A stretch of 64,000 nt of DNA, taken from the NCBI GenBank assembly GCA_964387845.1, contig CAYLXA010000005.1, forward strand, positions 96,001 through 160,000. Reading direction: 5' to 3'. The DNA comes from an uncultured bacterium. GTDB taxonomy: Bacteria > Omnitrophota > Omnitrophia > Omnitrophales > Abzuiibacteriaceae. The translations under genes and the position numbers were made by a program. The notes below the pieces were generated by a model. The model saw only the letters and a program-made list of their open reading frames with translations. It searched no databases and was not told the origin of the DNA. Shown here piece by piece: positions 1-64,000 of this stretch. Numbering within the stretch: the stretch's first letter is position 1; the number at the start of each line of letters is the position of its first letter.

Positions 1-749
1 TTGTTTCGAAAAATGAAGTCATCAGCATCATGGTCTTGGAAGAAGACCATCTACGGATTCAATCTTTCCAATCAGGGTTCAATTTAATGGAAGCCTGGCG
101 CGTGATCGATAAAATCGATTCCGAGCTTGAAGCCCAGCTTGGTTTCGCGTTTGATGCTTCGCTCGGTTATTTGACGGCATGCCCGACAAACGTTGGAACG
201 GGCCTCCGAGCCTCTTGTATGCTGCATCTGCCGTGCCTGGTGACGACAAAACAAATCACGAAAGTCCTGCAGGCAGTCGCAAAATTGGGAATGGCCGTGC
301 GCGGGCTTTACGGGGAAGGCACCCAGGCGGTCGGAAACTTTTTTCAATTTTCAAATCAAATCACGCTCGGGCAAAACGAGGAAGATATCATCGATAATTT
401 GGAGCGCGTGATCAAACAAGTTATCGGGCATGAAAAGGAATCGCGAGAATATTTGGTTTCGAAAAAGCGCGACAAATTGGAAGACCAAATTTGGCGCTCG
501 CTCGGCACCTTGAAATCCGCACGGCTTCTTTCAAGCAATGAAGCGATCTCGCTTTTGTCGCTTTTACGGCTTGGCCTTGATATTAAGTTTCTCGCAGGGC
601 TTACGGAAGCCGAGCTAAATTCGCTTTTCCTGATTACACAGCCGGCGCATTTGCAGAAAATGTTTGGGTCGGAGCTGAGTAGTGCCGAAAGAGATTATAA
701 GCGGGCCGAGCTGTTCCGGAACAGATTAAAAGACGTCCGCTTGATCTAG
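1..749 (+). CDS. mcsB: Protein arginine kinase McsB, C-terminal part (5' end lies outside the window)
   Basis: The frame stays open to the window start. The ATP:guanido phosphotransferase active-site region 'CPTNVGTGLRASCMLHLP' is present and the gene sits directly upstream of clpC, as in the ctsR-mcsA-mcsB-clpC operon. Confidence 0.85.
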   Translation, partial: VSKNEVISIMVLEEDHLRIQSFQSGFNLMEAWRVIDKIDSELEAQLGFAFDASLGYLTACPTNVGTGLRASCMLHLPCLVTTKQITKVLQAVAKLGMAVRGLYGEGTQAVGNFFQFSNQITLGQNEEDIIDNLERVIKQVIGHEKESREYLVSKKRDKLEDQIWRSLGTLKSARLLSSNEAISLLSLLRLGLDIKFLAGLTEAELNSLFLITQPAHLQKMFGSELSSAERDYKRAELFRNRLKDVRLI

Positions 750-760
750 TTGGTATAATA
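741..760 (+). promoter_or_regulatory. Putative extended -10 promoter (TGgTATAAT) in front of clpC
   Basis: 'ttggtataatat' lies ~45 nt upstream of the clpC ATG, and an 'aaggag' RBS precedes the start codon. Confidence 0.35.
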
Positions 761-806
761 TATACACGGTTTAATTGTTTTTATCCTAAGTTGCTTAAAA
801 TAAGGA

Positions 807-3305
807 GTGCACATGTTTGATCGGTTTACAGAAAGAGCGCGTAAAGTCATTATCTTGGCAAAGGAAGAGGCCAAGCGTTTTAATCACGACTACATCGGCA
901 CCGAACACATCCTGCTTGGCCTTATTAAAGAAGGTGAGAGCGTCGCTGCGGCCGTGCTGCAAAATCTCGGCCTTTCATTAGATACCATCCGCCTTGAAGT
1001 CGAAAAACTGGTGCAATTCGGGCCCAGCACGATCGTTTCCGGCGATATCCCATTTACACCCAAAGCCAAAAAAGTAATTGAGCTGGCGATGGATGAAGCC
1101 CGCCGCTTGGGACACAATTATATCGGTACGGAGCACTTACTGCTTGGCCTCATCAAGGAAGGCGAGGGTGTTGCGAGCCACGTATTAATGAATATCGGGC
1201 TCGACCTCAATAAAGTCCGTTCAGAAGTGATCAAATTACTCGGGTCATCCGCGCCTTCACAAGGCGCGGGAGGCGGTGCGCCGCCGGCAGGCGGACAAGG
1301 CGGAGGTTCCGGCTCCGGTGCAAAATCAGCAAAAACCAAAACACCTGCACTCGATGCTTTCGGCCGCGATTTATCGCAGCTTGCGCGCGATGGCAAGTTA
1401 GATCCGGTCGTCAATCGTGTGGATGAGATTGAGCGCGTGATCCAAATTTTGGCACGCCGTACGAAAAATAATCCTGTTCTGCTCGGTGAAGCCGGCGTCG
1501 GCAAAACCGCCATTGTGGAAGGCCTCGCGCAGCGAATCATTTCCAGCGATGTGCCCGAAGTTCTAATCGATAAACGGATCGTGGTGCTTGATCTTGCTTT
1601 GATGGTGGCCGGTACCAAATACCGCGGACAATTTGAAGAGCGTATCAAGGCGGTCATGGATGAAATCCGCCGCTCTGAGAATGTCATTATCTTTATTGAT
1701 GAGCTGCACACGCTTGTCGGTGCAGGCGGCGCGGAAGGCGCTATCGATGCGTCGAACATTCTGAAGCCTGCGCTTTCACGCGGTGAAATTCAGTGTATTG
1801 GCGCCACAACGCTCGATGAATACCGCAAATATATCGAAAAGGATGCAGCTCTCGCACGCCGTTTCCAAACAATCAACGTGGATCCGCCGACGGTCGAGGA
1901 AACCATCGCGATTTTGAAGGGGTTGCGCGATAAATATGAAGCGCACCACCGCGTGAAAATTACGGATGAAGCCATCGAATTTGCCGCAAAGCTGTCGGAT
2001 CGCTACATCACCGGCCGTTTTCTGCCGGATAAAGCCATTGATTTGATCGATGAGGCCGGCTCGCGCGCGCGGCTGTCGGTAACGACCTTGCCGAAAGACC
2101 TGAAGAAACTGGAAGCCGATATTGAACAGTTTAAAAACGAAAAAGAAGCCTCGATCAAGGGACAGGATTTCGAGCGTGCCGCGAAATTGCGTGACAAAGA
2201 ACGCCAGGCGCGCGAAGAATTAAACCGGATCAAGCGCAGCTGGAAAGAATCAAAATCAGAAGTCGAAATTCAAGTCACCGGCGAAGACATCGCCGTGATC
2301 GTATCCAAGTGGACCGGCGTTCCGCTTCAGCGTCTTGAAGAAAAAGAAACCACGCGGCTCCTGCGCACGGAAGATGAATTGCACAAGCGTGTGATCGGCC
2401 AGGAAGAGGCGATTAAGGCAACGGCAAACGCAATTCGCCGTTCCCGGAGCGGCCTCCGGAATCCGCGCCGCCCGATTGCGAATTTTATTTTCTTAGGGCC
2501 GACTGGTGTCGGTAAAACGCTTTTGGCGCGCGCGCTCGCAGAATTTATGTTCGGCGACCAGGAAGCGGTCATTCAAATTGATATGTCTGAGTACGGTGAA
2601 AAATTCAACGTATCTCGGCTTGTCGGAGCGCCTCCCGGATATGTGGGCTACGAAGAAGGCGGGCAGCTGACGGAGAAAATCCGCCGCCGTCCGTATTCTG
2701 TTGTGCTGTTGGATGAAATCGAGAAAGCGCATCCGGATGTGTTCAATATTCTATTGCAAGTCATGGAAGACGGCCGCCTAACCGATTCTTACGGGCGCCG
2801 GGTTGACTTCAGAAATACTATTATCATCATGACCTCGAACGTCGGCGCAGACCTTATCAAGCGCCAGGGCGACATCGGATTTCGTCCGCAGAATGAAGCG
2901 GAGACGCATGATGCGATGAAAATGAAGCTCTTGGATGAAGCCAAAAAAGTGTTCCGTCCGGAATTCCTGAACCGTGTGGACGACATCATTGTTTTCCATC
3001 AATTGACGCGTTCCGATCTCGAAAAAGTTATCGAAATCGAACTCAAAGAAGTAAAAGACCGTTTGAAAGAACAGCGGATGGAGCTTGTCTTATCGCCCGA
3101 AGTCGTGAAGTTTTTGATTGATAAAGGCTATGACCCGACTTACGGGGCACGTCCTTTAAAGCGGACGATTCAGCGCTATATCGAAAACGTGCTTGCCGAA
3201 GATATTTTGACCGGCAAGTTTCACGAAGGGGATACTGTGAAAGCCGAAGTCCGCGGCGAGTTTATCGTTTTCGAGAAAGTGTCGTCGCCGACATCCGTTA
3301 GTTAA
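807..3305 (+). CDS. clpC: ATP-dependent Clp protease ATP-binding subunit ClpC
   Basis: Duplicated Clp-N repeats are present, with Walker A motifs 'GEAGVGKT' and 'GPTGVGKT'. A UVR-like linker and the standard ClpC architecture follow in an 832 aa protein. Confidence 0.95.
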
Positions 3306-3353
3306 TCCGGAACCCGTTCTGTATTTTTGAGAATCGCACCAGGCCAGGCTGTT

Positions 3354-5288
3354 ATGCGAAAATGGACTTTCATTGCAATTATTTCCGGCATTTTACTGGC
3401 TTCGGCTTTTTTGTATGCATATGGCGCTCTCAGTAAGCAGGTCACTTCCGCCGAATTTAAATCTTTTACCGAAGAAAAGGTGGGCGAATTCCTGCGCTCG
3501 AGAGTAAAAATCGGCAAAATTCAGTTCCGCTTTCTCAAAAAAATCTCACTCTCAGGGCTTGAAATCAAACAGACCGGTTCGCGAGAACCTATCCTGGTCG
3601 GTGTTAAAAATATCGTGATCCGCTACAATCTGTGGAATTTTATAAGCCGCCAGCTGAAAGCGCCCGTTTCGATTTTGCTCGAATCCCCGAAATTTCAATT
3701 AAAATCCAGTCAGCCGTTTTGGACATCTCTGATGCCGTCTATGGTAAAGCCCGAAAGCGGCCTGTTTCGCCGCGTAGAATTGGATGGGGGAGAGGTTGAA
3801 ATACCGATTCCGCTCGCCGATCAAAAGTTGAGACTCACCGATATTAAGGGAAAAACATCGTGGGCAGGCGACCGGCTTTCAGTTGATTTTATTGCCGAAG
3901 CGGACGGTTTCTTGGAAGGTAGTTTTGATGCCGAGGGCTCTCTTCAATCAGGTTTTGAATCCGGCGATCTAAAGGTACGGCTCCGGAATATCCGGTGGAG
4001 TGAGTCGACCGGGATTCCGATCAAGAATTTAAATGGCGAGATCGAGTTAAAAGGCTCGACTCTTGTTATCCGCCAAGTCAGCTTTGATTTTAAGGGAATC
4101 CCGTGCAGTTTGAGCGGCACGGTTGAGAATATTTTTTCTGCTTCTCCGGTTTACCGCCTTTCTTGGCAATTGATCGATAACGGTAAAGAATTTGTTTTTG
4201 AAACTGTGTTGGATTTGCGCGATCAATCAGTATCGGGAAATTTCTCCGCTTTTCAGAAGCAGCATTCTTTTAAAGGAAAATTGGTATATAACGAAAATGC
4301 GATTTTGCTCAGCGACTTGGTTTTTAAAAGCGGTTATAAGGCAAACGGAGAGCTTAACTTCAAAGAAAGCCGTTTTCGCCTTTCTGCGGAACGCGATGAG
4401 CAGCGGTATTCGGTTGATATGAGCTTCAAAGATTTTAGGATTAACTTGGATTTAAACGTAACACATTTAAAAATTGCAGGACATGATATTGCAACGCTTG
4501 CAAAATTAAAATTACAGCCGGTTGAAGAAGCCTGGTCGGGCGGCAAGCATCATTTTGACGGAACGGTAGAAACCGCATACTTGATTTTTAACTATCATCC
4601 GCTGCTTGATTTTAATGCCTCATTTCGGCTGTCGTCTTCCGGTCTGGAATCGCTTGCCGCACGCTGGGCCGGAATTTGCCAATTGACGGGTTCGGTTTCA
4701 TTTGCGCAGCCCGCGATTTCGGATCTCGTCCTTCAAATTAGCCGGGTGGATTTAAGCCATTTCAGGCGATTGGGCGTTCATGAATTTCCGGCATCGCTTG
4801 CAGGCGACTTAGAAGGGAAAATCAAAATATCGGGTTTGCTTGGGGCGCCTATGATGGATGGACAAATGCGGGTTCAAAACGGAAAGGTTGCCGAATTTGA
4901 TTATGAACTGGCAACGATCCAATTAAGCGGGCAATATCCCCGTTTAAACTTGACGGATTCCAAAATTACCAAAAAAGGCAAGACCTATTTAATTAAAGGC
5001 GATGTTGATTTTAAGTTGGACAATATCGTTCAAAATGTGAAAATAATGTCTTCCGACCAGATGATTATATGGAAGGGCTGGAATTTGAAGCGGGAAGTGG
5101 ATAATCAGGATGCGCTCGGATCGCCCGGAAGCGGCGCTGCTAAGGCAACGAAGCCGTTTCAACAGGCTAGTCATTCCGAGTTGCAGCTGGAATATTCAAT
5201 TAAAGACGGAAAAAGTTTAACACTGGTTGCCGAAGATGACGAAGACGGCAAACGTTTTGTCGGCGTCGGGCCGAAGTTAAAATTTTAA
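3354..5288 (+). CDS. Membrane-anchored hypothetical protein, beta-rich and possibly AsmA/TamB-like, sitting upstream of mlaEFD
   Basis: A long ORF with an N-terminal TM helix 'FIAIISGILLASAFLYAY'. No recognised catalytic motif. The ATG at 3354 is preferred over the TTG at 3327. Confidence 0.7.
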   Translation: MRKWTFIAIISGILLASAFLYAYGALSKQVTSAEFKSFTEEKVGEFLRSRVKIGKIQFRFLKKISLSGLEIKQTGSREPILVGVKNIVIRYNLWNFISRQLKAPVSILLESPKFQLKSSQPFWTSLMPSMVKPESGLFRRVELDGGEVEIPIPLADQKLRLTDIKGKTSWAGDRLSVDFIAEADGFLEGSFDAEGSLQSGFESGDLKVRLRNIRWSESTGIPIKNLNGEIELKGSTLVIRQVSFDFKGIPCSLSGTVENIFSASPVYRLSWQLIDNGKEFVFETVLDLRDQSVSGNFSAFQKQHSFKGKLVYNENAILLSDLVFKSGYKANGELNFKESRFRLSAERDEQRYSVDMSFKDFRINLDLNVTHLKIAGHDIATLAKLKLQPVEEAWSGGKHHFDGTVETAYLIFNYHPLLDFNASFRLSSSGLESLAARWAGICQLTGSVSFAQPAISDLVLQISRVDLSHFRRLGVHEFPASLAGDLEGKIKISGLLGAPMMDGQMRVQNGKVAEFDYELATIQLSGQYPRLNLTDSKITKKGKTYLIKGDVDFKLDNIVQNVKIMSSDQMIIWKGWNLKREVDNQDALGSPGSGAAKATKPFQQASHSELQLEYSIKDGKSLTLVAEDDEDGKRFVGVGPKLKF

Positions 5289-5293
5289 AGATT

Positions 5294-6136
5294 ATGGAAA
5301 ACGAAAAAGCAAAAGGCGCCATTTCAACGTTCTCGGCACTCCGAAAATGGGTAAGCGTCAAGAATTGGCTTGAGACAATCGGAGAGACGTGTATTCAATT
5401 TCTGACAGAGTCCGGCGCAATCGCTACCCTTTATTGGCGGGCGAACGTAGCGCTTTTTTCGAAATCGCTCAGAATCCGGGAAGTGTTTAATCAGATGTTC
5501 AAAATCGGCGTCGCCTCGCTGCCCCTTGTTTCGCTCACATCGCTTTTCACGGGCATGGTGCTCGCGCTTCAATCGGCCTATCAGCTGCAAAATTTCGGCG
5601 CGACTCAATTCACTGCCGATCTCGTTTCGCTTTCCACCGTTCGAGAACTGGGGCCGGTTCTCACGGCGCTCGTCGTTTCGGGCCGCGTCGGCGCATCCAT
5701 CGCGGCTGAGATCGGTACCATGAAAGTAACAGAGCAAGTCGACGCCTTACAGTCTCTCGCTGCGGATCCGATTGATTATTTGGTGGTGCCGCGCTACCTC
5801 GCTGCGGTTTTAATGCTCGTGGTTTTGACAATTTATGCGGACGTGGTCGGTGTTTTGGGGGGTTATGCGATTGCAATTTTTAAGCTCAAAATCAGCTCCT
5901 ATCAATATTTGCATCGAGCCATTGATATTTTGCAATTGAAAGACGTGTTTTCGGGGCTTGCGAAAGCATTTTTCTTCGGAATGATTATCTCAACCGTCGG
6001 ATGTTATTACGGATTTGTCGCCAAAGGCGGCGCGGAAGGTGTTGGCCAGGCAACCACAAAAGCGGTTGTGACGGCGCTTATTTCCGTTATCGCATTCGAC
6101 TGTTTTTTCACCGCATTGGTTCAATTCGCGTTTTAA
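5294..6136 (+). CDS. mlaE: Mla-type ABC transporter permease MlaE
   Basis: 'ELGPVLTALVVSGRVGASIAAEIGTMKVTEQVDAL' is the MlaE/YrbE signature. Confidence 0.9.
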   Translation: MENEKAKGAISTFSALRKWVSVKNWLETIGETCIQFLTESGAIATLYWRANVALFSKSLRIREVFNQMFKIGVASLPLVSLTSLFTGMVLALQSAYQLQNFGATQFTADLVSLSTVRELGPVLTALVVSGRVGASIAAEIGTMKVTEQVDALQSLAADPIDYLVVPRYLAAVLMLVVLTIYADVVGVLGGYAIAIFKLKISSYQYLHRAIDILQLKDVFSGLAKAFFFGMIISTVGCYYGFVAKGGAEGVGQATTKAVVTALISVIAFDCFFTALVQFAF

Positions 6137-6203
6137 GGGAGCAGAAATGAAATTTCTGCGACACTTATCCCGAGAGTAATCGAGGGATTACCTTAAGGAG
6201 TTT

Positions 6204-7019
6204 ATGGCACTCATTGAAATTTCGGATTTACATAAGTCTTTCGGCGGAAAGCAAGTGTTGAAAGGCGTGAATTTAAAAGTAAATTCCGGAGAAACGCTGG
6301 TCATTATCGGAACTTCGGGATGCGGCAAGAGTGTTTTATTGAAACACATCATGCGCCTTTTGGCGCCGGATCAGGGAAAAGTGCTCATTGAAGGGGTCGA
6401 TATTTTTTCGATCGGGCCGCAGCAGCTTAATCAGGTGCGGATGCAAATCGGCATGCTGTTCCAGAATTCGGCCCTGTTTGATTCGATGACGGTCGGCGAA
6501 AATGTCGGTTTCTCTTTGATTGAACACTACAAACTACCCAAGCACGAAATCGAAAAGCGCGTCAAAGAAAAGCTGCGCTTAGTCGGTTTGAGTGATATCG
6601 AAGACCTTTCGCCTTCGGACCTTTCGGGCGGCATGCGGAAACGGGTTGCCTTGGCGCGTGCGATTTGCACGGATCCGAAGATCGTGCTTTATGACGAACC
6701 GACGACCGGTTTGGACCCGATCATGTCGGATGCAATCAACGACTTGATTATCCGGCTTCAGAAGAAATTAGGAATTACGTCGATTGTGGTAACCCATGAT
6801 ATGAAAAGCGCTTATAAGGTAGGCGATCGGATGGCGATGTTGTATAATGGCGCCATCGTTGCCGAGGGAACACCGGATGAAATTAAAAATTCCGACAATC
6901 CGCTTGTGAAACAATTTATCACAGGCTCTTTTAAGGGCCCAATTGTGGTGGAGCCGACACATTATTTGGCACAGGCAGAGAACGGCAACGGGGATCAGGG
7001 AGACAGGCGACATGCTTAA
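6204..7019 (+). CDS. mlaF: Mla-type ABC transporter ATP-binding protein MlaF
   Basis: Walker A 'GTSGCGKS', the ABC signature 'LSGGMRKRVALAR', and Walker B 'LYDEPTTGLD'. Confidence 0.9.
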   Translation: MALIEISDLHKSFGGKQVLKGVNLKVNSGETLVIIGTSGCGKSVLLKHIMRLLAPDQGKVLIEGVDIFSIGPQQLNQVRMQIGMLFQNSALFDSMTVGENVGFSLIEHYKLPKHEIEKRVKEKLRLVGLSDIEDLSPSDLSGGMRKRVALARAICTDPKIVLYDEPTTGLDPIMSDAINDLIIRLQKKLGITSIVVTHDMKSAYKVGDRMAMLYNGAIVAEGTPDEIKNSDNPLVKQFITGSFKGPIVVEPTHYLAQAENGNGDQGDRRHA

Positions 7020-7791
7020 ATTAAAATCAGAACTCGCAGTCGGTATTTTTGTTGTAGTCGGTTTCATTTTGCTGACGGTTGTTGTGTTTGGCGTAAGCGG
7101 TATTTATTTATTCCGGCCGGGCTATCAGCTGAAAGCCGATTTCGATTATGTCAGCATCATCGATCGCGGCGCACCGGTGCGCTATGCGGGCGTCAAAATC
7201 GGCGAAATCAAGAAAGTCGACATTAACGAATCCATCGACGGAAGCGAAAAAGGGTCTGTGCGGCTCACGCTTTTTATTGTGAAGGGCGTTAAAATTTACG
7301 AGAACGACCTATTCAGCGTGCAGGGTACGCACATTATGGCGGAACCGCATGTTGAGGTTGAGCCTGCCAAGTCCGAGCGCGGCCGGCTTCTGAAGCACGG
7401 CGATCAGATTCGAGGCGCATCACCGGTTTCGATGGATGAATTGATTGTGCAGGGTAAGGAAATTGCCGGGAAGATCAATTCGTTTTTGACAACTGTTCAA
7501 AACAGCGTCAAAGATCCGAACAGCAAGGAGGCGCTGAGTAATGCGCTTGTCAATTTAAGTGAACTAACGGCTTCATTAAATACCATTATAAAAGGGCAGG
7601 AGCAGGAAGTTAGGGTAGGTCTTGCGAATCTCAATAAATCCGCAAATCAGCTCAATATATTATTGGAAAAAATGAATAAAGGTGAGGGCATGATGGGGCG
7701 CTTGATAGCCGATGACCAGCTCTACGATGAGCTTTTGGAGCTTGTCCGCGACATCAAGAAACACCCGTGGCGCCTTCTGAAGAAGGGGTAG
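7012..7791 (+). CDS. mlaD: MCE-domain protein MlaD
   Basis: An N-terminal TM helix followed by an MCE domain ('GAPVRYAGVKIGEIKKVD'). Start chosen at 'MLKLKSELAVGIF', overlapping the mlaF stop. Confidence 0.85.
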   Translation: MLKLKSELAVGIFVVVGFILLTVVVFGVSGIYLFRPGYQLKADFDYVSIIDRGAPVRYAGVKIGEIKKVDINESIDGSEKGSVRLTLFIVKGVKIYENDLFSVQGTHIMAEPHVEVEPAKSERGRLLKHGDQIRGASPVSMDELIVQGKEIAGKINSFLTTVQNSVKDPNSKEALSNALVNLSELTASLNTIIKGQEQEVRVGLANLNKSANQLNILLEKMNKGEGMMGRLIADDQLYDELLELVRDIKKHPWRLLKKG

Positions 7792-7872
7792 TTGAATTAT
7801 TATTGATTATTTTTATGATCCATTTCATTCAACCTTATAATTTTATTATTCAGAAAGGCAGGAACAATTCAT

Positions 7873-8889
7873 ATGGTTATCGCGTTAAGGCTTTTTATTC
7901 TCGTCATAGCAGGTTTGCTGGGCCATTACATGGGCAGTCATGCCAAAACAGGTTATCTGGCGGCGTATCCGTGGATGGGCTTGGCGCTCGGAATCGCGTC
8001 GGGGTTTTTGGTGATTTTGATCGATCTTTTTTTCAAGAAAGTCACCGTCCGCAACATTTTGTCGCTTTTGCTCGGAATCGCGCTCGGGCTTTTGATTCAC
8101 AAGCTGTTGATGGAGCTGATCGGCTACGCTGATTTCGACGAAAACTTCAAAAATCAATTTGCCATTATTTCGGCCGTCGTTTTTGCTTACTTAGGCGGCG
8201 TTACCATTCTCCGCGGCCAGGATGAATTTTCCCTGGTCCTTCCGTTTATTCAGCTCGAATCGAAAGACAGCGGCGAAGATATTATTCTGCTTGATACGAG
8301 TGTCATTATCGACGGCCGCATCGCCGATATCTGCGAAACCGCATTTCTAGGCGGCAAGCTCTACGTTCCGCGTTTTGTTTTAAAGGAGCTTCAGCTGATT
8401 GCGGATTCTTCGGATCCTTTGAAGCGTAACCGCGGCCGCCGCGGGCTTGAAATTTTAAATCGCATGAAACAAAATCCGATGGTGCAGATCCGGATTCACG
8501 AAACCGATTTTCCGGAAGTCCCGACGGTAGATGCGAAGCTCGTCAAACTCGGCCAAATGCTAAGCGGCAAAGTGTTTACGAATGATTACAATTTAAACAA
8601 AGTTGCGGAACTGCAAGGCGTGCGCGTACTCAATATCAATGAGCTTGCCAACGCTTTGAAGCCCATCGTGATGCCGGGTGAAGGCATGCAGGTGAAAGTC
8701 CTCAAGGAAGGCAAAGAATCCGATCAGGGTGTTGCTTATTTGGATGACGGCACGATGGTGGTTGTCGATGGCGGCAGAAAACGCATCGGCCAAACGATTC
8801 ACGTGACAATTACGAGCGTTCTCCAAACACAGGCAGGACGCATGATTTTTGCAAAGCCTTCGGATGAAGCGGCGCACAATCACCATTAA
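7873..8889 (+). CDS. yacL: YacL-like membrane protein with PIN and TRAM domains
   Basis: About four N-terminal TM helices, a PIN-like core ('IILLDTSVIIDGRI...'), and a C-terminal TRAM-like beta barrel ('GEGMQVKVLKEG...IGQTIHVTITSV'). It sits immediately upstream of ispDF as in Bacillus. Confidence 0.7.
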   Translation: MVIALRLFILVIAGLLGHYMGSHAKTGYLAAYPWMGLALGIASGFLVILIDLFFKKVTVRNILSLLLGIALGLLIHKLLMELIGYADFDENFKNQFAIISAVVFAYLGGVTILRGQDEFSLVLPFIQLESKDSGEDIILLDTSVIIDGRIADICETAFLGGKLYVPRFVLKELQLIADSSDPLKRNRGRRGLEILNRMKQNPMVQIRIHETDFPEVPTVDAKLVKLGQMLSGKVFTNDYNLNKVAELQGVRVLNINELANALKPIVMPGEGMQVKVLKEGKESDQGVAYLDDGTMVVVDGGRKRIGQTIHVTITSVLQTQAGRMIFAKPSDEAAHNHH

Positions 8890-8891
8890 TT

Positions 8892-10070
8892 TTGATGAAG
8901 ATCAGCGTTCTCATTCCGGCAGCCGGCTCCGGTTCCCGGTTTAAACAAAAGACATCCAAGCTTGAAGCGCTGTTGGGCGGCAAGTCCGTCATCAGCCATT
9001 CGCTTGAGGCTTTCCGCAGCGTGCGCGGTGTCCGGGAAATTGTGATTGCGACACGGCCGAGCTTTAAACCATTTTTGATGGCGCAGGCGAAGCTCTTGAA
9101 GCTCCCGTTTCCGGTCAGAGTCGTCAAAGGCGGAAAAACCAGAGCCGAATCGGTTCACAGAGCGCTTCAAGCCGCATCCAAGCAGTCGGATCATGTTTTG
9201 GTTCACGACGGGGCGCGTCCGCTGGTGAGGCCCGAATGGATTCAAAAGCTCATTCGAAGCATGAACGGTTCTGATGGCGCTGTTTTGGGCCGCGCGGCGG
9301 TTCCCACGATCAAACGGTTTGATCCCAAAAGCGGAGAAATTTTGGAAACGGTGAATCGTGCGACACTTTTTGAAGCCGAAACACCGCAATTTTTTAGAAA
9401 ATCAGCCCTCGAGCAAGCTTATAAAGCCTTGGGTGTTCGGGCCTATCACGCAACCGACGATGCGTCTCTCGTGGAGTTTGCAGGCGGCAGCGTAAAAGCC
9501 TTTTGCCATGAAGGTTCTAATTTAAAAATTACAACAACCGATGATTTGAAACTAGCGCACCACATGATGCCTCAGTCACAAGATTTATTCCGGTTCGGGC
9601 TCGGGTTTGATCGTCACCGCTTGGCGGCGGGGCGCCCGTTTTATTTAGGCGGCATAAGGCTCAAAGCCGATTTTGGCCCTGTCGGTCATTCGGACGGCGA
9701 TCCGCTTCTGCATGCCATTATTGACGGTATGCTGGGCGCGCTTGGCCTGGGTGATATCGGCGACTTTTTTCCGGATTCAAGCGCGCGCTTCAAAAATATC
9801 AAAAGCGTTGTCCTGGCGAAAAAGGCTCTCAAATTGATCCGATCGAAAGGCTTCGACGTTTATCAAATCGACGGAACCGTGATTTTGGACCGTCCCAAAT
9901 TAGGCGCGCATAAGAAAAAAATCTGTATGAATTTATCGAAGATTTTCAATCTTCCGGTCTCGAAAGTAAGCTGCAAGGCCAAAACTTCGGAAGGCGTGGG
10001 CCCCGAGAAAATGAACCAGGCCGTTTCTGCCGAAGCGCTGGTGGTGCTTTGCGCGCGAGGCGAGTCATGA
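8892..10070 (+). CDS. ispDF: Bifunctional IspD/IspF (MEP cytidylyltransferase / MEcPP synthase)
   Basis: The N-terminus 'ISVLIPAAGSGSRF' matches IspD. The C-terminal half 'FRFGLGFDRHRL...GHSDGDPLLHAIIDGMLGA' matches IspF. Confidence 0.9.
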   Translation: MMKISVLIPAAGSGSRFKQKTSKLEALLGGKSVISHSLEAFRSVRGVREIVIATRPSFKPFLMAQAKLLKLPFPVRVVKGGKTRAESVHRALQAASKQSDHVLVHDGARPLVRPEWIQKLIRSMNGSDGAVLGRAAVPTIKRFDPKSGEILETVNRATLFEAETPQFFRKSALEQAYKALGVRAYHATDDASLVEFAGGSVKAFCHEGSNLKITTTDDLKLAHHMMPQSQDLFRFGLGFDRHRLAAGRPFYLGGIRLKADFGPVGHSDGDPLLHAIIDGMLGALGLGDIGDFFPDSSARFKNIKSVVLAKKALKLIRSKGFDVYQIDGTVILDRPKLGAHKKKICMNLSKIFNLPVSKVSCKAKTSEGVGPEKMNQAVSAEALVVLCARGES

Positions 10071-11515
10071 GCGGCGCACGTGTCCGGTTTGCGCCGTCTC
10101 CGACGGGCATGCTCCACATAGGCAATATCCGCACGGCGCTTTTCAATTTTCTTTATGCGCGCCATACGAGCGGCAAATTTATTTTAAGAATCGAAGACAC
10201 TGACCCCGAGCGTTCGAAACAGGAATTTGCCGACGCGATCATGAAAGACCTCGAAAAGTTGGGGCTTCAGTGGGACGAAGGCCCGGTTTATCAGTCGAAG
10301 CGCTTCGATATTTATTCGGAGCATTTGAAAAAACTCCGCGAGCAGGGAAAAGTGTACGAATGTTACTGCTCGGAGCAGGAACTCGCCGCGCGGCGAAAAG
10401 AAGCGATGATCGCCAAGCGCGCCCCGCGCTACGACAGCCGGTGCCGGACGATTTCAAAAGCAGAAATTGATAAAAAGAAAGCGGAAGGCATTAAACCCAC
10501 GATCCGGTTTAAAGTTGAGGAAACAAAACCGATTTTGGTTCAGGATTTAATCCGCGGTGATGTGCATTTTCCGCCGGAGGAAATCGGCGACTTTGTTATT
10601 ATGCGCACGAATCCGGACAAGCCGGGCGAATTTATCCCGACTTTCCATATGTCGGTCTGTGTTGATGACGGTTTGATGAAGGTGTCGCACATCATCCGCG
10701 GGGAAGATCATCTGTCCAATTCGCCGCGCCATATCCTTCTTTTTCAGGCGTTTGGCTTTGAGGTGCCGAAATTTGCGCATTTGTCGCTTATTCACGGCCC
10801 GGGCGGCGAGCCTTTGTCGAAACGGCTGACGTCTGTGAGCGTCCGGGATTTTGTTGATGTTCAAGGATATCTCAAGGACGCGCTCTTGAATTATTTGGCG
10901 CTTCTCGGCTGGTCGCCGAAGGATAACCGAGAAATTTTGAACCTTCCGGAGCTGATTCGCGAGTTTGAAGTCGCCAATTGCATCAAGCATCCGGCGATTT
11001 TTAATCCCGAAAAGCTGGATTGGGTGAACGCCGAACATCTTCGGAAAATTCCTGAAAATGATTACATTGAACACGCCGCCGCATTTTTAAAGGCCGGCGG
11101 TGATCGTGCAAAACCGTTTTTCACAAACGCGGTGTTTCTCGACAAAAGCCTTCTGCTGGTCCGTAACGACATTCACAAGTTTGAAGATTTGTGGGAACGG
11201 CTCAGTTTCCTGAAAGAACCCGACCTGAAAGGGATGCCCGATGACGCCAAAGCAATTTGGAGCCAGCCGGAAACCAAAACGGTTCTTCAGTGCGCGGTTT
11301 CCGGGTTTTCGGACGTGAAATCACAGGGCGAAATTTTCTTTGATGATTTGACGAAATTTGTAAAAGACAAAACACAGGTCAAAGGAAAGTCGCTTTTTAT
11401 GCCGATCCGGATTGCGATGACCGGCCAGATTCACGGCCCCGAGATGAAAAAAGTGTTCGGTATTTTTGACCGCGCGACCATTCAAAAACGTTTCGAAACC
11501 GCACTCAAATCCTAA
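10067..11515 (+). CDS. gltX: Glutamyl-tRNA synthetase
   Basis: The class I HIGH region 'SPTGMLHIGNIRTA' and a KMSKS-like 'LSKR' are present. Start taken at the ATG that overlaps the ispDF stop (ATGA). Confidence 0.9.
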   Translation: MSGARVRFAPSPTGMLHIGNIRTALFNFLYARHTSGKFILRIEDTDPERSKQEFADAIMKDLEKLGLQWDEGPVYQSKRFDIYSEHLKKLREQGKVYECYCSEQELAARRKEAMIAKRAPRYDSRCRTISKAEIDKKKAEGIKPTIRFKVEETKPILVQDLIRGDVHFPPEEIGDFVIMRTNPDKPGEFIPTFHMSVCVDDGLMKVSHIIRGEDHLSNSPRHILLFQAFGFEVPKFAHLSLIHGPGGEPLSKRLTSVSVRDFVDVQGYLKDALLNYLALLGWSPKDNREILNLPELIREFEVANCIKHPAIFNPEKLDWVNAEHLRKIPENDYIEHAAAFLKAGGDRAKPFFTNAVFLDKSLLLVRNDIHKFEDLWERLSFLKEPDLKGMPDDAKAIWSQPETKTVLQCAVSGFSDVKSQGEIFFDDLTKFVKDKTQVKGKSLFMPIRIAMTGQIHGPEMKKVFGIFDRATIQKRFETALKS

Positions 11516-11516
11516 A

Positions 11517-12914
11517 ATGGCGCTTCAATTATTCAACACCTTGAGCGGCAAGAAGGAAGAGTTCAGGCCGCTCAATCCGCCCGAAGTCCGGATGTATACC
11601 TGCGGGCCCACCGTTTACGACTTTGCGCACATCGGGAATTTCAGGACATACGTTTTTCAGGATGTGCTCAAGCGCTACCTTGATTTCAGCGGTTTTAAAG
11701 TCCGGCATGTGATGAATATTACGGATGTGGATGACAAAACCATCGCGGGCGCTAATCAGAAGAAGGTTCCGCTTGAGGAATTTACCAAAGTATTTACGCA
11801 AGCGTTTCACGATGACCTCAAAACGCTCGAAATCCTGCCGCCTGATGAAGAGCTGTTTGCCACAAAAACCATTCCGCAAATGCTTCAAATGATTGCGGAA
11901 CTTGTGAAGAAAAACCATGCTTATGAAAAAGACGGTTCGGTATATTTCCGCGTGGCCAGTTTCGCGAATTACGGAAAATTATCGAAGAAAAATCTGGAGA
12001 AAAATATTGCCGGTGCCCGCGTCGATGTGGATGAATACGAAAAAGAAGAAGCGACCGATTTTGTGCTGTGGAAAAAAGCAAAAGAAAATGAACCTTCCTG
12101 GGATTCGCCTTGGGGAAAGGGGCGGCCCGGCTGGCACATTGAATGTTCGGCGATGAGTTTGTCAGCTTTTCAGAATGAAACACTCGACATCCACACGGGC
12201 GGTGAAGATCTCGTATTTCCGCATCATGAAAATGAAATCGCGCAGTCGGAATCGACGACCGGAAAAAAGTTCGTTCATTACTGGCTTCATGCCAAACATT
12301 TATTGGTAGACGGCGAAAAAATGTCGAAATCAAAAGGTAATTTTTTTACCTTGCGTGATCTTCTGAAAAAAAATCTCGATGCGGCTGCTATTCGCTACGC
12401 ACTTTTATCAACCCATTACCGCAAGCAGCTCAATTTCACAGTTGACGGCGTCCAAGCGGCGCGGCAAGCCTTAAACCGCGTGCGCGATTTTCACACCAAT
12501 ATCGATGTCCTGGAGGTCGACAACGCAAAATCGGGCGGTGCGGTGTCTGATTTGGTGCGCGGTGCCCAAAAGGCCGTCCAGGCGGCCATGGACGATGATT
12601 TAAACGTGTCTGAAGCGCTTGGTGCAATTTTTGAGATGGTCAAGCGCTTGAATGCGCTTTCCTTGAAGAAAATCGGCCGGCAGGAAAAAACCGAGCTGGA
12701 TGTTTTCTTTCAAAACATGAACCAGATTTTCGGCGTGTTTCATTTTGAAGAAGAAATCCCGGCCGACATTCATGAGCTGGTCGAAAAACGCCAGGAAGCC
12801 AGGACAAAAAAGGATTTTAAAGAATCCGATAAAATCCGCGATTTGCTCAAGCAAAAAGGTTTCGTCGTTGAAGACACGGCCGGTTCTGCCGTCAAGATTA
12901 AAAGAATCAAATGA
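11517..12914 (+). CDS. cysS: Cysteinyl-tRNA synthetase
   Basis: '[17 protein letters not shown]' and the 'KMSKSKGN' motif. Start at '[11 protein letters not shown]', directly after the gltX stop. Confidence 0.9.
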
Positions 12915-13900
12915 AAAAGCACCAAACGCTTCTTTTAACCTCCCGCGACATTCAAAAGATTCTCAACATGCGGAAAGCCGTTCCGATCGTCGAGCGCGCT
13001 TTTCGTTCCTATGGCCTGGGCCGCGCGCAAATGCCGGCCAAATCCTATCTTTTCCTGCGCAAGTTCAACGGCGACTTCCGCTCCATGCCGGCTTACCTGG
13101 AAGATTTAAACGCAGTCGGTATTAAATGGGTGAATGCACATCCCGGCAACCACAAATTCGGCCTGCCGCCCGTGATGGCGCTTATGATTTTGGGCGATGT
13201 CAAGACCGGATACCCTTTAGCGGTGATGGATGCGACTTACTTGACCAATTTACGGACCGGCGCGGGTGGAGCGGTGGCGGCGAAACATTTGGCGCGTAAA
13301 AATTCGAAAGTAGCGGCATTTGTCGGAACGGGCAATCAGGCGCGCACGCAGCTTTTGGGTTTGCTTGAGGTTTTCCGGATCAAAACCGTGAAAGCTTTCA
13401 GCAATGATTCTGAAAGCCGGAAATCGTTTCTCGAATTTTGCAGGAAATTGAAGTTAAAAATCGAAGCTTCCCGCAATATCCGGGAATGTGTTCAGCATTC
13501 CGACATCGTGGTGACGACAACGCCTTCGAGAAAGCCGATCGTGAAAAGGGAATGGGTATCAAAAGGAACGCACATCAACGCAATCGGCGCCGATGCGCCG
13601 GGAAAGGAAGAGTTGGATCCGGCAGTTTTAAACGCCGCCAAAGTCGTGATTGATGATTGGGAGCAGGCGATTCACAGCGGGGAAGTCAATGTTCCGATCG
13701 CAAAGGGGAGTTTTAAGAAGAGCAAAATCTACGCCTCACTCGGTGAAATTGTGGCCCGAAAACGAAAAGGGCGCACCAACTTTTCTGAAATCACCGTTTT
13801 TGATTCGACAGGGCTTTCCATCCAGGACATTGCGACGGCGGATTATGTTCTAAAAATGGCCAAATCAAAGCGGCTCGGCAGGACAATTTCGTTTTTTTAG
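12911..13900 (+). CDS. Ornithine cyclodeaminase / mu-crystallin family protein
   Basis: A Rossmann 'VGTGNQARTQL' and overall OCD/mu-crystallin-like sequence. The family also includes archaeal-type alanine dehydrogenases. Confidence 0.75.
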   Translation: MKKHQTLLLTSRDIQKILNMRKAVPIVERAFRSYGLGRAQMPAKSYLFLRKFNGDFRSMPAYLEDLNAVGIKWVNAHPGNHKFGLPPVMALMILGDVKTGYPLAVMDATYLTNLRTGAGGAVAAKHLARKNSKVAAFVGTGNQARTQLLGLLEVFRIKTVKAFSNDSESRKSFLEFCRKLKLKIEASRNIRECVQHSDIVVTTTPSRKPIVKREWVSKGTHINAIGADAPGKEELDPAVLNAAKVVIDDWEQAIHSGEVNVPIAKGSFKKSKIYASLGEIVARKRKGRTNFSEITVFDSTGLSIQDIATADYVLKMAKSKRLGRTISFF

Positions 13901-13904
13901 AGGA

Positions 13905-15200
13905 TTACTTGCGGTTGACGGCTTCGGCGAACTGTGCGTCTATGCGCTTTGCGATTTTTGAAATGGCTTCTTCAAAAACGGAAGGTTCCGGCAGTAAGCT
14001 CACGACGGCGTAAGGCTCGCTCTGGAAATCATAAAAGTAGCCCGGATGTATGAGTACATGGTCTTTCTCGAGAAGTTCAAGCGCCCATTCTTCTTCGGTT
14101 TTGCTTTTCGGCAGTCTGAACACCGCGTACCATCCGCCTTCACCATTTAAAAGTTCAAACTGCCCGTTTTTCTCCAGCATTGCGCGATTGGCCGTCACGC
14201 GTTTTAAGATTTGTTTCTGCATTTTATCCTTTAATTTCATCCAATGATGAAGCGCGTTTTGAACCGGCGTGTTGACCGACAAGTAAGTGTCCGAAATGAT
14301 TTCAAGCCGCTCCATGGCTTGTTTCACCAGGTCTTTGGGGCCGTTCACTGCGATCCACGACAGCTTCATTTGCGGAAGCCCGAGGATTTTCGAAATGCCG
14401 CTCAAGGTGAATGTCAGCGATTTTTGGTTTCCGGCAAGCGACGGAATGCCTTCGATTTTTTTCTCCCACTGAAAATCCGAAAATACCTCATCGGAAATAA
14501 TGCAAAGCTGATTGCCTTCTGCGAATTGATTGAGTTTCGTGAGTTCGTCTTTCCGGATGTAAGACCCCGTCGGGTTGTTGGGATTGACCAAAACAATCCC
14601 CCGTGTCTTTTTTGGTTTAAATGATTTCCGGATATCTTCAAAATCGATTCGCCAAGACTCATTTTCATTAATAGAATCAGTCGTTTTATAGGAAATGAGT
14701 CTAGCCCCAACACCCTCATTGGTATTCTTTTTCTGTTGTTTTATGGAAGTGCTGGGGCAACCTTTTTGATACATCAACGCATAAGGCGCCAGCTCCACGT
14801 CGTTTAATTCAGCCAGGAAATGAAACAGCGGGTAGCTCGGCCGCGGCATTAGAATGTGGTCGCCGATGTTTGCGATCAGCCGGAACACCATCGAATAAGC
14901 TTCGCTCGTGCTGGCAGTCACGAGGATTTGGTTTGAATTGACATAAATGCCTTTCGAGTCATAATATTCGGCAATGGTTTCCCGGGCTTCCTGAAGGCCT
15001 AAAGGCGAGGGTTGATAGTCCAGGTTTTTGGAGTCCGTGAGGCTGGATAAAACGATGTCGGATGAATATTGCAGGCCGACTTGTGTGGGGTTCGATTCGG
15101 TCAAATCCAAAATTTCAGCGCCGCTTGCTTCAAGTTCCGACAAACGTGCCGTTAATTGATTGGGTGTTAAGGTCCAGTCTGTACGAGATGAAAATTGCAT
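13905..15200 (-). CDS. PLP-dependent aminotransferase, class I/II
   Basis: 'VNPNNPTGSYI...LCIISDEVF' are aminotransferase motifs. It is convergent with the OCD-family gene. Confidence 0.8.
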   Translation of the reverse strand: MQFSSRTDWTLTPNQLTARLSELEASGAEILDLTESNPTQVGLQYSSDIVLSSLTDSKNLDYQPSPLGLQEARETIAEYYDSKGIYVNSNQILVTASTSEAYSMVFRLIANIGDHILMPRPSYPLFHFLAELNDVELAPYALMYQKGCPSTSIKQQKKNTNEGVGARLISYKTTDSINENESWRIDFEDIRKSFKPKKTRGIVLVNPNNPTGSYIRKDELTKLNQFAEGNQLCIISDEVFSDFQWEKKIEGIPSLAGNQKSLTFTLSGISKILGLPQMKLSWIAVNGPKDLVKQAMERLEIISDTYLSVNTPVQNALHHWMKLKDKMQKQILKRVTANRAMLEKNGQFELLNGEGGWYAVFRLPKSKTEEEWALELLEKDHVLIHPGYFYDFQSEPYAVVSLLPEPSVFEEAISKIAKRIDAQFAEAVNRK

Positions 15201-15267
15201 GATGTACCCTATATCGGCGTGATTGGCCGGAATATAAAGGGTTAATCGCTAGACAAGGGAGATAAAA

Positions 15268-15555
15268 ATGATCACGGTTGTTGCCAAAATTGAAGCCAAA
15301 GCCGGAAGAGAAAAGGAAGTGAAAGAAGTTTTGATGGCACTTGTGCCAATTACGCGCAAAGAAGACGGTTGCATGAATTATGACCTCCATCAGTATAACC
15401 AGCATCCCGGCCAATTCCTATTTTACGAAAACTGGCGCGATCAAGCCTCGCTCGATAAACATCTGGCATCGGCGCATGTGCAGGACTTGGTGAAGCGGTC
15501 AGGCGTGCTGCTCTCAAAACCCGCCGAAATCAAACTCTACCAACAAATCTCTTAA
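15268..15555 (+). CDS. Antibiotic-biosynthesis-monooxygenase (ABM) domain protein
   Basis: A 95 aa protein, 'MITVVAKIEAKAGREKEVKEVLMALVPITRKEDGCMNYDLHQ', consistent with a YgiN-like ABM fold. Confidence 0.7.
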   Translation: MITVVAKIEAKAGREKEVKEVLMALVPITRKEDGCMNYDLHQYNQHPGQFLFYENWRDQASLDKHLASAHVQDLVKRSGVLLSKPAEIKLYQQIS

Positions 15556-15615
15556 CCTCATTTCAAATTCCCAACATTTTTAACTGCGCTTCCCTCGGCT
15601 CTTTTTGTCCCCCGA

Positions 15616-15958
15616 GACCGGCAAGAATGGCTTGCCTTCAAGCACCGGCGGTCTTGACGCTCCAGCGGCGTCAAGCCGCCTGCCACTCACCACTCGGACC
15701 CGCTGCTTCACTTCGCGAAGCAAAGCGGCGGGACCAAGCTCCTCGTGGTTCCGTGAGCTGCCTTTCGGCAACCATTCTTGCCGGTCTTGATCAAAGCCTG
15801 ACAGTAAGGGATGTCTGGAGGCAGCTCGCGGAGCTCGTTGAAGCTTGGTTCTCCACCTTTTTGATGGGTGGAGATTCAACGAGTGAGCGCGCAGGCAGGC
15901 GCAAGCCGCAGGAGCTTGCGAACTGCCGGTGCCGGAAGACATTCCTTACTGTCAGGCT
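15616..15958. other. GC-rich non-coding block with nested long-range inverted repeats. Candidate structured ncRNA or a pair of MITE-like elements, unclassified.
   Basis: About 60% GC against ~48% nearby. 15618-15636 is complementary to 15767-15784. 15795-15814 is complementary to 15938-15957 (19 of 20 nt). There are internal hairpins at 15653-15675 and 15836-15880. The only ORFs are Arg/Ser/Pro-rich spurious frames. Confidence 0.45.
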
Positions 15959-16029
15959 AATATCATGGTGATGTCCCCGCTTGTGTTTCGGCTTTTAAAA
16001 TTTCAAAACTTCCTATACAATAACGACTT

Positions 16030-16644
16030 ATGGCGAAGGGCATTTTCATCACATTTGAAGGCGGAGAGGGGACCGGGAAAAGTACGCACATTCGTGCCGC
16101 TGCTCACTATTTCCGAAAAAAAGGGCGGACGGTTTTACTCGTCCGCGAACCGGGCAGTACGGCGGTTTCCGAAGATATCCGCAGAGTCCTTCTGGATTCG
16201 AAGCACAAAGGCATGAGCAAGCAGGCCGAGCTCTTGCTGTATCTTGCGGCGCGTGCCGAGCTGGTCCGCAAAAGAATCATGCCGGCCTTGCAGGCAGGCA
16301 AAGTCGTGATTTCGGACCGTTATGAAGACTCCACATTTGCTTATCAAGGATTTGGGGACGGAATTCCGCTGAAGACCATCGAAGCGATTTCACAATTTGT
16401 CCGCGGCAAATTAAGGCCGGACCTCACTTTTATCCTGGATGTCCATCCGAAAGTTGGATTGAAGCGCGCAGGGCGCCGCGACCGGGTCGAAAAAAAATCG
16501 GATGCGTTTCACATGCGTGTGCGCGAAGGATTTAAAACTCTCGCGAAAAGAAATTTCAACCGGGTTGTGTTTGTCCGCTCCGGCCTTGCGATTCCGGAAG
16601 TGCGTGATGTGATCTTGAGGAACCTGCGTGAAGTCTACCATTGA
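16030..16644 (+). CDS. tmk: Thymidylate kinase
   Basis: 'ITFEGGEGTGKST' P-loop. It overlaps the holB start. Confidence 0.9.
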   Translation: MAKGIFITFEGGEGTGKSTHIRAAAHYFRKKGRTVLLVREPGSTAVSEDIRRVLLDSKHKGMSKQAELLLYLAARAELVRKRIMPALQAGKVVISDRYEDSTFAYQGFGDGIPLKTIEAISQFVRGKLRPDLTFILDVHPKVGLKRAGRRDRVEKKSDAFHMRVREGFKTLAKRNFNRVVFVRSGLAIPEVRDVILRNLREVYH

Positions 16645-17593
16645 TTCGGCCGAAATTTTTGACCGCTACCTGACCCAGTATCAAACCAGCCGCGTTTTTT
16701 CAAGTTTCCTGCTCACCGGCGATGAAAACGAAAAGAAAAAGCAGCTCGCTTGTTTTATTGCCAAGAAATTAAATTGCGAAGAAAAAAAATTCAAAGAAGA
16801 TTGCGATTGCGGAAGCTGCCGCCGCATTGACTCGGATTCGCATCCGGACGTGAAATGGTTTGGTCTCGATGAGGACCGTGCCTCGATCAAAATCGAAGAA
16901 GTCCGGGAGCTCCAAAATTGGCTCAATTTGAAGTCTTACGAAGGGAAGGTCAAGGTTTTCATCCTGATCGATGCCGGCCGCCTGACAACAGAAGCGCAGA
17001 ATGCGCTCTTGAAGAGCCTCGAAGAGCCGCCGCCTCAGAGTTTGATCATTTTGATGACGGAACGGCGCGGCGATTTGCTCGATACGATCGTCTCACGGTG
17101 CCGTGAAATCAAGGTTCCGCCGTTTTCGGAGAAGGAAACCGCCGCAATTCTTAAAAAAGAAGGCGCCGGGTCGGAAGAGGCGCTCTATTTGACGCGTCAT
17201 TCATACGGAAATCTGGCAGAGGCGAAGGTGAAGCTTGCGAAAAAATGGTTTCAGGAAAAAAATAAAATCTTAAACCAGGTTTTACGCGATCCGGTGGTCG
17301 GATTTGATGCTTTCGCGACCGGAAAACGCGATGAATCACTCGAAACACTCAAACTTCTTTCCGAATGGCTGCGCGATGCAAGTGTTTTGGCGGCATCCGG
17401 CGATCCGTCACTCTTAATTCATGAAGACCGCGAAAATGATTTGTCGGATTTTGTGAAAAATAAGCCGCTCGATTCCGTTTTGCGCCTTTTTGATGAAGTT
17501 TCGGAAACCGAAAAAGCGGTTTCCGAGAACGCAAATCAGAAATTAGCTTTTCAAAGACTCCAGGTTGCGTGGAATACGTTTATCAAACAATGA
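16628..17593 (+). CDS. holB: DNA polymerase III delta' subunit
   Basis: 'ILIDAGRLTTEAQNALLKSLEEPP' and a zinc module 'CDCGSCRR'. It follows tmk, the conserved tmk-holB pair. Confidence 0.85.
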   Translation: MKSTIDSAEIFDRYLTQYQTSRVFSSFLLTGDENEKKKQLACFIAKKLNCEEKKFKEDCDCGSCRRIDSDSHPDVKWFGLDEDRASIKIEEVRELQNWLNLKSYEGKVKVFILIDAGRLTTEAQNALLKSLEEPPPQSLIILMTERRGDLLDTIVSRCREIKVPPFSEKETAAILKKEGAGSEEALYLTRHSYGNLAEAKVKLAKKWFQEKNKILNQVLRDPVVGFDAFATGKRDESLETLKLLSEWLRDASVLAASGDPSLLIHEDRENDLSDFVKNKPLDSVLRLFDEVSETEKAVSENANQKLAFQRLQVAWNTFIKQ

Positions 17594-17667
17594 GCTTCAA
17601 GCTGCAGGCTGCAAGCCACAAGCTTAAAGCTTTTAGCCTGGAGCCTGAGGCTTGTAGCTTGTAGCAA
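17593..17667. repeat. REP-like GC-rich palindromic repeat, copy A
   Basis: 'gagcttcaagctgcaggctgcaagcc...gcctgaggcttgtagcttgtagc' is built from gcttg(a/t)agc / ctgcagc units. Related copies occur at 35.6, 37.6 and 45.5 kb. Confidence 0.6.
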
Positions 17668-17675
17668 CTTTAATT

Positions 17676-19184
17676 ATGAATAAACCTTACTACATTACGA
17701 CCCCGCTTTATTACGTGAATGCCAAGCCGCACATCGGCCACGCGTACACGGAAATTCTCTGCGACACGTTCGCGCGCTTTCACCGCCTAAACGGCGAAAA
17801 AGTATTTTTTCTAACCGGCACGGATGAACACGGCACGAAAATTGACAAAGCCGCGAAAGAAGCCAAAAAAGAACCGAAAGCGTTTGTCGATTCTATCGTT
17901 CCTGAATTTGAGTCGCTCTGGAAAACGCTCGGAATCGAATATGACCATTTTATCCGCACAACGGACGCCGAACACAAAGCGTTTGTCCAAAAAACCCTGC
18001 AGGATTTGGAAAAGAAAGGCGAGATTTACAAAAGCAAATACAAAGGCTGGTATTGCACGCCGTGCGAATCGTTCTGGACCAAGCTTCAATTAAAAGAAGG
18101 AAAGTGCCCTGATTGCGGCCGCGAGGTTCAGGAGCTCGAAGAAGAAAATTACTTTTTTAAGCTCGCGGATAAAAAAGATTGGCTCATTCAATATATTGAA
18201 AAAAACCCTGATTGGATTCAGCCGGATTACCGCCGGAATGAAGTATTGGGATTTTTAAAAAATACCGAACTGGAAGACCTTTCCATTACGCGGCCCAAAA
18301 ACAGGCTTTCATGGGGCATTCCGTATCCCGGTTCCGATACTCACGTGGTGTACGTATGGTTTGACGCTTTGATCAATTATGCTTCCATCGAGGCCTATCC
18401 AAAAGTCGGCAAAATTTGGCCGGCAGATGTGCATGTAATCGGAAAAGATATTCTGCGCCAGCATGCGATTTACTGGCCGATCATGCTCAAAGCGATGGGT
18501 TACGAACAGCCGAAAAAGATCCTGGCGCACGGCTGGTGGACGGTTGGCGGCGACAAAATGTCCAAATCGAAGGGCAATGCGCTCGATCCCGTGGAGCTGG
18601 TCAAAAAATACACGGTTGACGGATTCCGCTATTATTTGCTCAAAGAAGTGACGCTCGGCCAGGACGGCACGTATTCCGAAGAACTTATGACCGAACGCTA
18701 CAACACCGATTTGGCGAATGATTTGGGTAATTTAGTGTCACGCTCCATCGCGATGTTAGAGAAGTATTTTGCAAGCAATTTGCCGGATGTTAAAAAGGAA
18801 CTCTCGGATTCTGATTTGTATCAGGGGGTTTTGAATTCCATGCTGGATTACGATCCGCGCGCGGCGCTTGGCAAGATTTGGAATTTGGTGAAATCGCTCA
18901 ACCAATATATCGATGAGAAAAAACCGTGGGTACTTGCCAAAGAAAACAAAACAAAGGAATTGGAAAAAGCAATCGGTTCATTAATGGAGCACATTGTTTT
19001 GGTTGCTATCATGCTTCAACCTTTTTTTCCACAGACCGCTAAAAAGATTTTGCATTGCTTCGGAATTGTTAAGGAATTACCTTTGTTGGAAGCAAAGGCA
19101 TTCAAAGTGTTAAAACCCGGACAAAAAATCACAAAGCCGGAAATTTTGTTTCCGAAATCCGATCCCAAAGCTGAGGCGAAATGA
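17676..19184 (+). CDS. metG: Methionyl-tRNA synthetase (short form)
   Basis: 'YYVNAKPHIGHAYT', a 'KMSKSKGN' motif and a zinc knuckle 'CTPCESF...CPDCG'. Confidence 0.9.
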   Translation: MNKPYYITTPLYYVNAKPHIGHAYTEILCDTFARFHRLNGEKVFFLTGTDEHGTKIDKAAKEAKKEPKAFVDSIVPEFESLWKTLGIEYDHFIRTTDAEHKAFVQKTLQDLEKKGEIYKSKYKGWYCTPCESFWTKLQLKEGKCPDCGREVQELEEENYFFKLADKKDWLIQYIEKNPDWIQPDYRRNEVLGFLKNTELEDLSITRPKNRLSWGIPYPGSDTHVVYVWFDALINYASIEAYPKVGKIWPADVHVIGKDILRQHAIYWPIMLKAMGYEQPKKILAHGWWTVGGDKMSKSKGNALDPVELVKKYTVDGFRYYLLKEVTLGQDGTYSEELMTERYNTDLANDLGNLVSRSIAMLEKYFASNLPDVKKELSDSDLYQGVLNSMLDYDPRAALGKIWNLVKSLNQYIDEKKPWVLAKENKTKELEKAIGSLMEHIVLVAIMLQPFFPQTAKKILHCFGIVKELPLLEAKAFKVLKPGQKITKPEILFPKSDPKAEAK

Positions 19185-19948
19185 AACTCATCGATTCACA
19201 CGCCCATTTGCAGTTTCCGGAATTCAAAGACGACCGCGAAGAGGTTTTGAAACGTGCGCAGGAAGCGGGTATTGAGTATTTTTTAATTCCCGGAACGAAT
19301 AATGATACGTCGTGGCAGGCGATTGAGTTCGCGAAAAAGTATGATTTTTGCTATGCGGCGGTCGGAATTCATCCTCATGAAGCGCGCCGGATTCCCGATA
19401 AAGAAATGATGGAGTTCGAGGGCTGGCTCAAGGACCCAAAAGTAGTCGCAGTCGGTGAGATCGGGCTCGATTATTACCGGAATTTGGCATCGCCGGTCGA
19501 ACAGCGCCAGACGCTCATCAATTTTTTTAAAATCGCGATGCGGACTCAAAAACCCGTCATTCTGCATGTGCGCGAAGCATATCCCGATATGATTCAAATT
19601 TTAAAGGACTACATGCGCCAACCCGTAAAAGGCCTGATTCATTGCTTTTCCGGAACCTCGCAGGATTTAGAGCAGCTCGTCGTGCTCGGGCTTTCGATTT
19701 CGTTTTCGGCAACCGTCACTTATCCGAAAACAGCCGAGCTCCGGGAGGCCGTTAAGATTTGCCCGCTGGACCGGATTTTAATTGAAACCGATTCGCCTTA
19801 TTTGCCGCCGCAGTCAAAACGCGGCAAGCGCAACGAGCCGGCGTATGTGGCGGAGACAGCCAGTGCGATTGCCGAAATTAAAGGAATGAGCGTAGAAGAG
19901 TTGGGAAGCCGGACCGTTCAGAATTTTCGTTCACTGTTTGGGATTTGA
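19181..19948 (+). CDS. tatD: TatD-family metal-dependent DNase/hydrolase
   Basis: 'LIDSHAHL' and 'ILIETDSPYL' are TatD motifs. It follows metG as in Bacillus (metS-yabD). Confidence 0.85.
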   Translation: MKLIDSHAHLQFPEFKDDREEVLKRAQEAGIEYFLIPGTNNDTSWQAIEFAKKYDFCYAAVGIHPHEARRIPDKEMMEFEGWLKDPKVVAVGEIGLDYYRNLASPVEQRQTLINFFKIAMRTQKPVILHVREAYPDMIQILKDYMRQPVKGLIHCFSGTSQDLEQLVVLGLSISFSATVTYPKTAELREAVKICPLDRILIETDSPYLPPQSKRGKRNEPAYVAETASAIAEIKGMSVEELGSRTVQNFRSLFGI

Positions 19949-21029
19949 TATGTACATCATTGCCAACATTTTAGAATTTCTGACCCGCGAGAAACTTTAT
20001 ACCGCACTTCTTTTCATTGCGATCGGCTTTTTCTCGTTTGTTCATTTTTATCACGACGGCGAACTGGCGCATCCGGATGAATTTTCCGAGCAGCAGCTCA
20101 AAGAAGTCGAAGCCACCATCCAAAAAAACAGCCGCGACCCGGAATTCCTCAAAAAGCGTTTTTCCGAAGAACCGCGGCTCAAATGGTACCTGCAAGTCTT
20201 CACGATGGGCGCTTTCGCATCGCTTTTGATCGGAATTTTGATTAACGCGCAGCTTTTCCAGAAATGGCTCCGGAAAGAGCCGTGGCTTCCGCCGCGTGTC
20301 TTTGGTTCTCACGCGAAATGGGGATTTACCGAGGTTGCGAAGGCATCGATTCTGGTAGTTTTTATCGGAATTGTTTTAAACGGCGCCGGATTTGTGCTTC
20401 ACCGCATTCTGCAGGTCAAAATCAACGCCAATTTCTTCATGGTTTTTCATACAACCGTTTTAGACCTGGCTGCACTGTACTTTATGATTCATTTCGTCAG
20501 GCAAAAAGAGGGCATGGGCCGCTTGGTTTTCGGCGTCCGCGCGCCCGAGGGTTGGTTCCGCGAAATTTTCATGGGCATTAAGTCTTATTTTGCCGTCATT
20601 CCGTATTTTTTACTGGCACTCGTCTTGCTTTTATTATTCATCAGCCGATGGGCTTATGAGCCGCCGCCGCATCCGCTCGTGGGTGTGTTTGTGCAGGAAG
20701 CAGAGCGCGCGCCGTGGATTGTGATCTATTCACTGGCGCTGGCATGTTTTGTGGGGCCTGTTGTGGAAGAAGTATTTTTTCGCGGATTTTTGTACCCCGT
20801 TGTGCGCAAGCAAATCGGTATTCAATGGGCCATGGTCGTCACGGCTGTTTTATTCGCGCTGATTCACGAAAATTTATTCTCATTCCTGCCGATTTTTATT
20901 CTGGGGCTTGCGCTTGCCTATCTTTATGAAAAGCGCGGCAATCTTCTGGCCTGCATTGCGCTCCATATTTTCCACAACACGATTTTCATTACTTATTTCT
21001 TCCTGATCAAAGAAGCCTTCCTCAATTAA
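19938..21029 (+). CDS. CPBP-family (CAAX/Abi) intramembrane metalloprotease
   Basis: A multi-TM protein carrying 'EEVFFRGFLY', 'FALIHE' and 'HIFHN'. Confidence 0.75.
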   Translation: MGFDMYIIANILEFLTREKLYTALLFIAIGFFSFVHFYHDGELAHPDEFSEQQLKEVEATIQKNSRDPEFLKKRFSEEPRLKWYLQVFTMGAFASLLIGILINAQLFQKWLRKEPWLPPRVFGSHAKWGFTEVAKASILVVFIGIVLNGAGFVLHRILQVKINANFFMVFHTTVLDLAALYFMIHFVRQKEGMGRLVFGVRAPEGWFREIFMGIKSYFAVIPYFLLALVLLLLFISRWAYEPPPHPLVGVFVQEAERAPWIVIYSLALACFVGPVVEEVFFRGFLYPVVRKQIGIQWAMVVTAVLFALIHENLFSFLPIFILGLALAYLYEKRGNLLACIALHIFHNTIFITYFFLIKEAFLN

Positions 21030-21126
21030 TGGCATTTTGGATTTCGGAATGCGGAGTGCGGATTGGTCAATCCGAGATCCGAAATCCGAATTCCGCAATG
21101 TCAGTTTATCTGTTAAAATACGCTTC

Positions 21127-21729
21127 ATGATTTCGACGCTATTGATTATTTTCATCCTCCTCATGACCGTGACGATTCACGAAGTTTCGCACGGCGTGGT
21201 GGCGTATTATCTGGGCGACAAAACCGCGTATTATCAAAAACGCCTGACGCTCAATCCTTTGCGCCACATTGATTTCTTTTGGACCATACTTTTTCCGGCC
21301 ATGCTTTTGTTCGCCACCGGCGGGCGGTTTGCACTCGGAATGGCAAAGCCCGTTCCGGTCAATGCCTTGAATTTTAAAAACCCAAGGCGCGGCATGATGA
21401 TCGTAGGCGCCGCCGGTCCGCTGTCGAATTTAATCATGGCGATGGCGTTTGCGAAACTCTTTCATTGGCAGCCGTATGATTTTTTTCTGTTCGGTGTTTA
21501 CATCAATTTAGGCCTCGGGCTATTCAACTTAATTCCGATTCCGCCCTTGGACGGCTCGCGGGTTGTCTCGGGGCTTTTGCCGGCTGAACAGGCCAAAATT
21601 TACGACAGCATCGAATCCATCGGCTTTTGGATCATCCTGATTCTCTACATGACCGGCGTCTTGTTTGCATTTTTGCGCCCGTTCTTACGTTTTTTCACTG
21701 ACTGGCTTCTTGTGCCGAGCGTATTTTGA
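21127..21729 (+). CDS. M50-family (site-2-protease-like) membrane metallopeptidase, small form
   Basis: 'HEVSHG' (HExxH) sits within a TM helix, and 'NLIPIPPLDGSRV' is the LDG motif. Start at 'MISTLLIIF'. Confidence 0.7.
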   Translation: MISTLLIIFILLMTVTIHEVSHGVVAYYLGDKTAYYQKRLTLNPLRHIDFFWTILFPAMLLFATGGRFALGMAKPVPVNALNFKNPRRGMMIVGAAGPLSNLIMAMAFAKLFHWQPYDFFLFGVYINLGLGLFNLIPIPPLDGSRVVSGLLPAEQAKIYDSIESIGFWIILILYMTGVLFAFLRPFLRFFTDWLLVPSVF

Positions 21730-21730
21730 T

Positions 21731-22780
21731 ATGCCGAAACTTAAATTCGAACCCGTCACATTCAAAAACGGCGCACTCGTTTTAATCGACCAACGCAAGC
21801 TTCCCGGTCAAATGAAGCTGTTGCGCTATCACACGACGCGTGCGGCTTGGCATGCGATCCGCGACATGGTGGTGCGCGGCGCTCCGGCCATCGGCGTTGC
21901 GGCCGGATATGGTGTTTGTCTCGATATTTCGCGCGTACGATTAAAATCCCGCGAAGCGTTCTTGAAAGCGCTCCGAAAATCAGCCGATTACTTGAAAACC
22001 GCGCGCCCGACCGCCGTCAATTTGGCGTGGGCAGTGGATCGTATCTACGCGAAGGCGAAAAAATCTACGCTCAAATCTGTTCCGGATTTGAAGAAGCTGA
22101 TCTTGAGCGAAGCGCGCGCGATTCATTATGAGGATATCGACCTCTGTTTCCGGATTGGTGCGCACGGAAAGTCGCTGATCAAAAAAGGCAGCGTTGTGCT
22201 CACGTACTGCAACGCAGGCGGCCTGGCGACGACCGGCTACGGCACGGCACTTGCTCCGATCTTTGAAGCCAAAAAGCAGGGGAAACGTTTTTCCGTATTT
22301 TCCTGCGAAACACGCCCGCAGCTGCAAGGCGCGCGGCTCACGATGTGGGAGCTTCAAAAATACAAAGTCCCGTCGACTTTGATCTGCGACGGCATGGTTG
22401 GGACGCTTATGCAGAAAGGAAAAATTCAGCTTGTCATCACCGGTGCGGACCGGATTGTGGCAAACGGCGACACTGCGAATAAGATTGGCACTTACCAAGT
22501 CGCGACGCTTGCGAAAGCCCACGGCGTTCCGTTTTATATTGCAGCGCCCAGTTCCACATTTGATTTCAAACGCCAAAAGGGAAGCCAGATTCCGATTGAG
22601 GAAAGGTCTGGCACGGAAATTACGCAAATCCGGGGCGCTCAACTGGCGCCCAAAGGCATCAAAGTTTTTAATCCTGCATTTGACGTGACGCCGCATGAAC
22701 TCATTGCCGGATTTATCACGGAGAAGGGAATTTTAAAGCCGCCTTACCGAAAGAGCCTTCAATGCCTGCGCGCACGCTGA
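21731..22780 (+). CDS. mtnA: Methylthioribose-1-phosphate isomerase / eIF-2B-like
   Basis: 'GAPAIGVAAGYG' and 'CNAGGLATTGYGTAL'. Start at 'MPKLKFEP'. Confidence 0.8.
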   Translation: MPKLKFEPVTFKNGALVLIDQRKLPGQMKLLRYHTTRAAWHAIRDMVVRGAPAIGVAAGYGVCLDISRVRLKSREAFLKALRKSADYLKTARPTAVNLAWAVDRIYAKAKKSTLKSVPDLKKLILSEARAIHYEDIDLCFRIGAHGKSLIKKGSVVLTYCNAGGLATTGYGTALAPIFEAKKQGKRFSVFSCETRPQLQGARLTMWELQKYKVPSTLICDGMVGTLMQKGKIQLVITGADRIVANGDTANKIGTYQVATLAKAHGVPFYIAAPSSTFDFKRQKGSQIPIEERSGTEITQIRGAQLAPKGIKVFNPAFDVTPHELIAGFITEKGILKPPYRKSLQCLRAR

Positions 22781-23703
22781 AATCCGTCGGTGAATTCGGC
22801 CTCATTGAGCGAATCCGGAAATCCGCGCCGCTTTCCAAAAATATCGCGCTCGGAATAGGTGATGACGCTGCTATTTTGAAATCAGGCCCAGGTTTCCAGC
22901 TCATTAGCACGGACATGCTCGTCGAGAATGTTGATTTTTCGTTTAAATCGGCAAAGCCGAGACAAGTCGGCAGAAAAGCGCTCGCCGTCAATCTAAGCGA
23001 TATCGCGGCGATGGGCGGAGAGCCGGAGGCGGCGCTCGTGGCGCTTGCGTGCCCTAAGCACACGAAACTCAAGGCAATCGATGATTTTTATGCCGGAATC
23101 AAGGACCTAGCTCGGAAATACAGGGTTTCATTGATCGGCGGTGATCTCTCAAGTGCCCCGACTTGGATGATCACTGTCACGATTATCGGACGCTCGGATG
23201 AGAAGCCGGTTTTGCGCACCGGAGCAAGGCCGGGCGACCTCATTTGCGTGACAGGAACCCTTGGCGGCTCTATTTTGGGCAAACATCTTGCATTTACGCC
23301 CCGAATCGATGAGGGGAGATGGCTTCTAGATGCCGGAGCCAGTGCCATGATTGACGTTTCGGACGGTTTGGCGCAGGATTTGTCGCATATTCTCACGGAA
23401 TCAAAGGTTTCGGCTGATTTGGACCTGGGCGCAATCCCGATTTCACAGGATGCGAGCCGGCTTTCAAGGCAGTCAGGCCGCAAAGCGCTCCATCACGCGC
23501 TCTCGGACGGGGAAGATTTCGAGCTTTTGTTCACCATTTCGCCAGCGAAGTTCAAGAAAGTGCTTAATTCTTGGTCTAAGCGGTTCAAAACTTCGCTGTC
23601 TGTGATCGGAAAAATAAAATCCGGCCGTTCAGGTGTTGATTTTTGGCACAAAAACCGGAAAATTAATTTTAAAACAGCCAAACTTGGCTTCAAACATTTT
23701 TAA
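22762..23703 (+). CDS. thiL: Thiamine-monophosphate kinase
   Basis: 'GEFGLIERI' and 'GIGDDAAIL' indicate an AIR-synthase-related fold. Confidence 0.85.
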   Translation: MPARTLKSVGEFGLIERIRKSAPLSKNIALGIGDDAAILKSGPGFQLISTDMLVENVDFSFKSAKPRQVGRKALAVNLSDIAAMGGEPEAALVALACPKHTKLKAIDDFYAGIKDLARKYRVSLIGGDLSSAPTWMITVTIIGRSDEKPVLRTGARPGDLICVTGTLGGSILGKHLAFTPRIDEGRWLLDAGASAMIDVSDGLAQDLSHILTESKVSADLDLGAIPISQDASRLSRQSGRKALHHALSDGEDFELLFTISPAKFKKVLNSWSKRFKTSLSVIGKIKSGRSGVDFWHKNRKINFKTAKLGFKHF

Positions 23704-23711
23704 AGTCTTAA

Positions 23712-24182
23712 ATGAGTCAGCTGATTTTGAAATCAAACTCAAAAAACGAAACAATCCGCTTCGGAAAGCGGCTTGCGAAGTCTTTGAAGCCCGGATCGGT
23801 CGTTGCGTTTGTCGGAAATTTGGGTTCAGGCAAGACAACGTGGATTCAAGGACTCGCTTCCGGGCTTGGCGCGGAACAATCTGATGTAAAAAGTCCGACG
23901 TTTGTGCTTTTTCATATTTACAAAGCAGAATTTCCGGTTTATCATTTCGATTTATATCGCCTTGAACATCCGGGCGAACTTGACGCGATTGGTTTTGATG
24001 AGTTTGTGGGTGATAAAAATTCGGTTTCATTTGTAGAATGGGCTGATCGCGCAAAAAAAGAATTACCGAAGGATTGCTTGACGATCAAACTTGCGGACAA
24101 GGGCGGTGATAGACGCGAGTTTCATTTGAGTGCAGGCGGTCCCGAGTCAAAGAAAATTTTAGAACAATTTAAAAAATCTTGA
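23712..24182 (+). CDS. tsaE: tRNA t6A biosynthesis ATPase TsaE
   Basis: 'VAFVGNLGSGKTT', 'SPTFVLFHIY' and 'HFDLYRL'. Confidence 0.85.
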   Translation: MSQLILKSNSKNETIRFGKRLAKSLKPGSVVAFVGNLGSGKTTWIQGLASGLGAEQSDVKSPTFVLFHIYKAEFPVYHFDLYRLEHPGELDAIGFDEFVGDKNSVSFVEWADRAKKELPKDCLTIKLADKGGDRREFHLSAGGPESKKILEQFKKS

Positions 24183-24267
24183 CGTCATTCTGAGCGAAGC
24201 GAAGAATCTAAGTACAGAGATCCTTCACTTTGTTCAGGATGACAGAGCACTTATTCAGCCAGCCTTC

Positions 24268-24963
24268 ATGCGCAATATTCTTGCCGTTGATACGTCTTCC
24301 GGCATCCTCAGTGTCTCTGCGCAAAATTCCTCGGGCTCCAAGATTGAAATTAACCTCGACGCCGGCTTCCGCCATGGCGAGCGCCTCGTTCTCCTGATTA
24401 AGCAAGCTCTCGCGGATCTTCATATTAATAAGAAGGATTTGGATATCCTGGCCTGCGGCATCGGCCCGGGTTCTTTTACCGGCCTCAGGATCGGGCTTTC
24501 GGCGATGAAGGCCCTTGCGCTGGGGCTCAAGAAGAAAGTCTGCACATTTTCAAGCCTCGATTTGATAGCCGGCGGGATTTCTCTGGTATCAGGCAAGCTG
24601 GCCGTTGCGGTCAATGCCAAGCGTGAGCGCGTGTATGCGGCGATTTATGAATTCAAAAACGGCGTGTCGAAAAAAATCTTAAAAGATTCGTCTTTAGGGC
24701 TTAATGAACTTCTCGACTATGCCGAAGAAGATACTGTCTTTACCGGAGATGCAATTTCAGCCTATGGCGAAATTATCAAAAAAAGATTGGGCCGGAAGAT
24801 TGTTTTTTTGGAAAAGCAATTTTGGTTTCCAAAAGCATCGGCTGCGTTATCTATGGTCGAAGCAGCGGATGGCAAGATTCAGGCCTCTTCCTTGGTACGT
24901 TTAAAGCCGGCGTACTTGCGCCTCTCAGAAGCTGAAGAGCGCAGAAAAGGACTTTCTCTATGA
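24268..24963 (+). CDS. tsaB: tRNA t6A biosynthesis protein TsaB
   Basis: 'ILAVDTSSGILSVS' and 'GIGPGSFTGLRIG' are YeaZ-family signatures. Confidence 0.85.
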   Translation: MRNILAVDTSSGILSVSAQNSSGSKIEINLDAGFRHGERLVLLIKQALADLHINKKDLDILACGIGPGSFTGLRIGLSAMKALALGLKKKVCTFSSLDLIAGGISLVSGKLAVAVNAKRERVYAAIYEFKNGVSKKILKDSSLGLNELLDYAEEDTVFTGDAISAYGEIIKKRLGRKIVFLEKQFWFPKASAALSMVEAADGKIQASSLVRLKPAYLRLSEAEERRKGLSL

Positions 24964-26108
24964 ACGTTGCAACCGTGAGCCGCACCAAAACAGCCGCCGA
25001 GCTTCTCTCGTGGGTTGAAATCAGCCAAGCCGCACTCGACCACAATCTCGCACAAATTAAAAAAGCGCTTCTGCCGGCCGCCGAAATCCTTGCTGTCGTG
25101 AAAGCCAACGCTTACGGCCACGGGCTCATCGAAATCACAAAGCTCCTCGATAAAAAAGTCGCTTACTACGGCGTTGCGTCTGTGGATGAGGCCGTCAAGC
25201 TCCGTGAATTCAGCGCGCATGCGCCGATTCTTTTGTTCGGAATCCATTTTGAAGACCAAATCAAGCGCGCGATCGAAGCCAATATCATTATTTCGGTTTC
25301 GAGTCTCGAGCAAGCAGGTTTGATCGACGAAGCGGCGACTGAAATGAGCCGCCCGGTTCCGGTTCATATTAAGGTCGATACCGGCATGGGCCGTCTCGGG
25401 ATTCCGCTGAAAGAAGCGGCGCAGACGATCCAGAAAATCCACGCCTCTTACCAGCATCTAAAGCTCGAAGGCATTTACACACATTTTCCGATTTCGGAGA
25501 AAAAGAACGATTCTTTTACGAGCCAGCAAATCCGGAAGTTTCACTCCTTGGTCAATTCGCTCGATAAAAAAGGGATTCACTTCGCGATCCGCCATGCGGC
25601 GAATTCCGGCGCCATCGTCAATTACCGCGATTCTCATCTGAACCTCGTGCGCCCCGGGCTTTCGCTCTATGGGATTTATACGGACGAAATACTGAGTGAA
25701 AAAATCGATTTAAGGCCTGTCCTCAGCTGGCGTACACGCGTGGTGATGGTGAAAGAAATCGCCGAAGGCGAAACGGTCGGATATGCGCAGGCTTACAAAG
25801 CCAAAGAAAAAACCAATATCGCCATATTGCCGATCGGCTACGGCCAAGGTTATCCGTTTTCTTTGAGCGGCAAAGGTTCGGTGTTGATTCATGGCAAGTC
25901 TTATTTCCTCGCCGGGCGTGTTTCGATGGATTATGCTGCGGTGGAAATCGGCAATGATCCTGTCCATGTCGGCGATGCCGTCACACTGCTCGGGCAAGAC
26001 GGCGAGCGCGCGATTTCAGCCGAGCTTCTCGCGAACTTGGCGAATACCATTCCTTACGAAATCGTGACGCAGATCGGCCCGCAAGTCCCGCGCATAGTCG
26101 TTTCCTGA
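24960..26108 (+). CDS. alr: Alanine racemase
   Basis: 'AVVKANAYGHG' contains the PLP lysine motif. Confidence 0.9.
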   Translation: MNVATVSRTKTAAELLSWVEISQAALDHNLAQIKKALLPAAEILAVVKANAYGHGLIEITKLLDKKVAYYGVASVDEAVKLREFSAHAPILLFGIHFEDQIKRAIEANIIISVSSLEQAGLIDEAATEMSRPVPVHIKVDTGMGRLGIPLKEAAQTIQKIHASYQHLKLEGIYTHFPISEKKNDSFTSQQIRKFHSLVNSLDKKGIHFAIRHAANSGAIVNYRDSHLNLVRPGLSLYGIYTDEILSEKIDLRPVLSWRTRVVMVKEIAEGETVGYAQAYKAKEKTNIAILPIGYGQGYPFSLSGKGSVLIHGKSYFLAGRVSMDYAAVEIGNDPVHVGDAVTLLGQDGERAISAELLANLANTIPYEIVTQIGPQVPRIVVS

Positions 26109-26150
26109 AACACTTCTTTTTGTTATACTTTTCCGCAATAAACCAATCAC

Positions 26151-26687
26151 ATGACCTACAAAATTCTCCATTACAAAAAAGTGACTTCGACCAACGATCT
26201 GCTCAAGGAACTTGCCCGGGAAGGCGCCAGGGAAGGCCTCGTGGTGTGGGCGGATTATCAATCGAAGGGACGGGGAAGATTTAAACGCAAATGGCGATCA
26301 CCGAAGGGCAAAGACCTCCTTTTCTCGGTCCTGCTCAAACCCAATGTCCGGAACTCGCAAGCTTCTTTGGTCACAATCCTCGCCGGACAAGCAGTCCGCG
26401 ATGTTGTGAAGAAGAGAAGTGCATTACCGGTGACCTTGAAGCGTCCCAACGACGTCCTGGTGAACGGCAAGAAAATCTGTGGTATATTGACCGAGGCCGA
26501 AGGCTCACCCAGCAAGTTAGATTTCATAGTCGTGGGAATAGGGCTCAATGTGAACAGCAAAAAGAAGGAGCTCTTGGCCCGGGCAACCTCGATCAGGGAA
26601 TTGACCGGCAAAGAAACGCCGAGGGAAGCGCTTCTCGAGGAAGTTCTGGGCGAATTTAAGAAGCAGTACCGAACCTTTCAAAAATAA
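26151..26687 (+). CDS. birA: Biotin-protein ligase, catalytic core only
   Basis: 'GRGRFKRKW' is a GRGRxGRxW motif, with 'NDVLVNGKKICGIL'. The protein is 178 aa, with no HTH and a short C-terminus. Confidence 0.75.
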   Translation: MTYKILHYKKVTSTNDLLKELAREGAREGLVVWADYQSKGRGRFKRKWRSPKGKDLLFSVLLKPNVRNSQASLVTILAGQAVRDVVKKRSALPVTLKRPNDVLVNGKKICGILTEAEGSPSKLDFIVVGIGLNVNSKKKELLARATSIRELTGKETPREALLEEVLGEFKKQYRTFQK

Positions 26688-26689
26688 AG

Positions 26690-27457
26690 ATGAAATCAAA
26701 ACACACACTCGCAATTGACATCGGAAACAGTTCTATCAGCTTCGGACTTTTCAAAAGTGCCCGACTTTTGCGCTGTTGGCATGGCAGTTTTGACAATATC
26801 CCAAAAATAAAGCATTTTTGTGTATCAAGTGGGATAGATATAAAAGAACTACAGATAATAATAGATAGCGTCAGCCCACAAAAGATGTCAAAATTGAGGG
26901 TTTCACTTAAGCGAAGTTTTGGTCAAAAGAATCTCCTAATAACAGGTAAAAATGTTCAGATCAAAATCAATCATAAGTACCGTAATTTCAATAAGTTAGG
27001 ACAGGATCGGGTGGTCAATCTAGTTGGGGCCCTCGAATTTTACAAGTTCCCAGTTTTGGTCATTGATTTCGGTACCGCGATCACGTTTGACGTCATTTCG
27101 AAGAAGGGAATCTTCGAAGGCGGCCTGATTGTTCCCGGTGTCGAGACGGCTTGGACTGGCTTGCAAGATAGGGCGGCCTTGCTTCCCAAGTTTGACCTAA
27201 AAGCCGAGATTATAAAGAGGAAAAGGCTGGTTGGGAATGACACCAAGAGCTGCATGACGAGCGGAATCGGGCACAGCTACGGGGCCATGACGGATGGCCT
27301 CATCGACCGGTTTAAGGCGATTTATGGTAAAAACCTCACTGTTCTTGTGACCGGCGGCTTTTCAAGGTTTGTCCAGTCCCATATTACTCACCGGGTTAAA
27401 GTAGACCCCCATCACACCTTAAAATCACTGGCCTTAATTGCCAATAGAGTCGGATAA
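26690..27457 (+). CDS. coaX: Type III pantothenate kinase
   Basis: 'LAIDIGNSSISFGLF' and 'IDFGTAITFDV'. An AT-rich, Lys/Ile/Asn-rich insertion is encoded around 26790-27000. Confidence 0.8.
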   Translation: MKSKHTLAIDIGNSSISFGLFKSARLLRCWHGSFDNIPKIKHFCVSSGIDIKELQIIIDSVSPQKMSKLRVSLKRSFGQKNLLITGKNVQIKINHKYRNFNKLGQDRVVNLVGALEFYKFPVLVIDFGTAITFDVISKKGIFEGGLIVPGVETAWTGLQDRAALLPKFDLKAEIIKRKRLVGNDTKSCMTSGIGHSYGAMTDGLIDRFKAIYGKNLTVLVTGGFSRFVQSHITHRVKVDPHHTLKSLALIANRVG

Positions 27458-27460
27458 AGC

Positions 27461-27488
27461 TTGACAAATTTTTAAATTTAAATATTAT
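27461..27488 (+). promoter_or_regulatory. Sigma-A type promoter of groEL1
   Basis: TTGACA at 27461-27466 and TATTAT at 27483-27488, with a 16 nt spacer. Confidence 0.6.
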
Positions 27489-27497
27489 ACCTTCACG

Positions 27498-27524
27498 TTA
27501 GCACTCAACCCAAATGAGTGCTAA
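27498..27524 (+). promoter_or_regulatory. CIRCE operator (HrcA binding site)
   Basis: A perfect consensus, TTAGCACTC-aacccaaat-GAGTGCTAA. Confidence 0.9.
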
Positions 27525-27592
27525 GTTGATTTTCAACTCCGGATTAAACTCCAGTTTGAATTATCGAGTAGGGAACGTTTCACTATTTTTAA

Positions 27593-29251
<1,659 letters not shown>

Positions 29252-29264
29252 TCATTAATGTAGT

Positions 29265-29292
29265 AAGGGCGAGGCATGCCTCGCCCTTACAA
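29265..29292 (+). terminator. Perfect GC palindrome between groEL1 and groES. Terminator or attenuator-like, with no T-tract.
   Basis: 'gtaagggcgaggcatgcctcgcccttac'. Confidence 0.35.
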
Positions 29293-29330
29293 ACGAAATC
29301 ATAATCAATCAATTACAGAGGAGCGTTACC

Positions 29331-29621
29331 ATGAAGATAAAACCATTAGGCGATAAAATTCTCGTTGAATTATTGGAAGCCGAAGAGAAAACAAAGGGCG
29401 GAATCATTCTTCCCGATTCGGCAAAAGAAGAAAAGAGCGAAGGCAAAGTCATTTCGGTCGGTCCCGGAAAAGTCCTCGAAAGCGGAAAAGTTCAGCCGCT
29501 CGAGATCAAGAAGGGCGACAAAGTGATTTTCGGCAAATACACCGGCGATGAGTTTGTGATCGACGGCCGCAAGCACAAAATTTTGCGCGAAAGCGAAGTT
29601 TTAGCGGTTTTTGAAGATTAA
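29331..29621 (+). CDS. groES: Co-chaperonin GroES
   Basis: 'MKIKPLGDKILV...GGIILPDSAKEK'. Confidence 0.95.
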   Translation: MKIKPLGDKILVELLEAEEKTKGGIILPDSAKEEKSEGKVISVGPGKVLESGKVQPLEIKKGDKVIFGKYTGDEFVIDGRKHKILRESEVLAVFED

Positions 29622-29629
29622 CCTTCATA

Positions 29630-29700
29630 AATTCAAAATATAAATATCAAAATTCAAAACATCGAACTTTTGATATTTGAAATTTGATATTTGAATTTAA
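29630..29700. repeat. AT-rich palindromic element in the groES-groEL2 spacer
   Basis: 'ttcaaaatataaatatcaaaattcaaaaca' and its inverted partner 'ttttgatatttgaaatttgatatttgaa'. The 27-mer recurs at 44163-44192. Confidence 0.55.
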
Positions 29701-29715
29701 ACTTTGAGGTGTGAT

Positions 29716-31350
29716 ATGCCCGCAAAAGAATTAACTTATTCAGAGGAAGTACGCGCCAAGATTAAAAAAGGCGTCGATATCCTCGCCAAGACCGTCAGTG
29801 TCACCTTGGGGCCGCGCGGCCGCAATGTGGTGCTTGACCGCAAGTTCGGTTCTCCCTTAATCACCAAAGACGGCGTCACCGTCGCGAAAGAAATTGACCT
29901 TGAGGATCCGTATGAAAATATGGGTGCTCAGATGGTCCGCGAAGTGGCTGAGAAAACATCAGATGAAGCCGGTGACGGAACCACCACCGCGACGGTTCTC
30001 GCGCAAGCGATCGTCTCGGAAGGTGTCAAGAATGTCACAGCCGGCGCCAATCCGATGGCCCTTAAGCGCGGAATCGATAAAGCCGCGGCGGCCGTCATTG
30101 AATCCATCAAGAAATTAGCGTCTCCGATTAAAGGCAAAGAAGAAATCAAGGCCATCGCTACGATCAGTGCCAACAACGACAGCGTGATCGGCCAGCTTTT
30201 GTCGGATGCGATGGAAAAAGTCGGCAAAGACGGCGTCATCACGGTCGAAGAATCCAGCACCACCAAGACGGAGCTCGAAGTCGTCGAAGGTATGCAGTTT
30301 GACCGCGGTTACATTTCGCCTTATTTCATCACCGACGCGGACCGGATGGAAGTCGTCCTCAAGGATCCCTTGATTCTCATTTACGAAAAGAAGATTTCTT
30401 CCGTAAAAGAAGTCGCCCCGCTCCTCGAGCAGGTAGTCGGCATTGGAGCGCCGCTTCTATTAATCTGCGAAGAAGTCGAAGGCGAAGCGCTTGCCGTTCT
30501 CGTCGTGAATAAAATCCGCGGAACGTTCCAGGCAGCAGCCATCAAGGCGCCCGGATTCGGCGACCGCAGGAAAGCCATGCTCGAAGACATCGCGATTTTA
30601 ACGGGCGGCAAATTCATTTCCGAAGACATCGGTGTGAAGCTCGAAAATGTGGATCTTTCGATGCTCGGAAAAGCCAAGCGTGTTGTGATCGATAAAGACA
30701 ACACCACGATCATTGACGGCGCCGGTAAAAAAGCGGCCGTGAAAGAGCGTTGTGAACTTATTAAGAAACAAATCGATAAATCAGATTCCAGCTACGACAA
30801 AGAAAAACTCCAGGAACGCCTCGCGAAGCTTTCAGGCGGTGTGGCGTTGATTAAAGTCGGTGCTACGACTGAAACCGAAATGAAAGAGAAAAAAGCGCGC
30901 GTGGAAGATGCGTTTCATGCCACAAAAGCATCCGTCGAAGAAGGTGTGGTCGCGGGAGGCGGTGTGGCGCTCGTTCGTTCATTGAAAGCGCTTGATTCTC
31001 TGAAGCTGGAAGGCGACGAGAAGGTGGGTGCCGAAATCATCCGCCGCGCGATCCAAGAACCGCTCCGTAAGATCGCGTCCAACGCGGGTTTCGATGCGTC
31101 TGTCGTGATCGGCAAGGTTCTGGAAGAGAAGGGCAACTTCGGCTTTAACGCTTATTCAGGCGAATACGGCGACTTAGTGGAGCAGGGAATTATTGATCCT
31201 GCAAAAGTGGTCCGCAAAGCGCTCGAGAATGCGTCAAGCATCGCGGGTTTGATTCTCACCACCGAAACCGGCATCGTCGAAAAGCCGAAAGACAAGGACG
31301 AAGAAAAGTCGAAGAAGAAAAATTCTTCACACGCTGGGCATTCTCATTAA
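29716..31350 (+). CDS. groEL: Chaperonin GroEL, copy 2 (with His-rich tail)
   Basis: A full Cpn60 paralogue. Its C-terminus is '[18 protein letters not shown]' instead of GGM repeats. Start taken at 'MPAKELTY'. Confidence 0.9.
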
Positions 31351-31359
31351 GTTTGATCA

Positions 31360-31392
31360 AGGGACAGTCCCATTTGGGACTGTCCCTTTTTA
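31360..31392 (+). terminator. Rho-independent terminator of groEL2
   Basis: Stem 'agggacagtccca/tgggactgtccct' followed by TTTTT. Confidence 0.8.
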
Positions 31393-31394
31393 CT

Positions 31395-31434
31395 AATGTA
31401 ATAAATTACATTAAATAATGTAATTTATTACATT
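31395..31434. repeat. Perfect 18 nt inverted repeat at the left island boundary
   Basis: 'aatgtaataaattacatt' - 'aaat' - 'aatgtaatttattacatt'. Confidence 0.7.
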
Positions 31435-31453
31435 GATATAATCAGCCTTATTT

Positions 31454-32485
31454 TCAGCTCAAGCCCGCTTCGAACGACAACGTTTCTCGCTTCAATTCCT
31501 TTCGCAATTCTTTTTCCGTAGGCAGGTATAACTTATACTTTGACGCAAAGATTTGCTTACTTCCTTTCGGAAGCGTGTAGCGTACGACCGCTTCCTTCTT
31601 ATCCTCGCACAAAATAAGGCCCACTGTCGGCTGGTCGGTTTTTTGTTTCAACTCGCGGTCATAGTAATTCACATACATTTGCATTTGACCGATGTCTTGA
31701 TGAGTTAGTTTTCCGATTTTCAAATCAATCAGCACAAAGCACCTGAGCAGCGTGTTATAGAAAACCAGATCGATATAGAAATGATCCCCATCAAGTGTGA
31801 TCCTTTTCTGCCGGGCGACAAACGTAAATCCTTTTCCCAGCTCGAGCAAGAACTTGGAAAGATTATCAATCAGCGCTTGCTCCAGTTTGCTTTCATACAG
31901 CTTCGGGTTGGATTCAAGGCCGGTAAATTCCAGAACGTACGGATCTTTAATCATGTCCGTGTAAGTTCGAAGGTCCTGGCCTTTCTTGGCTAATTTGAAG
32001 AGCCCTTTCTTATCTTTGCTTAAAGAAAGCCGTTCAAAAAGCAGGGAACCCTTTTGACGCTCCAATTCCCGGACTGACCAATTGTTTTTGACACATTCAA
32101 TTTCATAAAAGGAGCGTGCCTCCGGTCGTTCGACGCGCATTAAAATCCGGTAATGTGTCCAGCTCAATTCGTGACGCAGTGCGTCACGAATTGGGAAGGT
32201 AAGATAAAACTGACGAATATATCGCAAATTCGAATCATCAAAGCCTCTCCCAAAATCTCTTGTTAGTTTTTCCGAAAGCGACTTCAATAACGTCTCACCG
32301 TAAGTGGCACGTTTTTGGCCTTTTTGTTCTTCTTCCACAATTTCACGGCCGATTAACCAATAGGCCTGCACCATTTCGGTGTTGACGGTACGCGCAATGT
32401 TGGAACGTGCCGATTCTATGATCTGACGGATTTTGGAATAGACTTGGTCTTGCTTTGAGTTTTTCTTTTGAACTTCTTGCGGCAT
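31454..32485 (-). CDS. DUF1016 / YhcG-like PDDEXK nuclease-domain protein
   Basis: '...ARTVNTEMVQAYWLIGREIVEEEQ...' has the YhcG/DUF1016 architecture, with an N-terminal helical part and a C-terminal PD-(D/E)xK-like part. Confidence 0.7.
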   Translation of the reverse strand: MPQEVQKKNSKQDQVYSKIRQIIESARSNIARTVNTEMVQAYWLIGREIVEEEQKGQKRATYGETLLKSLSEKLTRDFGRGFDDSNLRYIRQFYLTFPIRDALRHELSWTHYRILMRVERPEARSFYEIECVKNNWSVRELERQKGSLLFERLSLSKDKKGLFKLAKKGQDLRTYTDMIKDPYVLEFTGLESNPKLYESKLEQALIDNLSKFLLELGKGFTFVARQKRITLDGDHFYIDLVFYNTLLRCFVLIDLKIGKLTHQDIGQMQMYVNYYDRELKQKTDQPTVGLILCEDKKEAVVRYTLPKGSKQIFASKYKLYLPTEKELRKELKRETLSFEAGLS

Positions 32486-32814
32486 GAGTAATTTGCCCTC
32501 CCTTTTTTGGTAGCCCTTCCGCCTTTTGGCTTCAGGACGATGCTTCTAACTGCGTGAAGCATCGGGCAAATCACTTAATGTGGTGTCTTTATGCGATGAT
32601 CGCAACCCTGTCCCAGCGCCACTTTGAAACAAAAACTTGTTTCTAATCAAAGCGCTGGACTGGACTCATTTCCTATAGACCGAACGGTTCCATTAATGAA
32701 AATGAGTCCTGGTACTGCTTGATGCGAGAGTGAAGGATATCATATGTCCGGTCCGTATCAAAATGATTTTTTTCAGTTAAATTAATCCCGAAAGGGTATA
32801 TTTTATTAATTCGA

Positions 32815-32918
32815 GTTAAATATTATACCTTATAAGGTATAATATTTTTAAATTATACCAAAAAAGGTATAATATTTTACTAAAGTAGTTGATATTATAC
32901 CCTTAATGGTATACTATT
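32815..32918 (+). promoter_or_regulatory. Three TATACC-N5/6-GGTATA operator palindromes upstream of hipB
   Basis: 'tataccttataaggtata', 'tataccaaaaaaggtata' and 'tatacccttaatggtata'. The third overlaps the first in-frame ATG. Confidence 0.6.
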
Positions 32919-32923
32919 CTGCC

Positions 32924-33145
32924 ATGGATTACATTGGAGAAGAAATTCAAAATTTGCGTAAAAGAGCAGGGCTCACTCAACGAGAATTCGCGAAGCGAGT
33001 GGGTGTGGGGCTTAGATTTATTCGTGATCTTGAACAAGGAAAATCTACCGTACGGCTTGATAAGGTAAATCAGGTGCTTGAATTTTTAGGGCATCATTTG
33101 GAGATTGTTGCCAACCGTGAACGAAAAAATATTCAGAAAAGCTAG
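32924..33145 (+). CDS. hipB: XRE-family HTH protein, HipB-like
   Basis: 'LRKRAGLTQREFAKRVGVGLRFIRDLEQGK' is a Cro/C1-type HTH. It is the first gene of a three-gene hip operon. Confidence 0.75.
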   Translation: MDYIGEEIQNLRKRAGLTQREFAKRVGVGLRFIRDLEQGKSTVRLDKVNQVLEFLGHHLEIVANRERKNIQKS

Positions 33146-33461
33146 AGTTAACTACAAAGATGAACTTGCCGGTTATTTACAAGAAACCGAGAATGGTTTT
33201 CAATTTCTGTATGATGAAAATTATTTGCGTTCCGGCGGACAGCCAATTTCTGTGTCACTTCCTTTAACGAATGAGCCTTACGAATCAAAAGAGCTTTTTA
33301 GTTTCTTCCGCGGACTTTTGCCGGAAGGTTGGTACCTCGATATCGTGAGTGCGGCTAAGAAAATCGATACCAATGATTCTTTCGGCCTGCTTCTGGCTAC
33401 CACAGGCGACACGATCGGCGCAGTGACCGTATATCCAATCCGGGAAAGCGATGAGTCCTAA
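33117..33461 (+). CDS. hipS: HipS-like protein (stand-alone HipA N-terminal subdomain)
   Basis: About 115 aa, similar to HipA N-terminal subdomain 1. The start is uncertain (GTG at 33117 or TTG at 33105). It overlaps the next gene by 11 nt. Confidence 0.6.
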   Translation: MNEKIFRKARVNYKDELAGYLQETENGFQFLYDENYLRSGGQPISVSLPLTNEPYESKELFSFFRGLLPEGWYLDIVSAAKKIDTNDSFGLLLATTGDTIGAVTVYPIRESDES

Positions 33462-34311
33462 TCTGTTTGAAGAAATGTTTGGCACGAGCGAAGCTCCTAC
33501 AATCCCACTTTCGTTGAAGGATGTTCCTCTTCAAGCGCAAGTGATGGCGGGGTATATGTCCATTTCAGGGGTGCAGCCAAAATTGGTGCTGAAATTGGAT
33601 AAGCGTAAAAATGAGCTGACGGTGGCTCAGACGGATGGTGAATATATTTTAAAACCGCAAATCCCGCATTTCCCCCAGACGCCCGAAAATGAAAACTGCT
33701 GTATGGATATCGCTCAGGCGTTTGAGATTGAGGTGCCGCCCCATTGCCTTCTTCCACTGAAAGACGGAAGCCTGGCTTATGCGGTGAAGCGTTTCGATCG
33801 TGTGAGCGGCGAAAAAATCAATCAAGAAAGCTTTTATCAAATTCTTGAAAAAAGAGACAAATATATGGGCTCTCTGGAACAAATCGGTAACAGCCTGAAA
33901 CAAATTTCCGTAGTGCCGGGCCTGGATGTTCAGCTTTTCTTTGAATTAGTCGTTTTCAATTTTCTGATCGGCAATGGTGACGCGCATTTTAAAAATTACT
34001 CCATTTCTTATTTAAAGGATGGCATCCGGCTTTCTCCGGCCTATGATCTGGTTTGTTCCAAGCTGGTGATTCCGGGCGATTCGGATTCCGCACTCACGAT
34101 CAATGGCAAGAAGAATAATCTTAGGCGGGGCGATTTTGATGTGTTGGCTGCTTATTTAAAAATTCCGGAAAAGGTTCGTTACGATAAGTTTGCAGGTCAG
34201 CTTGGAAAAATGGAGCAATTGATTCGAGCCAGCCAACTCTCGGCAGATTTTAAAAAGACGTTTATTCAAATAGTTTCTTCACGTTTTGATCGGCTTAAAT
34301 TGGTGAATTAA
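33451..34311 (+). CDS. hipT: HipT-like Ser/Thr kinase toxin (HipA C-terminal kinase domain)
   Basis: 'LIGNGDAHFKNYSI' is the catalytic motif and 'SPAYDLVCS' is also present. At 286 aa it lacks the HipA N-terminal subdomain, which is supplied separately. Confidence 0.7.
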   Translation: MSPNLFEEMFGTSEAPTIPLSLKDVPLQAQVMAGYMSISGVQPKLVLKLDKRKNELTVAQTDGEYILKPQIPHFPQTPENENCCMDIAQAFEIEVPPHCLLPLKDGSLAYAVKRFDRVSGEKINQESFYQILEKRDKYMGSLEQIGNSLKQISVVPGLDVQLFFELVVFNFLIGNGDAHFKNYSISYLKDGIRLSPAYDLVCSKLVIPGDSDSALTINGKKNNLRRGDFDVLAAYLKIPEKVRYDKFAGQLGKMEQLIRASQLSADFKKTFIQIVSSRFDRLKLVN

Positions 34312-34480
34312 GCGCGCTGAGCCCGGCACGATTAGAACAGGTACCAAAACATTACAAAGTAGTTAATCTAATTTCCTTATATTCACAGTTAAAATATGTA
34401 TATTTATATACATATATATGTATTGAATAGTACATTTATATGTATATAATAATACATATTATATTTGACATTAACACTTT

Positions 34481-34909
34481 TTGAGGGTAGATTTTCTCGT
34501 ACCGGAGGAAGCTGAATATACTAGATTAGTCAAATTTATGACCGCGGCCGGCTATAAACAAGTGACAGGCTATGGTTGGCAGAAAAAAGGAGAGGCAATC
34601 ATTTTTGATCTTTATGTCGGTAATTCGGTTTATTCAACGGAATTATTGTCATCGCCGCTTGAAAAAGGCGGCCATCAGAAATTGAAGGAATGGAATAAAA
34701 TTTATTTAGGTGCTTTAAATCCGGTAGATCTGATTATTTCAAAAATGTTTCGCGGCAGCGAAGTGGATGTCCAGGACAGTTTAGCGTTACTCAAGCATGA
34801 GAAAATTAGTATTGAGGAATTAAAGAAACGATACATCAAAACAGCCAAATATGATGTAAGCGAAGACAGGGTATTGAAAAATTTAGATACATTACTCAGG
34901 AGGCTTTAA
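34481..34909 (+). CDS. Hypothetical protein, first gene of an uncharacterised two-gene module
   Basis: The ORF begins at a TTG, with an alternative ATG at 34538. An AT-rich palindromic promoter region lies upstream. No confident family was assigned. Confidence 0.5.
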   Translation: MRVDFLVPEEAEYTRLVKFMTAAGYKQVTGYGWQKKGEAIIFDLYVGNSVYSTELLSSPLEKGGHQKLKEWNKIYLGALNPVDLIISKMFRGSEVDVQDSLALLKHEKISIEELKKRYIKTAKYDVSEDRVLKNLDTLLRRL

Positions 34910-34911
34910 TC

Positions 34912-35583
34912 ATGGATAAAAGTGATTTGTTGGACCAATTGGCTCAGCATGGCTATTCATTGATGAAGCCAAAATCAGCCGAGCCGGCCGAAAAACTGCT
35001 GGAGGCATTGCTGAAGCAGGATGATGCGCGTCTTTTGGAGGGCTTTCCGGTGGTGTTGGCCAACGCGTTTGACCAAAAAGACGGCTTGACGTGGGAAAAT
35101 CCTAAATGGAATGCTGAGGAATGGCAGGGAAAAAACAGAAGAAAATTGGTGGCCATGCTGTCTTTTAGTTATTATTTGTTTCGTTTATTTGGATTGGCGG
35201 AGTCTGAAAAGAAAGTTTTAGATTTGGTCAAGAAATTAAAAGGGGATAAAACGCTTCTTCATTTAACCGAATCTTTTGCGGAGTCCAAAGAAGTAGACTT
35301 GGACGGTGTCTCGCTATCAACGGAAAGATTAAAAAGCGCTTTCCGCCAATATGTATTAACGTCGGATCAAGGCGACGAAGTCGAAAAAAAGAAACGCGCG
35401 TTGGAATTAGAGCTGCTGCTTTCCGAACTGTTCAGCACGCGGCAAAAAGAACTGCTTGAGAAGCGGCTTGGTGGGGAGGAATTCACCAAAACAGAGCGTG
35501 AATACTATTACCGCGTCGTCAAAAAACGCTTGAAAGCGCTCGCGAGTGACGAACTTCACCAGATGGCCCGTTCGTTGGTTTAG
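34912..35583 (+). CDS. Hypothetical protein, second gene of the two-gene module
   Basis: It starts 3 nt after the upstream gene. The C-terminal 'RQKELLEKRLGGEEFTKTEREYYYRVVKKRLKAL' looks helix-turn-helix-like. Confidence 0.55.
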   Translation: MDKSDLLDQLAQHGYSLMKPKSAEPAEKLLEALLKQDDARLLEGFPVVLANAFDQKDGLTWENPKWNAEEWQGKNRRKLVAMLSFSYYLFRLFGLAESEKKVLDLVKKLKGDKTLLHLTESFAESKEVDLDGVSLSTERLKSAFRQYVLTSDQGDEVEKKKRALELELLLSELFSTRQKELLEKRLGGEEFTKTEREYYYRVVKKRLKALASDELHQMARSLV

Positions 35584-35595
35584 GGCGGGGGGTGT

Positions 35596-35633
35596 GGCTT
35601 GAAGCTTGAAGCTTGTAGCCTGCAGCCCACAAT
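35596..35633. repeat. REP-like repeat, copy B
   Basis: 'ggcttgaagcttgaagcttgtagcctgcagcc'. Confidence 0.6.
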
Positions 35634-36020
35634 CCTATCCGCCGAGCCTTACCCCTTACCCCTAAGTTTCAATCTGGACACAAAGCTTTTTGAGGCATAA
35701 ATCCTACTTAAATTGTGCCTGTACCTGTCCACCAAAATGATGCCTGGCACCTTTCTGTTAAGGATTCATATGCAACTCCTTTTTCCTGTAACATCAGGAT
35801 ATCAGGTGTTGCACTAGTAACTTGAACTCAAGCAGGTACCGAAGTAGAAATCCACTTCCTATCCGCTATACGTTGTTCGCGAACCAATAAAATAGTTGTT
35901 GAAATATAATATAAAGATTGTAAAATAATTACCTCACGCAAACAGTAAACCCCTCTCACGCCTTCACGCGCAAAATCAAACTAATTTCGTAATGCGTTCA
36001 CAAGAAAGGCGGATTTGCCA

Positions 36021-36809
36021 ATGAAAAAAGAAAAACTCATTTCTCAGAGGGATGGTTTACCAATTCGTTCAAGCGGTCCTTGGATCCGCAAAAAACATCA
36101 CTATTTAATCAGATATGCTGACATATTTACCCGAGGGATGAAGAACAAATGGGAATTGACGTACCTTGATCTTTTTGCCGGGCCCGGATGCTGCTTAATT
36201 GAGAAAGAGATGATCGAATTAGCCGGATCTCCGTTACTTGCATTAGGTTTTGATTTTAGGAAATACATTTTTATTGAACAGGATCATGATGACCTTGAAG
36301 CATTGAAACAGCGGTGCTCAAAATCACCAAAACTAAGCCAGATTCAATTCATAGAAGGGGATTGTAATAAGAATATTGATCAAATTCGATTGACGGGATT
36401 AACGCTGGCTTTTATCGATCCAACTGGTATTGACGTTCATTTTGAAACGATTAAACGACTCACCTCTTTAGGGCCGGTGGACCTGCTAATAAACATACCA
36501 TTTCACATTGATATCAAGCGCAACTTCACGAAGTATATAAAAACCCAACATAAAAAATTGGATCTCTTTCTTGGCGGTAAGGTACCGTGGGATAAATTGC
36601 ATCAAGAAAGGGATGTTTTAGAGTTATACAAAAAGCGAATAAAGGATTTGGGGTATCAAACCGTAGAATACAGCGACATAGTTGTCAGTAATACAAACAA
36701 AGTTCCTATGTACTTTCTTTTCTTTGCGTCCAAGCATTCGCGTGGTGTAGAATTCTGGAAGAAAATTACCAAGAAAGACGAAACCGGACAACTGGAGTTA
36801 GAACTCTAA
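36021..36809 (+). CDS. Three-Cys-motif partner protein TcmP family (MTase-like fold)
   Basis: '[11 protein letters not shown]' resembles SAM-binding motif I. 'FIDPTG' sits in the place of a DPPY-like motif. The gene is adjacent to a Gp37/Gp68 (DUF5131) gene, which is the defining context of TcmP. Confidence 0.6.
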
Positions 36810-36811
36810 GA

Positions 36812-37570
36812 ATGAGCGATAAATCAAATATCGAATGGACCGACGCGACATGGAATCCGGTAACGGGATGCAATAAAATCAGCCCCGGATGTAAAAACTG
36901 CTACGCCGAAACTTTCGCTGAGCGCTGGCGGGGAATTCCGGGCCATCCCTACGAACAGGGTTTTGACCTCAGATTATGGCCTGAGCGTGTCGGCTTGCCA
37001 TTATCGTGGAAAGAGCCGCGGATGATTTTTGTCAATTCCATGTCTGATCTTTTTCATAAAGATGTTCCGGATGACTTTATAGGGAAAGTATTTGAAACGA
37101 TGCTCAAAGCTAATCAGCATACTTTCCAGGTTCTGACCAAGCGGCCTGAGCGCATGGTTGAATGGACCAAGAAAACATTCGGCAATCAAAAATTACCGCG
37201 TCATATCTGGCTTGGTGTTTCGGTTGAAAACCAGGATTACGTATGGCGAATCATGTATCTTCAGCAAACACCGGCTCAAATCCGTTTTCTTTCGGTTGAG
37301 CCTCTTTTGGGGCCTGTTGTTTTAAAATCTTCAAATTTAAAAGGCATTCATTGGGTGATCGTGGGTGGCGAGAGCGGACACAGAGCCCGTCCTATGAATC
37401 CCGACTGGGCGCGTGATATCCGCAATCAATGCGAAAAATATGGCGTCGCTTTTTTCTTCAAACAATGGGGCGCTTTTAACGCGAAAGGCGAACGCGTTGG
37501 TAAAAAAGCCGCCGGCCGGGTTCTCGACCGCAGAACCTGGAACGAAATGCCAATTACAATCCCCGCCTAG
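36812..37570 (+). CDS. Phage Gp37/Gp68 family protein (DUF5131), three-Cys motif
   Basis: The N-terminus '[27 protein letters not shown]' is the family signature and includes a CX6CX2C motif. Confidence 0.7.
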
Positions 37571-37596
37571 AATCCATCTCTCGTGGTTTAAACGAG

Positions 37597-37625
37597 AAGC
37601 TTGTAGCCTGTAGCTTGCAGCTTAT
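37597..37625. repeat. REP-like repeat, copy C
   Basis: 'gaagcttgtagcctgtagcttgcagc'. Confidence 0.55.
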
Positions 37626-37744
37626 CATCATGATATAATTCCTATCGCGACGGCGCCCACATTGACCGCCGCGTGATGGCACTTGCGCCAGCGTTACCGC
37701 AGGTGCCTGCGAACGAAGTGACGCAGAATAAAGCGCAAGTGTCT

Positions 37745-38092
37745 ATGTCCGACATCAAGAAACTCACCGAAAAGATCAAGCAATTCCGCGACGAACGGGA
37801 TTGGAAGCAATTCCACAACCACAAAGATATGGCACTTTCACTTGTTCTTGAAGCCGCTGAACTTTTAGAACATTTCCAGTGGAAAACATTGGATGAAGTT
37901 GAAAAGCACGTGAAAACCTCAAAAGAGGATGTTTCAGATGAGCTTGGCGATGTCGCGATCTATCTTTTCGAGCTCGCCGATAACTTAGGGATAGACCTAT
38001 CAGAAGCGGTAGAAAGCAAGCTTCTTAAGAATGCCAGAAAATATCCTATACAAAAATCTAAAGGCACCATAACCAAGTACAATCAATTGTAA
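37745..38092 (+). CDS. MazG-like nucleotide pyrophosphohydrolase (all-alpha NTP-PPase)
   Basis: 'ERDWKQFHNHKDMALSLVLEAAELLEHFQWK...ELGDVAIYLFELAD' is the MazG/dCTPase-like EExxE/D signature. Confidence 0.7.
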   Translation: MSDIKKLTEKIKQFRDERDWKQFHNHKDMALSLVLEAAELLEHFQWKTLDEVEKHVKTSKEDVSDELGDVAIYLFELADNLGIDLSEAVESKLLKNARKYPIQKSKGTITKYNQL

Positions 38093-38099
38093 AGATTAA

Positions 38100-38876
38100 A
38101 TGCCCGGCAATGAATCTGCAGTAATAAAGTATTTGTTCAGAAATAAGAATCGTCTCGAGTTACCTCATTTAGGTTTAATAAAATCAATTGGGTTTCCAAA
38201 TGGACTCACAAATAACTACAAAGAAATAAAAAATGAAAATGAAATTTTAGAATGTTGCTCAGACAATGCTCGAAAAAAAGCAGATGTCTATATTAATGGG
38301 CAAGGCGTATCAATAAAACAATCAGGAGGAAGTTTTTCTTTTAATCGTTTGCAGCGTGCCGAGTTAATAGAAGTTTTTGCTAGTTTAATTTTTGATGCCC
38401 CTCATAATGTTTTAACTCAATTAGATAAAGAAGTTGAAAAATTTCATTTTGGAAAATTATCAGGACGTGGTAGGCCGTGGAAAGATTTTTTCTCAAATAA
38501 AGAATTTTATGCTTTAACAAATGCTCTTATGATGTTGCAATCTCCAAATTATGGACTTTCTCTTCATCCCGCTAAATTTATTCTGGAGGCTTCAAAAAAT
38601 TTAACAACCAATCCGAGTTTAAAAGTTTATACTTTTGATGAATATTTTGAACGTTATAACGAGTTTTTCAGGATTGCTATAAGACGTGTTTGGTTGGGGC
38701 AGAATAGTAAATCTGAGCATGGCCGTGCAAAAAGTCTAATAGCAAAACCTGAGAATGCAACCTGGGTCTTTAATACAATTTCCGGAACGCCAAGAAGTGG
38801 TTGGAAAGTTGATTTTCCAAAGTCGGAAAGAAGAACTGTGTATTATTTGATGATAGAAAAAGTAAATTCAAAATGA
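38100..38876 (+). CDS. Hypothetical protein, putative type II restriction endonuclease by context
   Basis: Very AT-rich, with no family recognised. It directly precedes vsr and overlaps it by 4 nt, upstream of the dcm-type methyltransferase. Confidence 0.4.
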   Translation: MPGNESAVIKYLFRNKNRLELPHLGLIKSIGFPNGLTNNYKEIKNENEILECCSDNARKKADVYINGQGVSIKQSGGSFSFNRLQRAELIEVFASLIFDAPHNVLTQLDKEVEKFHFGKLSGRGRPWKDFFSNKEFYALTNALMMLQSPNYGLSLHPAKFILEASKNLTTNPSLKVYTFDEYFERYNEFFRIAIRRVWLGQNSKSEHGRAKSLIAKPENATWVFNTISGTPRSGWKVDFPKSERRTVYYLMIEKVNSK

Positions 38877-39301
38877 CATTTGTATTTCAAACGACAAGTC
38901 AACGCTCCGAGTTAATGAAAAAGATTAAAGGAGTTAACACTAAGCCAGAAATTGCTTTTGCAAAGAAACTTGAATTATACAAAGTCAAGTTTAGAAAACA
39001 TTTTAAAAAACTCCCTGGAGTACCGGATTTTGCTATTTTGAGAGGTAGAGTAGCGGTGTTTATCGATGGGGAGTTTTGGCATGGATACAATTGGGTTAAT
39101 AAAAAGAAAAGGATAAGATCCAACCGACAATACTGGATTAAAAAAATAGAAAGAAATATACTAAGAGATTCGATAAATATGAGAGAATTAAAGAAAATAG
39201 GTTGGTATCCTTTAAGATTTTGGCAGCATGAAGTTGTTGCTGAGGGTGATAAATGTATAAAGAAAATCGAAAAAATAATGCAGCGACGAAGTTCAAAATA
39301 G
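38873..39301 (+). CDS. vsr: Very-short-patch-repair endonuclease
   Basis: 'KPEIAFAKKL...PGVPDFAILRGRVAVFIDGEFWHG'. Confidence 0.85.
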   Translation: MTFVFQTTSQRSELMKKIKGVNTKPEIAFAKKLELYKVKFRKHFKKLPGVPDFAILRGRVAVFIDGEFWHGYNWVNKKKRIRSNRQYWIKKIERNILRDSINMRELKKIGWYPLRFWQHEVVAEGDKCIKKIEKIMQRRSSK

Positions 39302-40383
39302 CATCTTTTTTTGCTGGCTGTGGCGGCCTAGATTTAGGTTTCCAGCAAGCGGGCTTTGATGTTGTTTGGGCAAATGAATACGATAAAACAATTTGGGCTA
39401 CCTACGAACACAACCATCCTCATACGTTTTTATGCAAGAAATCTATTATCGATGTCAAATCAGATGAAATTCCAACTGTTGTTGGCATGATAGGTGGCCC
39501 GCCATGCCAAAGCTGGAGTTTAGCCGGAGCCATGAGGGGAGTAAAAGACCCGCGAGGTAAACTTTTTTATGAATACATAAGAATCTTGGCCGATAAACAA
39601 CCATCATTTTTCTTAGCCGAAAATGTTGCGGGCATTGTTTCTAGCACTCATGTGAATTCATTTGAAAATATCCTTAAAAAATTCGAAGAAATTGGTTACG
39701 TTACTTCATATAAATTGCTTGATGCAAAATCCTACGGCGTTCCTCAGGATCGGAAAAGAGTTATCATTGTAGGGTATTCTAAAGGTTTACATAAGAAATT
39801 TGAATTCCCGCAAGAAACTCATGGTGTAAATTCAGCGAATGGCGACTTATTCAAGCCACATTTAAAACCCTATGAAACTTTACGCTCTGCAATTGACGAT
39901 TTGCCTAATCCGGTGCCTGCTAGTTTGAAAAATAAGTCGAACAGCAGAATTCGTATTCCAAATCACGAATATATGACAGGAGGTTTTTCTACCATTTACA
40001 TGTCACGAAATAGGAGAAGAAATTGGAATGAGCCTTCATTTACAATTCAGGCGGGAGGCCGGCATGCACCGCTACATCCATCAAGCACTGAAATGATTAA
40101 AAAAGAGCCAGATTGGTGGGTATTTAAAAAGAAAGACAAAAAGGCTTATCGGCGAATGTCGGTAAGAGAATGCGCACGAGTTCAAACCTTCCCTGATAAA
40201 TTCATATTCAAATATGATTCAATTGCGGATGGTTATAAAATGGTTGGTAATGCAGTTCCCGTCGAGTTGGCGCGTGTTATAGCATTAAGAATAAAGTCAG
40301 ATTTGATACCAGAGAAAAATAATCTTAAAAGATCATCCCTTCGCAAAACACCCTATTCCGAATTGGTGTTAGCTTCCTCATAA
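39253..40383 (+). CDS. dcm: DNA (cytosine-5)-methyltransferase
   Basis: Motif I 'FAGCGGLDLGF', motif IV 'GGPPCQSWS' and 'ENV'. The start is uncertain and overlaps the vsr 3' end. Confidence 0.9.
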   Translation: MYKENRKNNAATKFKIASFFAGCGGLDLGFQQAGFDVVWANEYDKTIWATYEHNHPHTFLCKKSIIDVKSDEIPTVVGMIGGPPCQSWSLAGAMRGVKDPRGKLFYEYIRILADKQPSFFLAENVAGIVSSTHVNSFENILKKFEEIGYVTSYKLLDAKSYGVPQDRKRVIIVGYSKGLHKKFEFPQETHGVNSANGDLFKPHLKPYETLRSAIDDLPNPVPASLKNKSNSRIRIPNHEYMTGGFSTIYMSRNRRRNWNEPSFTIQAGGRHAPLHPSSTEMIKKEPDWWVFKKKDKKAYRRMSVRECARVQTFPDKFIFKYDSIADGYKMVGNAVPVELARVIALRIKSDLIPEKNNLKRSSLRKTPYSELVLASS

Positions 40384-40424
40384 ACCGTAAACTGGACACC
40401 GTCCGGCAGAAAAAAGGTTGTTGA

Positions 40425-41540
40425 ATGAGGCAAATATTCATAGTAGTGGCAGGAGGCAATGCTGCTGCTGATCGTCACTTCGAAGATACAATCCAACGTA
40501 AACGTACCTTAGATGAAGTGCGGCAATTTCTATCTTCCCAAGAAATTCATGAGATCGAATCAGTTTATCATACAGCACCTTTTATTGTCTGGGGCGCTAT
40601 TCCCGGCCCAATGAATATTCCGCGTTGGCAAAGTATGCGTGTTGGCGATATTGTTTTGATTTACACAAGAGGACATATCCGATTAATTGGCGAAGTGGCA
40701 TCAAAAGTAAGAAGTAATTCGTTGGCTCGCTATTTTTGGAAAGAAACACCCGAAAACAAAACCTGGGAATTGATTTATTTTATTGTAAATGAACAAAGGG
40801 TAAATATACCGATGCCTTTATTAAATGAAGCGCTTGGTTATAGCGCAAGTTACTCTCCGAGGGGATTTAGTTCTGTCGATTCTGATAAGGTCAAATCATT
40901 CGTTAATCGTTATGGCGATATATTCGAAGGGCTTAAAACACTCAGTAAAGGCGAGAAACTAATCGAAATTTCGCCAGCGAAAAAGTTAGAAGTCCAACAG
41001 GTTGAAGAAAAGATTGAACAATCATCGAATGAGCATGACGAAATGCAATGGCGGTTAATTAGATTGGGCAAATTGTCAAGGTACGATGTTTGGGTTCCCA
41101 GAAATGATCAAGGGCACAGCTTTGGAGGTCAACGATTTCGGGATTTTGTGTTGCCGGAATTCCACGAGAGTTTAGATGTTCCACCCAGTATTAAAAATAT
41201 CGATGTCGTGTGGAAATTTGGTCCTTATTCGATCACATCTGCATTTGAAGTCGAACATTCAACATCCGTTTATTCAGGAATTTTAAGGCTTTCGGATCTG
41301 AGAACCGAAACACCGAATTCACAATACCCACTTTTTATTGTTGCTGACGAAGCAAGAAAGCGGAAGGTATTTTCGGAACTTGCGCGCCCCACTTTCTCAA
41401 ATCCCTTTTTGCGACTTCACGAAGTAATACGATTTTTGAGTTACGAAAGAATCAGGGACATTGATGAAAAGTATAAGCAAGAACCTGAATTTGAACCGCA
41501 AATACTCTTTACTGCCGGAGAAACTTTCGAGAAAAATTAA
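40425..41540 (+). CDS. PUA/EVE-like N-terminal domain fused to a putative PD-(D/E)xK nuclease. Candidate modification-dependent (type IV-like) restriction enzyme.
   Basis: The N-terminus 'VGDIVLIYTRGHIRLIGEV' is EVE/PUA-like. The C-terminus 'IDVVWKFGP...AFEVEHS' is (D/E)xK-like. Confidence 0.5.
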   Translation: MRQIFIVVAGGNAAADRHFEDTIQRKRTLDEVRQFLSSQEIHEIESVYHTAPFIVWGAIPGPMNIPRWQSMRVGDIVLIYTRGHIRLIGEVASKVRSNSLARYFWKETPENKTWELIYFIVNEQRVNIPMPLLNEALGYSASYSPRGFSSVDSDKVKSFVNRYGDIFEGLKTLSKGEKLIEISPAKKLEVQQVEEKIEQSSNEHDEMQWRLIRLGKLSRYDVWVPRNDQGHSFGGQRFRDFVLPEFHESLDVPPSIKNIDVVWKFGPYSITSAFEVEHSTSVYSGILRLSDLRTETPNSQYPLFIVADEARKRKVFSELARPTFSNPFLRLHEVIRFLSYERIRDIDEKYKQEPEFEPQILFTAGETFEKN

Positions 41541-41558
41541 CAAATCGAGGATCTTATC

Positions 41559-41711
41559 ATGATTAAATCAAGAAAATTGAAGGCTGATCTAACCCAGTTA
41601 TTAAATTATCTTTGGCATGACGAGAGAAAACATTATTTGGAGCGGCGAAACAAGAATCATATTTATTTAACAATTCGCAGATTGGCAAAAGAAATTAGTT
41701 ATAAGCCGTAA
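41559..41711 (+). CDS. Small ORF (50 aa), hypothetical
   Basis: 'MIKSRKLKADLTQLLNYLWHDERKHYLERRNKNHIYLTIRRLAKEISYKP'. It is too short for the ORF track and has no family assignment. Confidence 0.2.
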   Translation: MIKSRKLKADLTQLLNYLWHDERKHYLERRNKNHIYLTIRRLAKEISYKP

Positions 41712-41745
41712 ATCGAACGCGTCTCGACGATGTGCGGAAGATATT

Positions 41746-41822
41746 CATTAACCCTCGATAAAAAGAAACTCCTCGCGGAATTCGCGCCCGAGCCCCGCGC
41801 CCACAAATTTCTTGATTTCCAT
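41746..41822. repeat. ~77 bp direct repeat, copy 1 (upstream of the NTase-HEPN pair)
   Basis: 'cattaaccctcgataaaaagaaactcctcgcggaattcgcgcccgagccccgcgcccacaaatttcttgatttccat' is ~90% identical to 43032-43106. Confidence 0.8.
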
Positions 41823-41936
41823 TATAGGGGTAAGGATTAAGGGGTAAGTCGTAAGTTTTAAGTAGAATTATGCTGATAGTCATACCCCATCCCTCCTAAA
41901 CATTCCCCTTGAACATGTTGTAGTTATGTACTACAA

Positions 41937-42533
41937 TTGTTGTACATCATGACAACAAGTTTAATCTTTCAGCTCCAGCAAACCAAGTCGCCGCTCAGGA
42001 AGAAGCTTTTATCGTACTTCTTCACGAATCCCGGGGCGAAGCTCTATCTCAGAGATATCGCGCTCAAACTCCATGTCGATCCCGCGAATCTTTCGCGCGA
42101 GCTCAAGCGGCTCACCGATGAAAGTGTTTTTGTTGCCCAGAAGCAGGGTAATCTCAAATATTTCTCTTTGAATCCAAAGCACGCCTTATATGAAGAATTT
42201 AAGTCCATGATTTTTAAGACCATCGGCGCTCAAGGCGCGATTGAAAACCTGTTAAGTAAAATCCCGGGAATTAAACGCGCTTTTATTTATGGTTCGTTTG
42301 CCAAAAATACGGAGCGTGCGGATTCCGATATCGACCTTTGTATGATCATCCAAAAAAAAGAATTCAAAGAAAATCCTTTCCTTGAGGGAATTCATAAACT
42401 CGAAGGTGAACTTGGCAGGGAAATCAATTATACTTTCTTTACCGACGAAGAATGGCAGTCCAAGCAGCGATCTAAAGATAGCTTTGTCACCGGAATTCTT
42501 AAGAATAAAAAAATCGATCTCATGCATATATGA
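41937..42533 (+). CDS. wHTH-fused minimal nucleotidyltransferase (MNT-like)
   Basis: The N-terminal HTH 'LYLRDIALKLHVDPANLSRELKRL' and the NTase motif 'IYGSFAKN...DSDIDLCMI'. Confidence 0.7.
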   Translation: MLYIMTTSLIFQLQQTKSPLRKKLLSYFFTNPGAKLYLRDIALKLHVDPANLSRELKRLTDESVFVAQKQGNLKYFSLNPKHALYEEFKSMIFKTIGAQGAIENLLSKIPGIKRAFIYGSFAKNTERADSDIDLCMIIQKKEFKENPFLEGIHKLEGELGREINYTFFTDEEWQSKQRSKDSFVTGILKNKKIDLMHI

Positions 42534-42994
42534 AAAAAATTGATCTTCAAGATTTAATTCAAGAAGGGCAGCTTCAAGAAGAGCCAGGTATCGGCTGGGA
42601 CCAGGTGGAGCGTTTAATTAAACGGGCATTTGAAGATTTGAAATCAGCCGACCGGAACATGTCCTTTGATGAGCCGGGCGCGATGGATTTTATCTATAAG
42701 GCGATGTTTCATGCTGGGAACGCTTTGATTCGTTCATATGGGTTTAGGCCGGGCGCTACCAGACAGCATCAAGGTGTGATTACGGCAGTTGGGCGGATCT
42801 TGGGCGTTGAATCAAAGGCGCTGATTCTGAAATTTGATAAACTCAGGAAACGCCGCAATGAGTTTGAATATCAGGGCATTTTTGCGATGGGAAGAGAAGA
42901 GTTGAAAGATTCCATCGAACAAGCCAAACAATTGGTTGGCGTGATACGAAAAGCACTCGAAGATTCTCATCCACAAAAGCAGTTTAAATGGTAA
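42530..42994 (+). CDS. HEPN-like protein partnered with the NTase
   Basis: An all-alpha ~150 aa protein overlapping the NTase gene by 4 nt. It carries 'RKRRNEFEY' where the Rx4-6H motif would sit, but the His is not evident. Confidence 0.5.
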   Translation: MKKIDLQDLIQEGQLQEEPGIGWDQVERLIKRAFEDLKSADRNMSFDEPGAMDFIYKAMFHAGNALIRSYGFRPGATRQHQGVITAVGRILGVESKALILKFDKLRKRRNEFEYQGIFAMGREELKDSIEQAKQLVGVIRKALEDSHPQKQFKW

Positions 42995-43031
42995 GCGAAG
43001 ACCATAAAGACGGCGCCGGGCACCTGCTACT

Positions 43032-43106
43032 CATTAACACTCGATAAAAAGAAGCTCCTCGCGGAATTCGCGACGAACCCCGCGCCCACAAATTTCTTGA
43101 TCTCCA
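43032..43106. repeat. ~77 bp direct repeat, copy 2 (upstream of higBA)
   Basis: 'cattaacactcgataaaaagaagctcctcgcggaattcgcgacgaaccccgcgcccacaaatttcttgatctccat'. Confidence 0.8.
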
Positions 43107-43315
43107 TCAAAGTTATATATACTATTCACCATAGTAAATAAGCATTAACCCCCTCCTCGCTCAAAGTATTAAATTCTCCAAGCTTCCTCCACATAAAGTC
43201 TCTTTTTTCACTTGCGCTTTATGCGCAAGTACCATCTCTCGAGGCTCAAAGTTAGCCTCGTATTGCTAGGCCGCGTAAACTATGGTTGACACTGTGTAGC
43301 ATATAGGGTACACTT

Positions 43316-43645
43316 ATGATGACTTGGAAAATTTTGCATTACCGGAGGCGCGACGGAAGGATTCCTTTCCAAGAATGGTTTTCCGAATTTTACGATGCTC
43401 GGGTTTGCGCTAGAATTCAATCACGGATTCACAGGTTAGAGCGTGGTAACTTTGGAGATTCAAAGAGCGTAGGTGATGGGCTCTTCGAGTTACGATTTCA
43501 CTTTGGGCCCGGCTATCGCATTTATTATGGAATTCGTCACGGCCGGATTGTTATTTTGCTTTGCGGGGGCGACAAAAGTAGTCAGCAAAAAGATATTCAA
43601 ATAGCAAACGTATATTGGCAGGATTATTTGGAGAGTCAACTATGA
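43316..43645 (+). CDS. higB: RelE/ParE-superfamily toxin, HigB-like addiction-module killer protein
   Basis: 'WKILHYRRRDGRIPFQEWF...GDGLFELRFHFGPGYRIYYG'. Confidence 0.8.
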   Translation: MMTWKILHYRRRDGRIPFQEWFSEFYDARVCARIQSRIHRLERGNFGDSKSVGDGLFELRFHFGPGYRIYYGIRHGRIVILLCGGDKSSQQKDIQIANVYWQDYLESQL

Positions 43646-43953
43646 GACGATATAAACCGTATGTAGATCATCAGGAATGGTTGTTGAAATCATTAAAGGA
43701 TCCTGAGATGGCTTCTGAATATCTAAATGCCGTGCTAGAAGAGGGTGATAAGCAATTATTTTTGATGGCACTCAAAAATGTGGTGGACGCGCAAGGTGGG
43801 ATGACAAAGATGTCGGATAAATCTAAAATCAATCGTGTGAGCCTTTACAAAATGCTCTCAAAGAACGGAAACCCCGGCTTTGAAAATATTTTGAGATTAC
43901 TTCAAATTGCCGGCATTCGTTTTCGGGTGACACCGCAATCTCGTAGGAAATAA
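43642..43953 (+). CDS. higA: HigA-family addiction-module antidote protein (HTH)
   Basis: 'LNAVLEEGDKQLFLMALKNVVDAQGGMTKMSDKSKINRVSLYKMLS'. It overlaps the higB stop (ATGA). Confidence 0.8.
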   Translation: MRRYKPYVDHQEWLLKSLKDPEMASEYLNAVLEEGDKQLFLMALKNVVDAQGGMTKMSDKSKINRVSLYKMLSKNGNPGFENILRLLQIAGIRFRVTPQSRRK

Positions 43954-43965
43954 TTGCTGCACACT

Positions 43966-44046
43966 CACGCTTGATGCGTGAGTGCTAAATCCGTAGAGAA
44001 ACCACAAGTTTCTCACGGATAATACTTGCACATAGGTGCAAGTGCA
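43966..44046. repeat. Three consecutive hairpins at the right island boundary
   Basis: 'cactcacgc-ttgat-gcgtgagtg', 'atccgtagagaaac-cacaa-gtttctcacggat' and 'cttgcac-atag-gtgcaag'. Confidence 0.5.
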
Positions 44047-44060
44047 TCCGCGCGGCGTGG

Positions 44061-44089
44061 TTGACAATCCACACCTAATTCTGTATGAT
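44061..44089 (+). promoter_or_regulatory. Sigma-70-like promoter (TTGACA, 17 nt spacer, TATGAT)
   Basis: 'ttgacaatccacacctaattctgtatgat'. Confidence 0.4.
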
Positions 44090-44159
44090 ACTTCATCGGT
44101 GCACGAAGTATTGAATTACAGATGTAAAACCCACCGATTAGTTCAATTAATCCAAGTAA

Positions 44160-44285
44160 AAATTCAAAATCTAAATATCAAAATTCAAAACAATTATTAA
44201 ATTCCAAATTCAAAACGTTTTGAAATTTAATATTTGTAATTTGAATTTGTTTTATGTTTTGATATTTGAATTTTGAAATTATATT
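44160..44285. repeat. AT-rich palindromic element upstream of the guaB-like gene
   Basis: It contains 'ttcaaaatctaaatatcaaaattcaaaaca', which shares a 27-mer with 29632-29661, plus inverted copies. Confidence 0.55.
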
Positions 44286-44297
44286 TGAGGAGCAAAA

Positions 44298-45458
44298 ATG
44301 AGCGAGTGGATCGGACGAGATAGAAAAGCAAGGCGTGCATACGGTTTTGATGAAATTGCGTTGTCCCCCGGAAATCTGACCATTAATCCCGACGAAGTTG
44401 ACATCAGTTTTTATATCGATAAAAAGAAATTCGAAATTCCGTTTATTGCCTCCGCGATGGACGGTGTGGTGGATCCTAAGTTCGCGGTCGCGATGGGCAA
44501 AATGGGCGGCCTCGCGGTGCTTAATCTCGAAGGCATCTACACCCGCTACGACAATTATCAAGAAATCTTAGACGATATTGCCAAAGCCACGCCTGAAAAA
44601 GCCACTGAGCTGGTTCAGAAACTCTACGTGGAACCGGTCAAAGAAAAACTAATCTCAAAACGCATTCAGGAAATCAAGAAAGCCAAAGTACCTGCCGCTG
44701 TGAGTTCCATTCCGCAAAAAGCGGAGAAGTACGGCAAAATCGCCGAAGAAGCCGGCTGTGATGTGTTTGTGGTTCAATCGACCGTCACCACGGTTCGCCA
44801 CATCGCGAAAGCGTACAAAACCCTCGAATTCGAAAAGTTCTGCAAAGCGATGAAGATTCCCGTCATTCTCGGAAATTCCGTGACGTATCAAGTGGCGGTT
44901 GAACTCATGACGGCCGGCGCGGACGGACTCTTAGTCGGCATCGGTCCGGGATCGGCTTGCACGACCCGCGGCGTGTTGGGCCTCGGTGTTCCGCAGGTGA
45001 CCGCGATTTGTGATTCCGCAGCCGCGCGCGAATTTTATTACAAAAAGTCAGGACGCTACGTTCCGATCATCGCAGACGGCGGTATGTCCACGGGCGGCGA
45101 TATTTGCAAAGCATTCGCTTGCGGATCTGATGCCGTGATGGTGGGTTCCGCTTTTGCCCGCGCCAAGGAAGCGCCGGGGAAGGGATTCCATTGGGGCATG
45201 GCCACACCGCACGCCAATTTGCCGCGCGGCACACGCATTCGCGTCGGCACGACGGGAACTTTGCAGGAAATTATGTTCGGCCCCGCGAAATTGGATGACG
45301 GCACGCAAAATTTAGTCGGCGCACTTAAAACCTGCATGGGCAACATCGGCGCCCGCACGGTCAAGGAAATGCAAATGGCCGAAATCGTGATTGCGCCTGC
45401 GATTAAAACGGAAGGAAAGCTCTTTCAAGCGGCTCAAAAAGTTGGAATGATGAAATAA
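44298..45458 (+). CDS. IMP dehydrogenase / GMP reductase family protein without a CBS subdomain (GuaB3-like)
   Basis: '[15 protein letters not shown]' is the catalytic Cys loop, and the TIM barrel is of IMPDH type. The gene is immediately upstream of guaA. Confidence 0.8.
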
Positions 45459-45469
45459 CTTAATATTCG

Positions 45470-45540
45470 GGCTTCATGCTGCATGCTACAAGTTACAAGC
45501 TGCAGGTTTGAAGCTTGGAGCCTGAAGCCTGTAGCTTTGA
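45470..45540. repeat. REP-like repeat, copy D
   Basis: 'gcttcatgctgcatgctacaagttacaagctgcaggtttgaagcttggagcctgaagcctgtagc'. Confidence 0.55.
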
Positions 45541-45544
45541 AACT

Positions 45545-47101
45545 ATGAACCAAGACGTCTGTTTAATTCTCGATTTTGGCTCGCAATACACCCAATTGAT
45601 TGCACGCCGCGTCCGCGAGAAAAAAGTTTTTTCGGCCATTCATCCTTACCACATTCCGTTCAGTAAAATCCTGGAAATCAATCCCAAAGCCATTATCCTC
45701 TCCGGTTCGCCGTCCAATGTCTACGCCAAACACGCACCGATTTCGGATAAACGGATTTTCTCACTCGGTGTTCCGATCCTGGGGATTTGTTACGGCCTGC
45801 AGCTCACCGCGCACGTCCTTAAAGGGCGCGTCAAGAAAGTTAAGCACCGCGAATATGGTTACGCCGATCTCGTGATCAACAAGCCGGGTGAATTGTTTGC
45901 GGGGCTTCCCAAAAAGTTTCACTGCTGGATGAGCCACGGCGATCAAGTCACCAAACTTCCGCAAGGATTTGAACGGCTCGCGCACACACGAACTTCAAGT
46001 GTCGCGAGTTTTGGAAACACAAAAGCCAAAATTTACGGCGTTCAGTTTCACCCGGAAGTCGTTCACACGCCGCTCGGCCACAAAATCATCGCGAACTTCC
46101 TATTCAAAGTCGCAAAATTCCGCGGCAATTGGTCGCCCAAGTCATTTATTAATGAAACCATCAAAGATATCCGCCGCAAAGTCGGAAAGGACAAAGTCGT
46201 TCTCGGGCTTTCGGGCGGCGTGGATTCATCCGTGGCCGGTGTGTTGATTCACAAAGCGATCAAGCATCAGCTGACCTGTATTTTCGTGGACAACGGTTTG
46301 CTCAGAAGAGGCGAGCGACGGCAAGTCGAAGAAGAATTCCGGAAACATTTTCATATGAACCTGCGTGTGATCGATGCGACGAATGAATTTCTGAATGCGC
46401 TGCGCGGCGTGACGGACCCCGAGAAAAAACGCAAAATCATCGGCGGACTCTTCATCAAGGTTTTCGAAAGGGAAGCCAAAAAACTCGGTAAAGTGAAGTT
46501 TCTGGCGCAAGGCACGCTTTATCCCGATGTGGTGGAATCGGTTTCGGCTCATGGCGGCCCGACGGCCGTGATCAAATCACATCACAACGTGGGTGGTCTT
46601 CCGAAGCGGATGAAATTTCAATTGCTCGAGCCCTTGCGTGATTTATTCAAAGACGAAGTCCGCGCGGTCGGCAGAACGCTTGGCATTAAATCGCAGTTTG
46701 TGGATCGCCACCCGTTTCCGGGCCCGGGTCTTGCGGTCAGGATTCTAGGCGAAATCACGCGCGAGCGGCTTTATTTGGTGCGCGAAGCCAATTGGATCAT
46801 GCTCGAAGAATTGATGAAGAATAAAGACAAAAACGGCAGATATTACGACCAGGTTTGGCAGGCCTTTGCAGTTTTGCTGCCGGTTAAAAGTGTCGGCGTT
46901 ATGGGCGATGAGAGAACGTATCAATACGTGACTTCTTTACGCGCGGTGGTCTCGGAAGACGGCATGACGGCCGACTGGGCGCGGCTTCCGGATTGGCTCC
47001 TCGCCAAGATTTCAAGCCGCATCATAAATGAGGTGAACGGCATCAACCGCGTGTGCTACGATATCAGCTCGAAGCCGCCCGCTACCATCGAATGGGAATA
47101 A
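45545..47101 (+). CDS. guaA: GMP synthase (glutamine-hydrolysing)
   Basis: GATase 'GICYGLQL', the PP-loop 'GLSGGVDSSV', and the C-terminus 'KPPATIEWE'. Confidence 0.95.
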   Translation: MNQDVCLILDFGSQYTQLIARRVREKKVFSAIHPYHIPFSKILEINPKAIILSGSPSNVYAKHAPISDKRIFSLGVPILGICYGLQLTAHVLKGRVKKVKHREYGYADLVINKPGELFAGLPKKFHCWMSHGDQVTKLPQGFERLAHTRTSSVASFGNTKAKIYGVQFHPEVVHTPLGHKIIANFLFKVAKFRGNWSPKSFINETIKDIRRKVGKDKVVLGLSGGVDSSVAGVLIHKAIKHQLTCIFVDNGLLRRGERRQVEEEFRKHFHMNLRVIDATNEFLNALRGVTDPEKKRKIIGGLFIKVFEREAKKLGKVKFLAQGTLYPDVVESVSAHGGPTAVIKSHHNVGGLPKRMKFQLLEPLRDLFKDEVRAVGRTLGIKSQFVDRHPFPGPGLAVRILGEITRERLYLVREANWIMLEELMKNKDKNGRYYDQVWQAFAVLLPVKSVGVMGDERTYQYVTSLRAVVSEDGMTADWARLPDWLLAKISSRIINEVNGINRVCYDISSKPPATIEWE

Positions 47102-47235
47102 AGTTTAGCGGTTAGCGAATAGCGTTTAGCGCATAGAAAAACAAACGAGACCATTTTTGTGAGAACTCATTTTTATTCTTTTCATTTTGTTTTTTCAGTT
47201 ATACGCTATCCGCTAGACGCTATACGCTAATAGTT
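47102..47235. repeat. Inverted arrays of TAGCG-type units flanking an AT-rich core, upstream of dnaE
   Basis: 'ttagcggttagcgaatagcgtttagcgcatag' ... 'atacgctatccgctagacgctatacgctaa'. Confidence 0.5.
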
Positions 47236-50200
47236 ATGGATCATCATTCTGATTTTGTCCATCTGCATTGCCACACGCAGTATTCGCTTTTAGACGCTGC
47301 TTCCAAAGTCGAAGAGCTCGTGAAGCGCGCGGCCGACCTCAAATTTCCCGCGCTTGCGATGACCGATCACGGCAATTTGTTTGGCGCGATCGAATTTTAC
47401 GAAAAAGCCATGAAGGCGGGCGTCAAACCCATCATCGGCATGGAAGCCTACATCGCGCCGCGCTCACGCTTCGATAAATCCGCGCACGGCGTCAAAGAAG
47501 CATCGTTTCACATCACTCTGCTCGTTAAAAACGAAGTCGGCTACCGCAATCTTCTCAAATTATCTTCCGCGGCGTACCTCGAAGGTTTTTACTATCGCCC
47601 CCGGATCGATAAAGAAATTCTCAAGAAACACTCAGAAGGCCTGATCGCGCTTTCCGGATGCCTCAAAGGCGAAGTGCCGTACTATTTATGGAATGACCAG
47701 CCGCAGGAATCCAAACGCGCCATCAAGGAATTTATCGATATTTTCGGCCGTGACGATTTTTACTTGGAATGCATGAATCAGGGCATTGAGCAGCAGCGCC
47801 GCGTGGTGAATGAATACCTGAAACTCTCCAAAGAATTCAAGCTCAAGATGGTGGCGACGAATGATTGCCATTACATTTATCAGAAAGATGCGCAATCGCA
47901 CGACGCCTTGATTTGTATCGGTACGGGGTCGCTTATTTCCGATGAGGACCGTATGCGTTATCACGGCGATAACTTTTATTTGAAATCCGCGGATGAAATG
48001 AAGGAGCTCTTCAAAGAGTTGCCGGAAGCTGTTTTGGAAACGCGCGCCATTGCGGATAAATGTAACTTGGAACTCGATTTCTCAAAAACGCACTTGCCGG
48101 CTTTTAAACCACCGGCAGGGCAATCGCAAAAGGAATATTTGCGTTCACTTTGCTTTAAATTGCTCGCTAACCGGTTTTCCGGCGAAATTCCGAAGCAATA
48201 CGACGAGCGGCTCCGTTTTGAGCTGGCGCTTATCGAAAAAATGGGGTTCGTCAGTTACTTTCTCGTCGTGTGGGATTTTATCCGCTTCGCGAAGGAAAAA
48301 AAGATTCCGGTCGGGCCGGGACGCGGTTCGGCGGCCGGCAGTTTGGTGGCTTACGCACTCGGCATCACGAATTTGGATCCCATCGAACACGGCCTCATTT
48401 TTGAACGTTTCCTCAATCCAGAACGTATTTCGATGCCGGATATCGATATCGACTTTTGTTATGAACGCCGCGACGAAGTGATTGCCTACGTGCGCGAAAA
48501 ATACGGCGAAGAGAGCGTTGCGCAAATCATCACGTTCGGAACGATGGCGGCACGCGCCGCACTGCGCGATGTGGGACGTGTGATGGGCCTCAGTTATCAA
48601 GATGTCGATAAAATCGCGAAAATGGTGCCGATACAGCTTGATATGACACTCGAAACCGCGCTTGAAGTCGAGCCGCGCATGAAGCAGCTTGCCAAATCCG
48701 ACCCGCAAGTCGGTCAACTTATCGAAACCTCGAAAGCCTTGGAAGGCCTTGCACGCCATGCTTCTACGCACGCGGCCGGTGTTGTGATCTCGGAAGGGCC
48801 TCTGTCGGATCATTGCCCGCTTTTTAAAGCGGATGATGTGATCACAACGCAATACGACATGAAAGCCGTCGAGAAAATCGGCCTTCTCAAAATGGACTTT
48901 TTGGGATTGCGCACGCTGACCGTGATTGACGAAGCAGTGCGGCTGATTGAAAAAACACGCGGCGTGAAAATCGAAATCGATTCACTCAAGCTCGAAGATA
49001 AAGCGACTTATGAATTGCTCGGCCACGGCGAATCCATCGGCGTGTTCCAGCTTGAAAGTTCGGGCATGCGCGACCTGCTGAAAAAAATGAAACCGAAAGT
49101 ATTTGGCGACATTGTGGCTTTGCTTGCGCTTTATCGTCCGGGGCCTTTGGGCAGCGGCATGGTCGATGATTTTATTCAGCGCATGCACAACCCCAAGCTC
49201 ATCAAGTATGACCACCCGGCCTTGGAGCCCATTTTGCGTGAAACGTACGGCATTATTTTGTATCAAGAGCAGGTCATGCAGATTGTGAGCACGCTCGCGG
49301 GATTCTCGATGGCAAAAGCCGATTCCTTAAGGCGCGCGATGGGTAAGAAAATCCCGGAAATCATGGAAAAGGAAAAAGAATCATTCCTGAAAGGCGCCGG
49401 CGACAACGGTATTCAGCCGCGCATTGCGGAAAAAATTTGGAACCTGATCGAATATTTCTCAGGGTACGGCTTCAATAAATCACATTCGACCGCCTACGCC
49501 TACATTTCCTATCAGACAGCTTATTTGAAAGCAAACTATACTGTCGAATTCATGACCGCGCTGCTCACGTCGGAAAAAGACAACACGGACAAAATCGTCC
49601 GCTACATTGACGAATCCAAGCGGCTCGGCCTTCAGGTGACGCCGCCTTCTATTAATGAAAGCTTCTCTGTCTTTACCTGTGTCGGAAATGTGATTTGCTT
49701 CGGGCTTTCGGCGGTGAAAAATGTGGGCACGACGGCGGTGGAGTCTATCATCGAAACCCGCAGCGAGAAGGGGAAGTTCAAGTCGCTTGTCGATTTTGTG
49801 GAACGCGTGGATCTGCGCGTCTGCAACCGGAAAGTGCTTGAAAGCTTGATTAAATGCGGCGCTTTTGACGGTTTCAAATTAAAACGCTCACAAATGATGG
49901 CGATGGTGGACCGTCTTTTGGAAATCGGTGCTAAAACGCAGAAGGACCGGTCAAAAGGTCAACTCTCACTTCTTGATCAGTTGGATTCAAGCGACGGTTT
50001 CAAAGAACATATGCATGACGCGCCCGACATTGAAGAATGGCCGGAAAATGAATTGCTCGCGCACGAACGTGAAATGCTCGGGTTTTTCGTGAGCACACAT
50101 CCTTTGGCACGTTTCGAGAATGTGTTGAAAACTTATGCGTCAACGACCACGGCGAACTTAAATGACTTGAGCGACCAAGCCGGTGTTTCAATGGGCGGCA

Positions 50201-50679
50201 TTGTGAATTCTGCGAAAGAAATCATTACCAAGCGCGGCGATAAAATGGCGTTTGTGAATTTTGAAGACCTGAACGGAAGCTGTGAAATCGTCGTGTTTCC
50301 CGATCTTTATAAGACCGCATATCAACTGCTCGGCAAGGATTCTATTATTTTTGTGCGGGGCCGGGCAAACGCCAGGGAAGATACCGTCAAAATTATTGCG
50401 GAAGAAATTATTCCGCTGGAAGATGTTAAAAAGAAAATGACCAAAGTTGTGTCGATCGATTTGATGACCGCGGGCCTTGATCCGGCGCTTTTGTCGCAGC
50501 TGAAATCGGTTTTTGCCGAGCACAAAGGCATGACGCCCGTTCATCTCAATTTTCGCGACTCAACCGGAAAGGCCACCACGCTGGATTCCGGTGACAATTG
50601 CCGTGTTGAGGTGACCGACGAATTTTTCGAGAAAATCGAGAAGATTGTCGGTTCCAACATGATTAAAATCCGCTGCTAA
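47236..50679 (+). CDS. dnaE: DNA polymerase III alpha subunit
   Basis: The PHP domain 'FVHLHCHTQYSLLD', the polymerase core and an OB domain in an 1147 aa protein. Confidence 0.95.
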   Translation: MDHHSDFVHLHCHTQYSLLDAASKVEELVKRAADLKFPALAMTDHGNLFGAIEFYEKAMKAGVKPIIGMEAYIAPRSRFDKSAHGVKEASFHITLLVKNEVGYRNLLKLSSAAYLEGFYYRPRIDKEILKKHSEGLIALSGCLKGEVPYYLWNDQPQESKRAIKEFIDIFGRDDFYLECMNQGIEQQRRVVNEYLKLSKEFKLKMVATNDCHYIYQKDAQSHDALICIGTGSLISDEDRMRYHGDNFYLKSADEMKELFKELPEAVLETRAIADKCNLELDFSKTHLPAFKPPAGQSQKEYLRSLCFKLLANRFSGEIPKQYDERLRFELALIEKMGFVSYFLVVWDFIRFAKEKKIPVGPGRGSAAGSLVAYALGITNLDPIEHGLIFERFLNPERISMPDIDIDFCYERRDEVIAYVREKYGEESVAQIITFGTMAARAALRDVGRVMGLSYQDVDKIAKMVPIQLDMTLETALEVEPRMKQLAKSDPQVGQLIETSKALEGLARHASTHAAGVVISEGPLSDHCPLFKADDVITTQYDMKAVEKIGLLKMDFLGLRTLTVIDEAVRLIEKTRGVKIEIDSLKLEDKATYELLGHGESIGVFQLESSGMRDLLKKMKPKVFGDIVALLALYRPGPLGSGMVDDFIQRMHNPKLIKYDHPALEPILRETYGIILYQEQVMQIVSTLAGFSMAKADSLRRAMGKKIPEIMEKEKESFLKGAGDNGIQPRIAEKIWNLIEYFSGYGFNKSHSTAYAYISYQTAYLKANYTVEFMTALLTSEKDNTDKIVRYIDESKRLGLQVTPPSINESFSVFTCVGNVICFGLSAVKNVGTTAVESIIETRSEKGKFKSLVDFVERVDLRVCNRKVLESLIKCGAFDGFKLKRSQMMAMVDRLLEIGAKTQKDRSKGQLSLLDQLDSSDGFKEHMHDAPDIEEWPENELLAHEREMLGFFVSTHPLARFENVLKTYASTTTANLNDLSDQAGVSMGGIVNSAKEIITKRGDKMAFVNFEDLNGSCEIVVFPDLYKTAYQLLGKDSIIFVRGRANAREDTVKIIAEEIIPLEDVKKKMTKVVSIDLMTAGLDPALLSQLKSVFAEHKGMTPVHLNFRDSTGKATTLDSGDNCRVEVTDEFFEKIEKIVGSNMIKIRC

Positions 50680-50688
50680 AATCTCTCT

Positions 50689-50716
50689 GGTTTTACCTGT
50701 AAAAACCGGCTTTTCT
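50689..50716 (+). terminator. Weak terminator-like hairpin after dnaE
   Basis: 'ggtttt-acctgt-aaaacc' followed by 'ggcttttctc'. Confidence 0.35.
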
Positions 50717-50759
50717 CTCGTTAAGTGTAGCTCATTCAATGAGTTAGAATAAAAAGATG

Positions 50760-50788
50760 CTTGACAATAGAAGCCAAAGTTTGTATTT
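50760..50788 (+). promoter_or_regulatory. Putative promoter of hup (TTGACA, 17 nt spacer, TATTTT)
   Basis: 'ttgacaatagaagccaaagtttgtatttt'. Confidence 0.4.
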
Positions 50789-50844
50789 TCTTATCCTGTA
50801 ATCACTTACAGAGTTTTAGTCCCCTGACAGAGGAGGCAGCCCGA

Positions 50845-51117
50845 ATGACAAAAAAAGACATTGTCATGAAAATTTCAAACGAGACAAATCTGACGCAGAT
50901 CGACGTCAAAAAAATCGTTCAACGTACGCTGGATGCCGTTGCGGAAAGCCTGGAGCGCGGCGAAACCGTCGAGCTTCGCAATTTCGGCGTTTTCAAAGTG
51001 AAAAGCCGCCGCGGCAGGCTGGGACGCAATCCCAGAACCGGCCAAGAAGTCCAAGTTCCGGAAAAGAAAGTAGTCGTTTTCAAGCCGGGACTTATTTTGA
51101 AACATAAAGTTAAGTAG
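50845..51117 (+). CDS. hup: HU/IHF-family nucleoid protein
   Basis: 'MTKKDIV...GFGVFKVKSRRGRLGRNPRTGQEVQVP'. A 'gaggagg' RBS precedes the ATG. Confidence 0.9.
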   Translation: MTKKDIVMKISNETNLTQIDVKKIVQRTLDAVAESLERGETVELRNFGVFKVKSRRGRLGRNPRTGQEVQVPEKKVVVFKPGLILKHKVK

Positions 51118-51144
51118 TCGTTTTCGTTTGAAGGAGAAATAGAA

Positions 51145-51369
51145 ATGGCAGAGAAGGGCAAAGTGAAGTGGTTTTCGAATGTAAAGGGTTATGGCTTTCT
51201 TGAAAAAGACGGCGGTGACAAAGATATCTTCGTTCATTATTCCGCGATCCAAAAGCAAGGCTACAAGCGTTTAAAAGGCGGCGATGCAGTTTCGTTCGAT
51301 GTTGTGGATGGCGCCAAGGGCCCTCAGGCATCTAACGTTGTAATCGAAAAGAAAGAAGAAAAGAAGTAA
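51145..51369 (+). CDS. csp: Cold-shock protein (CspA family)
   Basis: '[15 protein letters not shown]' with the RNP1 motif. Confidence 0.9.
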
Positions 51370-51417
51370 CCGTTTTTTTGATTCAAATCCCGTATTTCTT
51401 CCGAAACGGATTATTCC

Positions 51418-52188
51418 GTGCCAGCTGAGCGATCCAAAAAACGCTTTTTTTCATCCGAAATTTTAAGCTCCCGCCCGAAAACTATCCTTCTAGATCCGGA
51501 TGAGTCGCATCATCTGCGGCACGTCCTCAGGCTCGAAACGCGCGACCATTGCCTGGTCTTCGACCGGGAAGGAAATGAATGGTCCGGCAAAGTTTCGGGT
51601 TTTTCAAAAAGCGGCCAAGCCGAAATCGAATTGCTCAATCCAATGAAACGCGCATCGGCGAGCCCGATTGAGCTTGTGATCGCGCAGGCAATCCCGCAGC
51701 GTTCAAAAATGGATGAGATTGTTGAAAAGGCGGCCGAGCTTGGGGTTCATCAGGTGGTTCCGCTTGTAACGGAACGGACGATTGTCCGCATTAAAAAGGA
51801 AGACGAAGCGAAAGTAATGGCGCGATGGTCTAAAATTGTGCAGATTGCGCAAAAACAATGCCATTCGCACGTGCCGACCGAAGTCGTGAAACCCGTTTCT
51901 TTCGAAAAATTTTTAGATTCAATCGAAGACCGCTCGCTTGCGTTTATTTTTGACCCCATCGCCGAAAATGGCCTCCGCGAAACGCTTGAAAATTTACGGC
52001 AAAAAATAAAAAACAAAACTTCCGTCACAATCACGGCTTTAATCGGGCCTGAAGGCGGATTTTCGGAGAAAGAATTTAAATCAGCTGTCTCGAAAGGCAT
52101 TCAGCCTGTGTTATTGGGAGAAACCTTGCTTAAAACCGATACGGCGTTTGTAACGATTGCAAGCGCTTTTCAGTATGGTGTTTTATGA
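51418..52188 (+). CDS. rsmE: 16S rRNA (uracil1498-N3)-methyltransferase
   Basis: 'ALIGPEGGFSEKE' and overall RsmE-like sequence. Confidence 0.8.
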   Translation: MPAERSKKRFFSSEILSSRPKTILLDPDESHHLRHVLRLETRDHCLVFDREGNEWSGKVSGFSKSGQAEIELLNPMKRASASPIELVIAQAIPQRSKMDEIVEKAAELGVHQVVPLVTERTIVRIKKEDEAKVMARWSKIVQIAQKQCHSHVPTEVVKPVSFEKFLDSIEDRSLAFIFDPIAENGLRETLENLRQKIKNKTSVTITALIGPEGGFSEKEFKSAVSKGIQPVLLGETLLKTDTAFVTIASAFQYGVL

Positions 52189-53519
52189 GTGAAAATTTAA
52201 AAAAAGAAACCGTCAAATACGTGACGCTCGGCTGCCGGCTCAATCAATATGAAACGCAGGCGATGCGCGAAAGCCTCGAGTCGCGCGGATTTTGCGAAGC
52301 AGCCGGCGATCAAAGGGCGGATGTTTATGTTTTAAATACCTGCACGGTGACGAATGACAGTGACCGCACGAGCCGCTACTTGATCCGCAAATTTCACCGG
52401 GAAAATCCGAACGCCAAAATCATCGTGACGGGCTGTTACGTGGAGCGCAACCGGAATGAAGTGGCGAGTCTGCCCGGCGTGACGCATGTGCTTCTCAACC
52501 GTCAGAAATCCGACATCGCCGATCTGCTTGATAGCTGCACGGGCCTTGCGCTTCGGGCTTCGGAATTGCCGCTCCGGTCAAAATCAGAATTTACACCGCT
52601 TTCTATTTCGGAATTTGCCGGCAAAACGCGCGCCCACATCAAAGTTCAGGACGGCTGCAATCACGCCTGCTCATTTTGCAAAGTCGTGCTTGTGCGCGGA
52701 AAATCCCGGAGCAGGCCGCTTCAAGACATTATCGAAGAAGCGAAGCGTCTTTCTGAAAACGGATATTCGGAAGTTGTGCTGACCGGCATTCAGCTCGGCG
52801 CTTACGGCCTTGACCTTGCTTCAAAAATTTCTTTGGTTGAAGTGATTCGCGAATTGGAATCAATTGAGAAAATCAAACGGATTCGTTTGAGTTCGATTGA
52901 ACCGATTGACGTTACGGACGAGTTGATTCAGGCGATGAAAGAGTCAAAGAAAGCGTGCCCGCATCTCCATATTCCGCTTCAAAGCGGTTCCGATGAAGTT
53001 CTAAAGGCAATGAACCGTCGGTATGGGCGCGAATTTTATATCGACCTCATTCAAAAATTAAAATCCAAAATCCCGGACTTTGTTTTAACGGCGGATGTGA
53101 TGGTGGGTTTTCCGGCAGAGACCGACTTTGAATTCGAAGAAACCGTGCAGCTGCTTGAGCAAGTGAAGCCTTTTAAGTTGCACGTGTTTCCGTATAGTGC
53201 CCGCGAAGGGACGCGCGCGTTTGCATTGGGCGTTTTGGATCCGAAGGTGATCCGGAGGCGTCAAACTGTTTTGAATCAGCTGGATGCCAAATTGCGCGCG
53301 GAAGTGTTAAAATCCTACGTTAGCCGCACCCTTGAAATTTTGATTGAAAACGAAACCGAAGGCGCAGATTATATAGAAGGCAGGGCGGTTAACTATTTGC
53401 CGGCCCGTTTCGATTTATCAGAAGGTTTAAAAGCCGGCGATATAGTCAGCGCTGTCATGCAATCGTCAAGCATTGATGCTCTATCCGGAAAATTAGAAAA
53501 GGAACTCATTCGTGACTGA
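52185..53519 (+). CDS. MiaB-family radical-SAM methylthiotransferase (MtaB-like)
   Basis: The MTTase N-terminus 'TLGCRLNQYETQAM', the radical-SAM 'CNHACSFC' and a TRAM-like C-terminus. Confidence 0.75.
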   Translation: MSENLKKETVKYVTLGCRLNQYETQAMRESLESRGFCEAAGDQRADVYVLNTCTVTNDSDRTSRYLIRKFHRENPNAKIIVTGCYVERNRNEVASLPGVTHVLLNRQKSDIADLLDSCTGLALRASELPLRSKSEFTPLSISEFAGKTRAHIKVQDGCNHACSFCKVVLVRGKSRSRPLQDIIEEAKRLSENGYSEVVLTGIQLGAYGLDLASKISLVEVIRELESIEKIKRIRLSSIEPIDVTDELIQAMKESKKACPHLHIPLQSGSDEVLKAMNRRYGREFYIDLIQKLKSKIPDFVLTADVMVGFPAETDFEFEETVQLLEQVKPFKLHVFPYSAREGTRAFALGVLDPKVIRRRQTVLNQLDAKLRAEVLKSYVSRTLEILIENETEGADYIEGRAVNYLPARFDLSEGLKAGDIVSAVMQSSSIDALSGKLEKELIRD

Positions 53520-54093
53520 TCCGACCCATACACCGTGGTTTCATGCGCTTGCCCGGCTGCCGTCCCAATTCAGCTCGCTGACGTGGCTGGACTATACATT
53601 TTTGATTGTTATCCTGGTCGGGCTTTTGATCGGTAACCGGAAGGGCTTTGCGGCATTCCTGGGGCATTTGATTGTGCTTGTGTTTTCAGTCACCATCACG
53701 CATCAATTTGCGGCACCCATCGCGCAGTCATTTCCGTTTGAGTCGCCGATCGCTAGAATGCTGATGAGCGCGCTGACGTTTGCTTCGATGGCGATTGTGA
53801 GCATGTTTTGCGTCGGAATCGTGTTTAAAGTGATCGGGAAGGTGCTCCAATTTAAATTCTCGGAATTTGTCGACCGTTTAACCGGCGCCATTTTGGGAAG
53901 CCTGTATTTTGTGCTGCTGCTTTCTTTTATTTCGAATTTTGCACTTATTTTTCCGGGCGAGTGGCTTCAGAAAACTTACCGAGAGCAGGCATTGGTCGGC
54001 AAGTTTTTAATTACGCTTTCGCCGAAAATTCATAATGGCATTATTCAGTTCGTTCCGCCGGAATGGCGCGGGCTTAAAGCCGAGTTAAAATGA
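53512..54093 (+). CDS. cvpA: CvpA-family membrane protein
   Basis: Four TM helices with the CvpA-like pattern. Confidence 0.65.
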   Translation: MTDPTHTPWFHALARLPSQFSSLTWLDYTFLIVILVGLLIGNRKGFAAFLGHLIVLVFSVTITHQFAAPIAQSFPFESPIARMLMSALTFASMAIVSMFCVGIVFKVIGKVLQFKFSEFVDRLTGAILGSLYFVLLLSFISNFALIFPGEWLQKTYREQALVGKFLITLSPKIHNGIIQFVPPEWRGLKAELK

Positions 54094-54749
54094 AGTTGGT
54101 TGAAGCAGCTCAAAATTCCGGAGCCGGTTTAATATCGCGGAAGCTGGCGCGCGAATTTTACGCCCGCCCGGCTCGTGTTGTTGCGATTGAATTAATCGGA
54201 AAAGTTTTGGTGTATCGCAGCTCTCAAGATGAATTTCGCGGCCGCATTGTAGAAACTGAGGCTTATCAAGGCGCCGATGATCCCGCAAGCCACGCTTACC
54301 GCGGCCCGACGCCGCGCAATCAGGTGATGTTTGGAAAACCGGGCGTCAGTTATGTGTATTTCACTTACGGGAATCACCATTGCATGAATGTTGTCACGGA
54401 TTCTGACGGTGTTGCGGGCGCTGTTTTGATCCGGGCGCTCGAACCTCTGACCGGCACCCAATCCATGAAGGAAAACCGCGGTGTTTCAAGTCTCGAACAG
54501 CTTGCAAGCGGCCCGGGGAAACTGACCCAAGCATTTGGCATTACGCGCGCGCAGAACGGCATCGATTTGACGGAAGATGTCTTATATATAGAAGGCGAAA
54601 CCCATGATTTTTGCAGGATCGGCGCCTCGGCCAGGATCGGCATTTCGGCTGCCGCGGACCGACTGCTCCGGTTTTACGAAGAAAATAATCCGCATGTGTC
54701 TACCTATCGAAAGAAAGCGTTAAATGGCTTACGATCAGCGAATCATTGA
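54090..54749 (+). CDS. mpg: DNA-3-methyladenine glycosylase (Mpg/AAG family)
   Basis: 'RIVETEAYQG...DPASHAYRG.TPRN..MFG.PG..YVYFTYG.HHC.N'. Confidence 0.85.
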   Translation: MKLVEAAQNSGAGLISRKLAREFYARPARVVAIELIGKVLVYRSSQDEFRGRIVETEAYQGADDPASHAYRGPTPRNQVMFGKPGVSYVYFTYGNHHCMNVVTDSDGVAGAVLIRALEPLTGTQSMKENRGVSSLEQLASGPGKLTQAFGITRAQNGIDLTEDVLYIEGETHDFCRIGASARIGISAAADRLLRFYEENNPHVSTYRKKALNGLRSANH

Positions 54750-56559
54750 ACAGGTCCAGTCTCTGAACGATATTGTGGAGGTGCTTTCCAATTATATCGT
54801 TCTGAAACGCGCAGGACGCGGCTTCAAGGCGGTTTGCCCGTTTCACGGCGAAAAGACGCCCTCTTTTCACGTGAATCCCGAAAGGCAGATCTTTCATTGT
54901 TTCGGCTGCGGCGAAGGCGGCGATGTGTTTGCGTTTTTGATGAAGCACGAGCAGATGAGCTTTCCGGAAGCGCTCAAGATGCTTGCCGAGCGCGTTCATG
55001 TGACGCTGCCCGAAACTAGTTTTCAGAAGCAGGAAAAAAGCCAAAGCGATGTTCTGTATCAGATTTATGAACAGGCGCAAAATTTCTACCGCGCTCAATT
55101 TTTGGAGACACAGGCGGCCGCAAAAGCACGCGACTACTGGAAAGCGCGCGGATTTGGTTCTGAAGAAGCAAAAACTTACGGCATCGGCTACGCGCCGGAC
55201 GATTGGCGGCAGCTTTTTGAATTCTTGAGCAAAAAGGGTTTTAAACAGGACCTGCTTTTAAAAAGCGGCCTCTTCGGCCGTTCCGGACAGGGAAATCCGT
55301 ATGACCTTTTCCGCTCGCGGCTCATGTTTCCGATTCATAATCTGCAGAACAAAGTGATGGCCTTTGGCGGCCGTATTCTCGAATCCGGAGCAAAAACAGA
55401 CTCAAAATCCACGGAAAAGCAAGGCCCCAAATATTTGAATTCGCCCGAAACAGACATATTTAAGAAGCGGCGCGAATTTTACGGGCTTCCGGCCGCGCGC
55501 AAATCGCTTCTTTCGCAGGGCGATATCCGCCGGTTTTTGATTGTCGAAGGTTATATGGATTGCATCCAGCTGCAGGTCCACGGATTTCAAAATACGGTCG
55601 CGACACTCGGAACGGCGCTCACGCCCGAGCATGTCCGGATCCTGAAACGCTACATCGATGAAGCGATTATGGTTTATGACGGCGACAAAGCAGGCGAAGA
55701 GGCCGCGCTGCGCGGTTTGGATGTATTTTTGGAAGAAGGTTTGAGTGTCCGCGCACTCAGTCTGCCGAAAGGAATGGACCCAGATGACTTTATCCGCTCA
55801 AAAGGCGAAGCGGCTTTGCGCGAAATGGTTGAGAACGCGCAGGATTTCTTCGATTTTAAATTGCGGGCACTGCTTTCAAAATACAACAAGACGGATTCGA
55901 TCGGGCTTCTTAAAATTACAAACGAATTTTTTGATACTTTTCTCAAAATTCAAAGCTCCGTGCTGCTGGACCGCTACCTGAAACGGCTTGCGTCTTCGCT
56001 CGGCGTCGACGAACGGTCTATCCGCCAGGAATTTTCGAAACTCCAGTCAAAAGGCAAAATGATGCGCCAAGGAGAGCCCGCTCAACCCGCTCAGCCCGCG
56101 CAACCAAAAGTCACGACCAGCGAGCTTGCATATGAAAAAGTGATGCTGGCGATTTTATTGCAGTATCCGCAGCTTTTGGAGTCATTCCGGTATGAGCTTC
56201 CGGATTATGAATTTCAGGGAAGGCAGTCGCGCGAACTTTTTCAGCTGCTTGGCCATCAAATTTCGAAAAATCCGGAGCAGTTTTCGTCCGTCAAATTTTT
56301 GGGGCAGGTGACCGATGCCGTACTCAGGCGTTTTGTGAGCGAACTAGCCGTATCGGAATGGAGCGAGAGCGAAGCCGAGCGCGCTTTTCGCGATTGCCTG
56401 CAGAAAATGAAGCATGTCACCAAAGAAACCCAGCTCAAAGAACTCCGCAACAAAATCAGCCGAGCCGAAGAAATCCGGGATCACAAGGCGGTCGATCAAC
56501 TGATGCAGGAATATAAGCAGCTTCTCGGTTCGTCCGGTTCTAAGGCTTCTTTCGATTAA
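54724..56559 (+). CDS. dnaG: DNA primase
   Basis: The zinc ribbon 'CPFHGEKTPSFHVNPERQIFHCFGCGEGGDV' and the TOPRIM 'EGYMD'. Confidence 0.95.
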   Translation: MAYDQRIIEQVQSLNDIVEVLSNYIVLKRAGRGFKAVCPFHGEKTPSFHVNPERQIFHCFGCGEGGDVFAFLMKHEQMSFPEALKMLAERVHVTLPETSFQKQEKSQSDVLYQIYEQAQNFYRAQFLETQAAAKARDYWKARGFGSEEAKTYGIGYAPDDWRQLFEFLSKKGFKQDLLLKSGLFGRSGQGNPYDLFRSRLMFPIHNLQNKVMAFGGRILESGAKTDSKSTEKQGPKYLNSPETDIFKKRREFYGLPAARKSLLSQGDIRRFLIVEGYMDCIQLQVHGFQNTVATLGTALTPEHVRILKRYIDEAIMVYDGDKAGEEAALRGLDVFLEEGLSVRALSLPKGMDPDDFIRSKGEAALREMVENAQDFFDFKLRALLSKYNKTDSIGLLKITNEFFDTFLKIQSSVLLDRYLKRLASSLGVDERSIRQEFSKLQSKGKMMRQGEPAQPAQPAQPKVTTSELAYEKVMLAILLQYPQLLESFRYELPDYEFQGRQSRELFQLLGHQISKNPEQFSSVKFLGQVTDAVLRRFVSELAVSEWSESEAERAFRDCLQKMKHVTKETQLKELRNKISRAEEIRDHKAVDQLMQEYKQLLGSSGSKASFD

Positions 56560-56691
56560 AAATCACTTCCTTGGAATCACCTTAAATTTTCTGTAAGTTA
56601 TTTTAAATAAACAACTTACGTCAATTTAACGCCTCACTTCTATTTCCAGTCGGTTTAATAATTTGCAAAACAGGTGTGCAAAAGATACAAT

Positions 56692-58575
56692 ATGCGCTTT
56701 TCACGAGAATCGCTGGCAAACCCGCTAACCCCATTGGCAGAAATGAATAAGCGCAAAAAGAAAACTTTGGCTCAAAAGAAAAAGAACAACAAGAAGTCAA
56801 AGCACGCTTTTAGCCATACACCTAAACGTCCAGCCAAGGCGAAATCGCGCCCTGCGGAAAAATCTAAAACAAAAGTTAAGGCACAGAAAACCCAAATTGC
56901 CGCCAAATCCCTTACCCGTGAAGCCGTTCACAAATTAGCCAAACTGGCACAGCAGGCAACCGCTGCCATCGGCAAGCTCAAGAACAATAAAGATGAGAAG
57001 GGTAAAACGTCTGCCGGAAAACCGAAGAGTTATCAGGACGCGCTCAATAAACTAATTGCGCTTGGCAAAAAGCAGGGCTATTTAACCTACGAACAGATCA
57101 ACAACGCCATTCCGTCCGAAATCATGGAATCGGATAAGATCGAAGAAGTTATTACGGCGCTTTCCGAGAAAAATATCGAAATTACCACCAGCGCGGTCCA
57201 GCGCGAAAAAGGCGCGCCCGCTGCGGATGATAAAGATTCCGACAAAGATTCCAGCGATGAAAAGGAAGGCGAGGAGTTTGAGCGCGTCCGCATGGACGAT
57301 CCTGTCCGGATGTATTTGCGGCAGATGGGCCAAATTCCGCTTTTAAAACGCGAAGAGGAAATCGCGCTCGCCAAACGCATCGAAGCAGCAGAAGCCGATT
57401 TGAAACGCGCCGTCTATGAAATCCGTGCGGCCCGCGGCGAAGTTCTTAACCTGGTCAATCAAATCCTTCGCGGTGAAGTCAGCCTCGAAGCGATTATAGA
57501 AGAAGACGAGCAGGACAAAATTATGGTTACGAAGCGTGCGCTGCAGAAGCTCACGCGCAAGCTCCGGTCTTCGCGGAAGGGTTCGGACAATGTGCAGCTT
57601 TTGATGCAATTTAATCTGCATCCTGCCATCGTCGAGAAAATTTTGGCGAATTTGCGTTCCAAATTGCGGGAACTCGACCGTAACCGCCGCGATATCAAGC
57701 GTTACAAAAAATCACATGTTCGCGGAAAAGTAACAAACCTGATTTTACGAAACCGTGAAATCAATCGTGAATTCGGCGAAACGGAAGCTAAAATTTATGA
57801 CCATATGAAAGTGGTGGTCGAAAAAGAGCGGGAATTGGCGCGCGCCAAAAAAGCGCTGACTGCCGCCAATTTGAGGCTTGTGGTCAGTATTGCAAAAAAA
57901 TATACAAACCGCGGGCTTTCATTTCTGGATTTAATTCAGGAAGGCAATATCGGCCTCATGAAAGCGGTCGACAAATTCGAATACAAACGCGGTTATAAAT
58001 TTTCGACCTACGCAACTTGGTGGATCCGGCAGGCCATCACGCGTTCGATTGCCGATCAAGCGCGCACGATCAGGATTCCCGTCCACATGATCGAAACCAT
58101 TAATAAGTTTTTCCGCGCTTCGCGGCATTTGGTCCAGGAAACCGGCCGCGAGCCGACGCCGGAAGAAGTTGCGCGCGTGATGAAAATGCCGCTCGATAAA
58201 GTAAAAGGCATTTTGAAAATCGCACAGGAACCGATTTCACTTCAAACACCGATCGGAGATGAAGGGGATACGCAATTCGGCGATTTTATCGAAGACAAAT
58301 CTGCCGTGTCGCCCGCAAACGCAACGGCGTATTCAATGCTCAAAGAGCAGATGAATGATGTTCTAGATACTTTGACGGAGCGCGAAGAAAAAGTGTTGCG
58401 CCTGCGCTTCGGGATCGGCGACGGCTATCCGCGCACGCTCGAAGAAGTCGGCCAGATTTTTAACGTGACGCGCGAACGTGTCCGTCAGATTGAAGCCAAA
58501 GCGCTGCGGAAACTCCGCCATCCAACCCGTTCGCGCAAACTCAAGAATTTCCTCGATATCAAGTTAAGCGATTAA
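56692..58575 (+). CDS. rpoD: RNA polymerase primary sigma factor with a Lys-rich N-terminal extension
   Basis: Regions 1.2 to 4 are present, including '[19 protein letters not shown]' and '[20 protein letters not shown]'. The start is uncertain, with a GTG at 56674 and ATGs at 56692 and 56746. Confidence 0.9.
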
Positions 58576-58693
58576 ATCAGTTTTTCGCGAATTTCCTCTT
58601 TGCAGGGCTTTTATTTGTCCGCATAAAGGCTCTGTACATCCGAAGTTTTAAGCGTATAATTGCCCACATCGCCTTTCAACACAGGAGTTTGTC

Positions 58694-59287
58694 ATGAAAA
58701 GTGCTGCTTTTAAGTCATTTCTCCTTTTATCCCTATCTTTCTTTGCCGTTCAACCCGCTTTTGCCGCTCAATATAAAATTGATCCCGATCACACGACGGT
58801 ACAATTCGAAATCAAACATCTGCTCACCAACGTGCGCGGCCGGTTCAATCATTTCAGCGGAAGTTTCACTTATGAAGCCGGTAAGCCTGAAACCTGGAAT
58901 GCCAATGTTAACATTCAGGCCGAAAGCATCGATACGAACGTTTCGGCGCGCGACAAGCATTTGCGGTCCGAAGACTTCGTCGATGTTGAAAAATTTCCGA
59001 TATTGAAATTTGAAAGCACAGGTGTTTCGGATGCGGGTGAATCGAGTTTTAAGCTGCAGGGCAATTTAACGATTCATGGCGTGACGAAACCCGTGACATT
59101 TGATGCCGAAATTTTAGGGACCGCAAAAGATCCTTGGGGTAATACATTTGCAAGTTTTACGGCTACGGCCAAGATTAACCGCAAAGATTTCGGGTTGACT
59201 TGGAATCAGGCCGTGGAAACAGGCGGATTCCTGGTTGGGGACGAAGTGACCATCATGCTGGAAGTGGCGGGATTACTTCAAGCGTAA
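58694..59287 (+). CDS. YceI-family periplasmic protein
   Basis: A signal peptide followed by 'YKIDPDHTTVQFEIKHL...VRGRFNHFSGSF'. Confidence 0.8.
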   Translation: MKSAAFKSFLLLSLSFFAVQPAFAAQYKIDPDHTTVQFEIKHLLTNVRGRFNHFSGSFTYEAGKPETWNANVNIQAESIDTNVSARDKHLRSEDFVDVEKFPILKFESTGVSDAGESSFKLQGNLTIHGVTKPVTFDAEILGTAKDPWGNTFASFTATAKINRKDFGLTWNQAVETGGFLVGDEVTIMLEVAGLLQA

Positions 59288-59348
59288 TGGGAACTATTTC
59301 CGGCCGGAATGTGTTAAGTCAATAACATCAACAACAGGAGGAGTACAA

Positions 59349-59606
59349 GTGGAAAAGAAGAATAGCAAAAAGAAAGCATTGTTGGCGGCGTCCATCGCAG
59401 GCTTAATTGCGGTTGCAGGCGCGGTGTTGCCGGCATCAGTTGCTTATGCGGAAGATGTAAAATGTTCAGGCGTCAATGCTTGCAAGGGCAATGGCGATTG
59501 CGGCGGCGCGGGAAGTTCTTGTGCTGGTTCTAATGCCTGCAAAGGCCAGGGCTGGATTTCGGTTTCTGAGAAGGCCTGCAAGCAGCTCGGCGGAACAGTG
59601 GCTTAA
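59349..59606 (+). CDS. Bufferin-like RiPP precursor (Sec signal peptide plus a 6-Cys core, DUF2282-like)
   Basis: GTG start with an 'aggagg' RBS. The signal peptide is 'KKALLAASIAGLIAVAGAVLPASVAYA'. The core is 'KCSGVNACKGNGDCGGAGSSCAGSNACKGQGW...KACKQLGG'. It is immediately upstream of the DUF692 gene. Confidence 0.7.
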   Translation: MEKKNSKKKALLAASIAGLIAVAGAVLPASVAYAEDVKCSGVNACKGNGDCGGAGSSCAGSNACKGQGWISVSEKACKQLGGTVA

Positions 59607-59662
59607 TAGCTGTGCCTTGAGTTGGTTTGTTGAAATACCGTGAAGCGTGACTGGAAAATGCA

Positions 59663-61381
59663 ATGAGCAAGATCACAAGCCGCGGCGTCGGAGTCGGTTT
59701 AAGAAAAGAGCACTACCCATCGATTCTTGAAAAATGGCCGCCCATGGATTGGTTTGAGGCCATTTCCGAGAATTACATGGATACGGGCGGCCGGCCGCTT
59801 GCTGCTTTGGAAAAAGTTCGTGCGCATTATCCCGTCGCGCTTCACGGTACTTCGATGTCGCTTGGCTCTACCGATCCTTTCCATCCCGATTATTTGCCCC
59901 GTCTGAAAAAATTAATCGATCGCATCGATCCTTTTATTGTTTCGGACCACCTTTGCTGGTCCGGCGTCGACAAAAACCACCTTTACGACTTACTGCCGCT
60001 TCCGTTTACCGAAGAGGCCATCCGGCACTTGGTTTCGCGCATTCAGCAGGTCCAGGAATATTTGGGGCGCTCCATCCTGATTGAAAATGTTTCGACTTAC
60101 ATCACTTTCAAGAACTCCGAAATCAGCGAATGGGAATTTATTTCCGAAATTTCAAAGCGTTCAGGATGCGGCATTCTGCTTGATCTCAACAACATTTATG
60201 TCAATTCCGTTAATCACCATTTTGACCCTTTCGACTATATTCAAAACATTCCAACCGAAGCCGTCGGTCAGTTTCATTTGGCGGGGCACACGGATATGGG
60301 AAAATATTTATTTGATACACACAGCGGTGCCGTGATTGACCGGGTTTGGGATCTGTACCGGAAAGCACTTGAGCGATTCGGACAAGTTTCAACCTTAATC
60401 GAGTGGGACGCCGAAATCCCGAGTTTCGAGAAGTTATCCGAAGAAGCCGCGAAAGCGCGGAATGTTTACAAAGAGTTTCCAGCCGTTGTTGCGAGGCATG
60501 AACCAAGCGGCGCCGAAGCAATCTCTGAATCGCAGATTGCTTCGACATCAACTTTGGAAACATCTCGCAATGACCGCAAAATTTTACTTTCCGAAATTCA
60601 AAAAAAATTCAGGCCCCGAATCCAGCCAAAGCGCCAGGCATTTGATCCTGCCGGCGAAGTTTTGAATCCCCAGGGCGGCGATCCGGGCGAAGTGCGCCTT
60701 GATGTTTACTCAAACGGTTATGTTGCGAGGTTCCAGGAGTCGCTCTCAGAAGTGTTCGAAGCTGTACACGCAGTCTTGGGCGATAGCGCATTCTATGATT
60801 TGGCGAGCGAATACACATTTCATTATCCGTCGATGCATTACAATTTAAATTTAGTCGGCTGTCATTTTCCGGATTTTTTAAAAACGCACCCGCTTTCAAA
60901 AAAAGTTCCTTTTTTGGCTGATTTGGCGCAGCTCGAGTGGCAAATTTCAGCGGCTTTTCATGCCTACGATATCGAGCCGATCAATCCGGCGCAGCTTGCG
61001 TCGATTCCGGCGGAGGAGTGGGAAGATCTGAGGGTGACTTTTCAGCCGTCGGTTTCGCTGCTTTCGTCGACATGGCCCGTGCTCGATATTTGGCTGAAAC
61101 GGCATGAGCGCGCAGAGCGAGTCAATATCGACTTAGAAAACAGGCCTCAACATGTATTAATCGGGCGCCGCGAACTTCAAGTCCGGTGCGAATTTTTGGA
61201 TTCACTCCAGTTTCACTTAATCAAAGGACTTTTAAACGGCCAAACGCTGGGCGAGGTATGCGGTGAGTTGGCGGATTTGGTTGAGGATGAAACCGAAATT
61301 CCCATAACCGATTGGTTTCAGCGCTGGGTCCGGGATCAAATGATTGTTCGCTGCGAATCTGCACGTCAAGCATCTTTGTAA
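59663..61381 (+). CDS. Fused DUF692 (MNIO, MbnB/BufB-like) and DUF2063 (BufC/MbnC-like) protein
   Basis: The N-terminus 'GVGVGLRKEHY...WFEAISENYMD...HGTSMSLGS' is the DUF692 TIM-barrel signature. The ~250 aa C-terminal half resembles the DUF2063 partner domain. Confidence 0.7.
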   Translation: MSKITSRGVGVGLRKEHYPSILEKWPPMDWFEAISENYMDTGGRPLAALEKVRAHYPVALHGTSMSLGSTDPFHPDYLPRLKKLIDRIDPFIVSDHLCWSGVDKNHLYDLLPLPFTEEAIRHLVSRIQQVQEYLGRSILIENVSTYITFKNSEISEWEFISEISKRSGCGILLDLNNIYVNSVNHHFDPFDYIQNIPTEAVGQFHLAGHTDMGKYLFDTHSGAVIDRVWDLYRKALERFGQVSTLIEWDAEIPSFEKLSEEAAKARNVYKEFPAVVARHEPSGAEAISESQIASTSTLETSRNDRKILLSEIQKKFRPRIQPKRQAFDPAGEVLNPQGGDPGEVRLDVYSNGYVARFQESLSEVFEAVHAVLGDSAFYDLASEYTFHYPSMHYNLNLVGCHFPDFLKTHPLSKKVPFLADLAQLEWQISAAFHAYDIEPINPAQLASIPAEEWEDLRVTFQPSVSLLSSTWPVLDIWLKRHERAERVNIDLENRPQHVLIGRRELQVRCEFLDSLQFHLIKGLLNGQTLGEVCGELADLVEDETEIPITDWFQRWVRDQMIVRCESARQASL

Positions 61382-61517
61382 GTTATTTTACCATAATAGT
61401 TTATATAAATTCCATTGGTCGCCCATTGACGGCACTGTTTTTACTGGTTATTATTATCAGGTCAGTTTCGGAATCAATCTTTGATTCAATTCGAGCGAGT
61501 TTATCAGGAGGAAAAAG

Positions 61518-61817
61518 ATGAAAAAGTTTTTTGCAGTGTTTGCAGTTTTGTTTTTGGCGGTTTTTGTGTTTTCAAGCCCGGCACTTCTTATTGCCGAGGA
61601 AGCAGCTCAACCGGCAGCTCCGGAAGAGCCTGTTGTTGAGCCTGCTGTAGCCGAACCCGCGGATGCATTGGTGGATGAAATGGATTCGGAAGAGTATTTT
61701 GATGAAGCCAAGGTTCTTCGTGATGCAGCGGCAAAGCTGAAAGGAATGGCGGGCGATGCGGAAGCTCAAAAGTTAGCCGGCCAGCTCGAAGAATTAGCGT
61801 CTGATTACGAATATTAA
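61518..61817 (+). CDS. Secreted acidic hypothetical protein
   Basis: A signal peptide 'FFAVFAVLFLAVFVFSSPALLIA' followed by a Glu/Ala/Pro-rich segment. Confidence 0.55.
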   Translation: MKKFFAVFAVLFLAVFVFSSPALLIAEEAAQPAAPEEPVVEPAVAEPADALVDEMDSEEYFDEAKVLRDAAAKLKGMAGDAEAQKLAGQLEELASDYEY

Positions 61818-61837
61818 TCGATTGTAGTTTGTTCACC

Positions 61838-61876
61838 AAAAAGGCCAGCAGCTGAACACTGCTGGCCTTTTTTTCT
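61838..61876 (+). terminator. Rho-independent terminator
   Basis: 'aaggccagcag-ctgaacact-gctggcctt' followed by a T-tract. Confidence 0.8.
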
Positions 61877-61887
61877 CAGGGAAGTTC

Positions 61888-64000
61888 ATGCCGTCTCACT
61901 CACAAAAGTCTCCCAATCATCTGATCCGGGAAAAAAGTCCCTATCTTTTGCAGCACGCCTATAATCCGGTCCATTGGTATCCGTGGGGCGGGGAAGCTTT
62001 TCAAAAATCCAAACTCGAAGACAAGCCCATCTTTCTTTCGATCGGATACTCAACCTGCCACTGGTGCCACGTAATGGAAGAAGAATCTTTCGAGAATCAA
62101 GCGGTCGCGGATATCCTGAACGAATATTTTGTATCGATCAAAGTGGACCGGGAAGAGCGGCCGGACGTGGACGGTATTTATATGAAAGCTGTCATGGCCA
62201 TGACCGGCTCAGGCGGTTGGCCGATGAGTGTTTTTCTGACACCGGATTTAGAACCTTTTTACGGCGGCACATATTTTCCGCCGGAAAGCCGCTACGGGCG
62301 TCCGGGATTCCTTACCATCTTGAATGCGATTGCGGATAAATGGAAAACCGAGAAAGGTTCTATGACAAGCGCCGGCAAAGAATTAGCCGGAGCGCTTCGG
62401 GCCGATTCGGAAAACGAGCCCGGTCAAAAAGCCGCATTGGATCAAAAGCTGCTTTCGGTTGCTTTTCATCAATTGGAATCCCAATATGACGGAGCCTTGG
62501 GCGGATTCGGCGGAGCACCGAAATTTCCGCGAAGCCACGTTATGTCTTACTTGTTCCGGTTTTGGAAACGCTCAGGGGAATCCGTGGCACTTGATATGTC
62601 GCTTCAAACGCTGCGTGAAATGGCGAAGGGCGGCATGTATGACCATGTGGGCGGCGGATTTCACCGATACTCCACCGATGCCAAATGGCACATCCCGCAT
62701 TTCGAAAAAATGCTTTACGACCAGGCGCTGATCGCCAAAACCTATCTCGAAGCATATCAGGCCACGCATGAGGAAAACTTTGCAAATGTAGCAGGGGAAA
62801 TATTTAATTATGTGCTCCATGATATGAAAGCCCCCGAGGGGGCATTCTATTCTGCCGAAGATGCCGATAGCTTGCCGGAGAAAGACTCAGCCAAAAAAAC
62901 AGAAGGCGCATTTTATATTTGGAGCGAGAAAGAAATTTTGGCGCTCTTGGGTGAAAAAAACGGAAAGTTTTTTAATTTCATCTTTGGTGTTGAACCGGAC
63001 GGCAATGCCGAAACCGATCCTCATGGTGAGTTTACCGGAAAGAATATTTTGTACTTAGCGCATTCGATTGATGAAGCGGCAAAAAATTTTAATAAAACCG
63101 AAGAAGAAATCAAAAAAATCGTCCGAGAATCAAAAACCATCTTACTAAAAGCGCGCGCAGAACGCCCAAAACCGCATCTGGATGACAAAATTTTGGCCGA
63201 CTGGAACGGCTTGATGATTTCAGCGCTCGCATCGGGTTCGCTCATTCTTCGAAATCCGTGCTATGCGGAGGTTGCTTGCAAAGCCGCCGATTTCATTATG
63301 GAGAAAATGACGATTCACGGGAAACTCATGCACCGTTACCGCGACGGAGAAGTGGCAATCGAAGGATTTCTGGATGATTATGCGTTTTTCTCGAACGCGC
63401 TTTTGGATCTTTATGAGGCGACTTTTCAGGTGCGGTATTTGAGTGAAGCGGCTCGGTTGGTTGAAAGAATGAATGCGCTTTTTTGGGATGGAAAAAGCGG
63501 AGGCTACTTTTTCTCAAGCTCTGGCGGCGAAAAATTGATTGCTCGAAGTAAGGAAATTTATGATGGCGCGATTCCTTCGGGGAATTCCGTAGCGGCAATG
63601 GTATTGGTTCGGCTTAACCGGATGACGGCAAAATCCGAATACGAAAAGCGTGCCGGTGAATTATTCGACGCGTTTTCTGTTCAGCTTGCGCAGTTTCCGG
63701 CCGGATATCCGCAGATGATGATGGCGTTTGATTTTTCGCAAGGCCCCTCGCGCGAAATCGTGATCGCGGGCAATCAAAAAGCCGAAGAGGTCCGGAAAAT
63801 AGCCGATATAATATTCAGCACATTTTCGCCGAACCAAGTAGTTCTGTTTCATCCTCAGGACGGAAGTGAGGCAGAAGCGGTTGAGCAGTTGGCACCGTTC
63901 GTGAAGAGCCAAGGACTTGTGAGCGGCAAACCGGCGGTTTATATTTGTGAGAATTACACATGTTCGCTTCCTGTGACGGATGTGTCAGATTTAAAAAAGA
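61888..64000 (+). CDS. Thioredoxin-domain protein of the YyaL/DUF255 family (3' end beyond the window)
   Basis: The frame is open from the ATG at 61888 to the window end. It encodes '[14 protein letters not shown]...[19 protein letters not shown]', with an (alpha/alpha)6-like remainder and '[14 protein letters not shown]' near the end. It is absent from the ORF track because there is no stop in the window. Confidence 0.85.

Follow-up and report, generated by a model that had tools for sequence, protein, structure and literature searches.

The G+C-rich block which separates the ABM gene from tmk in the window (the whole stretch of 64,000 nucleotides that we analysed) consists of two inverted and diverged copies of one non-coding repeat family. 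Neither Rfam 15 nor the literature, which we searched by host, by topic and by conserved strings, yielded a description of this family. We are inclined to read the block as the product of two independent old insertions, in opposite orientations, of a non-autonomous structured repeat of the RPE/MITE-like kind.

Between 15500 and 15999 the G+C content of the window is 0.55-0.61, against 0.43-0.50 in the flanks. The earlier note, made from the sequence alone, was right about this enrichment as well as about the two domains with long closing stems which it had described there. These domains are adjacent, within 15613-15958, and each is closed by a stem of ~20 bp: the 16 nucleotides of 15615-15630 are 100% complementary to 15772-15787, the 36 nucleotides of 15788-15823 are 81% complementary to 15930-15965, and the 20-mer 15796-15815 is found again on the opposite strand at 15938-15957 with 1 mismatch, where the chance expectation is 0. 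The inner hairpin which the note had quoted is also present, at about 15834-15883. The + strand of 15600-15975 folds as RNA at -208.4 kcal/mol; its dinucleotide shuffles give -141.7 +/- 6, which corresponds to z = -11.1. For the - strand z is -10.9, and for the fold as single-stranded DNA it is -11.3. In a sliding scan of the 64-kb window, the block is the strongest-folding segment.

Frames without stops, giving ORFs of 120, 114 and 61 aa, run over the block. None of them has a Pfam match, and a phmmer search with the 120-aa ORF against 1.84 billion representative proteins returned just 3 matches, all of them repeat proteins, which we read as chance because a short 'DEWLPKxSNRIV'-like repeat alone matched. 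The suspicion that these ORFs are spurious is thus borne out. The Rfam 15 search which had been suggested as a check found no family at gathering scores across the whole window and only noise in the block at E <= 10, which agrees with the statement of the note that RNase P RNA, tmRNA, SRP RNA and 6S RNA are absent. A BLASTN search of the block against 72,556 plasmids gave no match. A break of the Logan assembly inside copy B had hinted at a high-copy repeat; we rejected this hint, as the two contigs merely share an overlap of 18 nt and do not differ from the window.

The relationship between the two domains, which we call copies A and B, is seen when one of them is inverted: in global alignments, A read on the + strand scores 33 against the reverse complement of B and -1 against B itself. 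The two copies are ~60% alike. Folded separately, A(+) and B(-) adopt one common architecture, in which the sequences of the helices differ while the loops and the junction strands agree. A covariance model of the family, R1 (built from 26 copies, all of which it recovers at 110-160 bits), finds exactly two copies over the window.

Copy A occupies 15613-15789 (177 nt), with the + strand as the family consensus strand, and is matched by R1 at 15612-15789 with 112.3 bits (E 7e-28). The 5' arm of its closing helix (CGAGACCGGCAAGAATGG.CTTGCC, 15613-15636) pairs with the 3' arm at 15767-15789, as seen both from the inverted repeat and from the fold, and the 16-nt core of this helix is 100% complementary. 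The junction motif GCACCGGCGG, on the 5' side of hairpin P2, lies at 15642-15651; P2 itself (GGCGG...CCGCC) extends over 15647-15680 and exposes the conserved apex GCTCCAGCGGC at 15659-15669, beneath which the stem covaries across the family. Arm P3 (15684-15757) combines a lower helix CACTCAC.../...GTGAG with a variable hairpin and bears the conserved bulge ACCAAGC on its 3' side, at 15733-15739. The conserved 3' junction strand TCCGTGAGCTGCC is found at 15750-15762.

Copy B has the same parts on the - strand, which is here the consensus strand. It occupies 15795-15958 (164 nt) and is matched by R1 at 15792-15962 with 136.2 bits (E 2.4e-34). The 5' arm of its closing helix (AGCCTGACAGTAAGGAATGTCT, 15937-15958) pairs with 15795-15816, the 3' arm, over 22 bp with one A.C opposition, again according to both the inverted repeat and the fold. 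The junction motif GCACCGGCAG is at 15923-15932, hairpin P2 at 15894-15927 with its apex GCTCCTGCGGC at 15905-15915, and the 3' junction strand TCCGCGAGCTGCC at 15820-15832. Arm P3 (15825-15889), with its ACCAAGC bulge at 15843-15849, is the hairpin that had been quoted from the sequence.

We scanned the pattern GCACCGGCRG-N7-GCTCCWGCGGC, which is common to A and B, over one genome per GTDB species. It occurred at 45 loci, about 31 of which are true copies carrying the whole element; the other 14 were rejected as chance matches, since they fall in G+C-rich coding sequences, actinobacterial or other, without the remaining motifs. As hosts, the records name Candidatus Saccharibacteria (six loci), Liptonbacteria, Jorgensenbacteria, Parcubacteria/Paceibacterota, the 'Patescibacteria group', Candidatus Omnitrophota and several unclassified metagenome-assembled genomes (MAGs). 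At least 16 copies are found in a single MAG, CAYJWM01, where 13 contigs, sampled in 8-kb pieces, have between them 16 exact matches to the pattern. R1 also detects copies which do not contain the search pattern (L016, 98-255; L029, 2318-2508). Rfam searches of 19 related loci returned nothing except tRNAs, and two pattern scans of viral contigs gave, respectively, no match and one chance match which the model rejected.

The element can also be part of something larger. At seven loci it is nested in a larger conserved structure, which an additional outer stem closes and which measures about 330 nt altogether, with GAGCGGGCAKGGUG on the 5' side and CGAGCGARG ... hairpin ... GAGCGGUAGC on the 3' side; at one locus (L028, - strand, about 1300-1480) this outer structure is present with just UUU in the place of the element. 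Three copies in one MAG carry about 50 extra nt of hairpins between P2 and P3. Rfam gave only noise for the long form (E <= 5), and the form extended between P2 and P3 has no match there either.

We define the consensus strand of the family as the one which reads GGCACCGGCGG ... GCUCCAGCGGC ... ACCAAGC ... CUCCGAGAGCUGCC. On this strand the element, of about 145-165 nt, is closed by an outermost helix of 15-25 bp whose sequence varies from copy to copy. Inside this helix come a small pyrimidine-rich internal loop (3x3) and a short helix GGCA/UGCC, and then the core, a three-way junction bearing hairpin P2, with its apex GCUCCWGCGGC, and the longer arm P3, with the seven-nucleotide bulge ACCAAGC on its 3' side.

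The earlier note had suggested looking for covariation among relatives, and covariation among the copies supports this fold. From an unguided MAFFT alignment, RNAalifold predicted 45 pairs, 33 of which show compensatory double changes. When 33 copies are aligned to the model, an alignment which is biased toward the structure, 94.9% of the cells pair and 36 of the 45 pairs change on both sides. These 33 copies have a covariation score of 0.705. For shuffled columns it is 0.170 +/- 0.010, with 0 of 500 shuffles as high as the value observed, and for a slid control, in which the 3' partners are shifted by 1-3 columns, about 0.09-0.14. Invariant nucleotides concentrate at the junctions and in the loops. 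Some of this apparent invariance, in part of the 5' junction and in the P2 apex, was forced by the seed pattern, and the copies found by the model only do vary at these sites (GGAACC, CTCCGGCGG).

Most of the pairing is canonical: 1346 of about 1450 cells (~92%) are Watson-Crick. The consensus strand has 13 G.U pairs, besides one invariant U.G beside the P2 loop, against 46 A.C or C.A oppositions, which become G.U pairs on the complement; the closing helix contains most of these oppositions, usually at a distance of 5-7 bp from the inner end. The reverse complement is the more stable strand in 25 of 26 copies, with a mean difference of 6.9 kcal/mol. As the asymmetry of the wobbles is the same in sense and in antisense copies, we concluded that it is a property of the element and not the trace of a transcription-linked mutation bias. 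By manual count, the consensus strand runs in the direction of the flanking genes in 23 copies and against it in 7; 4 copies are ambiguous. The two strands are thus in conflict: the complement folds better, yet the consensus strand is the one which is usually transcribed.

How did two copies come to lie between ABM and tmk? The spacer is 474 nt long in the window and 85 nt in a metagenome contig (L048) whose tmk is 86% identical and whose gene order is that of the window (ornithine cyclodeaminase, aminotransferase on the other strand, ABM, tmk, holB). L048 has no R1 match, and only the last ~45 nt of its spacer before the tmk start align. Two further relatives (L059 and L060), whose MetRS are 73% and 68% identical to that of the window organism, have 50 and 73 nt upstream of tmk, with no R1 match either. 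The best named matches of the window's MetRS, at 59-62% identity, belong to Candidatus Omnitrophica/Omnitrophota, which places the window organism in the Omnitrophota. Since the relatives have no element in this spacer, we concluded that the two copies of the window are lineage-specific additions. Hence, the proposal of the earlier note that the block might be one large structured ncRNA has to be abandoned, as there are two separate units and the relative with the 86% identical tmk lacks both. Its other proposal, two tandem MITE-like insertions, is near the reading which we favour; the copies are inverted rather than tandem and only ~60% alike, and variable termini with no detectable target duplication set them apart from typical MITEs.

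The only promoter-like site of the region, TTTAAA-16-TACAAT at 15994-16021, lies downstream of copy B and faces tmk; it ends 8 nt before the tmk ATG, with the same spacing in L048 and L059. No promoter or terminator brackets copy A or copy B. The two copies follow the stop codon of ABM, and since the promoter-like site is downstream of B, the tmk transcript probably does not include them; most likely they are carried at the 3' tail of the ABM transcript. Nearly all the genes of the window are on the + strand, and its cumulative GC skew rises throughout.

Elsewhere, the copies sit in very short intergenic spacers, often 3-30 nt from the stop or start codon of the neighbour. An all-against-all BLASTP of the flanking ORFs (about 250 kb, in 8-kb pieces) revealed no recurrent neighbour family, what recurrence there was being limited to spurious ORFs overlapping the elements, and no transposase, reverse transcriptase, nuclease or Y1/HUH gene was seen near the copies in the same flanks. 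Two functional readings were tried and rejected: a terminator, as on neither strand are the closing stems followed by a U-run, and a riboswitch, as the downstream genes are unrelated. Open frames are not favoured in the intergenic copies, stops occurring in every frame about as expected, and the lengths of these copies are mostly 3n+1. This indicates that a frame is kept only where the element is intragenic.

Within one genome the cores of the copies are 83-92% identical, while most of their closing stems are unalignable and yet still pair. From this divergence of the cores and from the unalignable stems we concluded that the copies are old; there is no sign of recent transposition. No terminal sequence is common to the copies, the end pairs of 15-25 bp being unalignable between most copies of one genome, and we identified no parent IS. 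The mean flank repeat is 1.95 nt, against 1.82 nt after shuffling (p = 0.28), and hence no target-site duplication was detected; as the copies are old and their boundaries approximate, one may have been lost.

Among the 34 copies examined, one gene site is clearly intragenic. One of the Saccharibacteria MAGs (L043) carries the element within a gene for cysteine desulfurase, iscS, and the reading frame continues through it: residues 10-98 of the ORF match residues 7-96 of a solved IscS, residues 147-292 match its residues 101-226, and the ~48 codons between the two parts are the element. Further downstream, this gene has a frameshift, due to an assembly error or to decay. (The copy of L004 joins two domains within one ORF.) Searching a protein collection with the L043 ORF, we found that many IscS proteins of Patescibacteria are 430-490 aa long. 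Five homologues (P0001, P0002, P0003, P0005 and P0006) have an insert at the site of L043, with the peptide G-T-G-(G/R)-S-x-A-P-A-A ... S-E-(S/T)-F, which is the translation of GGCACCGGCGG..GCTCCAGCGGC ... TCCGAGAGCTKC. The DNA of three of these five is matched by R1 with 116, 113 and 84 bits at an identical position in the gene, nt 245-410. Some proteins (P0021, P0073) have no insert at this site, another (P0042) has what looks like the remnant of an internal deletion, and other IscS homologues carry an unrelated AT-rich palindromic insert in the same loop.

The insertion thus occupies one codon site in at least 6 lineages. In the four iscS copies for which we have the DNA, L043 included, the closing stems are recognisably related, which suggests a single old insertion that was vertically inherited. 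Their lengths differ by 0 or 3 nt and they contain no stops; judging from these in-frame, multiple-of-three lengths, the insert is probably read through as an extra peptide. In these same four copies 91% of the cells pair, 25 of the 45 pairs have changed on both sides (GGCA/UGCC has become GGAA/UUCC and GAAA/UUUC, for example) and most loop motifs are kept. A resident selfish copy would be expected to decay; as the fold is kept in iscS, simple selfishness is not sufficient. This preservation at a resident site points to selection on the fold, to conversion from other copies or to a correction templated by the hairpin.

Taken together, a family which is multi-copy and non-coding, absent from the spacer of relatives, in frame in iscS and without a partner gene argues for insertions of a non-autonomous repeat, and this is the reading of the block to which we incline. 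The element would be, or would have been, mobile. It may be recognised in trans as a folded single strand, of DNA or RNA, a suggestion which we draw from the conservation of the fold and of the loop nucleotides and from the lack of conservation of the termini. Copies would survive where they do little harm, in the short spacers of operons and with the consensus strand mostly in the sense orientation; on rare occasions they could survive in a gene, when the length of the insert is a multiple of three and free of stops, and would then add a surface peptide to the protein. At the 3' end of ABM, the outcome would be two very stable three-way-junction hairpins, whose local effect may be neutral, or may not go beyond the shielding or processing of the mRNA 3' end.

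The position of the copies can also be read in favour of the host. As a cis-acting RNA module, the element would serve as a barrier against 3' exonucleases, as a site for a double-strand RNase separating cistrons, or as a dock for a conserved RNA-binding protein on the two similar loops, CCAGC and CCAAGC. We hold this to be possible and not likely. The copies do occupy operon spacers, 23 of the 30 informative ones are in sense, the fold and its unpaired motifs are conserved across phyla and also at the long-diverged iscS site, and the closing helices of 15-25 bp resemble the duplexes of Correia transcripts which are cut by RNase III (PMC10969869). A module useful at this position is nevertheless hard to reconcile with the empty spacer of close relatives, with neighbour genes which share nothing and with the 7 antisense copies; in the intragenic lineage, processing would destroy the message. 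The wobble pairs moreover favour the other strand, and the ~92% of Watson-Crick cells would be unusual if the fold were selected as RNA only.

Because the preservation of the fold in iscS is unexplained, we give the functional readings, taken jointly, an appreciable weight, well short of even. One of them, which we find rather doubtful, is that the element represents a new class of functional structured nucleic acid, its core and loops being under purifying selection in at least two phyla and, while several Patescibacteria lineages diverged, at one fixed site of the essential iscS gene. Such a pattern would be expected if the element had to stay active in place. The class might comprise small RNAs of an intron-like or self-processing type, elements which home to a specific site, or modules on which a conserved protein docks, with the outer domain as an option; we mention these as possibilities.

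As wobble pairs are nearly absent and the stability is equal as DNA, we also considered a reading at the DNA level. The element would then be a site of recombination or replication working as folded single-stranded DNA, in the manner of attC or of the ends of IS200/IS605, acted upon in trans by a recombinase or an HUH protein, and its orientation would be set by replication. Structure conserved over variable stems, no shared terminal repeats and no target duplication fit such a site, and the orientation bias is met in genomes whose genes are largely co-oriented with replication. Against it, the strand which pairs better is complementary to the one that co-oriented genes would expose on their lagging-strand template; no recombinase or transposase turned up in the about 250 kb of flanks (8-kb pieces) either, and we consider this reading unlikely.

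The iscS site brings to mind an intron-like or self-processing RNA, whose closing helix would join the ends and whose junction would be the active site, so that copies in essential genes could be removed only as long as they kept the fold. Structure and motifs are indeed conserved at a fixed site on the sense strand, as is classically seen when introns or inteins reside in a conserved gene, invariant nucleotides are concentrated at junctions and in loops, and the long form has extra peripheral domains. The Rfam search detected no known self-splicing or self-cleaving core, and no ribozyme or intron family of Rfam 15 matched even at E <= 10. What makes this reading quite improbable is that the iscS copies are free of stops and differ in length by 0 or 3 nt, which is needed for translation and not for splicing; L043, which is among them, was found by the DNA pattern and not by its ORF. 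Unrelated palindromic inserts in the same loop of IscS show that the site tolerates an extra peptide, and 7 copies of the family are antisense to their genes. Finally, a small RNA gene (or genes) acting in trans from this locus, or a protein-coding gene, would account for the very stable fold and for the stop-free frames over the block and is yet very improbable, given that no promoter or terminator brackets the copies (the lone promoter-like site is downstream of B and faces tmk), that close relatives lack the block, that other copies lie in unrelated contexts and inside a gene, that intergenic copies, whose lengths are no multiples of 3, meet stops in every frame at about the expected rate, and that the ORFs have neither a Pfam match nor a real homologue among the 1.84 billion representatives.

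Omnitrophota and the candidate phyla radiation, with tiny streamlined genomes which are thought to be poor in repeats, share a repeat of ~150 nt whose branched fold is precisely conserved. If the family is selfish, the remodelling of proteins in the style of RPEs would extend to a large part of the uncultured bacterial tree, and the family would provide a marker of horizontal exchange among ultra-small bacteria. If the fold is kept for an activity, it would be a candidate for a new class of RNA or single-stranded DNA element. In either case, the covariance model can be used to mask the spurious Arg/Ser/Pro-rich ORFs and the contig breaks which copies cause.

Compared with known systems, the block looks like an RNA of the Rfam type in being a G+C-rich intergenic segment with covarying helices and conserved junction nucleotides; it matches none of those in Rfam 15 (RNase P, 6S, SRP and tmRNA, HEARO and omega RNAs, ROOL/GOLLD, self-cleaving ribozymes, riboswitches). 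The attC sites of integrons are conserved in structure and variable in sequence, and they work in the form of a folded single strand, with an asymmetry between strands. They are simple imperfect hairpins of 57-141 nt which flank gene cassettes beside an integrase, whereas the copies of our family have no cassette or integrase context. REP/REPIN sequences, which are mobilised by RAYT, and the miniatures of IS200/IS605 are recognised as hairpins, make no target duplication, have an orientation bias and often form inverted pairs. REPs are simple hairpins of 20-40 nt with a conserved 5' GTAG; our element is five times longer and branched, and we saw no Y1/HUH or recurrent gene in its flanks.

Classical MITEs have shared terminal inverted repeats inherited from a parent IS, target duplications (TA for Correia) and usually an AT-rich composition. 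The family resembles them, and among them the Correia elements of Neisseria and the ERIC elements of enterobacteria, in being small (less than about 300 bp) and non-coding, with many dispersed copies which are present or absent between relatives. It differs from them in that its termini vary between copies, that no duplication was detected and no parent IS identified, and that the conserved part is internal. Correia and ERIC elements are small, non-autonomous, dispersed, mostly intergenic and co-transcribed, and their ends form a long duplex open to cleavage by RNases (PMC10969869).

RPEs are palindromic elements of about 150 bp, often found in frame in unrelated genes (PMC10969869). Our family is like them in its size of ~150 bp, its many copies, its non-coding origin, its predicted stable hairpin-like folds, its location both between genes and in frame within housekeeping genes, where it would add a peptide, and the lack of a known transposase (PMC10969869). 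It is intragenic at one site among 34 copies, whereas nearly half of the copies are intragenic in some families of RPEs. The hosts are Omnitrophota, Patescibacteria and others, and not Rickettsia, and the family is GC-rich where RPEs are AT-rich; as host range and base composition differ, the likeness is an analogy, and we set the family beside RPEs by description. What distinguishes it most visibly from them is its architecture, a branched three-way junction with invariant loops and deep compensatory variation across phyla.

In the only public assembly in which proteins identical to ABM and Tmk were found (Logan SRR15237813), the sequence is broken inside copy B of the element, the copy lying on the minus strand of the ABM-tmk spacer. 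The two contigs concerned, 2169 (locus L001) and 175 (locus L002), overlap each other by 18 nt, at 15897-15914 of the window, and outside this overlap both are identical to the window. Strongly self-complementary repeats such as the element may routinely fragment short-read assemblies.

Downstream of copy B, the sequence TTTAAA-16-TACAAT resembles a promoter and stops 8 nt short of the tmk ATG (site and start together occupy 15994-16029), and no Shine-Dalgarno sequence is found in the window between this site and the ATG. The same spacing between the -10 box and the ATG is kept in two relatives devoid of the element upstream of tmk, L048 (2962-3000) and L059 (2905-2924). Taken together, these features of the sequence suggest that the tmk mRNA is leaderless.

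On the other side of the block, the aminotransferase gene (13905-15200) contains, on the minus strand at 14658-14762, an in-frame insertion of 35 codons, GCPSTSIKQQKKNTNEGVGARLISYKTTDSINENE, which sequence comparison shows to be missing in the 77% identical orthologue of L048. The DNA of this insertion holds two pairs of inverted repeats, with stems of 12 and 10 bp, and its fold is only modestly better than that of shuffled sequences (z = -2.4). Adjoining the block of the element, there may thus be a second palindromic insertion read in frame, one that is unrelated to the first.

The scan of the window pointed to three other segments whose folding is 3-5 standard deviations stronger than their GC content would lead one to expect: 17491-17670, at the holB/metG junction; 31261-31440, at the end of the ORF 29704-31350 and facing the convergent YhcG gene; and 43861-44130, within a 1.3-kb stretch in which no ORF reaches 150 aa and which precedes an IMPDH-like gene. 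Between about 31400 and 44300, the GC content is 33-45%, as against about 48-52% elsewhere. This stretch encodes a YhcG/DUF1016 PDDEXK nuclease, a HipA-like kinase, a DUF5131 protein, a C-5 cytosine methyltransferase and a nucleotidyltransferase, together with several ORFs which belong to no family, and has the appearance of a defence or mobile island. Unusually good folding was also seen in its AT-rich spacers at 32701-32821, 34291-34381 and 44101-44131.

The element itself exists in modular variants. In a long form, found at about 880-1230 of locus L012 (minus strand) and also at L017, L018, L019, L039, L009 and L047, it is nested, in a fixed position and orientation, within a larger conserved structure, characterized by the motifs GAGCGGGCAKGGUG, CGAGCGARG and GAGCGGUAGC and by an outer stem. 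This outer structure occurs without the element at about 1300-1480 of L028 (minus strand). Either a single RNA or DNA has an optional domain in the long form, or two repeat families are nested there in a site-specific manner. In another variant, about 50 nt of extra hairpins (ACGCCACAAGGCGTGGCGGGCAGGCCTGCC...GGCGGAC) separate the hairpin P2 from the arm P3; its three occurrences (L007, 5307-5524; L022, 1819-1982; L027, 7520-7730) all belong to the MAG CAYJWM01, and the L022 copy is apparently truncated past the extra insert.

As for the surroundings of the copies, the end of one of them in the Saccharibacteria locus L020 lies a few nucleotides from a tRNA gene of the same strand (7774-7845 and 7843-8000, minus strand). 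Other copies lie inside reading frames. The iscS gene of the Saccharibacteria MAG L043, which hosts the element in frame, is also split by a frameshift at 1609-1655, its C-terminal third being read in another frame (1609-2064). Either the assembly is wrong at this point, or the gene has begun to turn into a pseudogene. In our alignment of Patescibacteria IscS proteins, the in-frame insertion of other homologues is a different one, rich in AT and with a peptide that resembles a translated palindrome (IKNLEFR...SKSYILNP); it is present both in the loop which receives the GC-rich element and at a second site (columns ~125-180 and ~260-290), so that in-frame palindromic insertions seem, from these sequences, to be common in such genomes. 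Lastly, the copy at 6418-6578 of L004 (plus strand) is antisense to the ORF 5612-7399 (minus strand) and falls between an MNIO/BufB-type RiPP maturase domain and an HvfC/DUF2063 domain. As these domains are expected as two separate adjacent genes, and as the whole forms here one unbroken ORF of 595 aa, the insertion of the element may have fused two genes.

Follow-up and report, generated by a model that had tools for sequence, protein, structure and literature searches.

Gene content of the groEL2-guaB3 interval

The window analysed here, a stretch of 64,000 nucleotides, belongs to the genome of a Candidatus Omnitrophota bacterium of one genus-level lineage and carries a low-GC block of 12.6 kb (31355-43951) between groEL2 and guaB3. 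In agreement with the earlier note on this DNA, which had placed an accessory block between groEL2 and a guaB-like gene, profile searches identified about 20 accessory genes here, belonging to toxin-antitoxin, restriction and candidate anti-phage systems, and in most related bacteria the site is empty. All but one of the 20 genes are co-oriented (Table 1), and HigB/HigA are followed downstream by GuaB3, guaA and dnaE. Contigs of a separate Logan assembly are 100% identical over the spans from groEL2 to the 223-aa gene and from TcmP to dnaE, which establishes physical linkage across these spans. Exact-protein look-ups of the island proteins matched contigs of the same population only.

The block can be divided into no fewer than eight modules that are each complete in themselves. 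Among them are four pairs of toxin-antitoxin or related type, a type II restriction-modification system to which Vsr and a further nuclease belong, three candidate defence systems of PADLOC, and MazG. Most intergenic regions carry a promoter-like site or palindromic operator-like repeats of their own. Several of the module labels denote PADLOC candidate systems, for which a role in defence is predicted only.

At the left end, the DUF1016/YhcG gene corresponds to the PADLOC candidate system PDC-S02 (E 1e-151). The following tripartite operon has the HipBST order, in which the N-terminal subdomain of HipA forms a separate protein, HipS, and HipT represents the kinase core; its proteins match HTH_3/couple_hipB, Couple_hipA (2e-25) and HipA_C (1e-45) and contain the sequences SISGVQPK and GDAHFKN, which we take to be the Gly-rich loop and the catalytic motif of HipBST. 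The TATACC-N6-GGTATA palindromes are presumed HipB operators, and the palindrome array between 34390 and 34464 is the presumed operator of the DUF6036 protein and its 223-aa partner, a putative two-gene toxin-antitoxin-like module (34481-35583) whose second protein matches nothing in Pfam, NCBIfam, PADLOC, PHROGs or PDB. TcmP and DUF5131 correspond to the candidate pair PDC-M41/M30 of PADLOC, a pair that is common on viral contigs as well; DUF5131 relatives are encoded on at least 595 viral stretches, and among the best 80 viral loci 17 have TcmP next to DUF5131. A repeat flanking this pair (35599 and 37587) was considered as an insertion scar and discarded, since it consists of heptamer tandem arrays that occur window-wide in intergenic regions. 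The presence of these host-type repeats both in the intergenic regions of the island and elsewhere in the window indicates residence of the block in this genome.

The restriction-modification block combines a C5 methyltransferase, a Vsr endonuclease and a protein with a restriction endonuclease fold, as in type II systems with Vsr. The latter protein, for which the earlier note had queried a restriction endonuclease, has a HinP1I/MspI-like fold. HinP1I, MspI and HhaI are monomeric type IIP restriction endonucleases whose partners are C5 methyltransferases; the island endonuclease shares at most 15% identity with them and is covered by no Pfam family, and, unlike in these systems, a second nuclease of the NmeDI_C type follows the methyltransferase. 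The previous label of this 371-aa nuclease as EVE was not confirmed, with no relevant Pfam match even at E <= 10; nearly all other gene-content calls were confirmed by the profile searches. A single-sequence AlphaFold2 model of the nuclease had a pLDDT of 33 and was unusable.

Towards guaB3, the MNT/HEPN pair is flanked by two copies of an 88-nt direct repeat that originates from the 5' end of a gene for SRAP (SOS-response-associated peptidase). The truncated SRAP fragment containing copy 1 shares 13 of 19 residues with the SRAP N-terminus of the related genome L002 (BLASTP), while copy 2 no longer has the start codon and differs by a 1-nt indel. The repeat has no exact match in viral contigs. 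The HTH-MNT and HEPN proteins represent the PADLOC candidate PDC-M05 and resemble a type VII toxin-antitoxin system: the Pfam matches to NTP_transf_2 and HEPN lie above the thresholds, the NCBIfam match to MntA reaches 34 bits against a cut-off of 60 bits, and the HEPN protein contains RRNEFEY and no evident Rx4-6H motif. In the last module, the gene for the RelE/ParE-fold toxin, higB, lies upstream of the HTH antidote gene higA, with scores of 116 bits for TIGR02683 (cut-off 62.9) and 55.7 bits for TIGR02684 (cut-off 53.7). It is bracketed by two copies of a hairpin, A (ACTTGCGC-TTTAT-GCGCAAGT), the first of which forms a mini-element with hairpin B (CGAGGCT..AGCCTCG); a homologue of this A-B element lies within the guaB3 leader of the sister lineage L165. 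Hairpin A ends in GAGTGCTAA and was therefore considered as a CIRCE element; this was rejected because of an out-of-register left arm and because neither the congener L081 nor L165 conserves the motif.

Table 1. Features of the groEL2-guaB3 interval, in window coordinates.
Feature	Position	Strand	Evidence or remark
groEL2 intrinsic terminator hairpin	31361..31393	+	just within variable DNA
Two tandem 20-nt palindromes, TAATGTAAT-NN-ATTACATTA, 22-nt period	31394..31435	.	19-bp hairpin
DUF1016/YhcG PD-(D/E)xK nuclease	31454..32485	-	PF06250 2e-60, PF17761 3e-47
Palindrome TATACC-N6-GGTATA, three copies	32822..32920	.	overlap promoter-like hexamers
hipB-hipS-hipT tripartite toxin-antitoxin operon	32906..34311	+	profile matches
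hipB	32906-33145	+	
hipS	33105-33461	+	
hipT	33451-34311	+	
Palindrome array, 22-nt period, ATATGTATAT..ATATACATAT	34390..34464	.	overlaps TTGACA-17-TAGATT
DUF6036 nucleotidyltransferase-like protein	34481-34909	+	PF19502 3.6e-6
223-aa partner of DUF6036	34912-35583	+	no profile match
TcmP; DUF5131	36015-36809; 36812-37570	+	TIGR04474 1e-39; PF07505 2e-104
MazG-like nucleotide pyrophosphohydrolase	37673..38092	+	PF12643 7.5e-21; phrog_3301
Type II restriction-modification block	38100..41540	+	very low GC3
HinP1I/MspI-like endonuclease, 258 aa	38100-38876	+	
Vsr	38873-39301	+	
C5 methyltransferase (Dcm)	39253-40383	+	
371-aa nuclease, NmeDI_C domain	40425-41540	+	C-terminal NmeDI_C from precomputed Pfam
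Truncated 5' SRAP gene fragment, starts MCGRYSLT	41730..41837	+	Pfam SRAP E 0.029, profile positions 1-21
88-nt direct repeat, copy 1	41743-41830	+	inside SRAP fragment
HTH-MNT nucleotidyltransferase; HEPN	41937-42533; 42530-42994	+	PDC-M05A 3e-44; PDC-M05B 9e-16
88-nt direct repeat, copy 2	43028..43113	+	~90% identical to copy 1
Two-hairpin mini-element A-B	43210..43260	+	dG -23.6, z -6.2
higB; higA	43316-43645; 43615-43953	+	RelE/ParE-family toxin; HI1420-type antidote
Hairpins A2, C, D	43960..44046	+	conserved upstream of guaB3 in L081
guaB3 promoter TTGACA-17-TATGAT (44061-44089) and leader stem ATCGGTG...CACCGAT	44061..44140	+	

Composition of the block

The GC and codon-usage profiles, which the earlier note had proposed as a check of its claim that the block is more AT-rich than its surroundings, confirm a deviating composition. 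The GC content is 0.410 in the island and 0.488 in the flanks overall (0.490 and 0.486 individually; Mann-Whitney p = 1e-7, with 13 segments of 1 kb from the island and 51 from the flanks), and stretches of island length elsewhere in the window never fall below 0.480. The lowest values are found at 38.1-39.3 kb, a region already singled out as very AT-rich, where the genes have a GC content of ca. 0.33; the tetranucleotide distance from the flanks peaks at 38-42 kb, and a sharp compositional step lies at 38095. The genes of the restriction-modification block have a GC3 of 0.22-0.34, those of the other modules 0.34-0.52 and the flanking genes ca. 0.59-0.60. Because GC3 is this heterogeneous between the modules, the block appears to have been acquired in more than one step.

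Left and right boundaries

On the left, homology to L165 and L081 breaks off at 31350-31354, and the terminator stems at this point differ in these two relatives. The inverted repeat described previously at this edge is present, with a longer, perfect stem of 19 bp (RNA dG -18.5 kcal/mol, z -7.2), and really consists of two tandem palindromes. They are followed by TGaTATAAT (31434-31442), with which they possibly form an orphan promoter-operator. The suggestion that the boundary palindromes are att-like sites did not hold, as the left one is unique: it has no second copy in the window, and the first 160 related loci, that of the closest congener L081 among them, lack it.

On the right, the variable DNA already ends at the HigA stop codon (43951-43953) and not at 44150 as previously assumed. 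The three hairpins (43955-44050; dG -45.5, z -8.0) and the promoter reported for this edge do exist; however, hairpins, promoter and leader are core DNA rather than part of the island, since they are conserved upstream of guaB3 in relatives with other cargo, promoter and leader in L081, L001, L082 and L165. The two island ends have no common repeat (their alignment scores 14, shuffled sequences 13.8 on average), and no att-like repeats above shuffle background were found between the junctions of the window and those of L081. An Rfam scan of 31000-44400 at E <= 1 returned only matches below the gathering threshold, attributable to hairpins or low complexity.

Occupancy of the site in related genomes

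The adjacency of groEL2 and the guaB gene, which the earlier note had asked to be looked for in related genomes, is indeed found. In L006, groEL1-groES-groEL2 are separated by 190 bp from guaB3-guaA-dnaE, with the same upstream synteny as in the window, and the groEL-guaB3 gap measures 180-320 bp in at least 15 other, more distant Omnitrophota. This distribution identifies the adjacency of groEL and guaB3 as the ancestral state.

Other relatives hold different genes between the same flanks. The sister lineage L165 and L164, with amino-acid identities of 99% for GroEL2, 100% for GuaB3, 98% for GuaA and 95% for DnaE, contains an insert of 3.4 kb with PDC-S08 (E 2e-131), an unknown protein of 449 aa and a toxin-antitoxin pair of a 90-aa and a CopG-type protein, while the slot of the congener L081 (GuaB3 97%) contains SoFic (E 6e-111). 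In the more distant relative L168 the slot is occupied by an ECF sigma factor and a glycoamylase; this cargo is non-defence, and the slot is thus not reserved for defence genes. No island protein of the window is found in the inserts of L165/L164, L081 or L168. Four lineages with the same flanks thus contain four unrelated cargos, and many other lineages are empty; the occupied relatives number only four, all from metagenomes.

The close relatives with cargo at this position do not carry the same genes, their cargos being non-homologous, and the composition of the block departs from that of its flanks. An ancestral block lost by deletion in the relatives is accordingly hardly credible: many independent lineages are empty, the occupied relatives hold non-homologous genes and not subsets of the block, and its composition is foreign, against which only the small number of available close relatives can be set.

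The identities of the flanking genes show no discontinuity and are hence uninformative. The divergence of guaA was dismissed as a sign of a recombination tract, as guaA is fast-evolving in every pair compared. L002, with a full SRAP gene upstream, was considered as an occupied site; its upstream ORFs are oxidoreductase-like and pilin-like by inspection, and the region has the look of ordinary chromosome. The groEL contig of L167 is an assembly oddity and uninformative.

Origin of the block

As stated in the earlier note, integrase and transposase are missing: profile searches detected no such domain in the 20 island ORFs. Likewise, no IntI domain is present in the block or the flanking genes, no tRNA in the window, no integrase in the slot inserts of relatives with other cargo and no integrase remnant in three stop-free stretches (at least 30 aa) of the intergenic regions IG1 and IG3, and the whole island gave no near-identity match to plasmid and phage collections. 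It is quite improbable on these grounds that the block goes back to one old integrative element, be it a genomic island or a prophage remnant, whose integrase and att sites have been lost. A GC content below that of the host, the TcmP/DUF5131 pair common on viral contigs and the short direct repeats within the block would be in line with such an element; yet not even an integrase fragment was detected in the ORFs or the three intergenic stretches, the ends share nothing, GC3 depends strongly on the module, the ORFs are intact and not decayed, and three relatives with other cargo lack integrases as well.

The two modules closest to guaB3, MNT/HEPN and higBA, each lie between direct repeats, which could have been left behind when a recombinase encoded at another locus inserted the modules site-specifically. 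The modules might then belong to an integron-like array without integrase (CALIN) or an array served by a recombinase in trans, with the SRAP repeats and the A hairpins as recombination sites, to which the common orientation of the genes and the abundance of toxin-antitoxin cargo, the preservation of hairpin A pairing by compensatory changes (TG..CA versus CA..TG) and its variable position among sister genomes would fit. We regard such an array as unlikely, because the block contains neither IntI nor another recombinase, the hairpins, short and perfectly paired, show on inspection none of the RYYYAAC/GTTRRRY boxes (R''/R') of attC, the 88-nt repeat is not notably structured (fold z -0.5 and -2.3 for the two copies), the modules are multi-gene, with promoter-like sites or palindromic operator-like repeats in several of the intergenic regions, and the "repeat" around TcmP/DUF5131 is the host-type heptamer array also found outside the island. 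It is doubtful, too, that cargo enters the slot in the form of cassettes, by means of an enzyme encoded elsewhere that uses short DNA of structured or repetitive kind at the border next to guaB3, for which the A-B and A-C-D hairpin elements and the 88-nt SRAP-5' repeat, bracketing higBA and MNT/HEPN, are the candidate sites. If true, Omnitrophota would possess an uncharacterised system for capturing cassettes, with no integrase in cis.

Most likely, the block is horizontally acquired cargo, not self-mobile and put together as a mosaic in more than one step, in a variable slot between the core genes groEL2 and guaB3. As close relatives hold quite different genes in this slot, we consider it an ordinary and well-supported hotspot for defence cargo, and the locus combines the same core flanks, some empty sites, non-homologous cargo, an enrichment of defence and toxin-antitoxin genes and a deviant composition. 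Of the two possibilities named in the earlier note, a decayed integrative element or a recombinational hotspot, the four unrelated cargos and many empty sites uphold the second, while the lack of an integrase, an end repeat and a tRNA speaks against the first. Whole cargos are probably exchanged after DNA uptake, through homologous recombination within the conserved genes on either side, and single modules probably added locally; neither a recombination tract nor a donor was found. Since toxin-antitoxin and restriction-modification modules would penalise their own loss, the block would tend to be kept and to enlarge.

Comparison with known hotspots and significance

The Omnitrophota slot resembles the core defence hotspots cDHS1 and cDHS2 of Pseudomonas aeruginosa, where constant core flanks enclose a hypervariable region of lower GC whose defence content differs between close isolates, and where no detectable mobile gene is present at 29% and 47% of the sites, respectively (PMC10250203). 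In contrast, a tRNA or tmRNA gene lies next to the cDHS sites, which extend to 168-224 kb (Johnson et al. 2023, PMC10250203), whereas the present slot has no tRNA and inserts of 0-12.6 kb, and its host belongs to an uncultivated lineage with only four occupied states known. Similarly, hotspot #37 of Escherichia coli is a core-flanked slot with diverse defence systems, and 68% of its occupied sites are without a detectable mobile element; many of its islands retain integrase genes, however, unlike the Omnitrophota block, and most E. coli hotspots hold recognisable prophages, satellites, integrative conjugative elements or transposons (Hochhauser et al. 2023, PMC10121019). With chromosomal integron arrays and CALINs the island shares small modules of common orientation, a large number of toxin-antitoxin pairs and, between some of the modules, DNA that is structured or repeated, but it differs from them in having no integron integrase or, by inspection, attC-type sites, in its multi-gene modules and in the promoter-like sites or operator-like repeats that several modules possess.

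Most hotspots of this type described to date are from Proteobacteria. The slot leaves the current understanding of defence islands unaltered; it represents a known type of feature in a new phylum, a clean example from the uncultivated Candidatus Omnitrophota. The groEL2/guaB3 pair can serve as an anchor for pulling variable cargo from metagenomes and mining it for new defence genes, with the DUF6036 and 223-aa pair, the 449-aa protein of the sister lineage and the unannotated HinP1I/MspI-like endonuclease family as candidates.

Cargo in the slot between groEL2 and guaB3

In the window, groEL1-groES-groEL2 is followed by the accessory block and then by guaB3-guaA-dnaE. In database searches, all of the nearest relatives of the GuaB3-like protein came from Candidatus Omnitrophota metagenome-assembled genomes. 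In the related locus L006, which keeps the window's synteny on both sides, only 190 bp separate groEL2 and guaB3, and in at least 15 more distant Omnitrophota groEL immediately precedes guaB3, at a distance of 180-320 bp. The groEL-guaB3 adjacency is therefore ancestral.

In another three relatives whose flanks are the same, the slot is occupied by different DNA. For a sister lineage (L164, L165 and L166), the amino-acid identity to the window is 99% for GroEL2, 100% for GuaB3, 98% for GuaA and 95% for DnaE, with a nucleotide identity of 86-93%; the products of its 3.4 kb insert are a PF06189 5'-nucleotidase-like protein (PADLOC candidate defence system PDC-S08, E 2e-131), an unknown 449-aa protein and a 90-aa/CopG-type pair. 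The 1.5 kb insert of L081 (GuaB3 97% identical) encodes SoFic (E 6e-111), and the 4.3 kb insert of L168 (GuaB3 84% identical) a glycoamylase as well as an ECF sigma factor and its small partners. None of these three inserts contains an integrase or shares a gene with the window's block. The accessory block between groEL2 and guaB3 noticed in the earlier note is real, and its interpretation as a hotspot that accumulates defence cargo is well supported. The 449-aa protein, which adjoins the PDC-S08 gene and has no Pfam or PADLOC match, is a candidate partner in an uncharacterised defence system.

Gene content

Nearly every item of the gene list proposed from sequence reading was matched by Pfam, NCBIfam, PADLOC or PHROGs (table). 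As had also been stated, mobility genes are absent, with no integrase or transposase domain in any ORF of the block; no tRNA was found in the window. The unknown 258-aa protein, suspected earlier to be a restriction enzyme, belongs to a family of ~250-aa hypothetical proteins without a Pfam domain, with members in Omnitrophota, Bacillus, cyanobacteria and others. Its AlphaFold2 model, based on a 38-sequence alignment, reached a pLDDT of 92.4, and a Bacillus cereus homologue adjoins a C5 methyltransferase. Hence, the segment 38100-41540 is a restriction-modification operon of type II that includes Vsr and a second nuclease. For the latter, the 371-aa protein, the "EVE" label given to the N-terminus was not confirmed.

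The 223-aa partner of the DUF6036 protein is without a match in any profile library or the PDB. The two genes, located downstream of a palindromic operator-like array with a 22-nt period, may form an uncharacterised toxin-antitoxin-like pair. DUF1016 and hipB are divergent, and the 420-nt spacer that separates them has no Rfam match but holds a number of nested inverted repeats, such as TTTGCCC...GGGCAAA, GATGCTTC...GAAGCATC and CCAGCGC..GCGCTGG.

Positions of features in the window and, where stated, in related loci
Feature	Position	Match or description
groEL1-groES-groEL2	27611-31350	
Hairpin upstream of groEL2	29620-29710	dG -20.6 kcal/mol, z -4.9
Left palindrome	31394-31435	two tandem 20-nt palindromes, 22-nt period
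DUF1016/YhcG nuclease		PADLOC PDC-S02
DUF1016-hipB spacer	32486-32800	nested inverted repeats
hipB-hipS-hipT		profile matches
DUF6036 nucleotidyltransferase-like protein, 223-aa partner	34481-35583	
TcmP, DUF5131		PDC-M41/M30
MazG-like		profile match
Restriction-modification operon	38100-41540	258-aa protein, Vsr, C5 methyltransferase, 371-aa protein
258-aa protein	38100-38876	
371-aa protein	40425-41540	C-terminal NmeDI_C restriction nuclease domain; PADLOC type II endonuclease model
88-nt direct repeat	41743-41830, 43028-43113	
HTH-MNT, HEPN	41937-42994	PDC-M05
A-B unit	43210-43260	two hairpins
HigB/HigA		profile matches
Three right hairpins	43960-44046	
guaB3 promoter	44061-44089	TTGACA-17-TATGAT
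guaB3 promoter and leader stem	44061-44140; L081 9755-9831; L001 2390-2460; L082 9860-9930; L165 4350-4490	
Hairpin upstream of guaB3	44150-44292	dG -33.9 kcal/mol, z -6.1
GuaB3-like protein	44298-45458	
Heptamer arrays outside island	17628-17665, 21069-21099, 45509-45535, 47105-47131, 47200-47229	
Heptamer arrays inside island	35597, 35647, 37598, 41826	
449-aa protein	L165 2186-3535	no Pfam or PADLOC match
hipB-hipS-hipT homologue	L179 574-1850	
DUF5131 gene	L179 4001-4717	

Composition and residence

The distinct composition claimed for the block was borne out, with a GC content of 0.410 compared to 0.490 and 0.486 in the flanks (Mann-Whitney p = 1e-7, 1-kb windows); no 12.6 kb stretch elsewhere in the window falls below 0.480, and the tetranucleotide distance to the flanks is ~2- to 3-fold higher inside the block. 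GC3 is lowest in the restriction-modification block (0.22-0.34), higher in the remaining modules (0.34-0.52) and highest, at about 0.59-0.60, in groEL1, groEL2, guaB3, guaA and dnaE. A sharp compositional step lies 7 nt past the MazG stop codon, and promoter-like hexamers and palindromes precede several modules in the intergenic regions. The heptamer tandem repeats typical of the genome's intergenic regions are present inside the island too, which argues for a residence long enough to acquire host features. As the ORFs are intact, the block is not decayed. The interpretation as a decayed integrative element is not supported.

Throughout the window, many intergenic regions are filled by tandem arrays of a heptanucleotide, each with 3-5 copies and with a unit that varies between arrays. 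They recall the STRR sequences of cyanobacteria and seem to be a trait of the whole genome in this Omnitrophota lineage. Inverted heptamer arrays, (TTCAAAA)n and (TTTGAAA)n, make up long AT-rich hairpins that directly precede the groEL2 and guaB3 ribosome-binding sites; at the guaB3 position relatives have a different sequence or none. These hairpins could control translation, in the case of groEL2 e.g. as an RNA thermometer, or could simply be filler made of repeats.

Boundaries

On the left, homology to L165 and L081 extends at most 4 nt beyond the groEL2 stop codon (31350-31354), and on the right it is back at 43952, immediately past the HigA stop codon. In line with their earlier description, folding is far stronger for the left inverted repeat and for the three hairpins on the right than for shuffled controls. 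As the right hairpins, the promoter and a leader stem, ATCGGTG...CACCGAT, are kept upstream of guaB3 in relatives with other cargo, they belong to the core side. Promoter and stem are invariant in five relatives, with a loop of ~12 to ~90 nt, and have no Rfam match; the stem never varies and hence shows no covariation.

The left palindrome has the same design as the operator-like arrays ahead of hipB and of the DUF6036 pair, and is directly followed by TGaTATAAT. Tentatively, it is an orphan promoter-operator or an antisense promoter. No second copy was found in the window or in the first 160 related loci, and the right end of the block has no counterpart; the suggested att-like role of the boundary palindromes is not supported.

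Repeats near guaB3

The MNT/HEPN pair is bracketed by an 88-nt direct repeat with ~90% identical copies. In the first copy begins an ORF reading MCGRYSLT..., the N-terminus of a SRAP peptidase (Pfam SRAP, profile positions 1-21, E 0.029; BLASTP to the SRAP protein of the related locus L002, 13/19 identity), so that the repeat is most likely a gene-fragment scar. Two copies of hairpin A, which differ by compensatory stem changes, flank higBA, and the A-B unit is also present within the guaB3 leader loop of L165; judged from these copies, the unit behaves as a small insertional element. The 88-nt repeats and the hairpin A copies may be either marks of module insertion or independent mini-element insertions.

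Assembly and mobile-element context

A separate Logan assembly of run SRR15237813 contains two contigs that match the window at 100% identity: the first runs from groEL2 into the 223-aa gene, the second from TcmP to dnaE. The gap between them is only 25 nt (35789-35813) and falls in the intergenic region that separates the 223-aa gene from TcmP. In the L081 lineage, Logan contigs (L255 and L256) begin only 76 nt upstream of guaB3. Such breaks are a hint that internal and border junctions contain repeats or vary within the population.

The whole island has no near match in plasmid and phage collections. The TcmP/DUF5131 pair is frequent on viral contigs, which points to a module that is mobile in general. 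On the IMG/VR viral contig L179 a hipB-hipS-hipT homologue lies less than 3 kb from a DUF5131 gene, suggesting that these two module types can travel together on phage-like DNA.

Comparison with known systems

The locus is probably not an integron, as IntI is missing, no attC-like sites are seen by inspection, and promoter-like sites of their own precede several modules. It fits the description of core-gene-flanked defence hotspots. In P. aeruginosa, 29% of cDHS1 and 47% of cDHS2 sites are without any mobile gene (PMC10250203), and in E. coli hotspot #37 no mobile element is detectable in 68% of occupied sites (PMC10121019). The present locus differs from these in phylum, in its flanking genes and in having no adjacent tRNA or tmRNA. 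It represents a further case of an established feature type, the core-flanked defence hotspot; of modest additional interest are the modules bracketed by repeats near guaB3 and a number of uncharacterised proteins.

Follow-up and report, generated by a model that had tools for sequence, protein, structure and literature searches.

Three genes spanning 32924-34311 of the window (the whole 64-kb stretch of DNA analysed) very probably form a working type II toxin-antitoxin module of the tripartite HipBST kind. The assignment is based on homology, collinearity with HipA, conservation of residues, conservation of the split that separates HipS from HipT, and the conservation and placement of operators. 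Toxicity, neutralisation, DNA binding, autophosphorylation, a leaderless start and the target are predicted by homology only. The HipBST locus is an intact three-gene kinase module in an Omnitrophota-like genome, and an ordinary addition to a characterised family; current understanding of HipBST is not overturned, and what is gained is a widening of its range, from Gammaproteobacteria to Omnitrophota and neighbouring uncultured phyla. To our knowledge, E. coli O127, Haemophilus/Tolumonas and Legionella are the only sources of HipBST systems characterised to date.

Operon layout and start codons

The genes are co-directional and tightly linked, in the order hipB-hipS-hipT (Table 1). The first two overlap by 29 nt and the last two, in different frames, by 11 nt (ATGAGTCCTAA, 33451-33461), exactly the overlap given in a preliminary description of this DNA, and with these overlaps translation of the three genes would be coupled. 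The frame of hipT is interrupted by a TAA stop codon (33424-33426) 8 codons before its ATG.

Table 1. Coordinates in the window of the hipBST genes and of the predicted signals upstream of them
Feature	Position	Strand	Description
O4, putative distal operator	32783..32800	.	TAATCC-CGAAAG-GGTATA, degenerate, 2 mismatches in left arm
O3, putative operator	32824..32841	.	TATACC-TTATAA-GGTATA, perfect 6-6-6 palindrome, position conserved
O2, putative operator	32854..32871	.	TATACC-AAAAAA-GGTATA, position conserved in relatives
Predicted sigma-70-type hipBST promoter	32889..32917	+	consensus scan
O1, putative proximal operator	32896..32913	.	TATACC-CTTAAT-GGTATA; in promoter spacer, overlaps -10
hipB	32924..33145	+	73-aa HTH (XRE/Cro-type) repressor; HTH_3, TIGR03070 and HipB(Lp) matches
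hipS	33117..33461	+	114-aa predicted antitoxin, equivalent of HipA N-subdomain 1; GTG start
hipT	33451..34311	+	286-aa HipA-core Ser/Thr kinase, predicted toxin; HipA_C and HipT(Lp) matches

Two of the start codons call for comment. The hipB open reading frame extends from 32906 to 33145 (79 aa, as in the public gene call), and a second in-frame ATG at 32924 gives the 73-aa product. With its spacer taken up by the proximal operator, the predicted promoter points to ATG 32924 as the probable start, and the leaderless mRNA would begin at that codon. ATG 32906, inside both the spacer and O1, is an unlikely start; it is disfavoured also by the alignment of hipB orthologues, which begins at the residue encoded from 32924, and by the distance from -10 to ATG, which for 32924 is 6 nt past the predicted -10 and is 4-10 nt in about 55 related loci. 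The preliminary description had the third palindrome lying over the first ATG of the HTH gene; the overlap with ATG 32906 is real, but that ATG is probably not where translation starts. For hipS, the frame open from 33105 to 33461 gives 118 aa if initiated at its TTG codon. The TTG is set aside in favour of GTG 33117, the likely start, which agrees better with where the orthologues begin and with public gene calls, the latter giving 114 aa. HipB itself matches HTH_3 (Pfam, E=1.9e-10) and the NCBIfam model couple_hipB TIGR03070 (80.2 bits, cutoff 71.65), and among solved structures its nearest relative is HipB(Lp), with 8ezt_A at E=5.6e-8.

The kinase and the detached subdomain

The sole Pfam match of HipT is HipA_C (PF07804, E=1.2e-45), N-subdomain 1 being absent, which bears out the earlier description of a 286-aa HipA-type kinase that carries GNGDAHFKN and lacks that subdomain. 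Among solved structures it is matched by HipT(Lp) (8ezr_B, E=6.3e-43) and O127 HipT (7ab3_C, E=2.2e-16); canonical HipA appears weakly in the PDB search (E about 1e-4), and residues 76-282 align to 198-429 of E. coli K-12 HipA. The kinase motifs are S37-I-S-G-V-Q-P-K-L (the Gly-rich loop), G-N-G-D177-A-H-F-K-N and P-A-Y-D199, in which D177 is the catalytic Asp (D210 in O127, D309 in HipA) and D199 the one that binds Mg (D233 in O127, D332 in HipA). Invariant across 79 orthologues are S37-I-S39-G, G-N-G-D177-x-H-x-x-N and P-A-Y-D199. The serines of the Gly-rich loop, S37 and S39, are the aligned counterparts of S57 and S59 in O127 (the S-psi-S group) and are probable autophosphorylation sites that would tune activity; the conserved serines sought near the HipT N-terminus are thus present and invariant at the level of sequence. 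An N-terminal Cys-rich segment (CxxC...HxxC) that more distant relatives have is missing. An AlphaFold2 model of HipT, built from 27 close homologues, reaches a mean pLDDT of no more than 61.8 and has low confidence, so that its Foldseek matches, HipT(Lp) 7wcf first (TM 0.70), followed by O127 HipT and then HipA, are only weak corroboration. Relatives of the kinase number in the thousands in the public protein collection.

HipS is the equivalent of HipA N-subdomain 1. Its 114 aa have Couple_hipA (PF13657, E=1.9e-25) as sole Pfam match and also match TIGR03071 (E=8.2e-27), so the formal search agrees with the earlier view that the protein after the HTH gene corresponds to HipA N-subdomain 1 alone; the domain search of HipS found nothing beyond that subdomain, and no HIRAN. 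The closest solved proteins are HipS(Lp) (7vkb_B, E=5e-17) and O127 HipS (7ab3_B, E=3.3e-12), and residues 15-107 align to 10-105 of K-12 HipA. When both proteins are set against O127 HipS and HipT and against canonical HipA, a comparison that the preliminary description had recommended, the split is collinear with HipA and the HipBST components match far better, similarity to HipA being weak (E about 1e-4 in the PDB search, 28-32% identity in pairwise BLAST). Within P-E70-G-W72, E70 and W72 are invariant (79/79 orthologues); E70 aligns with Glu63 of O127 HipS, and W72 with its kinase-blocking Trp65.

Predicted mode of action

The O127 HipS protein is an antitoxin for which Trp65 is essential (PMC10627512), and binding of HipS blocks binding of ATP (PMC9325769). 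On this model free HipT, as a HipA-core Ser/Thr kinase, would arrest growth through phosphorylation of an essential translation factor, for which an aminoacyl-tRNA synthetase is the likeliest candidate. HipS, the detached HipA N-subdomain 1, would act as antitoxin by binding HipT beside the Gly-rich loop and inserting Trp72, the O127 Trp65 equivalent, with the loop then being fixed in a conformation unable to bind ATP. HipB would enter the complex and repress the operon via the 18-bp operator array, three perfect sites and one degenerate, and when on the proximal operator would shut RNA polymerase out of the promoter.

Putative operators and predicted promoter

The predicted promoter has a -35 element TTGATA (32889-32894), a 17-nt spacer and a -10 element TACTAT (32912-32917). 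Exact matches to TATACC-N6-GGTATA number three in the 64 kb, all upstream of hipB, where 0.05 is expected from shuffles, and a count of three was reached in 0 of 100 shuffles. No further match with one mismatch or fewer exists elsewhere in the 64 kb; at up to two mismatches there are four (0.25 expected), O4 being the sole addition. The three palindromes of the preliminary description are accordingly all exact sites, but the spacer, put at five or six nucleotides, is six in every one and never five, and the set was short by the degenerate fourth site, which lies just outside the coordinates then considered. Start to start, the spacing is 41/30/42 bp, with O4 41 bp upstream of O3.

Comparison with relatives extends the case. 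Their operator spacing is conserved at about 41/31/41, and they too carry a site at the position equivalent to O4, about -142 from the hipB start. Across 71 relatives, operator sites number 13.5 per kb within 200 nt upstream of hipB, as against 0.05 per kb elsewhere (a difference of about 260 times), at least two sites being present in 64 of the 71, and the arrangement TTGnnn / operator / TAnnnT around the proximal site recurs in most related loci. Support for the putative operator array, which overlaps the predicted promoter, is good on both statistical and comparative grounds. With the proximal operator occupying the TTGATA-17-TACTAT spacer, HipB on that site would leave no room for RNA polymerase.

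In Legionella, HipB binds at three conserved operators, each of 18 nt and built on 6-nt inverted repeats, of which O1 overlaps the promoter (PMC10653801). Identity in sequence between those operators and the present ones was considered and rejected: the Legionella operator, TTACTG-CTATAA-CAGTAA, recovered both from the authors' oligonucleotides and from L. adelaidensis, has the architecture alone in common, the TAC/GTA cores being offset by 1 bp per arm. Because the half-sites differ (TATACC versus TTACTG), binding by HipB is deduced from architecture and conservation, not from identity; with conservation in relatives and an architecture like that of the Legionella sites, which EMSA has validated, the palindromes are, as was proposed earlier, likely, though still putative, HipB operators. 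TATACC-N6-GGTATA would then represent a second, independent and very well conserved HipBST operator family. That of Legionella is, as far as we know, the sole one defined experimentally. The shared 6-6-6 architecture lends support to multi-operator autoregulation by HipB as a general feature of the family. At the other end of the operon, a terminator scan found no convincing intrinsic terminator after hipT.

Relation to characterised systems

The closest solved relative for all three proteins is the Legionella pneumophila HipBST system (Lpg2368-Lpg2369-Lpg2370; PDB 7vkb, 7wcf, 8ezr, 8ezt). Its HipT is roughly 35-40% identical to the one described here, its gene order is the same, the HipB proteins are comparable in length (about 73-76 aa), and its 18-bp operators, like the putative ones here, form an array of sites with 6-nt arm, 6-nt spacer and 6-nt arm, the proximal one at the promoter: Legionella O1 abuts the -10, to which the putative O1 here is analogous. 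The differences are several. The half-sites are TATACC/GGTATA here but TTACTG/CAGTAA in Legionella, the start-to-start spacing is 30-42 bp as against 71 bp, and the fourth, degenerate site is a feature of the present locus. HipS has Trp72 where HipS(Lp) has Ile; the Gly-rich loop is S-I-S with two serines, whereas that of Legionella is S-V-Q with one (Ser54); the HipT N-terminus is about 17 residues shorter; and hipB is probably leaderless, as opposed to having a leader of about 20 nt. Lpg2370 is reportedly a Dot/Icm effector as well, a role without counterpart in the present module.

The E. coli O127:H6 system (PDB 7ab3, 7ab4, 7ab5) shares the tripartite operon, the P-E-G-W motif of HipS (O127 E63 and W65 being E70 and W72 here), and the S-psi-S motif, catalytic Asp and Mg-binding Asp of HipT. 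In sequence its HipT is much more distant, the match cited above covering residues 35-202 only, and at 335-340 aa it contains insertions relative to the 286 aa here. O127 has no operator motifs of the Legionella type in front of its hipBST genes (PMC10653801). The present clade pairs regulatory residues of the O127 type, namely the S-I-S of HipT and the Trp of HipS, with an overall sequence that is Legionella-like. This makes it useful for comparison where the role of autophosphorylation is debated.

With HipBA of E. coli K-12 the module has in common the kinase fold, the catalytic motifs, the HTH repressor and multiple palindromic operators over the promoter, those here being putative. At 18 bp, the classical hipBA operator, TATCC-N8-GGATA, matches them in length, and it has TAT/ATA ends too. 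In K-12, however, N-subdomain 1 is fused to the rest of a 440-aa kinase and HipB is the antitoxin, whereas here the subdomain is a separate protein and the presumed antitoxin is that detached subdomain, HipS.

Genomic setting and biological role

A role mainly in anti-phage defence (abortive infection) or in stabilising a genomic island, instead of persistence-type growth control, with a target that is perhaps not TrpS, is possible but on balance doubtful; it bears on what the module is for and does not conflict with the HipBST molecular mechanism. The operon lies within a low-GC stretch (about 31.4-44.5 kb, GC 0.33-0.47 with flanks at about 0.49), with matches to candidate defence systems among its neighbours, namely PADLOC PDC-S02 (a DUF1016 nuclease), the PDC-M41A/B pair and a Vsr / C5-methylase / REase-II-like cluster. 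HipT has weak matches to PDC-M03A (1.5e-9), but the PADLOC PDC families are themselves candidates only. HipT(Lp), the closest characterised relative, is rescued by neither TrpS nor GltX (PMC10653801). Phage sequences tell against defence, as a search of phage genomes gave no close relative (the best hit being 32% identical over 72% of the query). TrpS has reportedly been demonstrated as a target of HipT only for O127 and close relatives. On plasmids the relatives are distant (44% identity or less), and those of Runella and Legionella plasmids have the same three-gene layout. As a tRNA scan of the window found none and an Rfam scan of 31-36 kb found no family, neither an RNA component nor a tRNA-flanked island boundary is indicated.

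A more elaborate version, that the locus belongs to a large Omnitrophota-centred HipBST subclade of abortive-infection kinases with a non-TrpS target, is more speculative still and seems improbable when taken as a whole. The subclade would be set apart from the two characterised systems by four differences: a compact HipT (about 286 aa) that has lost the N-terminal CxxC...HxxC segment, a leaderless hipB, a phased operator array, and location in a defence island. The array would be of four sites (41/31/41 bp) and common to paralogous copies in one genome, which, were this subclade to exist as pictured, would permit cross-regulation among the copies.

Other Hip arrangements and the split in relatives

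Several short Hip kinases with HipS-like partners have been described (Gerdes et al. 2021, PMC8262856), and it might be asked if the locus is one of these, hipJS or hipIN (with HipS-HIRAN), or a reversed-order hipEB. This is very unlikely: hipJS and hipIN lack an HTH gene upstream, and their HipS-like gene either lies downstream of that for the kinase or has a HIRAN domain (PMC8262856), but the order here is HTH, HipS, kinase, HipS has no extra domain, and among solved proteins it is the two characterised HipBST systems that match best.

The HipBST assignment is further strengthened by relatives, for which the comparison set comprised 80 related loci. The majority are in metagenome-assembled genomes of Omnitrophota, and it is from such relatives that the genome here is taken to be Omnitrophota-like. 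The order hipB-hipS-hipT is present in every locus of the set with enough room. Junctions between hipS and hipT vary among the 78 loci that hold both parts, most lying between -20 and +20 nt, with overlaps of 1-20 nt and gaps of 0-20 nt, and in five loci hipS and hipT share a frame with a stop codon between them. Among the 120 closest proteins, PF13657 is found in none (0/120) and lengths are 263-314 aa; nor is there here a single HipA of ~440 aa that unites N-subdomain 1 with the kinase core, as in canonical HipBA. A canonical hipA turned pseudogene by a +/-1 indel at about 33451-33461 might be suspected from the joint collinearity of HipS plus HipT with full-length HipA and from the overlap of their ORFs in different frames, but it is excluded for practical purposes because hipS and hipT are separate in 78/78 loci with variable junctions (a fused gene, the observation that would have spoken for a single uninterrupted hipA, occurs in 0/78), while the uniform lack of PF13657 in the nearest proteins, the far stronger matches to HipS and HipT of solved structure compared with HipA, and the invariance of functional residues in both proteins all point the same way. 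The earlier preference for a HipBST layout over a frameshifted hipA therefore holds. The domain labels for all three genes are already right in standard annotation pipelines.

The hipBST module and its relatives

The operon is an intact HipBST module, an addition to an already known family. The layout had been so interpreted in the preliminary description, and Pfam domains, PDB matches, gene order and retention of the split in relatives bear this out, as do the ORF coordinates for the three linked ORFs, which are co-directional, with hipS and hipT overlapping by exactly 11 nt (ATGAGTCCTAA) in differing frames. In the hipT frame a stop codon is present 8 codons 5′ of the hipT ATG, and GTG 33117 is the hipS start chosen in public gene calls.

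Features of the hipBST operon and its surroundings
Feature	Coordinates	Strand	Remarks
groEL	29704-31350
DUF1016/YhcG nuclease	31454-32485	-	PADLOC PDC-S02, E=1e-151
Operator O4	32783-32800		degenerate, TAATCC-CGAAAG-GGTATA
Operator O3	32824-32841
Operator O2	32854-32871
Operator O1	32896-32913		promoter-proximal
hipB (HTH ORF)	32906-33145	+	second in-frame ATG at 32924
hipS ORF	33105-33461	+	118 aa from TTG start; 114 aa from GTG 33117
hipT ORF	33451-34311	+	286 aa
DUF6036 nucleotidyltransferase-like gene	34481-34909
223-aa partner of DUF6036 gene	34912-35583		no family match
PDC-M41A/B pair	36015-36809 and 36812-37570		B protein, DUF5131
MazG-like gene	37673-38092
Vsr	38873-39301
C5 DNA methylase	39253-40383
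REase-II-like gene	40425-41540

The only or best Pfam domain is HTH_3 (1.9e-10) for the hipB product, Couple_hipA (1.9e-25) for HipS, the presumed antitoxin, and HipA_C (1.2e-45) for HipT, the predicted kinase toxin; the HTH protein also scores 80.2 bits against NCBIfam TIGR03070 ‘couple_hipB’, above the curated cutoff of 71.65. Among all PDB sequences the top matches are the Legionella pneumophila (Lp) proteins, HipT(Lp) 8ezr_B (E=6.3e-43), HipS(Lp) 7vkb_B (E=5e-17) and HipB(Lp) 8ezt_A (E=5.6e-8), with E. coli O127:H6 (O127) HipT 7ab3_C (2.2e-16) and HipS 7ab3_B (3.3e-12) second, and canonical HipA lower at about 1e-4. Foldseek with a low-confidence AlphaFold2 model of HipT (pLDDT 61.8) places HipT(Lp) first (TM 0.70), then O127 HipT, then HipA. 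In pairwise BLAST with E. coli K-12 HipA, HipS 15-107 corresponds to HipA 10-105 and HipT 76-282 to HipA 198-429 (D177 and D199 aligning with D309 and D332), HipS and HipT being collinear with HipA. The proposed domain split is confirmed by these alignments, the O127 matches being far ahead of HipA.

A frameshifted hipA, for which a single uninterrupted hipA in relatives would have spoken, is ruled out, since hipS and hipT are separate genes, with varied junctions, in 78 of 78 relatives and fused in none. A search of 5.8 billion proteins (E<=1e-10) gave 7575 HipT matches, the best 120 of which (63-100% identity, 263-314 aa) each have PF07804 alone; the few named sources among these 120 are Omnitrophica/Omnitrophota metagenome-assembled genomes. 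A scan of species-representative genomes provided 80 related loci, mainly from Omnitrophota, with a few from Elusimicrobia, Aminicenantes, Firestonebacteria and others, and tblastn with the three window proteins found the order hipB-hipS-hipT in every locus with enough room. Wherever both parts are held (78 loci), hipS has its own stop codon and hipT its own start; junctions are mostly between a 20-nt overlap and a 20-nt gap, commonly overlaps of 4, 8, 11 or 20 nt and gaps of 1-14 nt (a few overlaps come out longer because the first in-frame ATG upstream was used as the start), and in 5 the genes share a frame with an intervening stop codon.

Functional residues

HipS is the antitoxin in HipBST (PMC6581861, PMC8262856); it puts its Trp65, essential to antitoxin function in O127, beside the Gly-rich loop (PMC10627512), and ATP binding is blocked when it binds (PMC9325769). 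HMMER alignment to O127 HipT equates S37-I-S39 with S57-I-S59, D177 with catalytic D210 and D199 with D233, and HipS P-E70-G-W72 corresponds to the O127 P-E-G-W motif that holds Glu63 and Trp65. The N-terminal HipT serines, suggested earlier as a check, are thus present, and in 79 orthologues they are invariant, as are HipS E70 and W72 and HipT G40, Q42, K44, G174, N175, D177, H179, N182, P196, A197, Y198 and D199. Though closest overall to the Lp system, the window proteins carry O127-type regulatory features, the two HipT serines and the HipS Trp, where HipT(Lp) has S-V-Q rather than S-I-S and HipS(Lp) has Ile in place of Trp72. The module belongs to a large Omnitrophota-centred clade with its own operator sequence, a clade that combines an overall sequence resembling the Legionella one with regulatory residues of the O127 kind. 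TrpS is the target of O127 HipT, but HipT(Lp) is rescued by neither TrpS nor GltX (PMC10653801).

Directly before the M-S-I-S Gly-rich-loop motif, window HipT has Tyr35, a position that is Lys in 73/79 orthologues and Arg in 4/79. Distant HipT relatives (L065:2774-3682, L078:2935-3873, L085:1420-2358), the Runella-plasmid HipT among such relatives, bear an N-terminal CxxC-x(9-12)-HxxC segment that by its sequence resembles a zinc knuckle; it is deleted (about 18 aa) in window HipT (compare 33451-33520) and close Omnitrophota relatives, and Legionella HipT retains just one Cys.

Operators, promoter and hipB start

Exact TATACC-N6-GGTATA occurs three times, at 32824, 32854 and 32896 (0.05 expected from shuffles; 0/100 shuffles reach 3 matches), and nowhere else in the 64 kb with up to one mismatch. 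The exact palindromes number three, as first described, the spacer being uniformly N6 rather than N5/6. Allowing two mismatches adds only O4 (4 matches observed versus 0.25 expected). At that stringency, the 200 nt 5′ of hipB in 71 related loci carry the motif at a density of 13.5 per kb, versus 0.05 per kb in the remainder of these loci, with at least 2 sites in 64 loci and 3-4 in 43. Relative to the hipB start, sites are found repeatedly near -142, -101, -70 and -30, spaced about 41/31/41 (41/30/42 in the window), with TATACC-[C/T]T[A/T][T/A]A[G]-GGTATA as consensus. Some metagenome-assembled genomes labelled Omnitrophota/Planctomycetia have two hipBST paralogues (L022 and L026, isolate KR13_N1.mb.50; L056 and L080, isolate SRP178699_co1_477); because the consensus is common to the whole clade, their HipB proteins might cross-regulate.

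Lin et al. (mBio 2023; PMC10653801) demonstrated by EMSA that HipB(Lp) recognises three 18-nt operators, each conserved and built on 6-nt inverted repeats; 53-bp gaps separate them, and their motifs are absent from O127 hipBST and unlike HipBA operators. Lp O1 (TTACTG-CTATAA-CAGTAA in the oligonucleotide table) overlaps the promoter and is 24 nt 5′ of the start codon (PMC10653801). A Legionella adelaidensis plasmid has three TTACTG-type sites, 71 nt apart, 5′ of hipBST, O1 abutting TATATAAT. The 6-6-6 architecture, multiple sites and promoter overlap are common to window and Legionella, but half-site sequence and spacing differ. Window-type sites (GTACC-N-GGTATA) also precede the hipBST of a conjugative plasmid from Runella slithyformis (HipT 44% identical to that of the window), and the operator family therefore reaches Bacteroidota.

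In most related loci a TTGnnn hexamer is 1 nt before the proximal operator, whose right arm overlaps a TAnnnT hexamer; the predicted window promoter, also found by promoter scan, is TTGATA(32889)-17-TACTAT(32917). The first in-frame ATG being only 4-10 nt past the -10 in about 55 loci (6 nt in the window) indicates, from sequence, a leaderless hipB mRNA, and makes ATG 32906, inside O1 and the promoter spacer, an unlikely start. The third palindrome does overlap that first ATG of the HTH ORF, as noted earlier, but hipB probably starts at ATG 32924 on a leaderless transcript. In more distant relatives (L062-L078) the hipB leader is instead 13-43 nt long and has a Shine-Dalgarno sequence of the GGAG type.

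In both O3 and O2 the right arm (32836-32843 and 32866-32873, respectively) reads GGTATAAT, giving perfect TATAAT hexamers that symmetry puts on the minus strand also; a scan found TTAAAA-18-TATAAT at 32851-32822. These are candidate extra or divergent promoters, e.g. towards the DUF1016 gene 340 nt off.

Genomic neighbourhood

The operon is just downstream of groEL, within a lower-GC stretch (about 31400-44500; 0.33-0.47 versus about 0.49 in the flanks) that begins right after that gene and is crowded with accessory and defence-like genes, those tabulated from the DUF1016/YhcG nuclease to the REase-II-like gene among them. No integrase or tRNA was seen at its borders, no tRNA gene in the whole window and no Rfam family in 31-36 kb. 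The neighbourhood resembles an accessory island or one for defence, a setting that would suit a role of the operon in defence or stabilisation but is not evidence of it. Just 5′ of the DUF6036 gene is an AT-rich repeat array (34390-34463), part inverted and part direct, which includes 33-nt arms of 88% complementarity, ATATGTATAT/ATATACATAT as a perfect pair, and 22-nt direct repeats. The array overlaps promoter-like TTGAAT-16-TATAAT and TTGACA-17-TAGATT, and might serve as operator region for a second module, of two genes, comprising the DUF6036 gene and its 223-aa partner.

Follow-up and report, generated by a model that had tools for sequence, protein, structure and literature searches.

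A TcmP-DUF5131 gene pair in a restriction-modification and toxin-antitoxin island: a methyltransferase-fold protein and its predicted radical SAM partner

Introduction

In an uncultured bacterium, genes for a TcmP protein, a DUF5131 (Gp37/Gp68) protein and a MazG-like NTP pyrophosphohydrolase follow each other in a low-GC island. The window, i.e. the whole stretch of DNA analysed here, is 64,000 nucleotides long. A first-pass annotation took the first two genes for an unrecognised system of modification or defence, with MazG as a possible third member. We ask what the two proteins are, whether MazG belongs with them, and what the module may do.

As a gene pair, TcmP-DUF5131 is already known: NCBIfam took the name TcmP from it, and in PADLOC it appears as candidates PDC-M41 and PDC-M30. 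What the literature searched offers on DUF5131, TcmP, PDC-M41/M30 and Rv2734 is confined to listings, one classification of radical SAM enzymes and a single transcriptome, and no published protection assay of PDC-M41 or PDC-M30 was found in it. The pairing is real, conserved and functionally uncharacterised, as the first-pass annotation had it, but given the NCBIfam name and the PADLOC entries it is not an unrecognised system. The additions made here are the fold of TcmP, the placement of DUF5131 among radical SAM enzymes of the spore photoproduct lyase (SPL) clade, the swapping and fusion of partners, and the exclusion of MazG.

Results

The island and its features

The island is 13 kb long with a GC content of 0.33-0.45, compared with about 0.49 in the surroundings, and lies between groEL on one side and guaB-like/guaA genes on the other. 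It is an island of restriction-modification (RM) and toxin-antitoxin (TA) genes; in it are YhcG/DUF1016, an HTH gene with a split HipA, DUF6036, the TcmP-DUF5131 pair and MazG, and further orf258, Vsr, Dcm, a REase-like ORF, MNT-HEPN and a Gp49/HigB-type TA pair. The annotation of the window agrees with the RM/TA setting described earlier, and profile searches of the window uphold the absence of phage structural genes near the pair. Neither phage structural genes nor an integrase or tRNA are found in the island stretch, and a search of its borders gave no tRNA or integrase mark. The TcmP, DUF5131 and MazG ORFs are all intact at the coordinates in Table 1.

Table 1. Features of the TcmP-DUF5131 locus, in window coordinates.
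Feature	Coordinates	Strand	Description
REP-like repeat	35602..35626	+	heptamer-periodic, intergenic; upstream of TcmP-DUF5131
Promoter-like site	35899..35926	+	TTGAAA-16-TAAAAT; 10/12 consensus matches, ~95 bp upstream of TcmP
TcmP	36021..36809	+	predicted RlmJ-like class I SAM-methyltransferase-fold protein, 262 aa; motif I DLFAGPG; IDPTG at motif IV position
DUF5131 (Gp37/Gp68)	36812..37570	+	predicted radical SAM enzyme, SPL clade, 252 aa; C20-x6-C27-x2-C30
REP-like repeat	37597..37621	+	copy between DUF5131 and MazG
MazG-like	37745..38092	+	all-alpha NTP pyrophosphohydrolase; PF12643, E 7.5e-21; 115 aa from likely ATG 37745

At four intergenic sites of the window the heptamer-periodic repeat (AAGCTTGTAGCCTGYAGC) is matched 13 times, where chance would give 0.05; the REP copy reported downstream of DUF5131 is real. 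Two of the sites enclose TcmP-DUF5131, and the copy after DUF5131 parts two transcription units, one on the DUF5131 side and one on the MazG side. From our reading of the sequence it is followed by a TGnTATAAT element at about 37632-37641. The promoter-like site before TcmP is a consensus match only, and such sites do not exceed shuffled expectation in this region.

TcmP is predicted to have a methyltransferase fold

The start codon of TcmP is an ATG that agrees with the database protein P0001, with TTG 36015 as an alternative. The family search proposed earlier identifies the protein clearly, TIGR04474 scoring 136.9 bits against a cutoff of 53 (residues 22-255 on model positions 1-262 of 263). 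NCBIfam defines TcmP by a three-Cys protein next door, and here the cysteines C20-x6-C27-x2-C30 of DUF5131 are encoded 2 bp downstream. The best match among the species representatives is 64% identical.

The structural model, another check that had been suggested, confidently predicts a class I SAM-methyltransferase fold, Rossmann-like and with a motif I of the form D/E-x-x-x-G-x-G. TcmP keeps this motif plus a block of invariant polar residues; across 40 homologues there is no change at D50, G54, P55, G56, D133, P134 or T135. The motif IV of amino-methyltransferases, (D/N)PP(Y/F), is replaced by D133-P134-T135-G136, of which D, P and T do not vary. Both 'DLFAGPG' and 'FIDPTG' had been noticed before, and we agree that TcmP is not a classical amino-methyltransferase, because the DPPY position reads DPTG.

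Among solved structures the closest to the model is RlmJ, an rRNA m6A methyltransferase, with Trm1 also near and TrmR, CmoA and TYW2 among the other top matches; all five are RNA methyltransferases. In RlmJ motif IV is IDPPYE, and the aligned position in TcmP is DPTG. The likeness to RlmJ, as judged from the model, is structural only: the hhalign probability is 1.3%, not significant and with motif I alone aligned, and local alignment scores are inside the shuffled range. PDB profile searches with the TcmP and DUF5131 profiles gave nothing up to E 10.

DUF5131 is a predicted radical SAM enzyme

DUF5131 starts 2 bp past the TcmP stop codon, with translational coupling through the 2-bp spacer. 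The protein passes PF07505 over the full model (1-243 of 243) with 349 bits against a gathering threshold of 28.9, which settles the family question raised in the first-pass annotation, and it matches phrog_2045 at 2.4e-107. The N-terminal signature I-E-W-T..T-W-N-P..T-G-C-x6-C-x2-C, said there to be invariant, is kept in all of 41 homologues.

The three cysteines had been described as compatible with a metal or Fe-S site. The Fe-S part stands, but can be sharpened from a generic metal site to a predicted radical SAM [4Fe-4S] motif. The canonical motif is CX3CX2C. Against canonical Radical_SAM partners, hhalign (91.7% probability, E 7.9e-7) sets the CX6CX2C of DUF5131 on their CX3CX2C, with three residues inserted. 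DUF5131 also has the partial (beta/alpha)6 TIM-barrel core by which radical SAM enzymes are recognised, and the closest solved fold is SPL. DUF5131 is thus, according to sequence and model, a predicted radical SAM enzyme of the SPL clade whose cluster motif carries a 3-residue insertion; PMC9477430 is among the bases for this family and fold assignment. In Pfam and NCBIfam the window protein does not match the SPL family models (PF20903, TIGR04070), and it is a relative of that family, not a member.

One candidate identity, ordinary phage replication or structural accessory proteins, was dropped, because TcmP and DUF5131 are enzymes by fold and are present outside phages.

The pair is conserved and its radical SAM partner is exchanged

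The TcmP family comprises about 5,800 clusters at 50% identity and occurs in many bacterial phyla, in archaea and in phages. In a survey of 80 loci, each from a different species, a three-Cys protein abuts TcmP at almost every locus whose flanks are long enough to tell. Four partner subfamilies are found beside TcmP: DUF5131, SPL-like, PA0069/Rv2578c-like and a CX3CX3C type. According to Pfam and NCBIfam, the partners other than DUF5131 fall in the Radical_SAM, SPL, PA0069/Rv2578c and rSAM_mob_pairB-like families. On the TcmP tree the partner types intermingle, and they are swapped beside closely related TcmPs, and in at least two lineages TcmP is fused to its partner (L045, 606 aa; P0246, 634 aa). 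Among the best 80 viral DUF5131 loci from IMG/VR, 24 have an abutting TcmP-like gene. TcmP is, almost without exception, an obligate partner of SPL-clade radical SAM enzymes.

The PADLOC component models match at 7.7e-27 (PDC-M41A), 9.2e-106 (PDC-M41B) and 7e-103 (PDC-M30B), and both component HMMs of PDC-M41 hit adjacent genes in the window.

MazG is outside the module

The likely start of MazG is ATG 37745, which gives 115 aa as in the homologues; GTG 37673 and ATG 37676 are upstream alternatives. The gap from DUF5131, which contains the REP copy, is 102 bp to the first possible start (37673) and 174 bp to ATG 37745. On the other side only 7 bp lie between MazG and orf258, and orf258 in turn overlaps Vsr and Dcm. 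Because of this spacing we assign MazG to the downstream Dcm/Vsr operon, and it is probably the first gene of orf258-Vsr-Dcm.

The first-pass annotation counted MazG with the pair. MazG folds take part in phage-host nucleotide conflicts, and in a three-gene system MazG would deplete or clean the nucleotide pool for defence. In the TcmP clade of the window, highly similar MazG genes do lie 0.9 kb (L016/L090) and 4 kb (L092) upstream of TcmP. But MazG is near TcmP at only three independent loci out of about 90, with distance and side variable; it is missing at the other ~85 and near all 80 viral DUF5131 loci, PADLOC has no match for the MazG-like protein, and in the window the REP copy and the promoter-like TGnTATAAT precede it, with orf258-Vsr-Dcm 7 bp off. 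MazG is not part of the TcmP-DUF5131 module, and we regard the three-gene system as very improbable. In our view, a MazG that clears 5-methyl-dCTP for the Dcm operon fits better.

The neighbourhoods are mixed

The pair occurs in RM/TA/Abi islands and prophage lysogeny modules, and near LexA, translesion polymerases and genes for the salvage of SAM by-products. In and around the clade of the window, eight of nine well-annotated contexts are beside RM, TA or Abi genes or in a mobile element. Besides the locus of the window, these eight have two MTases (L008), RelE, PD-(D/E)XK and SRA-HNH (L090), a PLD nuclease and AbiEi (L091), HicAB and Fic (L092), HsdM and HsdS (L093), DpnI (L094) and a conjugative element (L001). 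Counted over the whole TcmP family, defence-like genes make up only about 8-10 of 140 immediate neighbours. Family-wide the immediate surroundings are thus no more than modestly defence-like, with DNA-damage and housekeeping genes among them. On (pro)viral contigs the pair adjoins CI-like repressors and integrases, and the earlier contrast of defence with prophage is a false one, the pair being common in prophage lysogeny modules as well.

Some neighbours point to DNA repair or damage tolerance. The SPL-clade enzyme would reverse a photoproduct-like or alkyl lesion independently of oxygen, TcmP would find and flip the damaged base, and mobile elements and phages would bring the module with them as a safeguard for their own DNA. 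Of the solved folds SPL is the closest, and several TcmP partners match the SPL Pfam model. At five Acidobacteria loci a Y-family polymerase lies on one side of the pair and a DnaE2-like Pol III alpha on the other; LexA is directly upstream in L001, L091 and L094, S24-peptidase helicases come after the pair in L090 and L092, and in the window the pair is near Vsr, the repair gene that accompanies Dcm. M. tuberculosis Rv2734, which the phiE125 record calls similar to gp37, is co-induced with recA/recX by mitomycin C in a transcriptome. However, the Acidobacteria loci may be a single event because they come from one lineage. The LexA of L091 and L094 is the host lexA by the suf operon, and the nuclease genes that come after it vary, an arrangement resembling an insertion hotspot. 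No LexA-type operator is common to the lexA promoters (L091, L094, L001) and the TcmP upstream regions, including the window palindrome GTTCGCGAAC. SPL also acts alone, which leaves unexplained the need for a conserved SAM-binding partner with many invariant polar residues. We consider a repair function possible but doubtful.

In Dehalococcoidia the pair has mtnA-like and MTA-phosphorylase-like genes on its two sides. Genes of these types salvage 5'-deoxyadenosine and MTA, and their position suggests stoichiometric use of SAM, in contrast to the catalytic use by SPL.

Other TcmP loci are among housekeeping genes, and MnmA, the tRNA 2-thiouridylase, abuts the pair in two phyla (L033 and L035 in Zixibacteria, L013 in Planctomycetales). 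Together with the RNA methyltransferases at the top of the structural matches, this would suit RNA modification: by analogy with Trm5 and then TYW1 in wybutosine synthesis, TcmP might act as a tRNA/rRNA methyltransferase-type enzyme and the radical SAM protein perform a second step on the same nucleotide. But the pair is scattered and mobile, turning up in islands, prophages and conjugative elements, whereas core RNA-modification enzymes do not typically swap partners or sit in low-GC islands. RM-type loci have the pair in their midst repeatedly, and the SPL-clade enzymes of known substrate work on DNA. An RNA target is unlikely.

At L093 the gene order is HsdM-like, HsdS, TcmP, SPL-like, and HsdR is absent from the locus. 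This arrangement brings up a restriction-like effector, in which TcmP would read the methylation of a target base and the radical SAM enzyme would damage unmarked foreign DNA by hydrogen abstraction. The change from DPPY to DPTG could convert a writer into a reader, and the methyl-dependent nucleases DpnI (L094) and SRA-HNH (L090) adjoin. The idea is wholly inferential: it lacks a precedent, one RM-like architecture speaks for it, and such an effector would be toxic in the housekeeping contexts of Dehalococcoidia and Acidobacteria. We judge it highly unlikely.

Discussion

Our preferred explanation, put forward tentatively and with somewhat less than even confidence, is a mobile module of two enzymes that consumes SAM and modifies a base of a nucleic acid, probably DNA, in conflicts involving phages or mobile elements; DNA repair and RNA modification are its live competitors. 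The substrate, product and phenotype named here are ones that we infer. A nucleic-acid target is suggested because, among solved structures, TcmP comes nearest in fold to RlmJ and Trm1 and its partner to SPL, and because of the precedent of gp53 from phage M6, an SPL-like isomerase of the radical SAM type that takes part in thymidine hypermodification (PMC8989533). By this example the SPL clade is able to write DNA modifications. The conflict role is proposed because of the embedding that defines PADLOC candidates, the eight of nine defence or mobile contexts, and the CI-like repressors and integrases on (pro)viral contigs.

In this mechanism TcmP and the radical SAM partner would form one machine acting on a base, most likely of DNA. 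TcmP would bind the polymer and flip the target base into an RlmJ-like pocket, where it might transfer a group from SAM or merely present the base. The partner would then cleave a second SAM, giving a 5'-deoxyadenosyl radical that takes a hydrogen from the base or from its new substituent and so leads to a different modification. SAM use would be stoichiometric, because salvage-type genes flank the pair in Dehalococcoidia. In the window, the module would be cargo of a defence/TA island. As a defence or self-protection module (the PADLOC candidate PDC-M41) it probably marks or alters DNA in conflicts with phages or mobile elements, with MazG outside it.

Several observations weigh the other way. 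The low family-wide share of defence-like neighbours counts against a role in conflict; the polymerases of the five Acidobacteria loci, LexA at three loci and the induction of Rv2734 do so too, and count for repair. MnmA adjacency and the structural matches to RNA methyltransferases count for RNA and against DNA. The similarity of TcmP to RlmJ is structural, with sequence scores that are not significant. Although radical SAM chemistry is sensitive to oxygen, the family is also found in aerobes and in phages of aerobes.

Very few radical SAM enzymes are known to act on DNA, and in 2021 only two were named, spore photoproduct lyase and one phage hypermodification isomerase (PMC8989533). There is some chance, although we would not count on it, that TcmP and its SPL-clade partner are the first cellular system to write or destroy a DNA base modification by radical chemistry, the methyltransferase fold flipping and priming the base and an interchangeable 'warhead' converting it. 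If true, this would be a new epigenetic self-mark or a radical-based restriction, borne by islands, conjugative elements and prophages. The wide TcmP family, its near-constant SPL-clade partner and its presence in RM loci and prophage immunity regions therefore make the pair a clonable two-gene candidate for a new radical chemistry aimed at DNA, whether in conflicts between microbes or in repair. The constant TcmP with its variable radical SAM partner, swapped or fused, provides an experimental handle.

Comparison with known systems

RlmJ, the 23S rRNA m6A2030 methyltransferase (Legionella homologue 2oo3), has DPPY where TcmP has DPTG, and the two share no significant sequence similarity. By our reading of the sequence, TcmP also lacks the helical insertion of RlmJ after motif I. 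RlmJ is a core gene that works singly, whereas TcmP is paired.

SplB (PF20903/TIGR04070), the radical SAM DNA repair enzyme, is about 90 aa longer than the window DUF5131, whose CX6CX2C motif is, unlike that of SPL, at the extreme N-terminus. DUF5131 has a methyltransferase-like partner, whereas SPL needs none. The radical SAM mobile pair A/B (TIGR04471/TIGR04470) likewise consists of SPL-clade genes paired on mobile elements; DUF5131 is a partial match to pairA (9e-18) and other TcmP partners to pairB, with scores far under the equivalog cutoffs (64 against 355 bits). Mobile pair A/B has two radical SAM partners, whereas the TcmP module has one methyltransferase-like partner.

As described in PMC8989533, gp53 is related to SPL and remodels a DNA-base substituent after replication; we set it beside DUF5131 by this description. 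Its partners (a kinase, aGPT-Pplase and a PLP enzyme), its substrate of 5-hmdU-derived bases and its lytic phage are unlike those of TcmP-DUF5131.

The closest counterparts are PDC-M41 and PDC-M30, which are predicted defence systems only. What defines a PADLOC candidate is that it recurs inside RM, BREX, DISARM or Hma loci; the genes of the window are adjacent, as the system definition demands, and their island suits this 'guilt-by-embedding' origin. PDC-M30A corresponds to a longer TcmP, of the kind at Burkholderia loci, with a C-terminal wHTH domain, whereas the TcmP of the window has no wHTH.

The locus and its genomic island

The TcmP, DUF5131 and MazG-like reading frames, which the first-pass annotation joined into one modification or defence module, are all present on the same strand (see the table). 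TcmP has no family match in Pfam or PHROG profile searches. Homologues of the MazG-like protein are 115-118 aa long, so the listed ATG is probably its real start.

Features of the locus and of related loci. Positions refer to the window unless another locus or record is named.
Feature	Position	Strand	Remarks
TcmP	36021-36809	+	ATG start; alternative TTG at 36015; identical to database protein P0001
DUF5131	36812-37570	+	begins 2 bp past the TcmP stop codon; Pfam PF07505, 349 bits
MazG-like	37745 (likely ATG) to 38092	+	PF12643, E 7.5e-21
MazG-like to orf371	37745-41540		MazG-like, orf258 (no family match), Vsr, Dcm, orf371 (weak type II REase match, 8e-10)
REP-like intergenic repeat	17601-17665, 35602-35626, 37597-37621, 45478-45535		7-bp periodicity (AAGCTTGTAGCCTGYAGC); 13 matches vs 0.05 expected
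Tandem Cpn60/GroEL genes	27611-29251, 29704-31350		immediately upstream of the low-GC island; second with His-rich C-terminal tail
YhcG/DUF1016	31454-32485	-	PD-(D/E)XK protein; PADLOC candidate PDC-S02, 1e-151
HTH, HipA-N, HipA-C	32906-34311		separate overlapping ORFs of 79, 118 and 286 aa (HipA-C: kinase domain)
TcmP-SPL-like fusion, locus L045	10001-11821		606 aa
Burkholderia-type locus L067	7858-10819		DUF5131 (+), 421-aa TcmP (opposite strand), TcmP (+)
Helicase-S24 protein	L090 9833-12915; L092 8844-11192		~790 aa, immediately after the pair
DUF5131 ORF, phage BaxterFox	KU963263 ~31921-32949	+	342 aa, unannotated; E 1.5e-89; equals L086 3960-4988 (-)

The island has a GC content of 0.33-0.45, against about 0.49, and is bounded by two tandem groEL genes and guaB-like/guaA. 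It holds the YhcG/DUF1016 nuclease, the HTH, HipA-N and HipA-C genes, a DUF6036 nucleotidyltransferase, the pair, MazG, orf258, Vsr, Dcm, a REase-like ORF, MNT-HEPN and a Gp49/HigB-type toxin-antitoxin (TA) pair. No tRNA, integrase or phage structural gene was found in its surroundings within the window, and the description of a restriction-modification (RM) and TA setting free of phage structural genes was accurate. The repeat noted before MazG is also real. Two of its four intergenic sites (35602-35626 and 37597-37621) bracket the pair; at the other two, located at 17.6 kb and 45.5 kb, both strands bear copies.

The HipA genes are arranged as in tripartite HipBST-type TA systems and not as in the classical two-gene hipBA; alternatively, a frameshift has split hipA. 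For PDC-S02, one representative gave no phage protection in a cold-seep study.

Two coupled enzymes

The motifs quoted in the first-pass annotation are invariant, in DUF5131 as the block I-E-W-T..T-W-N-P..T-G-C20-x6-C27-x2-C30-Y-A (41 homologues) and in TcmP as D50, G54, P55, G56 (DLFAGPG) and D133, P134, T135 (IDPTG; 40 homologues). RadicalSAM.org places DUF5131 in the radical SAM subgroup Megacluster-5-2, beside spore photoproduct lyase (SPL, 5-3) (PMC9477430). With the NCBIfam model "radical SAM mobile pair protein A" the window protein shows a partial match at 9e-18, well under the cutoff. In a profile-profile comparison, DUF5131 aligns with the canonical radical SAM partners of other TcmPs over 196 columns (91.7% probability, E 7.9e-7), and its Cys triad falls on their GC-x3-C-x2-CY with a three-residue insertion. 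On these sequence grounds we accept DUF5131 as a predicted radical SAM enzyme of the SPL clade. It matches neither PF20903 nor TIGR04070, and therefore lies outside the SPL family itself. Its AlphaFold2 model is moderate (pLDDT 73.6), poor at residues 1-55, the predicted cluster site, and good in the beta/alpha core.

The methyltransferase fold suspected in TcmP appears in a confident AlphaFold2 model built on 40 homologues (pLDDT 91.6, pTM 0.90). TcmP is RlmJ-like in fold and layout and keeps the SAM-binding motif. RlmJ is the 23S rRNA m6A2030 methyltransferase, and the likeness in layout is read from the shared order of elements in the two sequences. By inspection, both run from a helix at the N-terminus that bears a conserved Lys (K18 in RlmJ, K25 in TcmP) through motif I (YLDTHAGAG vs YLDLFAGPG), YPGSPL vs LAGSPL and a beta-2 ending in an acidic residue to the motif IV position (ILIDPPYE vs AFIDPTGI). 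TcmP thereby departs from the DPPY of amino-methyltransferases. Sequence similarity to RlmJ is not significant, as hhalign covers motif I only (probability 1.3%) and local alignments score no higher than shuffles. Many polar residues are invariant in TcmP (D11, R16, W21, K25, Y32, D50, S70, D133, T135, N168, Y231, Q257), which suggests that it is an enzyme and not a scaffold. The comparisons show two coupled enzymes, a SAM-methyltransferase fold and an SPL-clade radical SAM protein.

A constant TcmP with exchangeable partners

Clustering at 50% identity divides the TcmP family into 5,836 clusters (E <= 1e-3), 3,072 of which reach 1e-10. We sampled 80 TcmP loci, each from a different GTDB species, among Omnitrophota, Planctomycetota, Zixibacteria, Acidobacteriota, Dehalococcoidia, Patescibacteria, Bathyarchaeia, and Alpha- and Betaproteobacteria. 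A protein with three N-terminal Cys abuts TcmP in almost every locus with sufficient flanking sequence, mostly on the same strand. Classification of 75 loci, 11 of them without an assigned partner, gave DUF5131 (CX6CX2C, ~250 aa, ~40 loci), SPL-like (CX3CX2C, 320-350 aa, ~11 loci and one fusion), PA0069/Rv2578c-like (CX3CX2C, ~305 aa, 4 loci) and Radical_SAM-positive partners (CX3CX3C, 255-290 aa, 8 loci), identities that Pfam and NCBIfam confirmed. These types are interleaved on a neighbour-joining TcmP tree, drawn without support values, and three different subfamilies occur beside TcmPs 52-57% identical to that of the window. TcmP is fused to an SPL-like radical SAM domain in L045 and in the database protein P0246 (634 aa). 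TcmP and a radical SAM enzyme are shown to be an obligate pair, sometimes fused, in which the radical SAM partner is interchangeable.

P0246 and several unfused TcmPs (e.g. L093, P0106-P0116) carry a Cys-rich zinc-ribbon-like extension at the N-terminus. The gene order of L067 recurs in L068, L069, L078, L079 and L083; the 421-aa TcmP of these loci has a GMT-like wHTH domain at its C-terminus and corresponds to PADLOC PDC-M30A.

From the DUF5131 side, a TcmP-like gene directly abuts in 24 of the 80 best IMG/VR loci. Of 50,697 isolate-phage records, 175 contain DUF5131, in most cases with no recognisable TcmP. Che9c gp68 and phiE125 gp37, after which the family is named, are among them.

MazG and the Dcm/Vsr operon

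A three-gene module including MazG, as first proposed, is very improbable. Apart from the window, a profile search placed this MazG-like protein in the vicinity of TcmP at just two loci, both with a PA0069-like radical SAM partner: L016/L090, 0.9 kb upstream, and L092, 4 kb upstream and beyond HicAB and Fic. MazG is absent from all 80 of 80 viral DUF5131 loci, and the window protein has no PADLOC match. In the window the REP copy and a TGnTATAAT element precede the gene. A gap of 7 bp separates its stop codon from orf258, which overlaps Vsr, and Vsr in turn overlaps Dcm. We conclude that MazG is not part of the TcmP-DUF5131 module; it probably heads the Dcm/Vsr operon, where it may, we suggest, clear modified dCTP.

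From MazG to Dcm all gaps are at most 7 bp or the genes overlap, and the stretch to orf371 looks like a single 5mC RM operon in which Vsr, and possibly MazG as well, would serve for "damage control".

Neighbourhoods and possible function

Immediate neighbours are heterogeneous across the 80 TcmP loci. Defence-like proteins form a minority, about 8-10 in 140 neighbours (including type IIG RM, type II methyltransferases, mad2 and a HamB-like helicase), but loci in and around the window's own TcmP clade are more defence- and mobile-element-like. L001 lies on a conjugative element, where a LexA-like gene precedes the pair, and L008 has two methyltransferases upstream. The order is lexA, PLD nuclease, pair, AbiEi in L091; lexA, DpnI, pair in L094; and TA genes, pair, SLFN-like helicase with S24 peptidase in L090 and L092, L090 also having SRA-HNH. 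L093 reads RadC, HsdM-like, HsdS, TcmP, SPL-like, without HsdR; a radical restriction effector is nevertheless a very doubtful reading of the pair.

The helicase of L090 and L092 is SLFN-group-3-like and its S24 peptidase LexA-type; in L090 the SRA-HNH nuclease comes next. On pair-bearing (pro)viral contigs, CI-like repressors and integrases are the commonest neighbours, and in Gordonia phage BaxterFox the TcmP-like gene 42 adjoins the immunity repressor. The BaxterFox DUF5131 ORF is convergent with gene 42; in its place the record has three small genes (39-41) annotated on the other strand.

Tentatively, and with less than even confidence, we favour a DNA-directed modification module used in conflict. 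DNA is the preferred target because the sole SPL-clade enzymes with known substrates, SPL and phage M6 gp53 (PMC8989533), act on DNA, and because the pair is embedded in DNA-methylation-based systems and adjoins DNA-damage genes. In five Acidobacteria loci a Y-family polymerase lies upstream of the pair and a DnaE2-like polymerase downstream. DNA repair would fit such neighbours, yet we hold it less likely. RNA modification, with MnmA as neighbour in Zixibacteria and one Planctomycetales genome and RlmJ itself acting on rRNA, is more improbable still, the known SPL-clade substrates being DNA.

In L027, L029, L031, L032 and L070 (Acidobacteria) the TcmP-SPL-like pair interrupts a translesion-synthesis cassette, with the Y-family polymerase on one side and a DnaE2-like Pol III alpha on the other.

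Under the favoured modification reading, TcmP and its partner would act jointly on a base in nucleic acid. TcmP would flip the base into its RlmJ-like pocket and either transfer a group from SAM or present the base; the radical SAM partner would then abstract a hydrogen, converting the base or its substituent. Consumption of SAM is suggested by the 5'-deoxyadenosine/MTA salvage genes (MtnA-like and MTA-phosphorylase-like, one each side) flanking the pair in five Dehalococcoidia loci. The outcome could be a protective mark, an offensive lesion or repair.

Comparison with catalogued systems

What defined the PDC systems of PADLOC was their repeated occurrence inside RM, BREX, DISARM or Hma loci. 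PDC-M30 has merely been counted in Pseudomonas aeruginosa panels, and we found no tests of PDC-M41 or PDC-M30 in the literature searched. The S. meliloti TcmP is co-regulated with the Hna defence gene and, judging by the locus tags, is located close to it. The folds and context of the first-pass annotation stand, whereas its inclusion of MazG does not and its novelty was overstated: the gene pair is already catalogued, in the NCBIfam model TIGR04474, named for it, and in PADLOC as PDC-M41/M30. The window locus therefore belongs to a known, uncharacterised kind, for which the analysis gives a sharpened and directly testable hypothesis: an RlmJ-like partner that stays the same is combined with an SPL-clade radical SAM enzyme that can be swapped, and the two also occur as natural fusions.
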